Assembly: GCA_000091205.1 (NCBI GenBank)
Contig: AP006502.2
Strand: one strand, 5' to 3'
DNA length: 64,000 bases
DNA from: Cyanidioschyzon merolae
Taxonomy: Eukaryota
The position numbers and the translations under genes were made by a program. Shown in pieces: positions 1 through 64,000 of this stretch. The stretch's first letter is position 1. Every line of letters starts with the position of its first letter. The notes beneath the pieces were generated by a model. It saw nothing but the letters and a program-made list of their open reading frames with translations, had not been told where the DNA came from and made no database searches.

Positions 1-1403
1 TGTCGCTCTGGTTGAACACGGAAAGCAAGCGTAAGCGTTTCGCCAGAGGTCTGGGTCTCTTCTGCGCTATCTTTGCGATTATTCTGACTTTGACCTCCCT
101 CCGGATCGACGAGGATCTCCGCCGCTACCAGACCAGCGCGCACATGGACTATCATTACAGGGCACGCATTGCTCGCTTGAACAAGGCACTCGTGCGGCGA
201 TGGTGGATTCGTGCGGGCAACGCTTCCTACGAACGCACCCGAAAAAACGTACCACCTCTTGCCAACAGTCTGGACCTCCAAGTGAATGGTAACATCATGC
301 GAGATGTTGACGATCCTTTTGTATATTGCTCCAAAGCGCCGCTCTACCTGGACATTGCAGAGGCGACCCGGAGAGCGGTCGTTGCTGCAGCATACCCTGC
401 ACCCGCAATCTCAATCATCTTCGTTACAAAACGCCCAGGAGGCTATGATATGTTGTTGAACTCACTTGCGCAGCAGAGTCGCAAGAGCCCTCTAGACTAT
501 GAGCTCATTTGTGTTGACGAGTTGGCACCGTTCCGCGCGGAGCTGGTGCGCGCACAAGCCCGCGAGCTGGGTATCAATCTTGTCGCAATCGTTCCAAGCA
601 AGCCACGTCAGACACGTTACCACTCGCTACCGTTCGGCATCTACAATGCACTGAATACCGGTTTCCTCCTGAGTCGTGGTCGAATTATCACGGTTCTCAT
701 GGACAATGGATGGCTCCCTGCAAACTACATAGAGCGCACGCTCGAATTTTATGCCAACCCTGCACACGCTCGCTCATTCCTCGCTTACCCTGAGTGGTTT
801 TTCACAACGGAAAAACCGGATCAGCAGCGTCTCCATAATCCGCTCACAGCGCATCTGTTTCCGGACCCATGGATCGCACCGCCTGTGGAATACACCAAAG
901 GCGGACGGATGCACGGTAATTCCTCCATCCGGAACGTGAACCCCGGCTACATGCGGCCCGAAGAGCTAGTCCAGGCGTGGCGACGCGGAGATCCAGCTGG
1001 ATTCGTTCAACAAGATCCGAAAAATGGATTCTGGGAAATGAGTTTCTGCACCTGTCCATGGAGCGCCATTGAAGAACTCAATGGCCTGGAGGAGTTTCTT
1101 GACATTGGCGACGACTGTCACGAAAGCAACCTGCGCTTCCGGGCTCATCGTCTGGGTTACGATCTGTGGATCGATGGAAACACCATTATTCAGAACGTTT
1201 GGCACAAATTCTACGAGGACTCTAAGACTTGGAACCGCTACGCGTCGGATACCAATATTCCTCGATTCTTTACTGAGGAAATGTCCGCAATCAAGGCCGG
1301 CAAACGCCCAGTTGTGAGCCAGGACGCCCAAGTCGACTGGAAAGTATGGCGCAGCTTGGATTGTCCCATTCAGGTTGCTCGACCGGGTGCTATTTTCTGG
1401 TGA
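1..1403 (+). CDS. GT-A fold (GT2-like) glycosyltransferase, type II membrane protein; 5' end probably just outside the window
   Basis: The reading frame is open to the window edge, and the track 'M' at position 12 is a TTG codon. An N-terminal hydrophobic anchor (GLGLFCAIFAIILTLTSL) is followed by a luminal domain. GT-A signatures are present: SIIFVTKR...LNSLAQQ...YELICVDE near the front, and FLDIGDDCHESNLRFRAHRLG later (a GT2-type ED motif). Confidence 0.4.
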   Translation, partial: SLWLNTESKRKRFARGLGLFCAIFAIILTLTSLRIDEDLRRYQTSAHMDYHYRARIARLNKALVRRWWIRAGNASYERTRKNVPPLANSLDLQVNGNIMRDVDDPFVYCSKAPLYLDIAEATRRAVVAAAYPAPAISIIFVTKRPGGYDMLLNSLAQQSRKSPLDYELICVDELAPFRAELVRAQARELGINLVAIVPSKPRQTRYHSLPFGIYNALNTGFLLSRGRIITVLMDNGWLPANYIERTLEFYANPAHARSFLAYPEWFFTTEKPDQQRLHNPLTAHLFPDPWIAPPVEYTKGGRMHGNSSIRNVNPGYMRPEELVQAWRRGDPAGFVQQDPKNGFWEMSFCTCPWSAIEELNGLEEFLDIGDDCHESNLRFRAHRLGYDLWIDGNTIIQNVWHKFYEDSKTWNRYASDTNIPRFFTEEMSAIKAGKRPVVSQDAQVDWKVWRSLDCPIQVARPGAIFW

Positions 1404-2850
1404 GTTCTGCTCATGGTAGCGAACGTGTGAGCGTCGCGCAAACGTAAAAGGCGCCATGTACCCGAGTCCTGGCGCGGCACCGGCTTGCGTTGCCCATAGC
1501 CGAAGTGTACCCCAAACATGCCAGTTTTGGATCCAATTCGAAGATTGAACTGCTTGCTCTGTTCCCGACTTGAGATTTTTCTCAGATCTGTTTAAGATAT
1601 TGAAAGGCATGCAAAGCACAGCATTAATGGCGTGTGGCGCCGTACGTAGTATTCGGTTTCTCGGACGTTTTTTTCAGGATGGCTGCTTCGCAGCTTCACT
1701 GCTGGAATTCGTTACGTCAACGCAATCAAGATGATCCACGATGCGCTCGAACAGTGATTCGTAGAACAACCAAAAATATTCTCCAGTTCACAGGTACAAG
1801 CTTCCACTCTATTCCGTGTTGGCGCGGGACATGCTCAAATCACGAATCCATCGTCTTTTCGATCTTGCTGTTTCTAGGCAACTCGCAGACGCAGCGATCT
1901 GCGTCACCGGACTGACCAGGGGAAGTTTTCGACGTCGTCCCTGGACGGCTTCTCCAGACGCTCACGCCAAAACGTTCAATGAAATTGTCGCGTGAAATAT
2001 TCGATTCTGTTGGAAAGACATATCCCCTTGTCTTTGAGGTTACTTACGAATCGGCATTGCACAACAACATGGTACCTCATAGAGGGATATTCCCTCACAT
2101 GTCTCTTTCTCTTGCGTTTGCACGAAAAAGGGTCCTGGACTCGGACTTTATTCAACACAGGGATGGCTTCAGCCAGCGTATACGTTGCCGTTTTGCACGA
2201 AAGGGGCCCAGACAGATCAAAATTCATCGAGTTAATCTGATCCCTGGATGTTCCTCTAGGCATTTGTTTCACCATGGAAAGACGTCGCGTTCCACATATC
2301 CCCCACGGGAATCGAAGAACATACGTCTGTGCATGCCATGCGCAGAGTACTCGCCGGCGAGATCGCCCATAAGGAGCCCATGATCATGGAGTACGGCACT
2401 TGGCGCGGAAACTTAGGAGGATACCGTGCGACGCCTTCGAAGCACATCTGGGGCATGTATCGAGCGATAAGGCAAGCGTTCGCACGCCACGGAGTCGCGC
2501 GCGTAGGAGGAAGCGGGATTCACAGATGTTAGCACCTGATTAGAGCGACGACTCTTCGATACGAGTGGCGCACCGAGGCTGCATACAAAGAAGATGAAAA
2601 TGGCAAGCGAAGCGCAGGTCGCAACTTCCGCCTGTCCATGATCTACATTCAAAACGTCCGGTAGCAGCGAAATCTAGACCTTAACCCTGCCATTAACATT
2701 CTTGCACTGCTGACGATGGAGCTGGAGGGAAAGCAGAGACCAGCGCATGTGAAGCCGGTGATAAAAGAGAAGAAATAGAAGCAGCCGGAGACAAGGCCCG
2801 CAAACGCTGCTGTTGATGCTAATGGCAAAGGCCCGGACTTTAAACTGAAT

Positions 2851-3033
2851 GCCCTAGTTATCCACGTAAACCGTTGCATTTTACCCTGACTGAGGATAAA
2901 CATGCTATGGACGCCCTACTTAGCCACGTAAACCGTTGCACTTTACCCTGACTCAGTATATACATGCTATGGACGCCCTACTTAGTCACGTAAACCGTTG
3001 CATTTCACCCTGACTGAGTATAAACATGTTATG
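2851..3033. repeat. tandem repeat, 62-bp unit x3
   Basis: The unit gccctacttagccacgtaaaccgttgcactttaccctgactcagtatatacatgctatggac is repeated three times with a few substitutions. Confidence 0.9.
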
Positions 3034-3587
3034 AAAGCAGACGATGAGAAGCCGTGATGATGCCTGTCTACCTGACGATTCTCTCGCCTGATGAATCGGG
3101 CCCATGGCGAGACGCAGCGGACTGGATGCATCTGCGCTGTCCATATCAAAGGCAGTAGACTCCTGATCAGCGACGGTACCTAGAGGTACTGGGCAAGCCT
3201 CGGCGGGGACGCAACTTTTCGCGTGATACCCGCTGGCAGTTCGGCGCCATCAGGTTCCAGCGGGCGGCGCTTCGACGCTGCAGGAAGCATCGAATCCATC
3301 ATGGGCACCAGGAAATAACAGAAAACAGCACCAGAATAGAACGAAATGCGATACGGAACGACAGCGCACGAACCGGGAGAGTCACTGTATGCTTTGGCGG
3401 TACGAGTCTTCGTGGGGCTCCTTGCGAAAAGCACGCATTTACCAAGTTCAAGATATAGCGAGCTCCCGCGGTGCAACTGCGACTATACACTGTGCTGGTT
3501 GCCCACGATACGGTACAGCGGCGTATTTCTAGCCGGTGCATAACGCAAATCACGCTCTTCGGCGACAACCGTGAAACCCCGTCGCGC

Positions 3588-5222
3588 CTAAAAGCGCGGC
3601 GGCGGTAGATAGGGAAGCGGGGCAATGTATGCATCTGGAAACGCGCAATCTATGCCACTCATTACGGCTGATGCATCCTTGCGTAACCGTCGAGCAGACG
3701 CACTGCTTTTCTCGTTGCTAAACGTCAGCGAATCCGTGGAGTCTTTGTTCGGCGTTCGGCACGAGCTCAAATCCGCCTCCGGAAACGTCAAGTGAGCGGG
3801 AGCTGGGGCCCCCCAGTGCCCTGCTTCATACCGTAACTCGAGGGTAGACGGCTTCCCATCTCTAGTGCGGGTCAATAACGTCAAGGCAAGCGCCAATGGA
3901 AGATAAAGAATCGTCTGGCGAAAGAGCCTCCGCGCTACGGCGATGTCTAGCGGGCGTCGAACGAGTTGCCCGGCGTGAAGCGTCAACCAGAGCGCTAGTA
4001 ACGTATGACCGAACCCAAAGCCATCGGCGCAAAGGTGCTCGCGAACAAACCAGACCCCAGTTGGTATCAGCGCTGCCGAAGATACCCACGCCAACCGAGC
4101 GTTCCACACTGGACTCGTCAACGCTAGCATGCGGTAGCCAGCAGACATGTAGTCCGCTCGACAGAGCACTGCGAGGGCATGGAAATGGGGAATTTGCCAG
4201 AAAAACAAGAGGGCTGCTAGCGGGAATCCACCCCGGAGGCTCTCAGCGTCCTTGCCGCAAACGCCAGGAACTGCAGTCCCTGTGTCCGAGGATGCCGCAG
4301 CCCAGCCCATCAGCGGCGGGATTGCCCCAACCAGTGCACCGATCCAGGTGTTGAGTGGAGTCAGCACTTTCAGCGGTGTATAGACCGACACGTAGAGCAG
4401 GGTATTGCCCAGGCCGAGTAGGGCAGTCTGTGGATTCGTTCCCCAGTACAAGGACATGACGCCAGTCATGCCGCATATGCACGCGAAAGCGAGGGCATGG
4501 CCAACGCTCAGTCGACCTGCTGGCAGTGGACGAAAACGAGTGCGCTTCATGCGCGAGTCCAAACGTGCCTCCATGATCTGGTTCATCGTATTCGCTGCGG
4601 CAGCACAGAGAAAAGTCCCAACACTGAGCCACCCGAACCGACGCACTCGCTCCCAAGCGTCTCGCAACCCGACCTGCCGCAGTGTGTCCTGGTCAAGAGC
4701 TCGAGGCGCTGTCTCGTCCACAAGCCCCGGTGAAACGCCGGCAACACGGGCATCCACGGGGTATAGCAGGTACCCCGCTTGTGCGGACAAAACAACCATA
4801 CCGGTTAATCTGTACTTGGATAGACGCAGATAGTCGCGGAAAAAGGAGCCTGCACGCGTCGTGAGCACCTCCGACAGTGTCGATTCGGTAGCAGCCTCTG
4901 AACTTGTAGGCAGTCTTTCCGAAACGCCGGCGGCGCAGCCCAGTTCGGTACTGAGGTGAGCAGCGCGCGTACCGACCGCTGTTGCGGTGCTCCGACCCAA
5001 AAGCGGCGCCCGAGCGCTCGCGCCAACAGCTGCGCTCAGCGGCACAAGTCGTGACACAGCTTTCAAAGACGTCAGCTCCCGAACACTTTGCCACAGAGGC
5101 GCTGTGGGTGGAACGACCCCAGGGCAGTCAACACCGGCCCAGGCCCTGTTCGCGAGAGCGCGCCCTGGGTAACAGCGAACCGAGTGCCGCTTTAGTAGAG
5201 GCAGCGTCCTCCCCAGTGACAT
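3588..5222 (-). CDS. COX10: protoheme IX farnesyltransferase (heme O synthase, COX10), mitochondrial
   Basis: UbiA-family motifs match COX10: NTMNQIMEARLDSRMKRTRFRPLPAGR, YTPLKVLTPLNTWIGALVGAIPPLMGW and WQIPHFHALAV. The track start at 5252 is a TTG codon, so the first ATG at 5222 is used. The N-terminus is Arg/Ser-rich and presequence-like. Confidence 0.85.
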   Translation of the reverse strand: MSLGRTLPLLKRHSVRCYPGRALANRAWAGVDCPGVVPPTAPLWQSVRELTSLKAVSRLVPLSAAVGASARAPLLGRSTATAVGTRAAHLSTELGCAAGVSERLPTSSEAATESTLSEVLTTRAGSFFRDYLRLSKYRLTGMVVLSAQAGYLLYPVDARVAGVSPGLVDETAPRALDQDTLRQVGLRDAWERVRRFGWLSVGTFLCAAAANTMNQIMEARLDSRMKRTRFRPLPAGRLSVGHALAFACICGMTGVMSLYWGTNPQTALLGLGNTLLYVSVYTPLKVLTPLNTWIGALVGAIPPLMGWAAASSDTGTAVPGVCGKDAESLRGGFPLAALLFFWQIPHFHALAVLCRADYMSAGYRMLALTSPVWNARLAWVSSAALIPTGVWFVREHLCADGFGFGHTLLALWLTLHAGQLVRRPLDIAVARRLFRQTILYLPLALALTLLTRTRDGKPSTLELRYEAGHWGAPAPAHLTFPEADLSSCRTPNKDSTDSLTFSNEKSSASARRLRKDASAVMSGIDCAFPDAYIAPLPYLPPPRF

Positions 5223-5924
5223 GATTCTACCGGAGAAACTGCAGCCGCTCAAATGATGCGGCGACGACGTGCAGCGGCAACCTCGCCGGACGAGGCCTAC
5301 AGAATGTCTAGAGGCGTTGGGTGTTATGCTTCAGTAGTGTGAGAGCGGCGACGCTGATGGTGCTCGCGGTGCGCAGTTTCGACAGGGATACGGATGAGAC
5401 AATTATGTATATTATTGCAAAGCACGTTCGGCAGCCGCCTCAACGTCGGATTTCGATCTGGATGCCTCAGGCTATTCGGGTGTGCCGACACCAGCACGCA
5501 CTTCACTAGCGTCTGTTGTGCACAAAAGCTGAATGATGCAGCTCGTCCTCGGCTAAGCGTGCACCTTGATGCTATCTGCACGATCATGGTTCGTACCGGG
5601 TTTGCGCATGCGCAGCACGATGCTTCTCTGCCTCCATCATGCGTTTGCATTGATGTATGTGACTGGGGTGCCAGCTAGATTCCGCTGCACGTTGCGAGCG
5701 TGCATTGATCATTCGCTCTCGAATGGGCGCTTTCCTTCAGGTTTCTTGCAAGTTTGAGGAGCTACCGGATCCAAGATGGATGTTTTTGGCCAAATGGTGT
5801 CATACGAGTGCACAGGAAAATAGAGATTATGAGGAATGAACATGCCGCTCTCGACTCTGGACGCATGAATGGTGCTGCGGTCACAGCGGTGACTCGACCA
5901 AATGGTGCTATGCATCTTTTTTTC

Positions 5925-6132
5925 AGATCATACGCAATACGTCCCTTGCTCTATCATTCTAAACGATTTGTCGATTACACAGCGTATCCCGTTTCCTATT
6001 TGCCAGATCATACGCAATACGTCCCTTGCTCTATCATTCTGAACGTTTTGTCGATTACACAGCGTATCCCGTATCCCATTTGCCGAATCATACGCAATAC
6101 GTCCCTTGCCCTATCATTCTAAACGACTTGTC
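5925..6132. repeat. tandem repeat, 80-bp unit x2.6
   Basis: The unit agatcatacgcaatacgtcccttgctctatcattctaaacgatttgtcgattacacagcgtatcccgtttcctatttgcc is repeated. Confidence 0.9.
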
Positions 6133-6416
6133 TACGAGACATCGCCCAGTTCATCGATGAACAGCAGCGGTCAGCCAAAGGCGCGTGCGTTACGCGACGG
6201 GTGGCGCGAAAGCGCGGGAGCCTGAGCGCTTACCGCCTCTGGGCGCAACGCGCGGCTTGCGCTTCTGGGCTAGCTTGAGCCTGTACGACACGAACGTTCA
6301 GAGCGGGACACACTTGGCAACTATTTCGCTTTTCTGGACTGCTTTATTTATCATCTAGGAGTGAAACTGGAGTCGGTTTTTGCATAGAAAACGGGCACTG
6401 CGGATATTCGCAGTTC

Positions 6417-8261
6417 ATGAAAGTCAGCGGGCGACAAGCGGAGTCCTCTTGGTCGCCGCTGACGCCCAGCGCAAAAGTTGTCCAGCGAACCGAAGGCACT
6501 CTGCTAGACCTGACCGAATGGCCTACGTCGCTAGATCCAGAGTCATGGACTGTTGACCACGCCACCTACGCGTGTCTATGGAATGACGAGCAGCCGCTTT
6601 CTTCGCTTTGGAGCAACGAGGAGCTCGACAGTCAGCAGGTCGAGCTGCCTCTCAGCACCGAACGGAATATTCTTACACTGAACTCTCCTGGTCAGCCCTG
6701 CAACCCAAGTGGCAATGATCTACTCACCGCACAGCTACCTATGAAGGAAGTGAAAGAAGCACGTGCGAGCGTTTTGGACGATATGGCTGCGAGCCGTGCG
6801 CTCCCGGAGGGCTCTAATCTGCTCACGCTGGCGCAGCGTACTGTTCATACGGCTGGTGGCGGCACTATCAGCGTTCGCTTTAGAGACGATAGAGCCCTGA
6901 ACGCCGATACCAGTCTCGCTCAAAGCGTTTGTGAAGAGGCGGCATTCACTGAAGCTCGCGGCTTTCTCGGGGCGAGCACCGTTTGCTGCCACACTGGCGG
7001 CCATGTTGCGGCACAAGTGCTTTGTCGTGATGGCAACATGAAGTCTTGCGATACGGGTCCCAAGAATCAGGTTTACATGAAAGCGGCGGATTCTGACGAC
7101 TTCATCGGGGCCTCGGGTTTCGCGCCAGACGCCTCAGCGCCTGGCAAAGAGATCACCTCACCCTTGCCGTGGACGGCGGATCACCGGCAAGTTCCAGCAT
7201 GGCCGCGGCACGCTAGGCGAATACGTGCCCCCTTGAACCTGGAGAATACCCTGAGGTCCACGAATATGGCGCTGGGACCAGAACAGCATATCGATGACAA
7301 AGGTTTACCAGGATCCGGGGACACATCTCCGCGGAAACCGAGCACCGCTCCCGAAGATTTCGAGGATTTCGGATCAACAGCTGTTGGCATGGACCGAATC
7401 GAGCGTGATTCGGCGCTATCCGGAGAAGCGTCAGCGATTCTGGACTCGCAATCGGCACTTCATTGTGCAGAGTGGCTTCATGAATGGAATGAGAGCGCGG
7501 ATCCGTGGCGCACGTCACTGGCTTCATCGGGTCTCGCCAGCACCCCTAATCTGCATAGCTCTTCCCGAGGAAATTTGATCGATCCAGAAACAACGGCGAC
7601 ATCGGCGTCAAATCTGCCTGCATACAACATATGTGGTGGCTTGCTCCTGGGAACGCTGCAAACGACCGTCATCGCCATCGACTGCTCCCAGACGGCGCAC
7701 GGGGATGCACCGACTGCAACCCGCTGGCAAACCTCGCGTGAAGCTGAGACTGGAGAGGCGCGGCACCAAGGCATGAGCCTCCAACGATGCCAGATCGGAG
7801 ACGTTCTCAAGCAAAAGCGATCTCGCGAACGAGATCATCTAGAGGACTCGATGGATCAGGTTCCCGCTGATGCTCACTTCAACGCAATGCTTCACATGTC
7901 GAAGAGCCTGGTTCAAGGAGACGACGACGATGACGTTCCGCAACAGACGTCCGTGACGTATGCAACCCCTGCACGGAAGCGACAGCGCCGCTGTGACGAT
8001 CCGCCCGGGCATCGGCATTCGTTGCATGCGGGGTTACCACCCTTGCAAAGCACGGCGCATCCACTGGCTACCGGCAACAATGCCGCGGACTTGGATAGCA
8101 GGCGCTCACTGCGGGACTTTGTGGTCAACAGAATCGGAGCGTTTCGGCGCATGGTACCTCGCCTGCGCGAAGCCGGTCCGTACTGGCAACTCGAAAACGG
8201 CACGACTTGGCGCGCGCCGGTGGTACTTGCGGATCCAACGCCGGCGCTTCATCTTCTCTAA
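6417..8261 (+). CDS. hypothetical low-complexity protein with basic NLS-like patches
   Basis: A 614-aa ATG-initiated ORF, far longer than chance ORFs in this composition. It contains KQKRSRERDH and PARKRQRR patches. No recognisable domain. Confidence 0.3.
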   Translation: MKVSGRQAESSWSPLTPSAKVVQRTEGTLLDLTEWPTSLDPESWTVDHATYACLWNDEQPLSSLWSNEELDSQQVELPLSTERNILTLNSPGQPCNPSGNDLLTAQLPMKEVKEARASVLDDMAASRALPEGSNLLTLAQRTVHTAGGGTISVRFRDDRALNADTSLAQSVCEEAAFTEARGFLGASTVCCHTGGHVAAQVLCRDGNMKSCDTGPKNQVYMKAADSDDFIGASGFAPDASAPGKEITSPLPWTADHRQVPAWPRHARRIRAPLNLENTLRSTNMALGPEQHIDDKGLPGSGDTSPRKPSTAPEDFEDFGSTAVGMDRIERDSALSGEASAILDSQSALHCAEWLHEWNESADPWRTSLASSGLASTPNLHSSSRGNLIDPETTATSASNLPAYNICGGLLLGTLQTTVIAIDCSQTAHGDAPTATRWQTSREAETGEARHQGMSLQRCQIGDVLKQKRSRERDHLEDSMDQVPADAHFNAMLHMSKSLVQGDDDDDVPQQTSVTYATPARKRQRRCDDPPGHRHSLHAGLPPLQSTAHPLATGNNAADLDSRRSLRDFVVNRIGAFRRMVPRLREAGPYWQLENGTTWRAPVVLADPTPALHLL

Positions 8262-8547
8262 ATGGATTGATGCTGATGCACCGCTGACCTGAAGGAGCAT
8301 GCTGGACCTGGGCGTCCATATGACACCCCTGAAAACTGATACACCGCGCCGTACTGCTTGAAGCGGCATCGAATCAGCTTGAAGTGTTAGAGCGGTGGTC
8401 TTTCGCACGCAAACCTCAACGTTTCTATGCTGATTTCAGACCAGAGTGGATCAGGCCCACGTGGCTAACTCGAGCGTATACGCTAAAGTTGAGGTCTCGT
8501 TCCGCTTTCATCTACAGTGATCCTCACAGGCTCGTTCTGAGATTGCT

Positions 8548-9095
8548 TGGTTCCCTCGATACATCTCTCTCTCTCTCTGTCGGATATCCGGATATCAACA
8601 CGCCGGTCTCGTATATCGTTCCAGCTTCGCTATCAGCAGCAGGATCAGGTTGATGGCAGCGTTAGGGTCGCGATTTCGCCGCTTCTGGCTGTTGTCAATG
8701 TATTTCATGCCCAGGCAAAAGCTAAGATTCACGCATCGCTTGACTTTTTCATCTTTCCCCGAGTCTAGCATCGGTGCGTGCCACGCATTGGGGACTCTTG
8801 CCCGTTGTAAAGTGTTCCCGTATGGCAAAGATCCGTCAGTCTTCGAGAAGCGGCCCCGTGGCACGCGAACGCTTGCTTCATCTCTCGGTGTACGCCCTTG
8901 ACGGAGTACAGAAGGCTCGCCCCAAAGTACTCCTCTGTTTCCGCTTCTGAACGATCCCTTACGGCAAATGCGCTGTCGGCTGCATGCGGAAGCGCACGTT
9001 GTCTCGTTTGATAGGGAAGTTATGGAATGTGATGTTCTCCATGATGGAACAAGTACCGAAAAGAATACGCAGGGTGGAGAACGCGTCGAGCGCAT
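8548..9095 (-). mobile_element. repeat family 1, copy C: decayed TnpB/Fanzor-like 3' gene fragment plus conserved downstream tail
   Basis: The minus-strand ORF ends ...KRCVNLSFCLGMKYIDNSQKRRNRDPNAAINLILLL*. This is a zinc-finger plus RuvC-III-like DRDxNAAxNI motif, with the first Asp replaced by Asn. Nucleotide homology to the other copies starts from the shared boundary motif (tttttctgtgactgc-like). Protein-level homology to copy B holds for 400 bp or more. Confidence 0.45.
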
Positions 9096-9248
9096 TCCAA
9101 ATATCTACGCCCCGCATCGTGCAAAGCGATGGCAGACTCCCCAATAGAAGCGATCACTGCGATGACGCAAATCCGAATGCAAGACCCATTTCCATGCAAA
9201 TAGGAGAGACACGGGAGCCCCCGGGAGCGTATCCCCTGAGAAGTAGCA

Positions 9249-9269
9249 CTGCTGCTGCTGCTGCTGCTG
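9249..9269. repeat. (CTG)7 microsatellite
   Basis: A direct read of ctgctgctgctgctgctgctg. Confidence 0.9.
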
Positions 9270-10140
9270 AATGCCAAATCATCGCTTGAAGGCCCGCATT
9301 TTAGGTTCAGTTGTTGTTTTTTGCGAGCATTCGATTATTTGAATCGACAATTTCCGTTATCTTTCTGCATGCGAATCTCAACCATTCGTCAAGGGAACAA
9401 GTCGAGTACGTTTTACTCGTCGATGCAACAACGCGAACCGTTACGCCCATGGGATGTTTTGAAATAGAAAGATCGAAAACTTGAAGCGTGCGCGATTGGA
9501 GCATCCTGCACGTACGGAAAGTACAAACGCAGCGGCTCGTACGTACGCGTCGTCGGTTAACGATATCGGGTCTTTTGTACACCCTTGTTCGAGAGTATCA
9601 CCAATCATCTTGATTCCCTTGACCTAACGAGTTCCAGCGGGAACGCGTGGAATGAGCCACTCCAGAGCGAGACAGAGGCACCCCAGCATCCTGCGGTTAC
9701 ATGTAGATCCGTATACCCCTATTGCGGCACATCTAAAAAGTTCGAAAAATAATTTCGTGGAATGAACAGAGCAAGTGGTTCAGTGCTCCGCATGAATCTT
9801 ATACGGCTCTAGTGACTCCTTGGTACGACGAAAGGTTCACAGAGTACGGACTAATGAGCAGCGTTGCGCAATGCACGTCGTGGGACTTGCAACAACTGGG
9901 GTCCGGTCTGTCTGGGTAGGGTGCTGCACCTTGGGCTTGAACACGAACTGGGCGCGCTACTGGATGCGCCCCAGCAGCGATCACTGCTGATCTCACTCCG
10001 CTCGCAGGCAGTTACGATACACAGGGCGCATGTTCGCGAGCAACCCATCCGAAAATCCCTCCGACAGTACGTTTAGGTGCGAGTAAGCTCTTTTCGAGCA
10101 ACGCGTTAGCCAATCGCTCTCAATCCACCAAGTGCCTCCA

Positions 10141-11502
10141 CTAGCTCTGCGTCCACTGAATGGATTTCAGGTCTATGCCTTCCTGTACCATCTCCCACAG
10201 GGGCGACATTTCACGTAGCCTCTGCACATGCCGCTCGGCCATATCGACGGCATAGTCAATCTCTGATGCAGTCGTAAAGCGACCAATGCCAAAACGAATA
10301 CTCGTATGTGCGAGATCCTCGTCGACACCGAGCGCGCGAAGCACATAACTCGGCTCCAGGGATGCCGAAGTGCAGGCGCTGCCACTGCTTACCGCGATGG
10401 TTTTCAACGCCATTAGGAGGGATTCCCCTTCCACGTACGCAAAGCTAAAGTTCAGGCATCCGGGGTAACGGAATTCACGCGAACCGTTGAGTTGGACATG
10501 AGGGATTCGTTGCACGATACCATTGTAAAGCCGCTCGGACAGTTCGACAACATGGGCATAGTCCCGCTCCAGTTCCTGTTCAGCCACGTCACAGGCTGCT
10601 CCGAGACCAACCACGAGCGGCGTCGGCAGCGTTCCCGAGCGAAGGCCACGCTCCTGACCGCCGCCGTTGATAATAGGGTCGAGGCGAACGCGCGGACGTC
10701 GGCGCACAAAGAGGGCCCCAACGCCCTTGGGGCCGTATATCTTGTGGCCACTTATGGAGAGCAGGTCGATGTTCATGGCCTCGACGTCGATAGGAATTTT
10801 TCCCACTGCCTGTGCAGCGTCGCAATGGAAGAAGACGCCGCGCTCACGACACAGCTGTCCGATTGCAGCGATGGGTTGCAAGGTCCCAATCTCGTTGTTC
10901 ACAGCCATGACTGAAACGATCGCGGTATCGCTCCGGATGGCAGCTGAGAGCGTCTCGAGGCTAACACGTCCGTCCGGTTGCACTGGAACGTACGTCACCT
11001 GGAAGCCTTCGCGTTCCAGATGCCGGCACGAGTCCAGGACGCACTTGTGCTCGGTGGTGGTCGTCACGATGTGGCGCTTCGATTGGCGGTAGAACTGTGC
11101 TACGCCTTTGATGGCGAGGTTATTGGACTCGGTCGCGCCGCTCGTGAAAATGATCTCCTTTGGACTCGAGGCATTAATGAGTTTCGCGACTTGCTCACGA
11201 GCGCGCTCTGTGGCTTTTTCCGCGCTCCAACCGTAGCTGTGGGTACGGGAATGTGCATTCCCGTATTCGTGTAGAAAATAGGGCAGCATGGCGTCGAGAA
11301 CGCGAGGATCCACGGGAGTCGTCGCCTGAAAGTCCATGTAGATCGGCCGCCTCTGTACAAGTCCTTCTTCTGTCAACTTGGATGCTGCAGCACCTTCAGT
11401 TGCTGCAACTCCTGCCTCGTGGTGTAGGGCGCGAGTCTGTTGCGCTCCAGGGCGCCAACAGGGGCGCAGCACGTTACGCAGCAACAACAGCTGGGAACGC
11501 AT
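10141..11502 (-). CDS. NFS1: cysteine desulfurase NFS1/IscS, mitochondrial
   Basis: Full-length IscS homology, including [41 protein letters not shown] and the active-site SSGSACTS. The track start at 11604 is a TTG codon. The first ATG at 11502 gives [19 protein letters not shown], a classic mitochondrial presequence. Confidence 0.9.
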
Positions 11503-12000
11503 GGCGCCTTCGAGTCCTTTGACCGTCCTGCTTGCTGCGTTCCGGCTAAACGACTTGCTCTGCGTGATAAACCTTCCGTTTCCAGAAAGATGCACTCGGC
11601 ACAATGTCGGCTTCGTGACCAGCAGAAGCTAGAGCCGCTTTCCACTGCCCCGCAAAGTGCACCTGTTGCTCGGTACGGTCGCTATTACCTGTTTTCACGC
11701 CTGCTCCAGCACACACTCCCAACTAGCTACGTCCAGGTTCAATCTATGTTCACTATTCTCCACAAGAAACAGTGAAGCAGAAAGGTACAATCGTATACCT
11801 GTTCTGCGTACGAAACTTGAAGAACACTTCGACAGGTGTGAATGTCTTCGCAGTGCGTTGCGTTCCCAGCGAGACTTGTGCGTCGCCTGCATTCTGCCGA
11901 GCTCCGCACTTTTGCCGTCGTTCACCTGAATTATGTTCCGCGCTGAAATACTTGTCACGAAATCCTTTTTCGGAGTTTATAGCAAACGCGTTTAAAGTGC

Positions 12001-12366
12001 GTTCATTTGAAGGAATAAAAATCCAGGAAAAGGTATGGATGTGCAGGTCGGGGATCTTCGCGGTCTGTCAATACCAGTTGCCCGAAGAAGATCGAAAAAT
12101 CCACTTCTCGCCGACTATCGGGCGAGGAAGCGCAAGTGAATATGAAGATGGACACGGCAGATAGACGAGGAAAGATGTTTGGCCGACGGGAGGATCACAA
12201 GCCTGCAGCGGTACGAGTGGCTCGAGTTCGGGCAATCCTTGCATTGGTTCGTTCAGTTCGAGGCAACGAACGCGCGGAGTTCCTGAAGCGAGACATCAAC
12301 GCCGTCATTCAACATCAGACTATGTGTGGTGTTGAAGTCGAGACCCGGGGAGCTTTCGATATCTAA
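12001..12366 (+). repeat. repeat family 2, copy 1: conserved ~135-bp leader plus short conserved ORF (MKMDTADRRGKMFGRREDHKPAAVRVARVRAILAL...)
   Basis: About 75% nucleotide identity to 15347-15560 and 63714-63990, for example ttctcgccgactatcgggcgaggaagcgcaagtgaatatgaagatgg. The ORFs align at the protein level with many substitutions and a preserved frame. Confidence 0.45.
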
Positions 12367-13501
12367 CCTAGTGGGGGTGCCTCTCAGACTCGAAATGGTA
12401 TCCGGATAAGAGCTGAAACGGATAGCAGTCGGTCGGCCAAAAATGGCTGGGAAGCGTCTGCGCGTGAGTCTTCATGTACCTTCCATGATCTTGGGTGGTT
12501 TTGTTTCACTCACGATTTGGGCGAATACACGACTGAATCGCCGCAAGGGCTGATGTTTTCGGAACGCTCGCTGCGCTCTTCTTTACGACCAGCAGTATAT
12601 GGGCGCTCTTCGCGCGCCTATACACAAGCCTATCATTTTCCCCGAATGACGTCTCATCGCATGAGACGCATACACTTTCATCCTGTCATACGCTTTCGCG
12701 TTTCATTACAAACTCGACGGCGCTTGTTGCTGAAAGCGTGACGGTCTACCATAGAGGCATGCTTTTTTCTTTGTCCATCCGTGTCTCCTCATTACGATGC
12801 GTTCCAGCGGTTCAGATGCCTCACATCCTACGTCTTCTAAGGGAGCAATTTCTCGACAGCGTACGTATTGGATCGCATGCACAAGGCTACAGTCGTGCAG
12901 GCACAGTTTGTTAGATTCTGTTTTGGACGTGCGACTTTCAGGATAAGAACGACGACGACGACGACGAGAAAGGTTGCTCAACCAGCTGCTGACCAAAAAG
13001 TAACCGACATGGACACGAAAGGTTGTTTTTTTTCGCAACCTCTCCCCGATCTACAAAATGCATTCCTTTTGTTGAATACATGGGAGAAAAACAAAAACAA
13101 ACAACAAAAAAGGCGAGCTGGAGCACATGCTCCAGAATGCACTGCTCCAGCTTGAGCGATCGCTTGCATGGAGCAAGCTTGTCAAGTTCGTTGATGGATC
13201 TTACTTCACCTAGTCTGAAGCGTTTTCGGGGCGAGAATCCTTTGTTAGTCTAAGGGAACAGGTATACCTCTCGGGACGATGCTCGCTTAAGGCGAAGATC
13301 TCTATCACAATGGCAAATATATCCTAGTATCTATTCTTTTGCTGAGCGGCTCTTTACCGCGTTATTACTCAAGCGGGCCGCGTTTGATCACGATTTCACC
13401 GGGAAATCGCGCTCCTCTGCAAGTCCATAACTTGCGCTCCTGTTTGTATAGAAACATCAGCTTTGCGATTGCCTGATATTCTAACCTGAGCCCCATGGCT
13501 T

Positions 13502-15013
13502 CTACAATGTTTCCGAGAGCAGGCCCCCACTACTAAATGCCAGCGTTCGTGAATCCCGCAACGGTGCCTCTTGGGACTCTTGTTTGTGTTCGCTGTTGCT
13601 GGGACAGGTGTGGAAGTACGACTGGCCTGGGCCCAAGCTGATATACTTCGGATGGCGGCTGCGCCCCCAGTGTCGTAGCAGACAAGGTGCGTAATCGAGC
13701 TTGATTTGTACAGTCTCGTGTCGGTAATTACGATACATGGTCCCGTACGGAGGCCAGAATTCACGCGAGACCCCTTGTCGCCGCATCTGGAGATACTCGG
13801 ATACGGTGAGATAGATGCGGCCCGCGTTATGCTCCAGATGCGAGGCGATCTGCTCCAGCAGATACTCTTCTAAGAAAGCAGGGTCTAAGTTCTCATCCAA
13901 ATCTGGGACGTCGATACGGTTGCTCTCATAAAGATCAAAGTATCCCCAGCAACGCGATCTGCTATGCTTTCCATTAGCATGCGGCTGCAGCGGCATTCTC
14001 CCTTGGCATAACGCATGCAGTTTGCTCGCCTGCCCGAGCGCCACGTTGAATCCAGGTACCTGCGTGGACGCCAGAGTTCGTCGTTGTGCGCAGACGCCGT
14101 TGATATATCCCAAAGTCCATTCATCATATGGTGATCCGAACACCGAAGGCTCATAGCCCCAGATTTCTCGAAAAGCAGTCAATGCTTCTTTCAAGCGTTG
14201 GTGAAGACGACGAGCTGCGAGCCTGTGATCTGCACTCCACCAGGTGAACTCGCTATGCAGAGCATGTGAGTCTCGCCCACAGAGCCGATTCTCCACGAGG
14301 CACGCTCGGGCTGCATTCCTGCTCCAGGTTCCATTGTATGACAACGGGGCATGATCGGCGAGACTCTTCAGGAACTGAAAGGTGTACGTTGGCGGGTTGT
14401 GTGTGCTGATTCGCGGCACCACGAAACCATCTATGATTTCTACATCAAGGACTTCTGGTTGCCTGCGAATTTCCTCCAGCCAACGACGTGGATGAAGCAC
14501 ACTTCGGCCTCCAAACTCGGGTCTAAGGTTTCGCTGGTAAAACCAGTTGCGGAGCGCCTCCAACGCCTGCGCGTCGCCAATACTTTGTTCCATATATGTC
14601 GCGCGCCCTCTGGGGCCAGACCGCTCGACACCAGGTCTCCAGACCGGAAAAAAGACAGTGATTACCGGAGGCTCGCGCCCTTCGGAACGCGAACTCGTTT
14701 GCAGCTCCGTAAACGTGCGTGCGAGCGCCCTGTCGATAGTCCTCAGAACAGAGGTTCCGTAAAGTGTTGGGCCCGTCAGCGCCAAAGTCGTAAAGTTCTC
14801 AGGTTGGAGAACATAGTTAAAAGAAGCGTGCCTCGGATGTAAAATAAAACGATCTTGGAGCGCGGCTGCATGCCTTTTCGTCTGGTGCCGATTGAACAAC
14901 GCTAGCACCAAGCACAAAAGAAACACGAAAAAACCGAAGAGTGCGCACACCAAAAACCTGTCACTAGTGAAAGACTTGCTCTGTCGTCTAACATAGGGTC
15001 GAAACTTATGCAT
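13502..15013 (-). CDS. hypothetical type II membrane protein with a luminal domain
   Basis: A 503-aa ATG-initiated ORF. It has a short basic N-terminus followed by a transmembrane segment (FLVCALFGFFVFLLCLVLALF), then a large hydrophilic domain. No confident family assignment. Confidence 0.4.
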   Translation of the reverse strand: MHKFRPYVRRQSKSFTSDRFLVCALFGFFVFLLCLVLALFNRHQTKRHAAALQDRFILHPRHASFNYVLQPENFTTLALTGPTLYGTSVLRTIDRALARTFTELQTSSRSEGREPPVITVFFPVWRPGVERSGPRGRATYMEQSIGDAQALEALRNWFYQRNLRPEFGGRSVLHPRRWLEEIRRQPEVLDVEIIDGFVVPRISTHNPPTYTFQFLKSLADHAPLSYNGTWSRNAARACLVENRLCGRDSHALHSEFTWWSADHRLAARRLHQRLKEALTAFREIWGYEPSVFGSPYDEWTLGYINGVCAQRRTLASTQVPGFNVALGQASKLHALCQGRMPLQPHANGKHSRSRCWGYFDLYESNRIDVPDLDENLDPAFLEEYLLEQIASHLEHNAGRIYLTVSEYLQMRRQGVSREFWPPYGTMYRNYRHETVQIKLDYAPCLLRHWGRSRHPKYISLGPGQSYFHTCPSNSEHKQESQEAPLRDSRTLAFSSGGLLSETL

Positions 15014-15346
15014 ATGCCTCGCAAATATTTCAACAAAAAAGAATACCCTCGCCGCGAAGTCCAGCGTCGGTTGCAGGCAACGTCACCAGTGCTTCGCTGG
15101 TATCGAAGCGTTACTTTGAACGACCCACCGATGCCGGCGGCCGCGTGTCGCTGCTGGCCGTCATCGGCGGTGACGTGGCTTCTTCTGCAGCCACAATTGC
15201 CTCGATCATCTCTGGACGCAGTGCTGTGGAGCGATGACACGAGCCGGGGGCGATCGTACGAACGATACAGGTGTTTAAAATCAAACGTGTTCCAGGATCA
15301 GGTGCGTGTTCTCACATCCTTGTTCGCAGTTCATAGCAGATGCGTT

Positions 15347-15763
15347 CGAAAAGCTTTCATTTGGAGAAATAGAAATCCGAGGGAAAGGTAGCGCATGGAC
15401 GTTGGGGATCTTGGAGGGCTGTCAGTGCCAGATGTCCGGGAAAAAACCGAAAAATCCTATTTTCGCTAAGTATCGAGCGAAGAGTAGCAACTGAATATGA
15501 AGATGAGGAGGCGAGGTGGGCGAGAAAAGGTGTTTGCACGACGGGATGATGACGAAACTGTAGTGATGCAGAGAGCTCGAGTTCGAGGAAGCCTTGCACG
15601 TATGAGTTCAACCAGAGGCAATAAATGCAAGGAGTTCATTAACCGAGGCTTCAGCGCCATCAGCAATATCAGACGAGGTGCGGTGCTAAAGACGAGACCC
15701 AAGGAGCTTACGCGATTCAACGTTGTCGGGCAGCATCTGATGCTCGAAATGATGCCCGGATAA
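15347..15763 (+). repeat. repeat family 2, copy 2 (ORF MKMRRRGGREKVFARRDDDETVVMQRARVRGSLARM...)
   Basis: Homologous leader (gctttcatttggagaaatagaaatccgagggaaagg...) and ORF. It lies 180 bp from family-1 copy E. Confidence 0.45.
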
Positions 15764-15942
15764 AAACTGAACCGGAGAGCAAGCTGTCTGTCAAAAATTG
15801 ATGGGAGGCGTGTGTGCTTGGGTAACAAGTTACCCTCTACGGCCGTAGAACATTTCTCGTGTTCCCGATTATAGATACATAACATACTCATGGTCGCTGA
15901 AGTTCGGTTTCTCATTCTATGTCGTCATCATCAGTCTTTGAG

Positions 15943-16300
15943 GACCTTTTACGCGACTGCCTCCTTTTCCTACCTCTGATATCCGGCTTTGAAGACGGCG
16001 ATCGTTGCGCTCACTGCTGCTCTTTTTTCAGCAGTCTGAGGATGCTCATGGATGCGTCCAAGTAAGGAGTTAGCCGCTCCTAGCTTTCTTATAACGCATT
16101 TCAGGCGCAGACCGCAGCTGGGATATTTGCTTCGCATGCTATTTTCACCTTCATCGTAGACAATTTCGGTTCGCCTTTCGCACCGGTGACACTTGGCTGT
16201 GGTCGGGTCTTCTCGTGCGTCCGCTAAACCGCATTCATGCGCTGCTCTGCGGCTTACGAATGCTTGCTTCATCGCTCGTTATATGCCTGTAACAGGTGGA
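15943..16300 (-). mobile_element. repeat family 1, copy E
   Basis: The minus-strand ORF reads TTAKCHRCERRTEIVYDEGENSMRSKYPSCGLRLKC (CxxC-x17-Cx5C zinc finger). About 75% nucleotide homology to copy A, including tcgcaccggtgacacttggctgtggtcgggtc. It shares the same low-coordinate boundary. Confidence 0.45.
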
Positions 16301-17482
16301 GAAGCGCAAATCCGTGCGGTCTCCAGCCCGACATGAGATTTCAGTGTGGCGTGTGCTCCAAGCGCTGCAGTTCGCGGGGCTGACGTGTGCCTTTCCGATT
16401 CGACCCTGCTTAGATCAGGCCAAAGCCTCGTTGCGATGAATTCAGTATGAGGCACAGCCTACGGAGCGTTGAATGGGATGTACCGGACAAGCTGTTCGCG
16501 CGTTCGGCGCGACTAGAGGCTCCGGTGCATGGGTTCTTCTCCGAACGAGGAAAATTTCCTGTCCAGTGTCGATACCATGGGTCCAGGATGAAATCCGTTT
16601 TGAGCGAATCCCCTGGAAATAAAGCGCTGCCTGCGGCTGTGATTGTCTCATTCTGAAAGATCGTGGAGGCTCCCCAAGAACGCTTCACAATCGCGTTCAA
16701 TCTTTTGCGTGCATCGTTCCGTACGACAGTGCCGCTCGTGTCTATGCGGCACGGCTCCTTGTGCGCAGGCGTCCATTTTATTGAACTGCGACAAGCATGT
16801 ATGGAAACTCTGTTTCAGAGCTTCCCCAGAAGCCCAAGTTCAAACCTTTCTGTAGTCTCGAGTAGCCGTTGAGTCGAGTGCGGACCCAGTATCGTTCTCA
16901 AACATGATAAAATCGTACGGCAAGGTAACCACCGCGAGTGTGATGAAGGGATCGATGCGCTGCTGTGCCTGCAGAATTGAGCAGAACCGACGAAGCGATC
17001 GCAAGACAAACGTGGGGATGTCAGACCTCTTCCTTACCAAATCTTTGCGAGCTCGCGGCACGTGACGGCACCGTCGGCTTATACCCTGTGTATATGAAGA
17101 CCAAGGCAACGTTGCAAGTCGATCGTATTCAGAGCATGCTGTAGCCGCCTCACATCTATTCGGATGTGCGCACTGCGCAGACAATGCTAAATTTTTAGAG
17201 AACAATCCATGACACAATCAGTTCGCGAGTAACCGTCTCTCAAACCCTGTTACGCAAAAGTCCCTCATCTATCAAGAGTCATCGCTTACTGCATGGAGAC
17301 GTTCCCTGCTGGGGGCTGCACACTGATCGGGCGACCGGTGCACCGCGGCACAGCTCGCCATCCGTCGTCGGCGTCCGTTCTGGCTGCAGTCCACGAATAT
17401 CCCGTAACTAAGGAACAGGGTGTTGAACTCATCTGCGTCCAGAAAGGCATTCAAAAGTTCCTGCGGTGCAAGCAGAATCGTC

Positions 17483-18016
17483 CTACACGCGTCGCTGTTT
17501 CCACACTGCGCGCTTATTCTGGGGATGTCTTTTCGAAATGGGTTTCAAGGTTACCACATGTTTCTTCTTTCCAGGGGGCCGGTAGATGTCTCTGCGTTGC
17601 GAGTTTGTCCCTGTTCGACGCACAGCTAGTTGCGCCACAGCACGATCATTTAGGATGGTTTCCCGCTCGTCCCCCGGGTTTAACTCCTGGGGCGTGACGA
17701 CTACCATAGATTCCAAGTCACCTTTCGCTTCGGCCCGCTCAGCTAGCGGCCCGTGCACACAATTTAAACGTGGAGGCTCTGGCGTAGGCACAAAATTAGT
17801 TGCTATCTCAGCGCCACGGTGTCGAGCTTGCTGAACGTTAGAAGTGTCCGCGGAAGCCTGCTGCTGCTGTTGCTGCTGCCGTCGCCGCACAAAGCCGATT
17901 CGGTCATAGAGTTTGCCCGTGATCTGTTCAAGTCTCTCCTGATTCTTGACCGCCAGACGCTCCCGCGCAGCTTTCCGGTATGCTCGCTTTACTTTTGACC
18001 GAATCGACTTGGCCAT
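17483..18016 (-). CDS. LLP/YBL028C-like small basic nucleolar protein (putative)
   Basis: An internal ATG yields a 178-aa basic protein. It starts MAKSIRSKVKRAYRKAARERL, matching the MAKS[LI]RSK start of the LLP/UPF0642 family. It contains a polyQ run and has a basic C-terminus. The upstream part of the track ORF (18017-18298) has no support. Confidence 0.35.
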   Translation of the reverse strand: MAKSIRSKVKRAYRKAARERLAVKNQERLEQITGKLYDRIGFVRRRQQQQQQQASADTSNVQQARHRGAEIATNFVPTPEPPRLNCVHGPLAERAEAKGDLESMVVVTPQELNPGDERETILNDRAVAQLAVRRTGTNSQRRDIYRPPGKKKHVVTLKPISKRHPQNKRAVWKQRRV

Positions 18017-18317
18017 CCTGAGCGAACAAGCCGTTCCCGCAAACGCACTTTGCAACGATGACGGTGTGGCGCGGCGGGCGCGCCTCCGTAGGGACGGAGG
18101 CCTCGCGTCAAGCGCCGACAACAGCCACCGTTGTATATTGCTTTCCTTCGGCATTGTATCGATACTTCTAACCTGAGAATCGCTGTATGCACAATGGTTA
18201 TAGCAGGCATGTCGGAATGAAATAGAATGGGTCCACTTATTGTTCTCAGGCGTGTACGTGGCAGTTTGCAACCCTGCCACGGTTACCATTGTCATCAATC
18301 CTAGCTTTTGTAGAATG

Positions 18318-18720
18318 TTTCATGGACTGCTTCCACTTCCTTTCTCTTATATCTGGCTTTGAAAATGATTGCTTCTCCTTTCCATCCAGCCCTGTTGTCA
18401 GCAGTCGAAATCTATTGATGTCGGTGTTCAAGTCCCGACTACGCGGCTTTCAGCTGTCGTTCGCACATTTCATGTACAGACGGTTGTTGCGCTCGACGTT
18501 TCGTTCGCCATGTTTACCTTCTTTGGTCGCAGACATGGTGCGCCCTTCGCAGCGGTGACACTTGAATGTGGTCAGGTGTGTTCCCTTATGCCAACCAAAC
18601 CGCCCAGCACCGGAGGCTGCACAGTGGCGCGTGCACGCTTGGCTCACCGTTCAGTAAACGCTCTTGACGTGTACAAAAGAATAAGTTCGAAAGCTCCCTC
18701 CAATTCTAGGTCCGGTTCCG
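18318..18720 (-). mobile_element. repeat family 1, copy A
   Basis: The minus-strand ORF reads HKGTHLTTFKCHRCEGRT...RLYMKC. Conserved blocks are shared with copies B, C, D and E: ccagccctgttgtcagcagtcga and tttcatgtacagacg. Confidence 0.45.
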
Positions 18721-20150
18721 TAGCTTGAGATCACATGCTTCATCTGAGCGATGTCCTCGGCAACTGTTTCGTCCTCTTCACGCGAGAACGTATGCTGTTC
18801 CATTCGATAAAGGATTAGGGGAATAAGATGTTGTTCATGATGAACCGAGCCCCGGACGGCAAATTCGAGCTGGAGAACAAGTCAAGCAATGTCGAGCCTG
18901 CTACGCTCCTTCACTTCAAGGCGATGACGCATGCTCGACCGGATGCGATCGCCTCCATGACTCAATCCGAGTCCAAGAACGTTTTTGCTACGCAGCCATA
19001 CGAGACGGGAGCTCCTCGGTGCATCTCCCGAGAGCGGGGTTTCGTGCAGATCTCGAACGCTGTTATGTCGAGGACTCTACCAACAGCACGCTTTGTCTTC
19101 CGAACGGAGTGAATCGGTTATTGGGCATGACATATTCAGTGAACTCACAGCAGCAACACGTGAACATGTCGGCAGGAGACAACCGTAGGGCCCTAGCCGC
19201 ATCAATCAAGCGGTCCGAATGGCTGCGCCTTCGAGTTGCCGTGAAAAGTAAATGTCGAATGCCAGACCAACGATGATTGAGGCATGCTATGCATAAGAAA
19301 GAAAGAAGCGTAGATCCTTGTAAGCATCAACTGAATAATAATATCGATTATTTTACGAACTCTTGTTCAAGTGCATTGCGAATCAAGTATACTCCGGTGT
19401 CGTAACGAACATCAGCAGCTCAGAGTCGAAAGAGCCACTCCGCAAAAACGACCGAGGGCTCTAGGACCGCATATGAATCCGTAAGCCCTTATGACAACAT
19501 TTCGAATGTCGAGGCTGTATATCGAGAAAAGCTCAGGGACAAACTGGAAAGCAGGAGCATCGCGAGTCGTGCAATGCTCGATTTATAATTGACATGGGTG
19601 CAACATCTGAGGAAGCAACTAATGCTGCTTTTGAAACGCTCAGCGTCTCACACGCTTCACAAGAAACTTCCTCGGAAATCATGATCATTTCGCACGCTCC
19701 ACGGCCTGACTATCCATGCTGCAACGTCGAACGCAGGGCGGCGGGTATCCCGCGGACCCATTGCGCTGACAATACGAAGACCCGCGAACTGCGTCGCAAT
19801 GTCCATTTCGTCGCTTCGGTCCTTAGCAAGTGCTCGAGCACGCAGACAAGCAGTCGCCCGCTCGTTTCCTCTGCACTTGGTTACGGTGGGAGCGATTTAT
19901 TGCGTACAAAAAATTCAGCTTCATTTCTTCGCTGAACGAGGCAGAGAACGTTTGGAAGCACTGAAACGGCTGGAGGAGTGCACATCGCCGTGCTTTTCGC
20001 GGAGTTAGACCACTCGCACGTTGCACGCAATTCGAACTGAAGAAACTCCATGCGCTGCTAACAAGTCTTGCACGCGTCTGATAAATCAGCTAGTCCACCC
20101 TATCTTGCCTAGGTATAGGGATACCGCTCGCATTTCTGGTACATTCGATC

Positions 20151-21749
20151 ATGCTTCTGGCGGAAAGCCTCGGCGGCGTCGCTTTTGTCACCGTTCACAC
20201 GGTGCTGTGCGTCGCTGTACTGTACTTACCGTGGAACCGCGGCGACCGAGAAAGCTTCCGTGTCACTTGTCTAGGGGCTTTGAGCACTTGCGCTGTTATC
20301 GCTCTGAGCCTGGTGAATCTTCAGTTGTTCTTCACTGGCTTGACCTGGCGGGAGCTGTCGCGGACGTATCACTGGCTGAGGCCGTGGCACAGCTGGCAAG
20401 TCTATCTACTGGACTCTGGCGGTTTTTTGGTGCTCCTTTTTCTGCACGAGTACAGAAAAAGACAGCAGACTCCAGTTAAGAGTTCGTCATCGAGCACGTG
20501 TGCATCGACGTCGCAGTCCGCTTGCCCGAATGCGGAGAACGGCATCTATCGAAACGAGAGGCGAAATACCTGGTGCATGTTCCGAAGCCTGCTGATCGCA
20601 CCGATAACAGAGGAGCTCCTCTTCCGTTGTGTATTCGATGCAGCAATGAGATCAGCTCAAGTCCCTGAACTTGCCAGCATGATTTTCAACGGAGTCATGT
20701 TTGCCGTAGCGCACGCGCATCACTATTTCCGGCACCAGAGCAGGTCACTTCTCGGAAAGCAGCTTCTTGTAACGTTTTGCTTTGGTTGCGTCCAAGTCGT
20801 TTGCCTGAGACGGACGGATTACTCCCTGTGGGCCTGCATCGCAACGCACGCTTTGGCGAACGCGCTCGATCTGCAGAAAGTTTTCAGTGATAGGGGAGCG
20901 TCACATTTTCTCTACGGCGACGTAGGCCATCAGTTAGGAGCCCTGCTGCAAGCTGCAGCACCGCTCGTATTCATCTTGCGCTATGCGCTTGACATGGCCA
21001 TGCAAGCGAGTCCGTTCCGGTCCTCGATCCTCCAGGTGCATGCGGACCCGGGGCTGCTCGAGGAACGGCGTGAAATCATGCGTCCAACGACGCCGTTTTC
21101 GCTCTTCTTGATAGAATATCATCAGCGTGATCCGATCTTCGGGCGCTTCATGGCTCTCTGCTCCATGCTGCCTCAACTTTTATTCGCCGCAGAGGTCACA
21201 GCTGTCTACTGTTGGCGAAGTCCGCGCGCATTGCTCCTAGCTGTTGGCCAGATTGTGAACGAGACGCTGAGCTACGCACTCAAGCGATCGTGTCGGATAC
21301 CTCGCCCGCCAATCGCTCGACTGGAAGCAGATGCGTTCGGTTGGCCCTCTTCACACGCTCAGTTCATGTCCTACTTGTACGTTTTCTACGTACTCTATGT
21401 GTCTAGGCCACAGCGCAAGGCATCATCGAGCCACAACGGTGAAATGATGCACCAGACGCTTCCGAAGCGGAGGAAGACGACCGATTCAATTTCGGAAACC
21501 GTGGCAGTGATGTTTTTGCTAGGTCTGTCATCCGTTCTGGTGGCTGCCTCAAGAGTATACCTGGCATATCATTATCCCAGTCAGGTTTGGTATGGAATCA
21601 TCATGGGCACTATTTTCGCGATAACCTGGTTCCTTGCGAGTGAAAACGTTTTCTTATCCTACGTTCGATCATTGCGGATTCTCGTATGGCTCGGGTTCGG
21701 CGAAGATGACTCTGACCTGTTTCGCAGTATACTCAGAGATGTGCATTAG
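20151..21749 (+). CDS. in-frame fusion ORF: CAAX prenyl protease 2 (RCE1, CPBP family) N-terminal half plus dolichyl-diphosphatase (DOLPP1/CWH8, PAP2 family) C-terminal half
   Basis: The N-terminal half carries the RCE1 catalytic motifs EExxxR (ITEELLFR), FxxxH (FAVAH) and HxxxN (HALAN) at the correct spacing. The C-terminal half carries DOLPP1-specific PAP2 motifs: KRSCRIPRP (KxxxxxxRP), PSSHAQFM (PSGH) and SRVYLAYHYPSQV (SRxxxxxHxxxQ). The ATG is at 20151 and there is no stop between the two halves. Confidence 0.7.
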   Translation: MLLAESLGGVAFVTVHTVLCVAVLYLPWNRGDRESFRVTCLGALSTCAVIALSLVNLQLFFTGLTWRELSRTYHWLRPWHSWQVYLLDSGGFLVLLFLHEYRKRQQTPVKSSSSSTCASTSQSACPNAENGIYRNERRNTWCMFRSLLIAPITEELLFRCVFDAAMRSAQVPELASMIFNGVMFAVAHAHHYFRHQSRSLLGKQLLVTFCFGCVQVVCLRRTDYSLWACIATHALANALDLQKVFSDRGASHFLYGDVGHQLGALLQAAAPLVFILRYALDMAMQASPFRSSILQVHADPGLLEERREIMRPTTPFSLFLIEYHQRDPIFGRFMALCSMLPQLLFAAEVTAVYCWRSPRALLLAVGQIVNETLSYALKRSCRIPRPPIARLEADAFGWPSSHAQFMSYLYVFYVLYVSRPQRKASSSHNGEMMHQTLPKRRKTTDSISETVAVMFLLGLSSVLVAASRVYLAYHYPSQVWYGIIMGTIFAITWFLASENVFLSYVRSLRILVWLGFGEDDSDLFRSILRDVH

Positions 21750-22479
21750 AACGGCCCCCGGAACTTTCACGGAGCTTGGATTACACGGCAGCGTCGCAGT
21801 ATACCCGTCATTCGACTTTGTATGCACCTCGCTAAAGCTCTAGTGGATACACTTTTAGCCGAGCAGCAACTACCATAAACTCGGAGACTAGTGCTCGTTC
21901 AACGGCGCGATGGGCGCAACACGTGGCAGTTTTCAAGGATATCCGGGCACGCGACTGACTCACCGGCTATGGAAGAATAAAGCTCATCGACAGTGGTTCT
22001 TATGGAATGTGTACGACGTCTCAACGCTGCGAGCTTGCAATGGATCTCGATATCGGCTCGCTCAAAGTTCCTATGGTATGCGCACGGCGCTGCAGCGGAG
22101 CGTGGCTGCGTTGATCCCCTGATGCAGTCTTTCGCCTATCGCTTCGTTGATCTCCAAGGCATGCAACTCAAAAGCGCGCTGCATCTACATGCATGTTTCA
22201 TGCAAGTCTGACGAGGCGCACGCGGGTCCCACGAATGGGAGGATGAGAGTCGAGCACACGGACGCCACAGCAGATCGTGCATTTGCACCGATTGTCTGCT
22301 GTTTGGCTCGAGACTTGCACGGGTGCTCACAGCGAAGTCTCTGTCACGCTGATAACATATGCTGAATTGTCGCAAGCCGGGAATCATCATGAATGGATTC
22401 GCTTGGATCAGAGCTTTGTGGGCAATTTTCCGCAAATCGAGAGCAGAGTTTCACAGGCAGCCTTCGCAGTCGAATACAT

Positions 22480-23442
22480 TTACAGGGCTCTGTCATCTCG
22501 CATGGTGCTTGCTAGGACAGCGTCCGCACCTCGTTCACGCAGACCTCTCAGCAATGAGGCATTGGGGGCGTGCTCACGTGGCAGCTCCACGATGACTCGA
22601 AGCCCTAGTCTCCTAGCTTCCGGTGCGAACCGCTCGAGCAACGCCTCTGAGTCGCTAAGCATAGGCACAAGACTGTCGAGGTCTCTCTTCGCGAGAAGCA
22701 GAATGCTAATGCGGCCGTCATCGCTGTGCTGCCTCTTTGCTGTCAAAAGCGCATCCAACTCGGCGGCATCGTGCACTTCGATGATGGGCGCCATCCCCAG
22801 CGCAACGCTTGCCTTGGCAAAATACAGCGTATCCTTCAACCCAAGCACCTTCATGATAAGCACACAAGCATCAGCTTGATAAAAGCGCGCGTCGTACAGT
22901 TGCCATGGATACACGAAAATGTCCTTGCAGATAACCGGACACCTGACGACCTCATGAACCCTCCGAATATCCTCGTAGCTGCCGTAGAAGCGGCGCGACT
23001 CGGCATTCACCACGACTGCTCTGGCATCGTTCTTCTCTTCAGCCACATTTGCCAGAATAGGTGCAGACTCTGTGTCTTCCGGTGAGCAGCGCTGGTACTG
23101 GAAAAAGAGCACGCTCTCCGGCCCTGCGGAGTCCCAGAAAACCGAGTTGAGGTCGCGCACCGGAGCGACATCACTTTTCTCTAAGCGGCTTTTCATAAGG
23201 AACAGAGGCATGCGCTGCCGACGCACTTCAATTTCACGCTCTTTGGCCCAAACGAGCTCCTCGAGCAGGTTCCTCGGTTTATCCTCGGGGTTCTCAACGC
23301 CCCAGACGACGTTCTCTGCGAACACCTGACGGCCATTCCGGATGGAGCGTCGCCGAATCTGGTCAACTGCCTCGTTTGACCCTTCGCTACGCTCGCTGTG
23401 GTTGCATCTTAGGCTTACGATCCAACTCAGTCTCAAAGGCAT
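22480..23442 (-). CDS. trpC: indole-3-glycerol-phosphate synthase (TrpC), probably organelle (plastid) targeted
   Basis: IGPS motifs: VICKDIFVYPWQLYDARFYQADACVLI, APIIEVHDAAELDALL and GLRVIVELPRE. An N-terminal extension of about 40 aa looks transit-peptide-like. Confidence 0.8.
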   Translation of the reverse strand: MPLRLSWIVSLRCNHSERSEGSNEAVDQIRRRSIRNGRQVFAENVVWGVENPEDKPRNLLEELVWAKEREIEVRRQRMPLFLMKSRLEKSDVAPVRDLNSVFWDSAGPESVLFFQYQRCSPEDTESAPILANVAEEKNDARAVVVNAESRRFYGSYEDIRRVHEVVRCPVICKDIFVYPWQLYDARFYQADACVLIMKVLGLKDTLYFAKASVALGMAPIIEVHDAAELDALLTAKRQHSDDGRISILLLAKRDLDSLVPMLSDSEALLERFAPEARRLGLRVIVELPREHAPNASLLRGLRERGADAVLASTMRDDRAL

Positions 23443-24248
23443 GTTCTCGATTATAGCTTATCGAGGAAGAGACGGAAGCAAGAAGGCACGCCTGTCACGT
23501 TGTGCCGCTGTGGGTGCCTCGCAAAGCACCATTTATTCCTGGACATATTAGGCCAAGACAGTCCGATGCTGTCACCTGGCAAGTGTGCGTTTGGCTTCGC
23601 AGCGCCGGAGGCTCGGCACTGCAATGCAGTGCTTGCCACGGGCACGACAATCCAGAAAATCGTCTGATTCCGGAGCGCATGTGGGTGCATGAAGGAGCAT
23701 AGTTGATGCCCCGGAGGAAGGATGAGGCGTGCCTAGGTAACCGGTTGAATACCTTTCGCATAGGATACGGTGTTGCTGCAGAGTTCGCTCGATCATGTCT
23801 TTAGAACACACTCTAGAGCCCTGATGATGCATGCGGGTTGTATCGCTTTTTTCGTCGGATCCTATCCCGGATGCAGCCTGATGGTACACACGTGACGGGC
23901 TTCGAGCCGCGAGGGTGCATACCTGATGCATCAAGTGTGGGAATTCGCGGCATGAACAAGCATATCCGAAGCTGTTCATCATGCATGTCGCGTCAGCTGG
24001 GAACACGGTATAGATGCCTGCACGAGAAGCGGGCGCGTTTTCGGGCAATATTCGAACGTGTTCTCGGGGCGGAGCCTGCACTTCCATGAGGAATGCTGTG
24101 GCAGCCACGCAGTGAATGATTCACGAAACGATTCGCCGTCATATGCCTAGTCCCCAGCGGGTATACTGCGTTTAATTAACGTGGGGCGCTTGTCGCTTTC
24201 TGTGTCCTAAAAGCACAAAAAGCCTTGCTGATCAGGGTTATACTCGGT

Positions 24249-26829
24249 GCAGAGAATTCTGGAGTGCCTGTATCAGCACGCTGTTTTCGATTTATTTCGG
24301 GTTTCTCGCATACAGTCAACAAAGGAATGCATCCTGTACATTACAGAGAAGACACGGAAAGACTGGTGCTGTCAATGCTAGGATGCGTTCCATGGCCCTA
24401 CGACTACAAGTTCGCCGTTCTGCGCTCAGCGCGTGCATGAACCACACTCGTCGTTGCCCCTGAGCTGAACGTCCTGCACCCAAACCAGATCCCAGAGAAC
24501 GCCCACTAAACGACCGTCTCTCTGTCGATTCACGCCACGACATGCAGTCTCGAACAGGCCGCTATCACAGATGCCAAAGAATGCGACGTTTCCGTTCCGC
24601 AGATGCGAACGGCCACGAACACACGCAGACGGACAACCGAAAACGGCATGCTTATGAGCGGAACTGTCGCACGTCCAGCTGCACACACTTGATTCCGCAC
24701 GGAGACGCGTGTGAGCGCTTCCCATGGGCGACAAGCGCTCATCATCTCGGTCGCAGAGACCTCATTCCCGAGAATACCTGCATCACAATATGGGTACGCC
24801 AAGCAGGGCGTACCGCTGTTCGTAACGAAGGGACGCACGGGAAGACCGGCAGCACCAGCCCGAGTGGCAGTGCGGCCGTGTGGAGGCCTGCACTCGCGAA
24901 ACGCACAGCATCGTGCACTACGTCATCCCGTGTCTGAGCTGTCTCGTCGCGCGTTCATCTCCATACACTGGGTTGTCCTGATCGCGGACGACGCTGCTTT
25001 CCATCACTCAAACCCGGTCAAGGAGCGCGCACCTGAGGCAGGCGTTGAGCGGCTCCCTCCACTGGCTCGTGCTTCTGGGTTCATTCAAGTCGAGGCGTCT
25101 GCGCTGTTGTCAAGTGCCGTTTTCGCAGGCACGCGTCCGTGCACGAGCCGCTCGCAACCGTGAAACGCGTCTTGCACAATTCGTCTCTTGGTCTGTGTCA
25201 GCGATGAACTGGAGTGTTGCCCCTGTGCTCGTGGGCATGCGGCAGCGCGCCGGCGTGCTTCGGTCCTTGAGCGTGCCCGCGACGAACAGGATGACGAAAA
25301 GGTAACTAGATATACATATGTACGTGGGGCAGGGGATGTTTAGTGGCACTGTTTGCACACCGCACCGAGTCCAGGAGAGAAACCGGATGGAAAGCATCGG
25401 AAACACTGTTTGGCACACAGCGACGTGAGGGAGATTCAGAAGGATACCACCAGGCAAAGAAGAGGGAGATTCTCCGGGAAAGAGCGCAACAATGGGCATG
25501 AATGAAAAGCTGTCGGGGCGGAAAGATCAAACGTACGCCGTCCTTGAGGCGTCTCCGCCGAAACACATCAATGGGGAGAATGCTCCAGGACGTGAAATGC
25601 AGGATGCTATTAGGGATCGCACAGCGTCTTACTCGACACGTCGTGTCCAGCACCTCGCGCCTCGGTGCATACCGCCGAAGCATTGTTTTACGAGTTCTGG
25701 AAGAAGGTCTGGCAGCTGTCCACATTCCTCTGGATTATTTCGATCCAACTATCGTGCAGCAAGAGAACGGATGCTCGCGACAGACGATTCTCGATGGCCC
25801 AGTCATATGGTTCGAGATTCGCACAAACGCCTCGAATCGTACCTCGACATGCGCCAGCACAACGTCTTCGCTCGAAAAATGTTCTGCAGTGCATGTGCCA
25901 AATGGTATCAAATGCCTAACTGCAGACCGAAAAGCCTATGTTGGTGAACCTCGAGAGCTTCATGGAGCGCACCGTGTGGGCGTTGTATCCTCATCTTCGT
26001 GGGCCCGCAAAGAAGAGCTGATGGAGGGGATTCTCTGCTCCAGCTTGTACATGAGTGCCACTAGGTGTCACGGGGGCGATCCCTGGCATGGGCACGTGGT
26101 GTCGCGCTGGGGCCGCCACCCGTATCGCAGTGCGGAGGCAAGAGGCGTGTATTCGGGCACACGTTCAATGCGTCAGAAGAAGGAGATGATTGAGAGGTCG
26201 CGTCGCTTGCCCGTAGCCTATGGCGCTGCTCGTTCCGGGCAGCGTAAAACCTGCACTCGTACAGCCTTCGCGCCGAATGTGCAACGACTGCAGGAATCGA
26301 TGCTGCACAACTCCCATAGATGCATCCCCGACGACATACGCGCCTCACGAGCACGAGTGCACCCTGCAACAGGCCCAGAAGCAGTATGTGGAATGGAGTC
26401 GCATGCACGAGATGGCCTACGACCAGCTCAGCAAACATCAGATGCCGAGGCAATCGCCAGTGAGACGCTCGGTATGGTAGGATTCCACAGGCCGCAGTAC
26501 GCCCGAGCGAACAGTATCTGCGCGGAGACTTCAGCCCATCGATGACCTGCAGGTACCGTCTTGCACTTGCAGAGCGTCCGGCTTCCTTGCGTCGAGCGAG
26601 TTCTCGATGTCTACGCTCAGCACGCATCAGTCTGGGCGCTTCGCGAAAACGCTGCAGACCTGCGACGGAAGATAGAAACCCCATTGCCCAGGAGAGCGGG
26701 CATTGGATTCAAGCTTGAAGCGAGCCACAGGTATGGTATGGTACCGCGATCCAGCAAGATTACAGCGCTCAATATCTGCACCGAAAAACCTTTCCCAGGG
26801 CACCTGCTAGACGATATTTGGGTTTTGTT
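24249..26829 (+). repeat. 2581-bp direct repeat, copy 1 (upstream of SERCA)
   Basis: Near-identical (about 99.5%) to 30385-32965 at a constant offset of 6136 bp. Only a handful of single-base differences are visible as amino-acid changes in the duplicated ORFs. Confidence 0.95.
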
Positions 26830-27054
26830 CCACGATATCACCCATCCTGGTCAAGTACCGCTCCAACTGAACATAAACGGTACCTGATTCCACGCTTACG
26901 AACTTTGCACACACATCCCGTGAATTCTGGTTGAACGCAAGCGTCCAGCACGATGCCATACCACAAAACACAGAGCCGTGGAAGCCGATGCACCAGAGGT
27001 CGCCTCGTCACGCTCGACGAGCGCCTCTGTTGGCGCTACGCCAGCGTTCCCAGT

Positions 27055-27164
27055 CGGCAGTCTAAAATCGACGCTGGCGACGTGCAGGCGGGCGAGTGTA
27101 CCCAGGAGCGGCGTGTGTCCAGCACCGGCGCCTGCGCGTTGCCAGCGTCGATTTTAGACTGCCG
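27055..27164. repeat. long inverted repeat (hairpin), 23-bp perfect core plus extended imperfect stem of about 35 bp, loop of about 37 nt
   Basis: ggcagtctaaaatcgacgctggc (27056-27078) is the exact reverse complement of gccagcgtcgattttagactgcc (27141-27163). Pairing continues inward with G-U/G-T wobbles. It sits 117 bp upstream of the SERCA ATG. Confidence 0.9.
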
Positions 27165-27280
27165 CCCCGGTCAACGAAGCGCTTGTCGTGGCCCGCGACG
27201 CATACCGAATCCAGGCGGTGCTCGGTAGCTTGTCGAGACGTTCAGCAACGTCTCTCTGGACCAAAAGTCGTGTGTGTTCC

Positions 27281-30200
27281 ATGGAAGACGCGTTCTGCAG
27301 GACTGCTGAAGAGGTTCTCGAAGCATTTCAAGTACGCAAGGACTATGGCCTCACTGAGGAACAGGTGGCGCTGTACGCCCAGCGGTACGGTAGGAACGTA
27401 ACAGCTCGTGAGGAGAGCGCACCGCTGTGGCAGCTTGTCGTGAAACAGTTTCAGGATCAGTTAGTTTTAATACTTTTGGGTGCTGCTGGAATTTCTTTTA
27501 TTCTAGCTTTATTTGAGGACGATGAGGATCGGGTAACAGCGTTTTTTGAGCCTCTGGTTATCGTCTTGATTCTCGCTGCGAACGCTACTGTCGGTGTGAT
27601 TCAGGAGACCAACGCAGAGAAGGCGATAGAAGCCTTACGGGAGTATGAACCGGACGACGCTACCGTCTTGCGCTGCGGAGAACTTCGGCGGGTGCGGTCA
27701 GAAGAGCTTGTTCCCGGTGATATTATCGAGGTTTCTGTGGGTATGCGCGTTCCAGCGGACTGTCGCATCATCGAACTTGCCTCCACGGTACTCTACGCGG
27801 ACCAATCCGTCCTCACCGGGGAGAGCATCAGCGTGAGCAAGTCTCCAGAGGCTATAACGGACACGCAGTGCATGATTCAGGACAAGACCTGCCTGCTATT
27901 CGCAGGTTGTACGATTGTGCGCGGCAAGGCCCGGTGCGTTGTTACTCAAGTCGGTGAACGAACGGAAATCGGGAAAGTGCGCCGCAATATCGCAGAAACA
28001 AAAGCGGTGATGACGCCTCTCAAGCGCCGCTTGGATGAGTTCGGCTCACTCCTCAGCAAAATCATTCTGTTGATCTGCGTTCTGGTGTGGCTGATCAATA
28101 TTCGAAACTTTTGGAACCCCGAGCACGGGGGGTTCCTTCGAGGTGCAGTCTATTATTTCAAGATAGCTGTTGCTTTGGCTGTAGCAGCGATACCAGAAGG
28201 TCTGCCTGCTGTTGTAACGACATGCTTGGCACTCGGTACAAAACGAATGGCCCGCAAGAATGCGATCGTGCGCTCGCTGCCGAGCGTGGAAACGCTGGGA
28301 TGCACCAGTGTTATCTGCTCGGACAAGACAGGAACCATCACGACGAATCGCATGTGTGTGACGCGTGTCTTGCTGGTGAGCGATGTGCTCCCCGCCGGCG
28401 ATGGAAAGCTTCTGGACCTCGAAGTGACGGGCCACGGAGACTTCTCACCGTTTGGAAATGTTGTCTACAACGGTTCAGTCTTGGAGAGTCCCCTGAAGAG
28501 CCTGCCCCCGTTGGCGGAGCTGAGCATCGCGGCAACCTTCTGTAACGATGCTTCAATCACCTTCAACATGAAAGGAAGACAGTACGACAAAATCGGGGAA
28601 GGGACTGAGGCAGCCCTGATCACGCTGGTGGAGAAGCTTCGCACGCCCGATGAACACTACAATGCGGAAATATCTCACATGCCTCTCGTGCAACGTGCAA
28701 CGGCAACCAGAGCCTACTGGAACCGGCTCTTCGAGCGCGTTGCAACACTAGAATTCACCCGCGATCGCAAATCAATGAGTGTCTTTTGTCGTCGTTTATC
28801 TGACGAGTCGCTCCATATGTTCGTGAAGGGCGCTCCCGAACGCATTCTGGAGAACAGCGATTATGTATGCATTGGCAACGGTATGCGTATTCCGATCACG
28901 CCGGTGCTTCGTCGTCAGCTTCTGGATGCGGTCGCGAGTCTCAGCAGCGGTGTCCATGCGCTGCGAACGCTCGCGATTGCAACTAGAGATCATCCACCAG
29001 CATTGGAAACCGTAGATATGCGCGACACCCAAAGCTTTGCGCGATACGAATCCAACCTGACGTTCATTGGGCTGGTCGGGATGATTGACCCACCGCGGGA
29101 GGAGGTGCGTGCTGCCATCGAGACCTGTGCGCTTGCCGGAATCCGCGTGATTGTTATCACCGGAGACAACAAAGCAACCGCTGAGGCTATCTGTCGACAG
29201 GTGGGTATATTTGATGACTACGAAGATCTCTCAGGGAAAAGTTACACTGGTCGAGAGTTTGAATTGCTTCCCGAGGATGCACGTCGCCAGGTCGTCCGAA
29301 GAGCGCGTCTTTTTGCGCGCGTCGAGCCGCTCTGCAAACAACGCATCGTGACGCTTCTGCAAGAGCGAGGTGAAGTAGTCGCCGTCACCGGCGACGGTGT
29401 GAACGACGCTCCGGCCCTGAAAGCTGCAGATATCGGCATCTCCATGGGTACCGGGACTGCCGTTGCAAAGGGTGCCGCGGACATGGTACTCGGCGATGAT
29501 AACTTCGCCACGATCGTTGCTGCGGTAGAAGAGGGTCGCGCGATCTACGAAAACATGCGACAGTTCATTCGATATCTCATCTCGTCGAACATCGGGGAGG
29601 TTTGGTGCGTTTTCCTTACCGCTGTGCTGCATACACCCGAAGCGCTGGCACCGGTGCAGTTACTCTGGGTCAATCTGGTGACTGACGGTTTACCAGCTAC
29701 CGCGCTTTCCTTTAATCGACCGGCCAAGAACATCATGCAGCAACCACCGCGACCCAGCAATGAGCACATCGTGAATGGGTGGCTTCTCTTCCGCTATCTC
29801 GTCATCGGTACTTACGTAGGTGTTGCGACAATCGCTGGGCTCATCTGGTGGTACATGTTCTATGCAGGCGGACCTCAACTCTCCTGGTCTGAACTGCGCC
29901 TGCATCGACAGTGCCAGTCTGGAAACGACTTGGGTACAGGTCTCGCTATCAGCTGCGACATTTTCCGAAGCAGGCACCCGAGCACTGTCTCCTTATCCAT
30001 ACTCGTGACCATCGAGATGCTGAATGCACTGAATTCTCTCGCTGAAAACGAGAGTATTACCATCGTCGGACCATGGACGAACCCGTTCCTCGTACTCGCG
30101 ATATGCCTGAGTTTGGCGCTTCACGCGATCATTCTTTATGTGCCGTTCTTCAATCGTGTATTTGCAACAGCCCCGCTCGATTTTCAAGAATGGGTAGCAG

Positions 30201-30298
30201 TCCTATGGCTCAGTCTGCCGGTGGTATGGCTCGATGAAGGGCTCAAATATTTCAGTCGACTGCAGAAACGTCGTCAAACAATCAAGAAGATGCGGTAA
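27281..30298 (+). CDS. sarco/endoplasmic reticulum Ca2+-transporting P-type ATPase (SERCA/ECA type)
   Basis: P-type ATPase hallmarks: ICSDKTGTITTNRM, KGAPE, TGDGVNDAPALKAADIGISMG and VAAVEEGRAIYENMRQFIRYLISSNIGEV. The track start at 27188 is a GTG codon. The first ATG at 27281 gives MEDAFCRTAEEVLEAFQV, which matches the canonical SERCA N-terminus. This is a single exon of about 1005 aa. Confidence 0.95.
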   Translation: MEDAFCRTAEEVLEAFQVRKDYGLTEEQVALYAQRYGRNVTAREESAPLWQLVVKQFQDQLVLILLGAAGISFILALFEDDEDRVTAFFEPLVIVLILAANATVGVIQETNAEKAIEALREYEPDDATVLRCGELRRVRSEELVPGDIIEVSVGMRVPADCRIIELASTVLYADQSVLTGESISVSKSPEAITDTQCMIQDKTCLLFAGCTIVRGKARCVVTQVGERTEIGKVRRNIAETKAVMTPLKRRLDEFGSLLSKIILLICVLVWLINIRNFWNPEHGGFLRGAVYYFKIAVALAVAAIPEGLPAVVTTCLALGTKRMARKNAIVRSLPSVETLGCTSVICSDKTGTITTNRMCVTRVLLVSDVLPAGDGKLLDLEVTGHGDFSPFGNVVYNGSVLESPLKSLPPLAELSIAATFCNDASITFNMKGRQYDKIGEGTEAALITLVEKLRTPDEHYNAEISHMPLVQRATATRAYWNRLFERVATLEFTRDRKSMSVFCRRLSDESLHMFVKGAPERILENSDYVCIGNGMRIPITPVLRRQLLDAVASLSSGVHALRTLAIATRDHPPALETVDMRDTQSFARYESNLTFIGLVGMIDPPREEVRAAIETCALAGIRVIVITGDNKATAEAICRQVGIFDDYEDLSGKSYTGREFELLPEDARRQVVRRARLFARVEPLCKQRIVTLLQERGEVVAVTGDGVNDAPALKAADIGISMGTGTAVAKGAADMVLGDDNFATIVAAVEEGRAIYENMRQFIRYLISSNIGEVWCVFLTAVLHTPEALAPVQLLWVNLVTDGLPATALSFNRPAKNIMQQPPRPSNEHIVNGWLLFRYLVIGTYVGVATIAGLIWWYMFYAGGPQLSWSELRLHRQCQSGNDLGTGLAISCDIFRSRHPSTVSLSILVTIEMLNALNSLAENESITIVGPWTNPFLVLAICLSLALHAIILYVPFFNRVFATAPLDFQEWVAVLWLSLPVVWLDEGLKYFSRLQKRRQTIKKMR

Positions 30299-30384
30299 AA
30301 GGCTCTGGAAGAGAATGCAATCCGGGAACACCAGCCGCTACAGCAGCGACAACACTCTGCCTCGGAACCTAGACAAGCCCTGGA

Positions 30385-32965
30385 GCAGAGAATTCTTGAG
30401 TACCTGTATCAGCACGCTGTTTTCGATTTATTTCGGGTTTCTCGCATACAGTCAACAAAGGAATGCATCCTGTACATTACAGAGAAGACACGGAAAGACT
30501 GGTGCTGTCAATGCTAGGATGCGTTCCATGGCCCTACGACTACAAGTTCGCCGTTCTGCGCTCAGCGCGTGCATGAACCACACTCGTCGTTGCCCCTGAG
30601 CTGAACGTCCTGCACCCAAACCAGATCCCAGAGAACGCCCACTAAACGACCGTCTCTCTGTCGATTCACGCCACGACATGCAGTCTCGAACAGGCCGCTA
30701 TCACAGATGCCAAAGAATGCGACGTTTCCGTTCCGCAGATGCGAACGGCCACGAACACACGCAGACGGACAACCGAAAACGGCATGCTTATGAGCGGAAC
30801 TGTCGCACGTCCAGCTGCACACACTTGATTCCGCACGGAGACGCGTGTGAGCGCTTCCCATGGGCGACAAGCGCTCATCATCTCGGTCGCAGAGACCTCA
30901 TTCCCGAGAATACCTGCATCACAATATGGGTACGCCAAGCAGGGCGTACCGCTGTTCGTAACGAAGGGACGCACGGGAAGACCGGCAGCACCAGCCCGAG
31001 TGGCAGTGCGGCCGTGTGGAGGCCTGCACTCGCGAAACGCACAGCATCGTGCACTACGTCATCCCGTGTCTGAGCTGTCTCGTCGCGCGTTCATCTCCAT
31101 ACACTGGGTTGTCCTGATCGCGGACGACGCTGCTTTCCATCACTCAAACCCGGTCAAGGAGCGCGCACCTGAGGCAGGCGTTGAGCGGCTCCCTCCACTG
31201 GCTCGTGCTTCTGGGTTCATTCAAGTCGAGGCGTCTGCGCTGTTGTCAAGTGCCGTTTTCGCAGGCACGCGTCCGTGCACGAGCCGCTCGCAACCGTGAA
31301 ACGCGTCTTGCACAATTCGTCTCTTGGTCTGTGTCAGCGATGAACTGGAGTGTTGCCCCTGTGCTCGTGGGCATGCGGCAGCGCGCCGGCGTGCTTCGGT
31401 CCTTGAGCGTGCCCGCGACGAACAGGATGACGAAAAGGTAACTAGATATACATATGTACGTGGGGCAGGGGATGTTTAGTGGCACTGTTTGCACACCGCA
31501 CCGAGTCCAGGAGAGAAACCGGATGGAAAGCATCGGAAACACTGTTTGGCACACAGCGACGTGAGGGAGATTCAGAAGGATACCACCAGGCAAAGAAGAG
31601 GGAGATTCTCCGGGAAAGAGCGCAACAATGGGCATGAATGAAAAGCTGTCGGGGCGGAAAGATCAAACGTACGCCGTCCTTGAGGCGTCTCCGCCGAAAC
31701 ACATCAATGGGGAGAATGCTCCAGGACGTGAAATGCAGGATGCTATTAGGGATCGCACAGCGTCTTACTCGACACGTCGTGTCCAGCACCTCGCGCCTCG
31801 GTGCATACCGCCGAAGCATTGTTTTACGAGTTCTGGAAGAAGGTCTGGCAGCTGTCCACATTCCTCTGGATTATTTCGATCCAACTATCGTGCAGCAAGA
31901 GAACGGATGCTCGCGACAGACGATTCTCGATGGCCCAGTCATATGGTTCGAGATTCGCACAAACGCCTCGAATCGTACCTCGACATGCGCCAGCACAACG
32001 TCTTCGCTCGAAAAATGTTCTGCAGTGCATGTGCCAAATGGTATCAAATGCCTAACTGCAGACCGAAAAGCCTATGTTGGTGAACCTCGAGAGCTTCATG
32101 GAGCGCACCGTGTGGGCGTTGTATCCTCATCTTCGTGGGCCCGCAAAGAAGAGCTGATGGAGGGGATTCTCTGCTCCAGCTTGTACATGAGTGCCACTAA
32201 GTGTCACGGGGGCGATCCCTGGCATGGGCACGTGATGTCGCGCTGGGGCCGCCACCCGTATCGCAGTGCGGAGGCAAGAGGCGTGTATTCGGGCACACGT
32301 TCAATGCGTCGGAAGAAGGAGATGATTGAGAGGTCGCGTCGCTTGCCCGTAGCCTATGGCGCTGCTCGTTCCGGGCAGCGTAAAACCTGCACTCGTACAG
32401 CCTTCGCGCCGAATGTGCAACGACTGCAGGAATCGATGCTGCACAACTCCCATAGATGCATCCCCGACGACATACGCGCCTCACGAGCACGAGTGCACCC
32501 TGCAACAGGCCCAGAAGCAGTATGTGGAATGGAGTCGCATGCACGAGATGGCCTACGACCAGCTCAGCAAACATCAGATGCCGAGGCAATCGCCAGTGAG
32601 ACGCTCGGTATGGTAGGATTCCACAGGCCGCAGTACGCCCGAGCGAACAGGATCTGCGCGGAGACCTCAGCCCATCGATGACCTGCGGGTACCGTCTTGC
32701 ACTTGCAGAGCGTCCGGCTTCCTTGCGACGAGCGAGTTCTCGATGTCTACGCTCAGCACGCATCAGTCTGGGCGCTTCGCGAAAACGCTGCAGACCTGCG
32801 ACGGAAGATAGAAACCCCATTGCCCAGGAGAGCGGGCATTGGATTCAAGCTTGAAGCGAGCCACAGGTATGGTATGGTACCGCGATCCAGCAAGACTACA
32901 GCGCTCAATATCTGCACCGAAAAACCTTTCCCGGGGCACCTGCTAGACGATATTTGGGTTTTGTT
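30385..32965 (+). repeat. 2581-bp direct repeat, copy 2 (starts 87 bp after the SERCA stop)
   Basis: See copy 1. Homology stops abruptly at ...gatatttgggttttgtt in both copies. Confidence 0.95.
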
Positions 32966-33627
32966 ATTTGATTTTACGCAGCGTATCTGCTCGCCTACCG
33001 TCTGGGAAAATGTACTAGTCGAAAACAGTCAGGCCGACGGGTTCGTCGCATGATGCTTGCTCGTGTAGGCAACGCTATTCGCAAAGCGTTCGCTTCATTT
33101 CAAACACTATTTCCGCTGGGCGGGTGGCGTGGCGCGTCACGTTCCATGGTGCATGCTCTATCCAGTCCGCAGAAAGCGCTCCCAGACAGCCTGCTGAGCT
33201 TCGGTGTGGCCTGCGACATGAAAGGTCGACTTTGCTGCGCACTGGCTACACGAACAGCGCCCGACTCTTGCGCTTCGATCGATCATTTCGATGTTTCCGC
33301 GTACAGCACTGGCCGTAGCCTAAACACGACATGTTTGCCCGCCTGATGATATGGATCGCAGGCAATGCATCGCGATTATCGCCACTATGGAGCTAACGCA
33401 TCGCGTCATTCAGCGTAGCATCTCGTCATCGCTTAGTTCAAGCTCAAGAGTAGCAAATATTGTTTGTGCTTAATCATCCGCGAAGTGTTAGCGTCATCGA
33501 AACGACTGAAGCTGGCCATACACACACATACGGGAGCATCTGATCACATACATCCACCTTCAGTCAATAAACATGACTCGAGCTCTGGAGCGCGATTGCC
33601 TCACAAGCGAATGACTTGATCTCCCGT

Positions 33628-33638
33628 GGGGGGGGGGG
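33628..33638. repeat. G11 homopolymer
   Basis: A direct read of gtggggggggggggtg. Confidence 0.8.
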
Positions 33639-34966
33639 TGCGCCATAATGCTCCGGTCTGCCGGGGAGCCGCTGCGCTAGCATTCTGCATCATACGTCGC
33701 ATCGGTTACATTCGCGGTAAGATATCGACATGCATCACCCGAGGAAGGAGCAAATTCCGTACGGAGGTAAAGCAGCAGCTATGCTGCAATGCACAACTCT
33801 GGCAACTACCCCGGGATACGTGGCGAACGCAATGAAATCTCCAACCAGTATCTCCGATTCGGCGCTTTTCGGCTGTCTGTGTCATAAAATGCTTCAGACG
33901 CCGAGTCTGAGTGGCGCTTCGCATAAGACTGATTCGCCTTCCGGCACCTTACCGGGTAGCATGCATGCTTAATGTTTGATGCAGTGTGACGGAGGCAGTC
34001 GTACGATGAGAAACGATCACACGCGTTGCCCGGTATTCGCTCTGTGTTGCCTGGACAACCGAATGAGTAGAGACCCATCTGGTGGAATCGGCAAACTTTC
34101 CAACGCTGCACAAGCCGCACCCATCCAACAACAACCTCGGACGCGAGCAGGACGCAGCACTCCGTGCCTGCTACGCACAGGTTTCGCTTTCGGTGCAACG
34201 CAGATGCCAAATCATCGATTCCAGTGCGCGTGGATAGAAAGCAATAGCTATGGCCAGTTATCTTTGGTACCTAGGCTGCGCTGAACAGCGACAGTCAAGG
34301 AGCAAGCGCTACCGCCCGGTAGAGAGCAGCGCCACACCTCGCGAAGCCGTCGAGTGTGCAGTGGCAGTCCTCCCAGCACGGTTGCACTGCTTCTAGAACA
34401 GAGTGCGCAACCCAGAGCAGTTCATAGGCGTGTCTCAATACCTGAAAACAAGTATCCAAGGCGAACGTTTACCGTGCAGCCTCCTCAAATGTGGTGCAAC
34501 CGATAGCTCCAGGAGTGTGTCAAGCCCTAGCGCATGAACCTGACGGATGCCTTCCGAGAGACTTTATTCTATCAGATTCAGCACACAATGGCGTAAAGTA
34601 CGTCTCCGATTCTTTCCAGGAGGCTCTGCACGCGAACGTACCTTGAAGCCCTGCTCCGGTCCGTGGAGCTCTCATACCAGAACGCAAAAGTAATTTCGTC
34701 TGCCGCTGCTTAACGACGCAACTATTGCCCTTTCCTGTAGCTCTGTACAAATGTAGGTGCCTACCTACCCGCCGTACTCGACTACCTTGCGTCCCTCAGT
34801 GCCGTAGCTGCTTGCCTGGTGTACACCTCAGCGCTCGAACGCATTCGCCGTACAGCGCAGCGTCGACTAAACGCGACACCACATTTGTCTCTCCTCGCGC
34901 TGCTCGACGGCCAGTCGTTTGCACTGGTCAGGGAAACCTGCGGCTGTCTCCGGAAACTTCTCGACC

Positions 34967-35911
34967 ATGTTTGTAAATACTGCGCTGACACGCGTGCAAC
35001 TTGTGAGTCGCAGTGGTCAGTCTCCGTCCAAGACTCTAGTGCGGGGGGAACTGTACGCGTCACCTGCCGGGGCCTTTGTGCCCCGAGCACAACGCTTAGT
35101 GTCAGGCGTGACTGCAGCCAGGCCGAGTCGGACGCTTGCGCGTCAGACGCTTTCCATGAACCTCTTTTCCCGCTTCTTTCGCGTGATACGTGCGAATCTG
35201 AACGCGCTTGTCTCGAGAATGGAAGATCCAGAAAAAGTCTTGACACAGTCACTGGAGGACGTGCAGAAGGACCTGTTGCGGTTGCGGCAAGCCTACGCCG
35301 AGGTCTCTGCCAGTAAGAAACGACTGGAACGACAGCGGGAAGCGGCACTGAAAACTGCTGCAGAGTGGCAGCAACGTGCACGTCTGGCACTCGAGAAAGG
35401 TAACGAGGATCTTGCTCGCGAGGCTCTCCTCCGGAAGAAGCAACAAGAGGACATGGCCAAAGCGTTGGAAAATCAGCTGCGTATGCAGGCTGAAAATACT
35501 GCAAAGCTTTACAGCTCGATGCAGCAATTAGAAGCGAAAATATCGGAAGCACAAGCGAAGAAGGACGAGTATATTACGCGTGCTCGGACGGCCAAGACTG
35601 CAATCAAGGTGAATGAGATGTTGACGTCAGTGGACACGTCCAGTGCGTTGTCCGCGTTTGAGCGCATGCAGGAGAAGGTCGAAACCTTGGAAAGCCAGGC
35701 TGAAGTGAGCCGACAGATGATCGGTTCCGGGGATGCGAGTCTGGAGAGCCAGTTTCGGGCGCTGGAGGCCGGCACCGACGTCGATGAGGAGCTCAACCGG
35801 ATGAGGCGGGAACTACGAGGCGATTCCTCATATCGTGCTCTTCAAGCCTCCCGTGATCCTGAAATTGATGAGGAGATCCAGAGAATGAAACGGGAACAGC
35901 AGCAACGTTGA
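34967..35911 (+). CDS. VIPP1: VIPP1/IM30 (PspA family) with N-terminal transit peptide
   Basis: Colinear PspA/VIPP1 homology: MNLFSRFFRVIRANLNALVSRMEDPEKVL, EDLAREALLRKK, TRARTAKTAIKVNEM and SALSAFERMQEKV. The C-terminus carries the VIPP1-specific extra helix (DPEIDEEIQRMKRE). The track start at 34919 is a TTG codon. The first ATG at 34967 gives a 63-aa extension beginning MF, rich in Ser/Thr/Arg/Ala. Confidence 0.9.
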   Translation: MFVNTALTRVQLVSRSGQSPSKTLVRGELYASPAGAFVPRAQRLVSGVTAARPSRTLARQTLSMNLFSRFFRVIRANLNALVSRMEDPEKVLTQSLEDVQKDLLRLRQAYAEVSASKKRLERQREAALKTAAEWQQRARLALEKGNEDLAREALLRKKQQEDMAKALENQLRMQAENTAKLYSSMQQLEAKISEAQAKKDEYITRARTAKTAIKVNEMLTSVDTSSALSAFERMQEKVETLESQAEVSRQMIGSGDASLESQFRALEAGTDVDEELNRMRRELRGDSSYRALQASRDPEIDEEIQRMKREQQQR

Positions 35912-36449
35912 AGTATGAAACCGCAGCACGCGATTCTCCAGTCATATCCGCAGCCACTTTTTTGTGGCTCAGCCTCCTCAGTCGCTGCCACGGGCCTATC
36001 TGCAAACTAGTTTGTATGTGATACGAACGCATCAACCTGGGTAAAGATTCCAATATCAATCAGCTCTTATCGTTGATGCGTCACTGGACAGGGGCGTCAT
36101 GCGTTCGCGTGCGCTCGCGCATACGTTGTCCTTCAAGCCTAGACGGCCGTTGCAAAGGAAGACGCATGGTCTGGTATGCTCACAGCCGCCTTCTATGTGG
36201 GTAGCGGCTGCCCAGCGAGGAGAAATCACGGCCAGCAGTTGCGAGCAGAAAGGCCTGCCCAGGCGAACGGGGAAAACCTGAGCAGATGCTCTTTTTTTCA
36301 TCGAATCAAGGTTCACGATGGGGTTTAGTGACGGAGACGATCACCAGCGAACTCTCGATCTGAGCCCGTTCGCACATCAGCTTGCGCCCTTTGACGATAT
36401 GGTTTGCGTTGTCTGCACAAGATAGAGTTGTAGGGAGCTTCTGGTCTGC

Positions 36450-39310
36450 AGGGCGTTAGCGATCAGAAATCGTCTCCAGTTTCCCCGACGCAATATGATC
36501 TTGGCGTACCAGTCATTTATCTATGATCAACGAAGATGAGACATGGCGCTCCATTCGATCGAGACTGGACCCACCAAGAAAGTGCTTGGGGCTCACACCA
36601 ATCGTTTATAAGGAAGAGCTGAGGACGGAGAGTGCCTCAGTGAATGAGGCCTGCACAGACCACGGGACAGAGCTGCATGAAGACGCAACTGGGCACTGCC
36701 AAGACCCAATCTATTGGCACCAATATGCTGCAGAACTACCGCGCCTCGACCCGGTACCGGTATGGAACGACCCAATCTTCTGGCCTGAATCTGTCCGGAC
36801 CCTCTTAAGGTCATGCAACCGCAAAACACCTGGCTTTGACGGTATCCCTGCGGAGTGGATGCAACTGGCGACCCCAGAAGACGAGACAACAGGGACACCA
36901 TCGATACCAAATGAATCTGACAGAATCCTGGGCAAACGCCTTCTGGAGCTCATCCAACGCATGTTTGAAGAAGCGTACATCCCGGATGTACCGAGGACTG
37001 TCGAGGTCGTACTGATCCTCAGAAAGGACTCTTACACACAAAGACATGAACATCTACCGGACTATTCGCCTCATCCCGTCTATCATGAAGCTACTTTTGC
37101 GCCATCCTCACGAACCGGATCCAGAGGCGCCTCGAGGAACGCAAGTTCTTCGCCCCAGGGAGGGCTGGATTCCGGAGCCGCGAGGAGTGCATGAGCCATG
37201 TCCTGACCCTCACTGAAGTGGCGCAACGTCGCTTCATTAGCGACCAACAACCAACTTACGTATGCTTCATCGACTTTCAAAAGGCCTTTGACACGGTCCC
37301 GCACGAGGCTCTATTTTAGAAGATGGAACGAGCCCAAGTCTCCGGAAAGTGCTTGGCGTTCTTCCGTGCGCTCTATGCAGACTCGTGGATGCGCATCCGA
37401 CTGGGCGATGGCTCAAGAACCCCTTGTATAAGAATCCGCCGTGGACTGCGACAGAGCGACCCCACATCCCCGCTCCTTTTCAACATCTTCATCAACGATC
37501 TGCTGAACAATTGCAGACAATACGGGCTTGAGGTGCCGTGGATAGACTGTGGAGATGCTCGGTGAGGAGCGCCCACATGGGAACCGCCTCGCAGGCCTTC
37601 TATTTGCGGACGATGTCGTGCTGTTGGCACCCGCCCCGGGAACGCTTGCGGGTAGCATGGAACAAGTCAGCGCCTGGACCGATCGCTGGGTTATGAGCAT
37701 AGGAGCATCGAAGTGCGGCGTCATGCTCATCCATGGAGACTCGCAGTGCATTCGCAATCGCTCGTGGCGGTTGCAGAGTCAGGAAATTCCAATCGTGGAA
37801 AAATATCGCTACCTGGGGGTCTGTCTCACGCCGACGCTCGACGAAAAGGCACACATCGACGAGATGATCGCCAAGATGCATAGACGTACAGCGATCGCAC
37901 GCCCATTCCCATCCGACCCCTCTATCCCCTTAGCAATCCGTACCAGGGCACGAAGGATGTGTATCATCCAGCCTGCGACCTGGGGTGCTGAATGGTGCGG
38001 CATGAAGCACCCAAATGCCTCGCGTCTGCAGACAGCCGCCAACATGGCAATGCGACCCGTTGTTGTCGTTGGATGCTCAATGCAGAGCAGAGCGACCAAC
38101 CCGCCTGGCACTCGGACTTGAACTCCAAATACCCTCGACAGAGGCGATAGCAGCAGGCTGCCGGGCATGTATACGGGCCAAAGGGCCCAGCATGTGCACC
38201 TGGTTCAGTCGGATTCTCATGCAGACCCCAACGCACCGCGAGAAAACTTGGATGAAATCGACGCAGATTTAGCTGAGGCGCCTCTTAGGCGAAAATACGC
38301 TCCACTCGTTCCCCAGAAATATAGAATTCTCCCGTCGCCTCAAGCGAACGGTCCAAACACCAATATGGGAAAGTAGACACGGTACCAGTCGCGCCAGTAA
38401 CGCCGGCTTGACTCTATACCGGAACTACAACCTAGCATACACATGCAAGTACTGGTAGGAGGCGCTGGAATTCCCGGGACTTGCTCGAGGTACCCAGTTG
38501 CTCGCCAAAATCCGCGTTGGTGGCTTCCGGCTGGCAGCACCGTCTCTAAGCCGGATAGGAGCACTGGAATCGCACTGGGAGTTACACTGACCCTGCTGAG
38601 GAAACGAGACCCCCGAAACGCTGACATATTTGGGCATACAGTGCCCGCGCTGGAAACAGGAGCGCAGCGAGCTCCTTGAAGGACAGCAGCAGCTGGGCAT
38701 CACCTTGATAGCCAAACGCCGGACACTCACTTTGAGTGTAGCACTGGCAACTGATGGTCCGCTAACCGAGCCTCAGCGCTCATTAGTGACGAACAAACTC
38801 ACACTTTACCTTCTAGGCAGCAGTTCCAGCGAATCGGATACGCACACGGGGCCAGTGCGCTTTCTGCGCCTACCCACTGTGGTGGGTGTCAAGCACAAAC
38901 CCGCATTGCCAACCGACAACAAAGCACTCCATGCATGATCACGAAGGAGAGAGGCGGCTCCCAGGATATATCCTAACAGCCAAGTTTCTCCAGCGTGTCG
39001 TGCAGCGAAGGAAAGCCTGCATCCGCAGACTGTCCAAGCACAAACTGACGACGAGACCCGATTCTACGTCGGGTGAAGCACGCCTCGAGCCGACGCCCTC
39101 TGTGGTATAGAAAAGCTGTTCCAGCTCGGTGAACTATCTGCTCTAGCATTTAAGGTGCAAAGGCGAATACGGAACGGCAGGTACGAAGCACACACAATAG
39201 GACGTATGAAACCACCAGAATATCCGAGAAAAAGTCTGGGTAATGTAACTTGGAGATAGAGGGTTTGATGGATACTTTACAGTGCACTGAAAAACACAAA
39301 AAAAAGTAGG
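36450..39310 (+). mobile_element. degenerate, 5'-truncated non-LTR retrotransposon (LINE) relic
   Basis: RT motifs lie in order across at least 3 frames with stops. These include KTPGFDGIPAEW (domain 0), IRLIPSIMKLL, FFAPGRAGFRSREEC, YVCFIDFQKAFDTVPHEAL, RGLRQSDPTSPLLFNIFINDL, LLFADDVVLLA (FADD box), SKCGVML and KYRYLGVCL. A C-terminal zinc knuckle (ET..YLGIQCPRWKQERSELL) follows, then an A-rich tract near 39290-39308. Confidence 0.7.
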
Positions 39311-39418
39311 AAACAAATACACATAATTGGAAAACGCTCGCCTAAGTAAACGTTTTGTCGATGAAAAAAATGCATTCAGGGCACCGTCCGACAGGGGCGC
39401 GCACGCCGCTGCCTGCCT

Positions 39419-39442
39419 GCCTGCCTGCCTGCTGGCTCGTCG
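39419..39442. repeat. (CTGC)6 microsatellite between the LINE relic and the CDC50 start
   Basis: A direct read of ctgcctgcctgcctgcctgcctgc. Confidence 0.9.
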
Positions 39443-39610
39443 AGTGGCGCCGCCCTGCCAGGCGATGCGCGTGCCCAGTGATGCGCGTTGTCCGTTTTGT
39501 CCCTTTTCACTCCGTTTAGACAGCACACGCGCTGACGCGACGCTACTCCTGCTACCCGGCGCTCCGCGCTGTGGCTCTGCGCTGGTCCAACGTTTGGTGC
39601 CGCAGTGGTC

Positions 39611-41194
39611 ATGGTCACTGTGGAGGACCTTTTGCAACAGACAGTCCCTACGGGGAAGCGTCGTAGTGTGAGAAGCTCTTTAAATGACTCCCTAAACACC
39701 ACCGCGAGTTCTACTGTGGCAAGCGCGGGGAGCCAGGAGCCGGGACACGTGTCTGCGCCAGCGGCAGGGCAACGCCCTGCTTCCCCGAAGCAGCAGGCGT
39801 CGGAGCGCGTACAAACTGCGGGGCGTTGGCGCATCGGAAGTGTATTCAAGAGGCTTTTTCAACGAGCAGCACACCGGCCTGCTGTGCCGCAGCCTTCAGC
39901 GGAGAGCCCGGCCAATCCGGACGAAGGCCCCATCCTCCGACGGTACTCGGAAATAACCCGGGAGCTGCTTAACAACTGGGTCGAAAGCGACGCGCCGGAA
40001 CTGGCGCCGCCGAACGACAAGCTTGGTGAAGAGCGTGTAGAGGAAGATAGCACTCTAGGGGTCGACCATAACTTGCCGCCTAGCGAACGTTCATATCGGA
40101 GACGCGTATCGCGGAGACGACGGTTTATACGCGCCATGACGTGCGGGATTGATCCTAACCCAGAGGATGGAGATGCGGAGCCTACTCCCCAGCTCTATGC
40201 ATTTCGTAACCAGGAACTTCCAGCGGTGAAACCGCTCTTCCTTCCCTGGTTCGTGGCATTGATTCTACTCGTACTGGGTGTAGCCTGCCTGGGTATCGGT
40301 ATTTACCTCTCCGTTACGAACAACTCCTTGCGCCGGTCTATACAAGTGCGATACGACGACAAGTGCTCCCTGAATGAACAGGATTGTGTTGTTCAAGTTA
40401 ATGTACCAGAACGATTGACTGCTCCGGTCTACGTATGGTATCATCTCACAAATTTTTATAGCAATCATCGCATCTATGATGAATCTAGATCAGCTCGCAT
40501 GGATGAAGGGCACTGGCCGCTGACCTATTCGCAGGTTCGAGACTGCCTACCCAAGCTGTACGGCGGGAATGTAACAGCGAACAATCCTAACGGGTATCTC
40601 GTACCCTGCGGGTTGATTCAGTACTCACAATTCAACGACACCATTCATCTGTGCTCGAGCCCCGATGTTTCCGCCTCTAGTTGTACAGTCCTCAGCGGAA
40701 ATGACTGGACGGATGTTGGAGTTGCCTGGGAGAGCGATATTAATGCACTATACCACAATGGTACCGTGGATCCACCATTTACACCTGCGGTGAATGCACG
40801 CATCACGAGTCCCGATTACATCGTCTGGCAACGCATATCCAGCGGATCGAATTTTTTGCGTCTATATCGCATCATTAATCGAGACCTTGAACCCGGCAGG
40901 TATTCACTCAAAATCGCAAATAATTTCAATTCATATGCTTATCGTGGGTCCAAATATGTGAATATCGGCAAGGTTGCTGTCTATGGCATGAGGAACACGG
41001 TGCTTCAAATTGCTTACCTCACGACAGCTGGTGTGCTCCTGGTACTCGCGCCGGTGGTTATGGTGACCTACTGGTTGAGCAATCGCCGGATTGCAGATCC
41101 CAACAGCCGATTCTTGAAACAGATCATGGACGAGATCGACGATGCAGCGTGGATCGGAGAAGCGCCCGAATCTGCGAACTCGAGTGCGCTGTGA
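39611..41194 (+). CDS. CDC50: CDC50/LEM3 family protein (P4-ATPase flippase beta subunit)
   Basis: Two transmembrane segments (FLPWFVALILLVLGVACLGIGIYL and AGVLLVLAPVVMVTYWL) flank an ectodomain. The ectodomain carries the family motif YVWYHLTNFYSNHRIYDESRS and several N-glycosylation sites. There is a long acidic/basic N-terminal extension. The first ATG is at 39611; the track start at 39605 is a GTG codon. Confidence 0.75.
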   Translation: MVTVEDLLQQTVPTGKRRSVRSSLNDSLNTTASSTVASAGSQEPGHVSAPAAGQRPASPKQQASERVQTAGRWRIGSVFKRLFQRAAHRPAVPQPSAESPANPDEGPILRRYSEITRELLNNWVESDAPELAPPNDKLGEERVEEDSTLGVDHNLPPSERSYRRRVSRRRRFIRAMTCGIDPNPEDGDAEPTPQLYAFRNQELPAVKPLFLPWFVALILLVLGVACLGIGIYLSVTNNSLRRSIQVRYDDKCSLNEQDCVVQVNVPERLTAPVYVWYHLTNFYSNHRIYDESRSARMDEGHWPLTYSQVRDCLPKLYGGNVTANNPNGYLVPCGLIQYSQFNDTIHLCSSPDVSASSCTVLSGNDWTDVGVAWESDINALYHNGTVDPPFTPAVNARITSPDYIVWQRISSGSNFLRLYRIINRDLEPGRYSLKIANNFNSYAYRGSKYVNIGKVAVYGMRNTVLQIAYLTTAGVLLVLAPVVMVTYWLSNRRIADPNSRFLKQIMDEIDDAAWIGEAPESANSSAL

Positions 41195-43093
41195 ACCGCA
41201 ATGCCGTGTGCCCTACAGTGCTTTCACGTGCAGCTACACGACGACTGTACCTGTGGTTGCGCCTGTCCATGGTGAACGCAGGGCAAGGCGCACAAATAGC
41301 GGGAGCGCCTCGACTATGGCACTCAAATGGGCCCCTGCTGGACCAGCATCCCATGGGAGGTACTCGTCGACTCTACTTAGAGAGACTGTGAATCATACCG
41401 GATTCTCACTGGCCTGCATGCAGTTCATACGCCTGCTGAACTTGTTTTGGCGCGTGCGCCCTGTGTCTCTGTGAAACAGTTTGGGTAGCATCTAGTTCTG
41501 AGCGTTGCGTCTGGCAGAGCTGTTGAGTTCCTTGTAGGTTACTCGCCCATGCATATATCATCATGGCGACTATCCGGTCTCGGCGACTTGTTCAGCGAAG
41601 GCGCCGGGGATACGAAGCGTGAAACTGAGAGCGCCGGTTCCCCTCGTGATTTCCGTATCAGAGTTACAAGGTGTTAGGCCTCGCGATGCGTGCAGTCCTG
41701 GAATGCACGCTCCGGCACAGTGTTGCCACGTTCCGTGCTGGACTCTACGTTTGCGAATTCACCACTCGATGCGAGTCTGTGCATACGCGGGAGATTCGCG
41801 CTTGCAAAGCTGCGGTCCAAATTGTTCGTTTCCGGTTTCTGGTCTGTATTTCTTGTGTACAGTGCCTTGGTCAGAAGGAGCGGATCGCTAGGAGGCTCAG
41901 CATCGCGGGGTCCGACGGTAGGGCCCAGGTCGCGTTGCCGGCGCATCCAGGTCTGTAGCTATTCGTGAGAAACCAGATGTGGGCTGTCGGATCCCGTGTT
42001 CCCGAATGAGGCAACTCTTCGTGTTGCGGTCGAAGGAGAAGCTCCTTCGTATCTAGCGGAAGGGCGAGATTCCGCCAGTGTCATCTCACAGGCAGCAACA
42101 CAAGCGAGCACAAACAACCTCCAAAAACTGCGCGCTCGCAGCATGAGCGCCGGATCGTAGCCCCTGTTGCGCGCAGCTGGAAACCTCACTCCGATATCGA
42201 GCGCCCGCCTCGATAACCACGGCTGGTTGCTTGCGACCAGAGGCGGTATCCAGGCGCCGTTACCATGATCACACCAAACGCGGTCTAGAAGCTGAAAGCG
42301 TGCGACCTGCATATCATGTTCATTGGGTACTCAAACGAGCGATTTTGTTCGAATGTTTGAGAGCGCCCGCGGCAGTGCGTCGAGTTGGCCTCTGATTGCG
42401 CCATGGAGCTTGTCTAGTCGTCGAGAACATTTTGCACCTATGCTGAATATCCCGTGACATGAACTGAAATTTCACACGATACCTTTATTGGCTCGTGTTC
42501 ACGCTGAGTCTAGCCGTTGTTATCACTGTGCACCTGTCCTAAGAAACTCGTATCGTAAACTGCAATTCCAGACCGTGCACTGGCCGGTTCGCTTCAAAGT
42601 GGAAAGTAGCATCGGCGGCGTTGTTCGATATTGGCTGTGAACGGGTTGGTGACCTGCGTGGGTGTCTTGTTCACCTCAACCCTCTTCGCTGCTATCCGTA
42701 CTACGCGTACGCCAGTGCACAGGTTGCGCTCGATTCTAGCGTGCTTCTGCAAATCGCAACTAGACTCCCGAGAATGCACACGGACGTGCCAAAAGTCCTC
42801 TGCAAAATGCCTCGTAGGCCATCAGATACGGAAACACTGAGACCTCCCTGAATTCCTCTAACTCTGAGACAGAATTTTGGTCCCAAAGCCCACAAGAACC
42901 AGCCAAATTCAGAAGACACGTTTACCTGTTTGTCAGCGTTGACCGTTGGTATGCGAGCCTGCTGGTGCAGGTGTCGTACGCGCTCCGTAGAACTGAGGCA
43001 CATATTGCGCCAGCGATCCGATATCGCTGTGAGTCCGCCGAAGGGCCGGGCATATACACTGCATGGCTCACCCATGCTACTGATACTACCGTT

Positions 43094-43180
43094 GCAGCAG
43101 CAGCAGCAGCAGCAGCTTATGATGATGGTGATGCACCTGATCATGATGCTGCTGCTATATATGCCCCCACAGATGAGACT

Positions 43181-43212
<32 letters not shown>

Positions 43213-43400
43213 TTATGACGATGGTGATGCACCTGATCATGATGCTGCTGCTATATATGCCCCCACAGATGAGACTACAGCAGCAGCAGCAGCTTACGAT
43301 GATGGTGATGCACCTGATCATGATGCTGCTGCTATATATGCCCCCACAGATGAGGCAGCAGCAGCAGCAGCAGCAGCGGCAGCTTGTGATGATGGCGATG
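43094..43400. repeat. minisatellite (81-93-bp unit x about 3.5) with embedded (CAG)n microsatellites
   Basis: The unit (gca)n ttatgatgatggtgatgcacctgatcatgatgctgctgctatatatgcccccacagatgagactaca is repeated. It translates to polyQ, polyA or polyC depending on strand and frame. Confidence 0.85.
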
Positions 43401-43699
43401 CTACTGCTACAGACGCTACTATTCGTTTTACAGATTCTATAGATACAAGTGCGGCAGCGGCGAGCGACAATGGGAAATCTGGGTGGTGTCAAGACCGCGT
43501 CGGGTGCGGCGCCGGGCAGGCGCGCTCGATGATGACTGGAAGCGCTGGAGAATCGCAGTGCAGCATCGCGTGAAATCGTCAAGCTATTTTGGGCGGTTAG
43601 CCCTGCTGCTGCTAGCTGTCAAACTTGGACCCGCTGAGCAACCACTGTCCCTGAGACATGCTACAGTGACAGCTCGTTTGCTCTGCTGCGCATCATCCG

Positions 43700-46600
43700 A
43701 TGAATATAGTGTACAAACTTGGAGGAACTTTGGCAGCATCCTCGCAAGATAACCGGCCCGCGGAAGCGTTTTCGATTAATGTGCACAATTGGAGTTTCGG
43801 CAGTGCAGTGACCCACTGGACGCTTGCCGACTGGTGTCATCAAGGACCTGACCTTGTAGCGGCAATATGTCTCGTTACCGGAAGCGAAAACGCGAGTCCG
43901 CAGAACAGTTTAGGTGTGGAAGGACCGCAGAGTGCGAAAACGCCAAGTGTTTTGGTGTTTCACGCGGAGTCGCCGCAAGAGCTGGTTGTGTTGGCGGCAC
44001 CAGCCGGGCTTTGGCCGAACGCCCTATCTTGGCGGCCACCGCTGGACACTAGATTGTTCAGAGTCATCACGAACAGAGAGGGCAAACAACGAGTTGCTGA
44101 ATTCGCGGATGTAGAGCAGAGCCAGCAGTTGGTTTTCGGTGCTCGTTCGAATTGGCCAAGGCTTCTCGTTCTGCATGGTTGTTCCTTGTGGCGAATATGG
44201 GGACCTCATGCCTCTGGTTTTCGGGTAAATCGTTGGCGGATCACACACGAGGAAGAATGCATGTGGCAACTTCGAGATATCTCCTGGATGCCTCAGTTGG
44301 ACCTGCCTCTGATAGGGGTTTGCGGGCTTGCGGCGAACGGGGAAGTGCAACTCTGGATTGCTCCAGATACTGAAGATGACAAGGGCTTGTTTGCAGTACA
44401 CACGCTAACCATCTGCGAACCGCGGATCATACTCGGGCAACTTAATTTCATCAATCCAGCTGTCAGCTATTTTTCGTACGGCGATGCTGAACTGCATCAG
44501 CCCTGCGCTGCATTTCTAAGATCGGAGCAATCATCCGCTGAAGACAAAAATGGGATAGCGAGCATCCAGACTGAAGATTGGCGGCTTGTTTGTGCGCGTG
44601 TCGTCTACGCAACGCAGGATAACGACGATTGCTTCCAGGTATGTGAGATTGGATTTCTGATTCCCTGCACGAGACAATCCAACGCAGAGACTTGCAACGC
44701 TGTGCAGCCGCTGCCGGACCGTGTTCGAATCATCGCAAAACCTTTGGGATCGATCTGTCTCTCAACGAATCGTTCCGGAGCAAGTGAGTTTCCCACAGGT
44801 GCTGATCCGCTCGTGCCAAGCGCTGGGCTCGCAGCCGAAGCACCAGCTGTGCCCTGTCGATTTCAGATATGTCCCAGCACTGGAGATATTTTCATCGTCA
44901 TCGAGCGTCGCGAGGTTCAGCGGTGGCGCTTTGACTCCAAAACCGCCCAAGATGGGCTCTCGAAAGCCCTGGAGAATCACACCATATCTGGACGAGTCTC
45001 TGAGCCGTCACCCAGCGTCGACAGAGAACACGGCCTTTTGGGTGATCCTTCGTGGTCGCGCGTTGGAAGCTTTCAACACGAGCGGACCATCGACACAATG
45101 CGGTTGAGCCCAAACAGCCTCTTTGTCCTCCTTGGTAGCGGCGATGCTACTTTGACGGTCCTCAAGGGTGATCGGGTCGCATGGGCATCGGGCTCGACAC
45201 TGACAGGATCTCTGCAGATCGGTCCTATGGAGGTCGCAGCGATGGCGATCGCACCGTCACCACACGCTGGCTGCGCATTCGTCCTAACGAATGCGCCCGT
45301 CGAGTTCGGTAGCATTGTCCAGTTGCCCGCAGATCACCTGGACGCCAGTTTCATCGCCAAGACGCTGTGCCGAATGATGCAACATCGCGAGGGAGCAACT
45401 GAACGCGTATTCGACCTCATTACCCGCATCAGAGACGAACCCAAGATATTTGCCCAAATCGTCAAGGCTTTGGAGCAGTTACACGCTCCGCGACGCTGCT
45501 TTACGATGTTGATGCTCTGCCACACGCTCCTAACCCCGCTTTGGTTGGCGCTGAACACCATATCCGTACCCGTACGCATTCTGGAGTCGCTATCGGGCGT
45601 CATCGCGTGCGCGAGCCACATGTACGCATCCGCGGACCACAACATGAAACCGTTAGACGTTCGACTCGAACGCTTGCGCCTGTTTACTCGCCCTCGTCTC
45701 AGCCAGCTATCAACAGGAGATTCAGAGCGCATGTTCTGCGCAGCACAAAAAATACTCTGCATGGGCGCTGCCTGGATTCGACACGCCGCCCTAACGACAA
45801 TGCTCTTCATGCGAGCGGATGAGCTGCCGCCCTTGTGGGCTGCCTTGCGGCGGCAAGATTGGGCATCTATGATCCAATTTATCAAGCATCAAGGCGTTGC
45901 CTCGGGTGCAGTCGACGACCGACGGGTGACCCCGCGTGACACCGCTGCAGCGGCAGCGGCAATGGGCGATTGGGGCGTCACACCGGGCACCGGCAGTGCC
46001 ACCTCGCAGGTACTGATCCATGATTTCCTGAGAGTATCGTTTCACTTCGTTCACGACCCGTATTATGTTCGCCTTATCAATATCGCTTGCTGTTGCGCTG
46101 TTGCAGTTCTAGCAGAGCTGCGCAGTTTGAGTTTGATACCACGGGAGCTGATCGCACGCGTTCGGTTACAGTTTGATCTGGAAACGGGTCACCAGATTGC
46201 GGCTGCTATCCAGGATCTCCGCGATGCCTGGCGTGGTATGGATGCGGAGCTGACGCTATTGCTGCGTACCCAACGTAATGGCTATATGGCAAACTCACCG
46301 CGGCCTGCTGACTTGAGTGACGCTATACGCACACGATTGGACGCACTCAAGTCAGCGATTCATCGGCACATGCTTGCAAACATTGCCGTCGCTCAACGTC
46401 TTTTAGAAAATCCTCACTTTGCTCTTGAGCGCCTTGAAGACTGCGCTGGCATGTTTGGAAGCAGCATGCGTGGCTTCTTTCTTCGGACTGCGCCTCTGCG
46501 CGTATCGTCGGATATGCTCTCTCACGATGCGGTTACCTGCATGCCTCTGGAGGCAGCTGCAGGACGTCGGCGATGTTCACGTACCGGTCTGGTAGCCACT

Positions 46601-46963
46601 GAGCTTGAGGCCAGTTCCTCGACAGAGGATGCGCTACTCCAGACGTGGCGGAATGTATCGCCTTTTGGTGGTGTCTGGTACGTGGACAGTGCGGCCCCTG
46701 CTCATGAATTGAAGGCCAAGTCCGATGTTGGAGCGAACCAAGACTCGTTCGTGCCATCTGCTGCTGACAGGGAGCCCCGATCTCCCCGCGACGGTACTGC
46801 GACAATGGTGGAGAGATTCCCCGACTGGTCGTTGGTGGGCAATCACCGCGACGTTCTTTTAGCCGATCTAGATGATCTCGGACCTGATATCGATATGCGC
46901 CATGTTGCATCAGGTTTGCGAGATGAAGTTTTTGGCGAAACGCACCGCATAAACTTGGCCTAG
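43700..46963 (+). CDS. hypothetical large protein (1087 aa), no recognisable domain
   Basis: A long ATG-initiated ORF with non-repetitive, structured-looking composition. The antisense ORFs across it are short. Confidence 0.4.
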   Translation: MNIVYKLGGTLAASSQDNRPAEAFSINVHNWSFGSAVTHWTLADWCHQGPDLVAAICLVTGSENASPQNSLGVEGPQSAKTPSVLVFHAESPQELVVLAAPAGLWPNALSWRPPLDTRLFRVITNREGKQRVAEFADVEQSQQLVFGARSNWPRLLVLHGCSLWRIWGPHASGFRVNRWRITHEEECMWQLRDISWMPQLDLPLIGVCGLAANGEVQLWIAPDTEDDKGLFAVHTLTICEPRIILGQLNFINPAVSYFSYGDAELHQPCAAFLRSEQSSAEDKNGIASIQTEDWRLVCARVVYATQDNDDCFQVCEIGFLIPCTRQSNAETCNAVQPLPDRVRIIAKPLGSICLSTNRSGASEFPTGADPLVPSAGLAAEAPAVPCRFQICPSTGDIFIVIERREVQRWRFDSKTAQDGLSKALENHTISGRVSEPSPSVDREHGLLGDPSWSRVGSFQHERTIDTMRLSPNSLFVLLGSGDATLTVLKGDRVAWASGSTLTGSLQIGPMEVAAMAIAPSPHAGCAFVLTNAPVEFGSIVQLPADHLDASFIAKTLCRMMQHREGATERVFDLITRIRDEPKIFAQIVKALEQLHAPRRCFTMLMLCHTLLTPLWLALNTISVPVRILESLSGVIACASHMYASADHNMKPLDVRLERLRLFTRPRLSQLSTGDSERMFCAAQKILCMGAAWIRHAALTTMLFMRADELPPLWAALRRQDWASMIQFIKHQGVASGAVDDRRVTPRDTAAAAAAMGDWGVTPGTGSATSQVLIHDFLRVSFHFVHDPYYVRLINIACCCAVAVLAELRSLSLIPRELIARVRLQFDLETGHQIAAAIQDLRDAWRGMDAELTLLLRTQRNGYMANSPRPADLSDAIRTRLDALKSAIHRHMLANIAVAQRLLENPHFALERLEDCAGMFGSSMRGFFLRTAPLRVSSDMLSHDAVTCMPLEAAAGRRRCSRTGLVATELEASSSTEDALLQTWRNVSPFGGVWYVDSAAPAHELKAKSDVGANQDSFVPSAADREPRSPRDGTATMVERFPDWSLVGNHRDVLLADLDDLGPDIDMRHVASGLRDEVFGETHRINLA

Positions 46964-48781
46964 CTTGTGTTCAGTGTCGTAGGTGACCACACTGCCTGTA
47001 AAATTCATGAGAGCGCACTCGTAGCGTGCAGTGCCCGCATCCGTATCGAAAGGCGTTCCAGGAGGCCCCCGGAGAGGCGTCACGGACGCGCTTGCTGCCC
47101 GCCCCGGTTCCTGAGGTTCAAATCCGCCACAACGAATGCACTGGAATCATCACGCAAGTTTTCCATAGAGCATGCGCCGCGAATGGGGTACCCGGTTTCC
47201 CAGTGCTTTTCCACATGTGCAGCCATCGGGGCAAACTTGGGGCAATATGCAGCGCGCTGGTCGAGGCTCGAGCTCGTGATATATGTCGTTTGTGTCTTTA
47301 TTCAGGTCACGGGCTAGAATACTGTGTGCAATGGATGACCGTTGTATGCAGGCGCGACGTTGAAACCTGTACTTGGGAGACGCGCTCTCGTTGCACCCTG
47401 GAGTTGTAGAACGACGCTGGCTCGAATCCTGGCTTGCACCTCTGTGCGCTCGACATTTGGAACCTCAGCTGTGTTGGACTTTCGTTATCCTGAATAGAGG
47501 CTTTCTCGAACATTTACACGCTGGAGGCTACAACTGCGGAACGTGCCGCGAAGTCTCGCTCTATCCAGTTGAGAAAACTGGTCTTCTTGAAGTTCTGCTA
47601 GCCTCTGCGCGGCGTCTTTTTCCTGACAGCTGCAGAATAGATGAACTCTTTACTGGATTCTGTTTTACGGCATATGTACGGTGCGCTGCACCTAATATGG
47701 CTCTGTCGATTGGCTAGCCGCTCCGAAGCGGCTAATGTCCGCGCATCTAACCCAAACCTTTGCATTGGTTCAGTTTAACAGAGGGTACTGCAGACGTGCA
47801 TCCCAACGGGTGCCTTCACTCATGAACATACTCGCTGTAACAAGTTGCAACCCTGGAGCGCATTATTGACGATGACTGAACGTATCTGAGGAAGCGGGCT
47901 TCGCTGCTCATACAGAAGCTTGTAGAGAGGTCGAGCGACTCGCGCAAGGCCGTTCGAAAAGCACCACGTCCATACGGACAGTTCGGTAAGCCTCGACGCA
48001 CAACAATTCTTGGAACGTCGCTGTACATACCGACGGTTCCGGGGAATTGCACGTCTTGCACGGAAGTTCGTTTTCCTAAACACACGAAGTTATACCGATG
48101 TCCCGCAACCAAGCGGTGCCAAGGCCAGTTTCTCGCCCGGGCCTCGAGCTTCAGGGCCACAGCTGAGACGCCTTTCAAACCTCTCCCAGCAGGTTTGCTT
48201 ATGCACAGGCTTTCTCAAGTGGCTCCGAGTCTTGCCATCAGCTCAGTTGGAAGCCTGCAGCCGACGGTGGCCTCCGCGTCCCGGCAAGTAAACCAAAGAC
48301 CGGGCAGGGACTCGCGTCGCTCCAAGTTGTCTACGAAGACCAGCGTGTTCTTTCGCGTTCGCTGCAGCGCTTCCTGCAGCTACGAATGCTGCAAAGCACG
48401 CATGAGGAGGTCTTACAGGGGTATGCGGGAATCCCATGGCAAAGGGTTAGCTTTTGATTGACGTTTCTTTCCCAATAGCGGGAGCATGCACTTGGAGGTA
48501 GTCCACGAGCATGACGCAATGTGTATGGAGAGCGCTCGCGACCCATACCTGCATACTGGCTTACACTGCGCAACCAGCCTCTCGGTGTTCGTAGCGCACC
48601 GCACCAGCAACTGAGGAAAGCATACCAGAACGTAGTTTGCGCGACCGCTGCAAACATTGATTGTTCAAGGACTATGCGGGGAGTACGCTACCGAGCCGAG
48701 GGACGGAAACAACACATGCCGTCGTCTGCCGCCGCGAGGATAGCAGGATACCACTCTCCTCAAAGTGAGCCGCTATTCCAG

Positions 48782-49040
48782 GCAGTCGTATCAGGGCCAG
48801 TGTGATAAACAACGACCTGAGAAACGCCAGAAAGCGCTTGATAATCGTCATCGTCACTGGAGTCAGTATCACAGGAACGGCGCATGCTCTTTTGAAGATG
48901 ATTCCGACCACTACGCAGTCATATCAGGGCCACTGTGATAAACAACGACCTGAGAAACGCCAGGAAGCGCTTGATAATCGTCATCGTCACTGGAGTCAGT
49001 ATCACAGGAACGGCGCATGCTCTTTTGAAGATGATTCCGA
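48782..49040. repeat. tandem duplication of a ~126-bp unit spanning the 3' coding end and 3' flank of the BRCT gene
   Basis: 48782-48907 and 48915-49040 differ by about 3 substitutions and are separated by a 7-bp junction. The BRCT CDS uses copy 2 and ends in the junction. Confidence 0.9.
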
Positions 49041-51847
49041 AAGAAGTTCGCTAGGGCTGCAGAGGAAGCCTCTCTGTCTCTGGGCTTAACGGTACTTTCA
49101 GCTTGCGATGCTGACTCCTTTTCTATTCGCAGTTGGGCGCTGGGCATCGTGCTATGCGGGTCCAGGCTCTGACCTGCCGAATCATTATGGACAGCGTCAG
49201 AAAGCTCGGGAACATGCTCCACTGAGGTACGAATGCCATCACAGACCTCATCTCTGCAAGTTTCCACCGCACAAGTGCTTCTCCGAAGCTCATGGGAACT
49301 TGTATGTAAAACCTGAGTTATCTGAGCCCCGGTTTCCTGTTGAGCACCTGGTTGCGGCGTCTGTTCATACCTCGCTGATATTGCGCTGGATATAGGCACA
49401 GACCCCTGATTCGGCTGCATTGCAAATCTGCCGTCGTGTTCGGCGTCTAACATCCGTTTCAGCCCCAATATGGTGTCGGAGAATGAGAGTCGCCGGCATT
49501 CAGAACCGGTGACACGCTCAGTAGCTTCCGCTGCCCAGCGATACTTGTCGTTAGGGAGAATGCGGCCCGCGGCAACGCAGTCCAATAACCACTGTACCCG
49601 CAAGGCTGGAATATTCCAGAGCACTGCTCTCTCATATTTCTTCCCTTGCGGCGACTCCGAAATGAGCATATCGGTATGATGGTGGCGGAGTCGTTCCGAG
49701 TAAGTAGCACCGAGCAACCGGACCAAGTGTTCGAGGGTTCTACGACACAGCACCATCTGGAACGTTGCTCCTGGGCCGTAAGAGGTGCGACGTGACTGGA
49801 AAAATCCAGAAACGCAGATCGTTTTCCCGCAGAGCCCTTCAAGAGGAACACGAGTGGGCAGCGGTTGGTACCGCGGGTCGGTGAGATAATCGTGAAGCGT
49901 GTTATCCCGGAGACAGTCCTGCACCCATTCGAGCGTTACAAGTGGCGCATTTCGCGTTTCTTTGGATGCAAACTGATCACCATGTACCGAAACAGCAAAA
50001 TCTATAGTCGTCGCTACCGAAATGCGTCGCTCATTGTTCACCGAATCAATCACCTGGGCTCCAGCAGCTCGCAACTGCTTTGCGACAGAAGCAGCCAGAG
50101 CTGGCTGTACACGTATAAGAGGAATGAGGCTCACGCAGGTACCGCGAAAGCAGCTACAAGTCTGGGGTAGGAGCGACCGAGGACTCTTGCTTGCACGAGA
50201 ATCAGCAGCATTTTCGCTCCACGCTTGAGCATGGTCCCGAACGCGGGCGCTTGCAATGCTCAAGAAGTCCGGAGGAATGCACTCTTGCCGTGCAACGCAA
50301 ACTTCAAGCCACTGGAGTGAGCACCACATCACGCCAGAGCGCCAGCTCCACTGAAAGAAATCGAAGACCTGGGGGTTCAGCTCCGCTGCCAATTCGGATG
50401 GTGCAATCACATGTGTGATCAAGGGACTCCAGAATATGTGCAAAAATCCACCGGAACGACGAATCCAAGCTCTAGCACGGTATCTCTGGTCCTCGGAGAG
50501 TCCAAACAGGAAAAAATGAAAATCCTCCAATGGACTGGTAAACGTTTCCGCGTCATCGTCGTCTTGTGGAGGGGAGCATTCAGCAGAAACTGGATTCGCT
50601 GCGCTCGAATTCACCGAAGACGGTTCATCGACAACGGCCACCGTGGCATTGTTCAAGGTGCTGCACATGGAAGTACCCCAGTGTTCGGTGTTTTTCTGAT
50701 GACCAGCGGGAACATGATCCTGGGAACTTGTTGCGCCAATGGCTGCAACAGCTGCGCACGCTAATGGAGGCGGTATGTCTGCTTCTGCGAGCAACGTGCT
50801 CACCTGATAGGTGCCTAAACCCTGGAGCTGATCACTTTCGGGCTGGGGCCCCAGCACAGCATTTCCCATCAAAGAAGCGATCCGTTCGTTCGTAGTTTGC
50901 AGCTGGAATTCGGAGGACCCTTGAAACCCCTCTGCTGCACATGGTTGGGGTCCACCCTGGGAGCCTTGGGTAAAGTCCGCATCCGCGAGATCCGCTGCAG
51001 TAATGAAGTAGGGTTCGCACTCTACGAGCCTCTGCTCGCTCTCGCATCTCTCTACCCAACAGAAAGATAGGATGATGAGTCCATGCCGCAGCGCATAGCG
51101 TACTTTGCGACCACTTGCTCGATGCACGACCAAATGAGTAGAGCAAGTGCTAATATTCCGGACATACTGACCACCATACTTTGTCACCAGAGCGTTCAAC
51201 CGATTGATCTCTGCGTCCAGCAACTGGGCAGAGCTAAATTTCAGGCCAGCGAGAGGTTCCAGCTCGTGCTTCATCTCAGGGCAACGTCGCCGTTGCGCCC
51301 AGCATTCCTCGAGCCAAGCTGGGCGAAGGATCCAGATGCCATGGCGACGACCTACGAGTACTTTTTTCGTGTCAGCCCGTGTGGCGAGAATGTGGGTCAC
51401 ATTTCGCCGCAAATCGCCAGAGAACTCGAAACCAACAAGACTACAAAGGCGTTCTATGCGCGATCGCTGCTCTGCTGATAATCCACTGCAGGTCACGACG
51501 ATCGCAGCTCGCGCGGGCGTCAAACATGATATCATTTCGCGTGCTGCTTCCTCGTTTGTTTTGCAGACGCTCATTAGCTGAGGGTTTAGCGCATGTTTGG
51601 GAGCAGTATCCATCGATACAATTTCAGAACAAAGCGCTTCATGAGTAGAACCGTGAGCAGTGTCGAACTTTTGGTTTCCACCGCCATCGAGGGAGTGTTT
51701 CGGGTGTAAGGCCGGGGTTTCTTCGACGCGACTGACCGAACAAGTTGCCGAACTTTGCGCTGGAGTACCCGTACTAGGCGAGGATGGGGCGGTGCACGGT
51801 TGCAAAGAGCCGACCTCGCCCCGAGCTGCCCTGCACGCTTCAGCCAT
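48911..51847 (-). CDS. multi-BRCT-domain protein (TopBP1/Dpb11/Cut5-like)
   Basis: At least four BRCT-like modules. Examples: VVTCSGLSAEQRSRIERLCSLVGFEFSGDLRRNVTHILA...GIWILRPAWLEEC; STHLVVHRASGRKVRYALRHGLIILSFCWVERC; LITHVIAPSEL...WCSLQWLEVC; HTDMLISESPQGKKYERAVLWNIPALRVQWLLDC. The ATG is at 51847. The last ~42 codons lie in the second copy of a ~126-bp tandem duplication. Confidence 0.6.
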   Translation of the reverse strand: MAEACRAARGEVGSLQPCTAPSSPSTGTPAQSSATCSVSRVEETPALHPKHSLDGGGNQKFDTAHGSTHEALCSEIVSMDTAPKHALNPQLMSVCKTNEEAAREMISCLTPARAAIVVTCSGLSAEQRSRIERLCSLVGFEFSGDLRRNVTHILATRADTKKVLVGRRHGIWILRPAWLEECWAQRRRCPEMKHELEPLAGLKFSSAQLLDAEINRLNALVTKYGGQYVRNISTCSTHLVVHRASGRKVRYALRHGLIILSFCWVERCESEQRLVECEPYFITAADLADADFTQGSQGGPQPCAAEGFQGSSEFQLQTTNERIASLMGNAVLGPQPESDQLQGLGTYQVSTLLAEADIPPPLACAAVAAIGATSSQDHVPAGHQKNTEHWGTSMCSTLNNATVAVVDEPSSVNSSAANPVSAECSPPQDDDDAETFTSPLEDFHFFLFGLSEDQRYRARAWIRRSGGFLHIFWSPLITHVIAPSELAAELNPQVFDFFQWSWRSGVMWCSLQWLEVCVARQECIPPDFLSIASARVRDHAQAWSENAADSRASKSPRSLLPQTCSCFRGTCVSLIPLIRVQPALAASVAKQLRAAGAQVIDSVNNERRISVATTIDFAVSVHGDQFASKETRNAPLVTLEWVQDCLRDNTLHDYLTDPRYQPLPTRVPLEGLCGKTICVSGFFQSRRTSYGPGATFQMVLCRRTLEHLVRLLGATYSERLRHHHTDMLISESPQGKKYERAVLWNIPALRVQWLLDCVAAGRILPNDKYRWAAEATERVTGSECRRLSFSDTILGLKRMLDAEHDGRFAMQPNQGSVPISSAISARYEQTPQPGAQQETGAQITQVLHTSSHELRRSTCAVETCRDEVCDGIRTSVEHVPELSDAVHNDSAGQSLDPHSTMPSAQLRIEKESASQAESTVKPRDREASSAALANFFRNHLQKSMRRSCDTDSSDDDDYQALPGVSQVVVYHSGPDMTA

Positions 51848-52378
51848 AACGTGCGCCGTTCCGTTGCGCGCCTATGCACTTTGCGCTTCGATACCAAGTC
51901 CAGGGGAATCGCAAGCCTTCTCAGCAGCTCGACGCCACGTTTGATCCCTTTTTGGCAGGTTTCCTTCGCACAGGTTCCAGAAGATGCCTCACTGACGCTG
52001 GAGTACGCCCCAGTACTGGGTCCGATCCCGGTGCGGTGGTGCACACACGAGCGGCGCCTTCAGTAAGGAGCCGCTAGCGACTGAAAACAGCCGCCAACAA
52101 CGATCGCGGTAACCTGTGTAAACCCTGCTGTAGTTTTCCACTCTGGACACCGTTTCCGCAATACACGTCTTGTCCCTACCTAACAAGTTTAGGCTCTCAG
52201 AATGGGGGCACGCTCGTGGCCCAGGGAGATGTCATGTTCGTCACGGCTGTGGCGTGAATGCTGCGCGGGAGGCGCGATGGCATTGCCCTGCCGCCCTGCA
52301 GAGGCGCTTACGCTACTGTTGGCGGGCTCCGGCAACCACATCGACGACACTTGCTAACTGTTGGCTAGTTCGAGAGTC

Positions 52379-52729
52379 ATGCCTGCATTCACGATAAAGT
52401 GCAACGTTGAACTTTCAAAGGAGAAAGCTACAGCGCTGTGTAAGGAGGCGAGCAAGGTCATGGCTGACATTTTGGGGAAACCCGAGTCGTTCGTGACTGT
52501 GACTTACGAGGTGCCGCTAGCCATGACCTGGGACGGTAACGAGGAACCGGCTGCCGTTTGCATGCTACTTTCTCTTGGAACCTCTAGCCCGGAACATAAC
52601 GTCAAGGTATCCGCCAAAGTTGCAGAACTTTTGCGTAAACACTGCGGGGTGCAGCCGAGTCGCTACTATGTGGAGTTCGTGGACCCTCCGCGGAGCGACC
52701 TAGGTTGGAATGGACGCACTTTTGCGTAA
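52379..52729 (+). CDS. MIF: macrophage migration inhibitory factor / tautomerase family protein
   Basis: A 116-aa protein starting MPAFTIKCNV, with the catalytic Pro at position 2 and colinear MIF-fold similarity. The track start at 52361 is a TTG codon; the first ATG is at 52379. Confidence 0.75.
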   Translation: MPAFTIKCNVELSKEKATALCKEASKVMADILGKPESFVTVTYEVPLAMTWDGNEEPAAVCMLLSLGTSSPEHNVKVSAKVAELLRKHCGVQPSRYYVEFVDPPRSDLGWNGRTFA

Positions 52730-52781
52730 CAAACACAGCAAAACACTTTTAGACGAAATATCTGGGAGGTAAAGATGGGAT

Positions 52782-54080
52782 CTATGCTGAATTGTTCGCA
52801 ACGACTTGTGCGTACGCCCAGTCTATCCATTTCGTAAGCAGCTCGATGTCCGTCGCATCCACCGTGGCCCCACACCAGATGCGAATACCTGGCGGTGCGT
52901 CCCGATAACTATCAATATCATAGGCTACTTGCTCGTCCTCCAGTAACTGAGTAAGCTGCTTGACCGCGTCGCGTTGAATTTTGGTGAAACGGAGACAAAC
53001 ACTGGTGCAACTGCGCGTTCGCTCGTCAAGGGCGAGAAACTCGATCCAGTCGCGGGAACGCACCCACTGTTCGAGAACGGCTAAGTTGCGCCGGCTGCGT
53101 TCCACAAGAGCAGACAAGCCACCGATAGAATCCGCCCAGCGTAGGGCGTCCAAATAGTCTTCTACGCACAACATGGAGACGGTATTGATCACGTTTCCTT
53201 CAAATATAGATACATCGAGTTTGCCCTTCTTCTTCAAGCGAAAGATCTTCGGTAGCGGCCAGGGCGGTGTATACTGCTCGAGGCGTTCGACTGCTCGTGG
53301 AGAAAGTATGAGCATTCCGTGGGCTGCCTCACCGCCGAGAACCTTCTGCCAAGAGTATGTCAGCACGTCAATTTTGTGCCATGGAATGGACATTGCGAAA
53401 ACAGCAGAGGTTGCATCACAAATGGTGAGACCTCGACGCTGGTCCGGTATCCAGTCAGCATCGGGGACTGCGACACCGGAAGTAGTTCCATTCCAGGTGA
53501 AAACGACGTCGTGTTCAGCAGCATTCACAGCACTGAGGTCTGGTAACTCGCCATATGCTGTTGCTTTGAATTCGCGCACGTTTGGCAGTTTTAGATGCTT
53601 GACCGCATCCTCGTACCAACCCGCACCGAAGGATTCCCAATGACAAATATCTACAGGCAGCGGGCCAAGAAGATTCCACATAGCCATTTCGACGGCGCCG
53701 GTATCGCTTGCGGGAACAATACCCACCAGGTAGTCCGACGGGAGCTCCAGAATCCTCTTCGTTTCCTCGATCGCCTCTTTGAGTTTCTTCTTCCCTATTT
53801 TTGAGCGGTGGGAGCGCCCAATTGGTGCATCCGATAACGCTTTCGCTAGATCGTAACCAGGACGCTTCTTACAGGGCCCCGACGAAAAACACGGCGACAG
53901 TGGGCGATCCTGCGGACGGGCTTCCGAGTGCTCTGTATTCGTTGAGTCCATAGCTGTCACCATAACCCAGCTGCATAAACGCTGCTTGTACTTCGTTTTC
54001 GCTGATCTAAATTGTTCTGTTCTGTTCTCACGTAGCTTGATAAGTGGACCAGGTGTGATGAAGAGCGACCCCTTGCACAT
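52782..54080 (-). CDS. PSAT: phosphoserine aminotransferase-like class V aminotransferase (long/Methanosarcina-type SerC), with N-terminal extension
   Basis: Class V aminotransferase architecture with a PLP-lysine context ([20 protein letters not shown]), [21 protein letters not shown] and [10 protein letters not shown]. The track start is a GTG codon; the first ATG is at 54080. The true start could instead be a later Met (MVTAMDSTN). Confidence 0.55.
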
Positions 54081-54488
54081 CAACACTGGCCTTCAACGCC
54101 CGGCGTGAAAGTGCTCTATACACAAAGCAACCCCGTTGCCGCTTGCGATCCGGCTAAGAGCTCGTCAAAGTCTTCCTCGGGCACTAAAGTCGGTATCCTG
54201 CGTGCAGATCGCCCAGTTGCACTCACTCCAAAAGTTTTCACGCAATCGTACGGAGCTCGAGTCCTTCCAGTAAAGATACCAAGCAAGCAACCGTCTAGAA
54301 GACTAGGGCGCAATCCGTTTGTGTAAGCGCGGCGGCTGCGGCGACGACGATTGCAGCAACTGCAGCGCTTGCAAAGCCGCCGCAGCGGTACACCCATGTC
54401 AGAATGAAATGGAAGGGGCCGACTGGCTCAAGCAAACAAATTCGAGTTATGGTCTCTTCCCGATGTTATGAACATCAGCCTTCGCGGG

Positions 54489-54780
54489 CTTTTTCTGTGA
54501 CTGCTTCATATTCCTCTCCCTTATCCGTGGCTTTACATACACTGCTCTCGTCCTTCCTTCCCGCTCCGTTGTCAGCTGGAGAAGGATGTTGATGGCAGCG
54601 ATCAAGTCGCGATTTTGCTGGTTCAAGCTGATGTCAACGCATTTCATGCAAATCCGAAAGTCGCAATCAAACCTTCCTTTGCCATTTCTAGCTTCCTTGA
54701 TCGGAGCCTCTTTGCGCCATGAGCAGCAAGGACGCTTCATCGTGGTCGCGTGTTCCAACGAATCCACCACTTCGCCTCCC
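54489..54780 (-). mobile_element. repeat family 1, copy D
   Basis: The minus-strand ORF reads ...RPCCSWRKEAPIKEARNGKGRFDCDFRICMKCVDISLNQQNRDLIAAINILLQL, the clearest zinc-finger plus NRD-x-IAAINIL motif. The 5' boundary (gggctttttctgtgactgcttc) matches copy B. Confidence 0.5.
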
Positions 54781-55921
54781 CATTGCCGGCCCCGCCACGC
54801 ATGAACGCTTGCCCCTTCGCTCGATGCAGGCCCTTGACAGGCACAGAGGGCTCCTCACAATGCCCACCTCCGGTTTGGCGACCGCTGCAGCACTCGACGA
54901 TCACGGGCGTTTCCTGCATAATCAGCCCGGCAAGTGCTGTGTCCACTGCACGCACACGTGCGAGCTCTTCCATACCATACAGGGTTTATGGAATGAGATG
55001 CGGCCCTAGATGAAACGAGCTCCGGAGGGAAGGCTCAGGGCTGAAGAACACGTCGAGAAATTTCAATCTTTGTACGCCCCTTTCGTGCGAAACGGCAACG
55101 CATACTCTGACCAACGCAATCACTGTGATGACTAAAGTGAGCGTCCAAGACCCTTTTCCATGCGAACGGAATAGAAAGGGACCTGCGGGGGTATGGTACC
55201 TTTCGTGAGTTGCACTGTGCTTGCGTCGAATGCCGATTCGCGAAGAGCCTCAGAGAGCAGGGAATTTGTCTTCCATACAGAATCGATTAGTTGGCACGAC
55301 AATTTCAGGGAACGTTTGGCATGAGCAGTTGAAGAAGCCGTCCAGAGACGACGTCGAGTATTTTCACTCGTCAATCCAGCGGCGCGAATTGCTGCGCCTA
55401 AGACTTGTCCTGCAACGGATAAGATCGACAACTTGAAATATGCGTGATTCTAGCACGCTACACGAACGTAGGGAGGAAGCGCAGAGGTCGTCATTTATGA
55501 ATCGAACAACGATATCGCTTAGTTTACGAGCTATTCATTGGGACGTCGCGAATCATCTTCGAGTCGGCGACTGCGCGACTGACAGCGGCATAACGTTGAA
55601 GGCACCGCTCCGAAAAGACGACTAGGAGTCCTGAACGTATGCATGAATTCGTAAACCCTCATTGCTGTGCTTCGAATATCGAGGTTGTACATGTAAAAAC
55701 AGTTCGGGAAAATTCGCTAGGCAGCAACGGAGCAAGCTGCTCAGTGCTTCATTTTAGTTTGTACGGGTGCGGCCAAGTCCTTCCCAGTAGCTCCTTCCGC
55801 AAAAGGCCGCACTGTTGCGTTCAAGTGAGAATCTCTGTCATATTGCGACATCTAATGAAACAGTATGCGCTTTTCCTGTCATGCTTAGTATCTCCATTCG
55901 AAAGCAGTCGCACTGCAGCCA

Positions 55922-56452
55922 TCAAAGAGGCTCTACTTGCCCTCCAGCAAAGCTTAGGATAGCAGCACGTGTAGCCTCTGGCAATGGCAACTGAACAGAG
56001 GATTTTGTTTCCCAATCCTCCGATTCCAGTTCAGCCTCGTCCAGACACCAAAGTTCGATGCGTATGCAAGGTAGAGGTTGCCTACTCCGGCGAGTAGTGC
56101 TCTCGATAGAGCCTGAGGCTGCCTCTGTTTCCGTTGACCAAGCTATCTCGGTCTGCTGTGCGAGCCTCGGCACCTCCCTTTTTAGCGTCTCAGCGACCGC
56201 AACCGTCCTCTGTATGTTGGCCCCGTTGCCTAGCAGTAAAACAGACTTGGGCTTCTGCCGGGAAGCGCTAACTTGCCCTAGTTCTCCCGCCGTCGAAATT
56301 TCTTTTCCTTCCTGACCAGCCTCGACAGCTGGCTGTTCCTGGTTAGATAACGTCAGAAAAGCTCTCGCTTTTGCAACGAAGTAACGGGACTTTTTCTGAG
56401 AGGTGATCGTAAGAACGAGCTTGTCCTTCGGAGACGTCAGTTCGCAGTTCAT
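55922..56452 (-). CDS. Alba-like domain protein (possibly an RNase P/MRP Pop6/Pop7-type subunit)
   Basis: A 176-aa ATG-initiated ORF with an Alba-fold signature (KLVLTITSQKKSRYFVAKARAFL ... SVLLLGNGANIQRTVAVAETLKREV) and an acidic tail. Confidence 0.35.
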   Translation of the reverse strand: MNCELTSPKDKLVLTITSQKKSRYFVAKARAFLTLSNQEQPAVEAGQEGKEISTAGELGQVSASRQKPKSVLLLGNGANIQRTVAVAETLKREVPRLAQQTEIAWSTETEAASGSIESTTRRSRQPLPCIRIELWCLDEAELESEDWETKSSVQLPLPEATRAAILSFAGGQVEPL

Positions 56453-57467
56453 AGCCTTGGCAACACAAGTTCCTCACGCTTCAAGCAGCACGTAATGTAT
56501 GCTTGCTCCTTGAGGCTCGCTACGTACATAGTCTCAAAGCTACGCGTCCACACCCGCAGGAAGAGGCATGAAACTTGTAATAGCTTGGTTTAATCAGAAC
56601 AATGGCGAGCACGCCGAAAATACCTGAAGTGGGCGCTCCCAAAAAATGTCTCGCGATAGTGGAGCTTAAATATATATCTACCCACGCTCTGTCGCCTACC
56701 GGCCATTTTTGACCTGCCGCCTGCTATCGGTTTCAGTTTATCCAGGCACACCTCGAGCCTGAGAGGCTGCCTCACAAAGGTGGATCGTCTCAGCTCCTCG
56801 GGCCTCATCTTCAGGATCAAACATCGTCTAATATTGCTAGCAACTTCTGAGTCTCGGTTCACGAACTCCTTGCGTGCAGTGCCCTCTGGTTGGCCTCATC
56901 AATGCAAGGATTCCCCGAAAACATGCCATCTGTGGAATGAAGGTATCTTCATCGCCCTGCGGGCGAACAGCTTTTCTCGCCTACCTCACCTCTTGCTTTT
57001 CATTATCTTCTTCATTGCTTGCTCTTGTTTTCTTGATGATCGCCGAGAAGAGATTTTTTCGTTTTTTTTCACAGCAGCCAGCGAGGACTGTCCTCTAGGA
57101 TCCCCGACTTCCATGTGCGCACCTTTCCATTGGGGTTTTACTCTTGAAAATGAATGCCCTTCAAGAGAATCTGCTTTAAACCGCAAAAAAGCAGTTGATG
57201 ACACCCACCAGGTGGCGGAACGCAATTCAGGTTAAAGATCATAGTCTGCATCGCGTCGAGCGCGCGGATCTCGCAGGACTGACCGCTGCTGCTCGAAAAC
57301 TGCATTGATTTAGTTGCAATCCTCTTACGTGGTGTTCTACGTGGAATATTACTGCGCCTCTAAAGAGTCTGTGCGGGGTACTTTACTCGAAAAAGAGTTC
57401 AAGTTGGGTAGGAAATATCGGATACGTTATCCTAGGCGCCTGAAACGTCCGTGCCGTAGGGCGCAAT

Positions 57468-58109
57468 ATGCAGGCGCAGCCTGCGAGCTTTGTCTTCAGC
57501 GGCCAGAGCAGGCGACAGTCGCTTCGCAGCACCCACCGCAACTTAGTTCGTCGCATTATATGTACCTTTTCTACACGTGACAACTCTTGGACTGACGGCC
57601 TCGTGGCTCGGCGAGGAAGTCCTGCGGATCGCGGCGTCATCTTCCGCTCAATTCTCTCTGAAGGCATGAATCCTCTTGGCATTCGGACAGAGCGTTTTCT
57701 GGTCGTTGAAGAGAAGGATTTTCAAAGTCAAAAGAATCAGATAGTTGGTTTCGGCCAGCTGCGTCCTCTCTCTGCAACGGACTTAGAGTTAGCCTCTGTT
57801 TACGTTGCACCTGCGTATCGCAGGCGAGGCATCGCATCCAGGATCGTGGCCCACCTCCTCGAAGAGCAAAGGCGATCCTTGCACTCGGTCTCGGGCCCGA
57901 AGAAGCGCAGAATCTTCTGCCTTACAGTGGGAAACGAGAGCCTCTACAGCAGAGCCGGATTTACTCGCTTTCCCCTCGATCAAAATTTCATATGGAACAG
58001 CGACATTCCGTGTGGGCTCCGGTTCGAAATGCTAGCGGGTCGTGTGGTCGCAGCTCTTGTGAAACCACAAGACGTGCTTGTGCTGCTCTATACAATCCTT
58101 GAAGCATGA
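57468..58109 (+). CDS. GNAT-family N-acetyltransferase
   Basis: GNAT motif A (ELASVYVAPAYRRRGIASRIVAHLLEE) and motif B (LYSRAGFTRFP). A basic N-terminal extension is present. The ATG is at 57468. Confidence 0.55.
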   Translation: MQAQPASFVFSGQSRRQSLRSTHRNLVRRIICTFSTRDNSWTDGLVARRGSPADRGVIFRSILSEGMNPLGIRTERFLVVEEKDFQSQKNQIVGFGQLRPLSATDLELASVYVAPAYRRRGIASRIVAHLLEEQRRSLHSVSGPKKRRIFCLTVGNESLYSRAGFTRFPLDQNFIWNSDIPCGLRFEMLAGRVVAALVKPQDVLVLLYTILEA

Positions 58110-58486
58110 AATACAGCCCAAGGAGTGCACCGCTTGCGGCTACCAAGATAAGTGTTCACACGATAAATGACAAGACTACTCGTATCGTGCTTGGTCTCCG
58201 TGCACCGACCAGTATCCTTTGAATAGTGCGACCCATGAGGCGAAACACGGATTCTGAAAAATTTTCTTGGAGCTCTTGGAGTGTCCGTGTCAAGAGACTC
58301 CTCTCTGTGACGCGTGCGGAAATCATTTGATAACTACGGGGACCTAGAATGCAGTTCGGTCGAGCACTAGGAACAGTGGGGTTCCTTGAAGTTGGCGGGA
58401 AGAGCAAAACAGCACTCCTTAGTAAAGGCTCTCGTCGTGGAGTAACTTTCATTTCTCCCAGGGTTTCACGTTGAAGTGGGTAAACG

Positions 58487-59038
58487 ATGCCGCTGGAGGC
58501 GGTAAAAGTGGGGTTGGCGCTTTTCGGCACAGTTGCTGGTGCTTTGGGAGCGTGTTCCGTGCCCTTCCTATTCACTCGCTGGCCCTACGTCGCTACCACG
58601 AACAAAGCACTTTGTGATCTACGTGAAATACTGAAACCCCTGGCGAAACCGACCGCATCTTTTCTTGATATCGGTTCTGGAGACGGCTCTGTGGTTGAAC
58701 TTGCAGCAATGACTGGCTTTGGCTCGAGCTTGGGTATCGAATCGAATCCTGTACTCGCGTTTTACAGCAAGTGGCGACTGCGAAAACTAAGAAATGCTAC
58801 TTGCCTCTGGGGGCGGTACCAAAATATGAACTTTTCCGGAATCGATACAGTTTACGTGTACGGAGGAGAACAGATAATGACTGCTCTGGGTGAAAAACTT
58901 ACGGCAGAACTGAAACCAGGCGCAACCATAGTCTGCAATTCTTTTCCGCTCCCAAAACCTGAAAACCACATTGGAAAAAGGTGCTTATTCTTCATCAGGC
59001 GAGCCGGTAGCTTATATATCTACCGTGTGCAAAACTAG
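58487..59038 (+). CDS. FAM173/ATPSc-KMT-like seven-beta-strand lysine methyltransferase with N-terminal TM helix (mitochondrial type)
   Basis: An N-terminal hydrophobic helix (VGLALFGTVAGALGACSVPFLF) is followed by SAM motif I (FLDIGSGDGSVVELAAMTG) and GIESNPVLAFYSKWR. Size and layout match the FAM173 family. The ATG is at 58487, and the stop overlaps the PDHA stop on the opposite strand. Confidence 0.55.
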   Translation: MPLEAVKVGLALFGTVAGALGACSVPFLFTRWPYVATTNKALCDLREILKPLAKPTASFLDIGSGDGSVVELAAMTGFGSSLGIESNPVLAFYSKWRLRKLRNATCLWGRYQNMNFSGIDTVYVYGGEQIMTALGEKLTAELKPGATIVCNSFPLPKPENHIGKRCLFFIRRAGSLYIYRVQN

Positions 59039-60276
59039 GCTTCATAGCCATTGTCGATGGAGGTGCCCCGGACTCGAGTCGCTTCAGTTGTATACAGATG
59101 TTTCCACAACAACTCTGGCGCCGGCTCGGGGGCATCCAGCGCCCTTTTGATTGCCTCGTCCACATCCTGTCGAATTGCCCTCTCAGTCTGCTTCAGCTCA
59201 TCAGCAGTCACCCAGCCAACGTCTACGAGTCGGCTCTTCACTTTCTCGATCGGATCACGCGTTTTTCTCATTTCATTGATCTCATCGCGTGTTCTATAGG
59301 TTATGCCAGGGTCACTCATCGAGTGCCCGTGATAGCGATATGTCTGCATCTCCAGCAAAATGGGTCCATTTCCTTGTAGACACCAGTCTTTCGCAAACCG
59401 GGTGGCCTCTCGAACCGCCAGAACATCCATGCCGTCGACACGTATTCCGGGAATGTAAGCTCCCCGCGTATAGTACAAAGGATTAGCTGCTGCTCGATTT
59501 GCGGATGTTCCCATGCCGTACTGATTGTTTTCAATCACGTAGACAACGGGTAACTTCCAAAGTGCGGCCATATTAAATGATTCGTAGACTTGGCCCTGGT
59601 TTGCCGCCCCATCGCCCATCATGGTTATAGAGACAGCGTTTTCCTTTTTGTATTTCGCGGCAAATGCAAGGCCTGTTCCCAGTGGCACCTGAGCTCCCAC
59701 AATACCGTTGCCACCAAAGTAGTTGTTTTCCGGAAAATACAGATGCATTGAGCCGCCCTTACCTTGCGAGCATCCGATCGCGCGACCCAGAAGTTCCGCG
59801 ATGATGCCCTCCACAGTGTCGCCACGCATGAGCTGCTGGCAATGGTTGCGATAGGCAGTAATGAGATAGTCGTCAAACGTAATCACTTGTGACATACCAG
59901 CCGCCACTGCCTCCTGCCCGTCGTATAGGTGGCAGAAACCTCTGATTTTTTGCGCTTTGTACAGCTGATCGGCACCGATCTCCATCCTTCTCATTGTAAA
60001 CATCAACCGGTGATACCCCAGAAGTTCTTCTCGGGAGGCTTGAACCAACGTTTCAGGTCCACGATCCAACAAATACAGTGCGAACGGTGAAAGTTCAAAG
60101 TTTTTCGTCGAAGGCGCAGAGGGCTTCTCCGCTCGGGCCTCAACCCGCTCCCTCTGGACTGCAGCTGAAGCAGAGTCCGTGCTCCCAGCTGCACATGTGA
60201 ACCGCAACCGTCCTCTTGAGCAGACACCCCACAACCTTCTAGACGAGGCGCGAAGCGCCATCCAAATAAGATGCAT
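59035..60276 (-). CDS. PDHA: pyruvate dehydrogenase E1 component alpha subunit, mitochondrial type
   Basis: YRYHGHSMSDPGITYRTRDEINEMRKTRDPIE (the phospho-loop region), TPP-binding GDGAANQGQ, and the full E1-alpha length. The track start at 60423 is a GTG codon. ATGs at 60276 (MHLIW) and 60261 (MALRASSRRLWG, presequence-like) are both candidate starts. Confidence 0.9.
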   Translation of the reverse strand: MHLIWMALRASSRRLWGVCSRGRLRFTCAAGSTDSASAAVQRERVEARAEKPSAPSTKNFELSPFALYLLDRGPETLVQASREELLGYHRLMFTMRRMEIGADQLYKAQKIRGFCHLYDGQEAVAAGMSQVITFDDYLITAYRNHCQQLMRGDTVEGIIAELLGRAIGCSQGKGGSMHLYFPENNYFGGNGIVGAQVPLGTGLAFAAKYKKENAVSITMMGDGAANQGQVYESFNMAALWKLPVVYVIENNQYGMGTSANRAAANPLYYTRGAYIPGIRVDGMDVLAVREATRFAKDWCLQGNGPILLEMQTYRYHGHSMSDPGITYRTRDEINEMRKTRDPIEKVKSRLVDVGWVTADELKQTERAIRQDVDEAIKRALDAPEPAPELLWKHLYTTEATRVRGTSIDNGYEA

Positions 60277-60535
60277 GTTCTGAGTACTGAACACCGCCAA
60301 CAAGTTCCAAAAGCGTCGAACGACCAAAGCCGACGTAGTGCACTTTGCGGTGCAGTTTCCAGGTATTGAAGAAGAGCTATGCAGGCGAAAGGTATGCAAT
60401 GCTTTGAGTAGGAGCGACCGCACCGCTCGACAGCGGCTTCGCGGGCGGCGCGCACTCTATAACATTGTTCTCGAGACCAGCGTCTGCAGCGTGGTGTGCC
60501 AGGCTTTAAGCAAGGTTGGCTACGAGTTTGAAAAG
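60277..60535. promoter_or_regulatory. putative bidirectional promoter region between the divergent PDHA (-) and RAN (+) genes
   Basis: This is 259 bp between the two start codons of divergently oriented, highly expressed housekeeping genes. It is an inference only; no motif was recognised. Confidence 0.25.
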
Positions 60536-61222
60536 ATGCAGAGCAACCCTGTTAGTGCTCAACAACCGAACGCTACAGCTGGCGAGAGCATCCCTACTTT
60601 CAAGATCGTCCTTGTTGGAGATGGCGGCACTGGTAAAACAACTTTTGTGAAGCGGCACTTGACGGGCGAGTTTGAGCGGCGGTATATAGCAACGCTTGGT
60701 GTTGAGGTTCATCCTTTGAAGTTCTACACAAACAGAGGCCCGATCTTGTTCAACGTTTGGGACACTGCGGGTCAAGAAAAGTTTGGAGGTCTGAGGGATG
60801 GGTACTACATCCAAGGCCAAGGTGCCATAATCATGTTCGACGTGACGTCGAGAATCACGTACAAGAACGTGGCGAACTGGCATCGTGATTTGGTACGCGT
60901 ATGCGACAATATACCAATCGTGCTGGTAGGAAACAAAGTAGATGTCAAGGATCGGAAAGTGAAAGCGAAGCAGATCAACTTTCATCGGAAAAAGAATCTT
61001 ATGTACGTGGATATATCGGCAAAGAGCAATTACAACGTTGAAAAACCGTTCCTATGGCTTGCTCGAAAACTAACAGGAGACCCGAATCTTGTCTTTGTTG
61101 AGGCGCCAGCCCTTGCTCCGGCCGAGATCCAGATAGATGAGGAATACAAACGACAAATGGAGGAGGAGCTCCAACAAGCGCAAGCGGTGCCGCTTCCTGA
61201 TGAGGATGACGAGGAAATGTGA
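60536..61222 (+). CDS. RAN: GTP-binding nuclear protein Ran
   Basis: Near-identical Ran core: [60 protein letters not shown], and an acidic DEDDEEM tail. The first ATG is at 60536. The upstream part of the track ORF (60338-60535) overlaps the divergent PDHA 5' region and is not coding. Confidence 0.95.
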
Positions 61223-61632
61223 CAAGCTGAGCGAGTTGTAGGCGCTGACCTCTACGCTCCTCCGTAAACAAGATCTTCGCGTTAAAAAACGTTCTGATCA
61301 GGGTGCGGGCGAGCATCTCTGTTGGCCAGACACATTTACAGATCCCACCGGAAGGAAAGCTTATCGACGTATGGAATTGGTCCCTATATTACATCCATGA
61401 GGTTTTTATGAGGATTGGGGCATTTAGGGCACGCAAGACGCTGTTCTTGTGCGGTGGGGAACCACTGGAGTACCCTCCATAGAAATCATCACTCGTGGAG
61501 CGTGTCCAGACGTCGCCTAGTGTCTGCATGTTCTGAGCAATTTCAGAATAAAGTGGAATTAGTCCGCTTCTAAAAACGTTCCCGCGAATGTTTCTACCTC
61601 TTCACATTGTGATCGACGCCAGCCAGCGCGGG

Positions 61633-62275
61633 ATTTTTCTGTGACTGGTTCTTCTCCCCGCTCTTATCTCCAGCCTTCAATACGTCGTGCTCTCCTATCC
61701 GTCCAGCTCTGTTGCCAGCAGTCGAGGGATGTTGATGGCAACGTTACAGCCACGATTTCGCCGCTTCCTCTTGTTTTCTACGTATTTCATGTACAGACGA
61801 AGGTTGCAATCAAGCCTTTGCTTCGCATTTTCACCCTTTTTCTGTTCAACTTTAATGCGCCCACATAGCGGTGGTAGGTGACTGCGCTCAGGTCCTCACG
61901 AATGTCCACAACGCCTAATCCGCCAAGCGCCGCCCCGTGGTACATGCGCGCTTGCTTTGTCGCCCGGTGAATGCGCTTGACGAGCGCCGGCGGCTCCCGT
62001 AGATGCCCTCCGGTCCTGCGCCCTGTGCCGTGCGCTACGCTCACGCGCTTTCCCTGAGTAGTCCCGCACGCGAGCACTCTGGCAGCTGCACGCGCAAGCG
62101 CTCGCTGTTCCATTTCAGTCGAGGATTGGTGGTGCGCGATGCTTTCCATGTTGAAATAAGTACCTGAAAAAAGCCCAAGATTGGGAACACATCCAGATAT
62201 TTCGATCAGTCTGTTCCGTCCTCGTGCACAACTGAGACGCACTGTCCACTGGAGGCGATCGCTGCGATGATTCAA
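61633..62275 (-). mobile_element. repeat family 1, copy B (longest; frameshifted)
   Basis: Minus-strand frames give ...REPPALVKRIHRATKQARMYHGAALGGLGVVD..., then (frameshifted) RLDCNLRLYMKYVENKRKRRNRGCNVAINI. Nucleotide homology to copies C and D runs throughout, including gttgatggcaacgttacagccacgatttcgccgcttc. Confidence 0.45.
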
Positions 62276-63713
62276 GTCTTAGAACAAGATTCTTTTCCAC
62301 GCAGACAGAAGATTCGGGGCCCCCCCGGAGAACACTCGAGAGGTGTCATGCTGCCGTTGGGTGCCATTTCATCCATTGCCACAAAGAGAGGAGTTTTCAT
62401 CCTTCGGGCAGAGTCGATTATTTGGGATGACAAGTCCAGTGAACTCGCGGCCTGGGCTTGTGAACAAGCCGTCGAGGAACGACGTCGAGTTGTTTTCATC
62501 GTCACTGGAACGGCGCTCAGTGCTGAACCCACGAGTTGCCTTGCAACAGAGAGATCGAAATTCGGAGAGTGCGTGATTTGAGCATGTTACATGTAATTAG
62601 AGAATAAGATCGGAGGCTTGTACGTATAAAATGGATACTGACAGCGTTTTTTTCTATCCCCTGCTCGAGTACGTCGAGAATCGTCTCAGTATCGGTGACG
62701 TAAAGTATTCCACTGGAAAGGCCTCGTAGATGTCGCGCCCAAACAGATTACAGAGACTCCTAATGCTACGTACGAATTCGTAAGCCTCTAGAGCAGCATT
62801 TTGAATCTGGAGGCTCTGGATCAAAAATGACATTCCTAAAATATATTGAAAAATAGGAAGAAAGCAAGCTTTTCGGGGCTGCATCTCAATTTGTCAAGGC
62901 TTTAGCGAGCCGGCCAATCGTCAAAACACTACAAAGAGCATCACTCAAATCTTTAGTTAGTGGAGAAAATCGTATGAACAGCAATTTGTAATATTTCCTA
63001 TATTCCGGAAAGTCCCTTTCATTCAATACAAACTCATTTCCAGTTAATTCCATCGAGCAGAATCGAAGAGAGGGCTATATGGGTATTCCCCGCGGAAATT
63101 ATGTGCATAAGAGCCGCTGTTACTGATGTACGACAGAAAATGTGGTCATTGACGTGTGATATATGCACCAGTGAATTCTGAAACACCTGTACCAATACAT
63201 CTATTTTGTTTGCATTTTTTCTATTATTCTAAGCAAAAGCTTCCATCTTTTGGATTGGGCAGAGGCAGCAAAAACCTCTATGCTGTGAATGGTGGCATGG
63301 GAAGAAGAGCTCTAAAAGTGCAAGTCATTCATTCCGCCGTCAACAGCTGGATAAGGCACAGTTCTGATGGACCTAATCGTACACGTCGTGCATCAAAAGA
63401 AACAGTACTTACAAATTCCATAGAGGCGACTCTCTTTTCTTCCTTCAAATCCAGTTCATAATTTCCCAAAAAACACCACCAAAGAAGCCGCAGGATGAAA
63501 AGTTCTTCTACCGCGGATGCAAACGGCGATGAAGAGGCACAGATGTGCAAAGAAGAAAGCACGATCCTGTGATACTCGCGCAACCTATAGCAAATTGTCG
63601 AATTTGAACTAATACGTGAACTCTTATAATTATAATCCTTGACCTGATTTGTGTTCCGCGCATAGGTGAGCGTAATGGAGTGTTTTCTCGTGGTCTATAG
63701 GAGATACATTTGA

Positions 63714-64000
63714 AGTACGTTCATTTTCAAAAATAGAAAGTCCAAGTGAAAGCTGCTTATGTGGAAATATTGGGTCCTGGAGAGCCGTCATCGCCGATTA
63801 AGTGAGAAAAGAAGTTCTCGCCGACTATAGAGCGAAAAAGAGCAAGTGACGAAGATGAAGGCGAATAGATGGAAAGAGAGCCAAAAAAAGATATTTGCCC
63901 GACGGAACGACGACGAGAGTTTCGTGGCACAGAAGGTACCCATTCGAGGAATTTTCGGATGGGTGCGCTCAACCCACGTAAATGCATGCATGGATTTGTT
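63714..64000 (+). repeat. repeat family 2, copy 3 (ORF MKANRWKESQKKIFARRNDDESFVAQKVPIRGIFGW...), truncated by the window end
   Basis: Homologous leader (gtacgttcattttcaaaaatagaaagtccaag ... ttctcgccgactatagagcgaaaaagagcaagtga) and N-terminal ORF. Confidence 0.4.

Follow-up and report, generated by a model that had tools for sequence, protein, structure and literature searches.

Decayed Fanzor relics and an unrelated repeat lie side by side downstream of RAN in Cyanidioschyzon merolae 10D

Introduction

Downstream of the RAN GTPase gene of Cyanidioschyzon merolae 10D, the remnants of two repeat families point away from each other across markedly AT-rich DNA. Do these pieces belong to one mobile element? 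An earlier note had proposed as much, namely a two-gene transposon with a central promoter region, made up of family-1 copy B, an AT-rich core and family-2 copy 3. The stretch of 64,000 nucleotides that was analysed (the window) is nuclear DNA from a 1.62-Mb chromosome. RAN itself (60536-61222, plus strand) matched the Pfam Ras family (E=1e-48) and is identical to the C. merolae 10D entry BAM83233/XP_005539269. Four proteins of the window are identical to C. merolae 10D entries, and a prokaryotic origin was rejected, its genes being eukaryotic. No structured RNA genes turned up when the window was scanned with Rfam and for tRNAs.

All three proposed parts are present, with shifted boundaries, and they are indeed divergent: the family-1 coding remnant is read from the minus strand, family 2 from the plus strand. 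Most probably, three interspersed repeats, each inactive and independent of the others, are clustered in this intergenic DNA. We regard the locus as essentially ordinary debris of transposons, with dead elements juxtaposed rather than joined in a two-gene transposon, and two of the three repeats are decayed Fanzor (eukaryotic TnpB-like) relics. The identities of the parts, their boundaries and their decay were observed directly, as described below.

Results

Family-1 copy B is a complete but dead element

Copy B occupies 61535-62902 on the minus strand (~1.37 kb) and carries a decayed Fanzor1-like (TnpB-like) gene. Model positions 7-1270 of the family-1 HMM (F1) match the window at 61576-62828, and the outer ends at 61535 and 62902 were set by alignment to the consensus terminal repeats. 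The copy had previously been placed at 61633-62275; strand and TnpB/Fanzor-like character were correct, but the element is larger. Both terminal inverted repeats are degenerate. The 3' (right-end) repeat at 61535-61560 (minus strand) reads TTCCACTTTATTCTGAAATTGCTC where the consensus has GTTCCATTTTATTCTGACATGGGTG, and the 5' (left-end) repeat at 62877-62902 (minus strand) reads AAGCCTTGACAAATTGAGATGCAG where the consensus has CACCCGTGTCAGATGAAAATGGAAC; the latter is followed by TAG, with gcTA directly before it on the sense strand.

The copy shares ~76% identity with the family-1 consensus, and its ORF is split across three frames. At 61728-61912 (minus strand), the zinc finger and RuvC-III motif of the Fanzor gene survive as remnants; here copy B reads SAVTYHRY...RLYMKYVENKRKRRNRGCNVAINI and the consensus TTVKCHRC...RLCMKCVDNSRKQRNRDLNAAINIL. 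Cysteine has been replaced by tyrosine at all four zinc finger positions, and the catalytic RuvC-III aspartate by glycine. Taken alone, the copy B ORF gave no profile match to the PF07282 TNB domain. A candidate remnant of the RuvC-I region (MKTPLFVAMDEM, 62366-62401, minus strand) corresponds by position, as judged by eye, to GIDPGRVNLY of the intact homologues P0043, P0044 and P0046, although automated alignment did not put the motifs in the same columns.

Family 1 forms a separate element bounded by inverted repeats

Four further full copies of family 1 are present in the window (1519-2896, 8428-9809, 18204-19600 and 54391-55769), together with a fragment at 15895-16304, and the window copies share 60-66% pairwise identity. 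About 40 distinct loci are full length with common ends (HMM positions ~1-1271), repeat depth falls steeply at both ends of the element, and the median length of 25 well-anchored copies is 1379 bp. Family 1 is a discrete, closed and self-contained unit of ~1.38 kb that ends in terminal inverted repeats of ~25 bp; the consensus left end reads CTGCACCCGTGTCAGATGAAAATGGAACA and the right end, once reverse-complemented, CTACACCCATGTCAGAATAAAATGGAACA, with 26 of 29 positions in agreement by manual count. Among the 25 well-anchored copies, TA was found beside the left end in 8 and beside the right end in 11, where one or two per end would be expected under the rough assumption of ~5% TA, and CTA and TAG occurred at the ends 7 times each. 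This is a statistical enrichment and not a property of every copy. Decay has gone too far for a target duplication to be told apart from an extended repeat, and CTA/TAG could instead belong to the terminal repeat of the family.

The translated minus-strand consensus reads TTVKCHRC...RLCMKC...RNRDLNAAINIL and contains the TnpB/Fanzor C-terminal signature, in which a [TS][TS]-x-x-C4 zinc finger precedes RD-x-NAA-x-N (RuvC-III). Its C-terminus matched Pfam PF07282, the Cas12f1-like TNB domain, with 32.5 bits (cut-off 26.3, E=9.5e-8). The homologues P0042-P0046 (E=1e-27 to 3e-32) have the signature intact, with TTxKCxxC and RNRDFNAAINIL, and also carry DPGR. In intact homologues, G(I/L)DPGR precedes the TT by ~175 aa (RuvC-I pattern D-x(125,275)-[TS][TS]), and the consensus has FVAIDES at the matching distance, a placement made by eye that the alignment did not superpose with G(I/L)DPGR. 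Profile comparison with the CMe-1 protein, a published Fanzor1 of C. merolae discussed below, gave a probability of 98% at ~18% identity. The sole match among solved structures, Parasitella parasitica Fanzor 1 (9cf0), was weak (E=0.01) and was lost with a broader profile; an AlphaFold2 model of the homologue P0046 (mean pLDDT 44) was too poor to use. When the last 285 nt of 34 copies were folded with RNAalifold, no conserved pairs emerged that would indicate a guide RNA (omega/fRNA) at the 3' end, a negative result of little weight given how heavily the copies are decayed. Judged by its consensus, family 1 is a putative Fanzor1-like (TnpB-like) remnant.

Each copy examined was broken, and family 1 looks extinct. 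Because no intact ORF was found among Cyanidioschyzon-type contigs, its coding capacity and activity have to be read from the consensus and from distant metagenome homologues (36-49% identity). Two other views of the family were considered and dropped. It does not behave as a live coding gene, as substitutions are without three-base periodicity and the ORFs are broken. It is also not a set of 5'-truncated copies of a 3-kb element whose Fanzor N-terminus would be the AT-rich core, since the ends are sharp on both sides and the homologues do not match the core.

Family 2 derives from the published Fanzor1 element CMe-1A

Family-2 copy 3 begins at 63636 on the plus strand and is cut by the window end at 64000, which corresponds to position 366 of 559 in the family-2 HMM (F2; positions 1-366, E=1e-72). 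The start at 63714 given previously was too far downstream, while the element and its strand were right. Further copies lie at 11919-12478 (plus), 15273-15831 (plus) and 56671-57238 (minus). We compared the family with the CMe-1A consensus from the supplement of PMC3627910, in which Bao and Jurka (2013) describe ~150 copies, ~80% identical to consensus, of a 3169-bp element with a 734-aa Fanzor1 protein. Positions 3-184 of the family-2 consensus correspond to CMe-1A 793-969 at 89% identity, and positions 301-546 to CMe-1A 2840-3088 at 80%. CMe-1A likewise matched the window at 11917-12470, 15271-15819, 56679-57263 and 63618-63949, with copy 3 alignable from about CMe-1A position 771.

These matches identify family 2 as a 560-bp internal-deletion derivative of CMe-1A. 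It consists of the CMe-1A 5' leader and ~55 N-terminal codons joined to the last ~90 codons, and with so little coding sequence left, family 2 is no second gene. Its decay is similar to that of CMe-1A (~75-80% identity to consensus), but it lacks CMe-1A positions 1 to ~790 and ~1067-2836, and therefore every part of the nuclease domain except the last motif. Longer copies are present in L003, L087 and many other loci, and their consensus is 95.8% identical to CMe-1A 1530-3101. CMe-1A is probably the transcribed 3.2-kb interspersed element with a truncated, WSV486-like ORF of which Nozaki et al. (2007; PMC1955436) counted 253 copies. Family 1 had itself been a candidate for CMe-1A, an identification abandoned upon comparison with the published consensus for want of DNA similarity: blastn of the family-1 consensus against CMe-1A gave no match at E<=1e-3.

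Several unlike pieces make up the AT-rich block

The AT-rich block of ~1.1 kb was confirmed, with a GC content of 41.7% over 62580-63700 (~40% in the earlier note), whereas the ~56% assigned to the remaining DNA was slightly high: 800-bp windows over the 64 kb average 53.9% GC (sd 3.1). Only 800-bp windows starting between 62351 and 63201, the last start scanned, fall below 45%, with a minimum of 40.5% (~4 sd under the mean), so the compositional break is as unusual for the window as had been suggested.

The block starts in the 5' end of family 1, which is AT-rich; next come 238 bp of single-copy DNA and a copy of F3, a third dispersed repeat, and it closes with the 5' leader of family 2, likewise AT-rich. 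The unique spacer (62903-63140, 39% GC) had no nhmmer match in the window or in 86 loci (L001-L086). F3 follows at 63141-63630 on the plus strand. nhmmer detected it elsewhere in the window at 12687-13149 (minus), 24156-24658 and 30381-30793, and outside the window in L023, L025, L037, L047, L053, L065 and L084. An iterated F3 HMM matched both strands. The other copies extend ~100 bp beyond the one considered here in the alignment, and the right end of the latter is cut short. At its other sites, neither family 1 nor family 2 lies in a fixed arrangement beside F3, which is an independent repeat. The idea that F3 is a palindromic or foldback element was rejected, as it has neither dyad symmetry nor a stable fold and a single-sequence search matched one strand only.

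The AT-richness of the block arises by coincidence: both elements have intrinsically AT-rich 5' ends, turned towards each other here, and what separates them is an AT-rich spacer plus a copy of F3 that is itself AT-shifted. Local AT-biased mutation was discarded as a cause: GC-to-AT changes exceed AT-to-GC changes by a factor of only 1.3-1.4, and the ratios of other copies cover these values.

Wild strains carry a different structure from position 62587 onward

Two wild-strain contigs from independent metagenomes, L003 and L087, are 99.3-99.5% identical to the window up to 62586 and then diverge. This strain-variable junction (62586/62587) lies within family-1 copy B, directly after the conserved GTGATTTGAGCATG, and is also where the AT-rich block begins. 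For the next 316 bp the wild contigs remain in register at only 55% identity, i.e., they continue into a different family-1 tail, and past this tail their downstream DNA differs from that of 10D. In place of the AT-rich block they have DNA of 50.7% GC. The alternative structure is common to both contigs, which share 99.2% identity across 4.2 kb. For the sequence past the window end, exact look-ups with four ORFs from the AT-rich block gave no match, and the contigs reached via RAN and the neighbour gene with a weak Alba match either end within copy B or have the other haplotype.

Ectopic recombination in one lineage, involving two family-1 copies, would account for the difference between 10D and wild strains from 62587 onward, and it is the best explanation because the switch keeps the family-1 register. 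The polymorphism is a direct observation; which haplotype is the recombinant, like the mode of transposition of family 1, we infer only.

Discussion

Several other explanations of the locus have to be weighed against a chance juxtaposition. If the break at 62586 were an assembly artefact, of the reference or of the metagenome contigs, the AT-rich block would be misplaced. Such an error is conceivable where a breakpoint lies inside a repeat, and 8 of the 10 metagenome contigs that cover RAN do stop within the first ~330 bp of copy B. Nevertheless, two independent assemblies of different samples have the same alternative structure, and the longest stretch at the junction common to the five aligned window copies is ~14 nt (read by eye), a length at which assemblers do not go astray. 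The reference has moreover been described as finished from telomere to telomere (PMC1955436). We consider an artefact very improbable. There is also little chance that the block is the edge of the centromere of the chromosome, merely flanked by transposon relics. This possibility is raised by its being the sole stretch below 45% GC in 64 kb, with low GC continuing to the window end, and by the centromeres of C. merolae, which 10.1101/096016 (citing Kanesaki 2015 and Maruyama 2008) describes as single stretches of 2-3 kb per chromosome with relatively low GC and no specific repeats. The resemblance is one of composition, a GC drop on the kilobase scale without a specific satellite. The average of 48.4% GC reported for the centromeres is above the 41.7% of the block, the low GC is explained piece by piece by the intrinsically AT-rich parts of repeats, and the block, consisting of transposon parts, is missing at the same locus in wild relatives whose flank is 99.5% identical.

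The reading as a single composite transposon, with two genes and a bidirectional promoter at its centre, draws on the divergence of the coding remnants, whose 5' ends both face the core, and on divergent family-1/family-2 neighbours in L061 (0 bp apart), L065 (58 bp), L017 (1098 bp) and L028 (1108 bp). However, the spacing varies among these four loci, none of them holds the core, and each of the three other relative arrangements is at least as frequent. At ~45 other family-1 loci, family-2/CMe-1A pieces lie on either side, in both orientations and 0 to ~3000 bp away, and at none of them does such a pair flank this AT-rich core, so that the parts do not recur together in one order, spacing and orientation. 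This lack of recurrence is a direct observation. In two cases within the window, housekeeping genes stand between family 1 and family-2/CMe-1A pieces; one is a large ORF that by eye we take to resemble a cysteine desulfurase, and the other has a weak Alba-family match. Furthermore, family 1 is closed by its own inverted repeat at 62902, inside the supposed unit, family 2 is a deletion derivative without a complete gene, two-thirds of the 733-bp gap between them is filled by the unrelated F3, and the wild strains L003 and L087 do not have the arrangement at all. A composite element is therefore extremely improbable. What can be kept of the proposed promoter region is that the AT-rich core holds the 5' (leader/promoter-proximal) ends of both elements; the transposon built around it does not hold.

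Compared with known systems, family 1 does not seem to belong to the one Fanzor1 family on record in C. merolae, having no DNA similarity to CMe-1A and a protein only ~18% identical. Like Pythium ultimum PUl-1, PUl-2 and PUl-4, Fanzor1 elements with 24-33-bp inverted repeats and TA duplications (supplement of PMC3627910), it combines terminal inverted repeats of ~25 bp and an enrichment of TA (CTA...TAG) flanks with a putative Fanzor1-type gene. The PUl elements, of which PUl-1 and PUl-2 are classed as Mariner, are 3.4-3.8 kb long with Fanzor proteins of 640-810 aa (supplementary table, PMC3627910), whereas family 1 measures only ~1.38 kb, has room for a protein of ~400 aa and is without a transposase gene. 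In this predicted size, in the Pfam TNB domain and in the C-terminal signature ([TS][TS]-x-x-zinc finger, then RD-x-NAA-x-NI) it resembles the bacterial TnpB of IS200/IS605 and IS607. Unlike these, it resides in the nuclear DNA of a eukaryote, is bounded by terminal inverted repeats and has no TnpA; IS200/IS605 elements lack inverted repeats and carry subterminal hairpins instead.

Family 1 probably once coded for a short RNA-guided nuclease of the Fanzor1 type (~400 aa), the eukaryotic counterpart and homologue of TnpB. The 1.38-kb unit is too small to have held a DDE transposase, and its clear inverted-repeat ends make a mode of transposition plausible: judging by these repeats and by the frequency of CTA...TAG flanks, the element, which lacks a transposase gene, would have been mobilised in trans by a transposase of the IS630/Tc1/mariner type inserting at TA. 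Eight bacterial-like transposase relics have been reported in the C. merolae genome (PMC1955436). We propose tentatively, and with somewhat more doubt than confidence, that family 1 is a second, undescribed Fanzor1 lineage of ~1.38 kb, with inverted repeats, TA/CTAG insertion and a ~400 aa Fanzor, extinct but numerous. It may already be deposited in Repbase under another name.

As the composite transposon fails, the locus is without importance as such. Its parts do indicate that much of the "empty" intergenic DNA in the very compact genome of C. merolae consists of ancient Fanzor-derived repeats; the window contains five full copies and one fragment of family 1, four CMe-1A derivatives, one TE-N2-like copy and further relics. 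Beside RAN, and at a repeat, the 10D reference is structurally unlike its wild relatives, which calls for caution in choosing integration sites and flanks for homologous recombination in 10D. Though dead, family 1 may continue to remodel the genome through ectopic recombination among its copies; the swap at 62586, in register, by which 10D differs from wild populations suggests as much.

Genes and repeats around the locus

The window is eukaryotic, with intron-less genes on alternating strands, and four of its proteins match C. merolae 10D proteins exactly, including RAN (BAM83233), a Ras-family GTPase ORF upstream of the repeat cluster, and the adjoining pyruvate dehydrogenase (PDH) E1 alpha (BAM83232). 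Rfam and tRNA scans of the whole window gave no match. An earlier note had proposed that family 1 (TnpB-like) copy B, an AT-rich core (62580-63700) and copy 3 of a second repeat family, family 2, form a composite two-gene transposon downstream of RAN. Self-comparison, HMM searches and GC content showed that all three parts are present, with shifted boundaries. In a sensitive self-comparison, 61598-62591 matched 54454-55462 and 1782-2801 at 63-64% over about 1 kb and two further window sites over shorter stretches at 65-76%, and 63631-63794 was assigned to family 2. HMM searches placed copy B at 61576-62828 (61535-62902 by its element ends) and further family 1 copies at 1592-2858 (minus strand), 8468-9735, 18245-19530 and 54427-55700, with a fragment of the family's 3' end at 15895-16304. 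Family 2 copies were found at 11919-12478, 15273-15831, 56671-57238 (minus strand) and 63636-63997 (copy 3). Short tandem repeats occur at 2851-3033, 5916-6155, 43094-43407 and 48782-49040, their periods being about 62, 80, 81-96 and 133 bp; that at 2851-3033 directly adjoins the family 1 copy at 1519-2896.

Family 1: a self-contained element with terminal inverted repeats

Scanning metagenome contigs with the family 1 protein alignment yielded 80 loci (44 distinct). Cyanidioschyzon-type contigs carried many of the loci, some orthologous to the left end of the window at ~99% identity. In these loci family 1 nearly always spanned the full model, and repeat depth was at background level just outside it. 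Conservation in the extended alignment reached about 75 bp further 5' and about 45 bp further 3', with CACCCGTGTCAGATGAAAATGGAAC at one terminus and GTTCCATTTTATTCTGACATGGGTG at the other. These inverted repeats agree at 26 of 29 positions, with the flanking CTR counted in (manual count on consensus sequences). Among 25 well-anchored copies (median length 1379 bp), 8 had TA immediately 5' of the element and 11 had it immediately 3', and CTA and TAG flanks occurred seven times each. Family 1 is a closed unit. Its ends recall TA/CTAG insertion by a transposase of the IS630/Tc1/mariner type, which would have acted in trans; family 1 has no room for a transposase of its own.

Family 1 copies are alike in all reading frames and their substitutions lack codon periodicity, indicating non-coding evolution of the copies. 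Translation of the reverse-complemented consensus nevertheless gives a recognisable protein with an end reading ...TTVKCHRC...RLCMKCVDNSRKQRNRDLNAAINILRLL..., which carries the TnpB/Fanzor signature of Bao and Jurka, a [TS][TS]-x-x-C4 zinc finger followed by RD (PMC3627910). The same C-terminus matched PF07282 (Cas12f1-like TNB domain) with 32.5 bits, above the gathering threshold of 26.3, bearing out the TnpB-like assignment. A protein search identified five metagenome homologues (E=1e-27 to 3e-32, 36-49% identity), in which the DPGR, TTxKCxxC, DRDFRxCxxC and RNRDFNAAINIL motifs are intact. The sole solved structure matched by the homologue profile was Parasitella parasitica Fanzor 1 (weakly, E=0.01), and this match was gone with a broader profile. 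Copy B is dead: its ORF is broken across three frames, all four zinc-finger cysteines are changed to tyrosine, and the RuvC-III Asp is changed to Gly. Saline and other metagenomes (L042, L050-L052, L062, L066) contain intact ORFs of 745-1019 aa that share the family 1-type C-terminus (37-41% identity) and have long N-terminal extensions, so that living family 1 relatives exist in other organisms.

Family 2 and the published element CMe-1A

On metagenome contig L003, the family 1 copy corresponding to copy B is followed downstream by a ~1.5-kb repeat. A Fanzor-like frame is almost fully open in the consensus of this repeat. This repeat is equivalent to positions 1530-3101 of CMe-1A, the C. merolae Fanzor1 element, at 95.8% identity (published 3169-bp consensus and 734-aa Fanzor1 protein, supplement of PMC3627910). 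The family 2 consensus is an internal-deletion derivative of CMe-1A. Its positions 3-184 correspond to CMe-1A 793-969 at 89% (leader, start codon at 906 and first codons), and 301-546 to 2840-3088 at 80% (last ~90 codons, NRDFNAAINI included). Family 1 has no similarity to CMe-1A at the DNA level, and its protein profile is only distantly related to CMe-1 (hhalign probability 98%, 18% identity). Since PMC3627910 lists one C. merolae Fanzor1 family, family 1 appears to be a second. CMe-1A agrees in size with the 3.2-kb, 253-copy 'WSV486-like' element of PMC1955436; Fanzor1 is also listed for white spot syndrome virus (PMC3627910). The segment 38803-39359 (minus strand) matches CMe-1A consensus positions 5-538, a part equated by Bao and Jurka with a separate 635-bp TE-N2_CMe, and is ~89% identical to L024 373-936.

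The arrangement is not a unit

The sense strand of family 2 is the plus strand of the window and the family 1 consensus is read from the reverse complement, in agreement with the divergent orientation described in the earlier note. Family 2 or CMe-1A pieces lie 5' of family 1 in this orientation in L061, L065, L017 and L028 and, 2184 bp away, at the window copy at 8468. Such pieces also occur 5' of family 1 inverted, and 3' of it in both orientations, each of these arrangements being at least as frequent, at distances from 0 to ~3000 bp. One pair in the window is separated by a large ORF, cysteine desulfurase-like by eye, and another by a gene with a weak Alba-family match. The AT-rich core was sought beside these other family 1 copies, a comparison suggested in the earlier note, and none has it in the proposed arrangement. 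With family 1 closed, its neighbours variable and the core not recurrent, the composite transposon has to be given up.

CMe-1A-derived pieces often lie less than ~100 bp from, or within, the family 1 5' inverted repeat (L061, L065, L026/L027, L058, L071, L003), a region that may be a hot spot of nested insertion. In L063 (3089-5881), a family 1 copy is split by a family 2 copy at model position ~902. The family 2 copy at 15273-15831 is followed, 64 bp on, by the family 1 fragment at 15895-16304, in the order opposite to that downstream of RAN.

Composition of the AT-rich block

The AT-rich block is real. Mean GC was 53.9% (sd 3.1) in 800-bp windows. Values below 45%, down to 40.5%, were confined to window starts from 62351 to 63201, where the scan ended; 62580-63700 has 41.7% GC. 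The block takes in the last ~320 bp of family 1, comprising leader and inverted repeat, and, on a reading of the translation, a putative N-terminal helix-turn-helix-like region. It continues with a 238-bp spacer (62903-63140, 39% GC) without a match anywhere in the data, and a copy of a third dispersed repeat, family 3 (63141-63630, 41% GC). Low GC runs beyond 63700, into the CMe-1A-type leader of family 2. High AT content is also seen in the consensus of the family 1 tail (estimated from substitution counts) and in the CMe-1A leader (read from the published sequence), and GC-to-AT changes are in mild excess in these copies. As the element parts are AT-rich by themselves, the compositional break is mostly a by-product of which parts abut.

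Family 3 relatives occur in the window at 12687-13149 (minus strand), 24156-24658 and 30381-30793 and at seven further loci. They extend ~100 bp further, indicating that the copy at 63141-63630 is truncated where family 2 begins. Dyad symmetry was checked for in family 3 and is absent. A P-type cation ATPase gene (27188-30298) lies between two 2.6-kb direct repeats (24246-26829 and 30382-32965, 99.5% identical), each with a family 3 copy at its start and a weak CMe-1-like Fanzor remnant inside (26265-26465, 32401-32601). The pair resembles a young segmental duplication founded on old repeats.

A structural difference between strain 10D and wild relatives

L003 and L087, from different metagenome samples, are 99.3-99.5% identical to the window through PDH, RAN and the first ~1050 bp of copy B, and both part from it after 62586. 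Past this junction the two contigs keep to the family 1 register (HMM positions 7-1269), but identity to the window over the following 316 bp falls to 55%. GC beyond the junction is 50.7%, versus 42.1% in 10D. L003 2575-5534 and L087 1-4200 represent the same locus as the window from 61576 onward, with a different family 1 tail. Beyond their family 1 lies a CMe-1A copy (consensus 1059-3085) in the orientation opposite to the window family 2, ~40-55 bp past the family 1 end and on the same strand as the family 1 Fanzor remnant. Eight further contigs end within copy B.

Ectopic recombination between two family 1 copies is the best explanation for this in-register exchange, which distinguishes 10D from the wild haplotype. 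An assembly error at 62586 is unlikely, as the two separate samples share the alternative structure at 99.2% identity across 4.2 kb. Furthermore, in the alignment of five window copies no shared run at the junction exceeds ~14 nt (GTGATTTGAGCATG, read by eye), and an assembler chimera is unlikely at such a length. The AT-rich block could conceivably be a centromere, as those of C. merolae are described as 2-3 kb long, relatively AT-rich and present once per chromosome (10.1101/096016), but the block is explained by repeat parts and is missing from the wild haplotype.

Dead interspersed repeats do form a cluster downstream of RAN, but an ordinary one. Two points are modestly new: family 1 seems to represent a second Fanzor1 lineage, compact, with inverted-repeat ends and distinct from CMe-1A, and it marks the site at which the reference strain and its wild relatives differ in structure.
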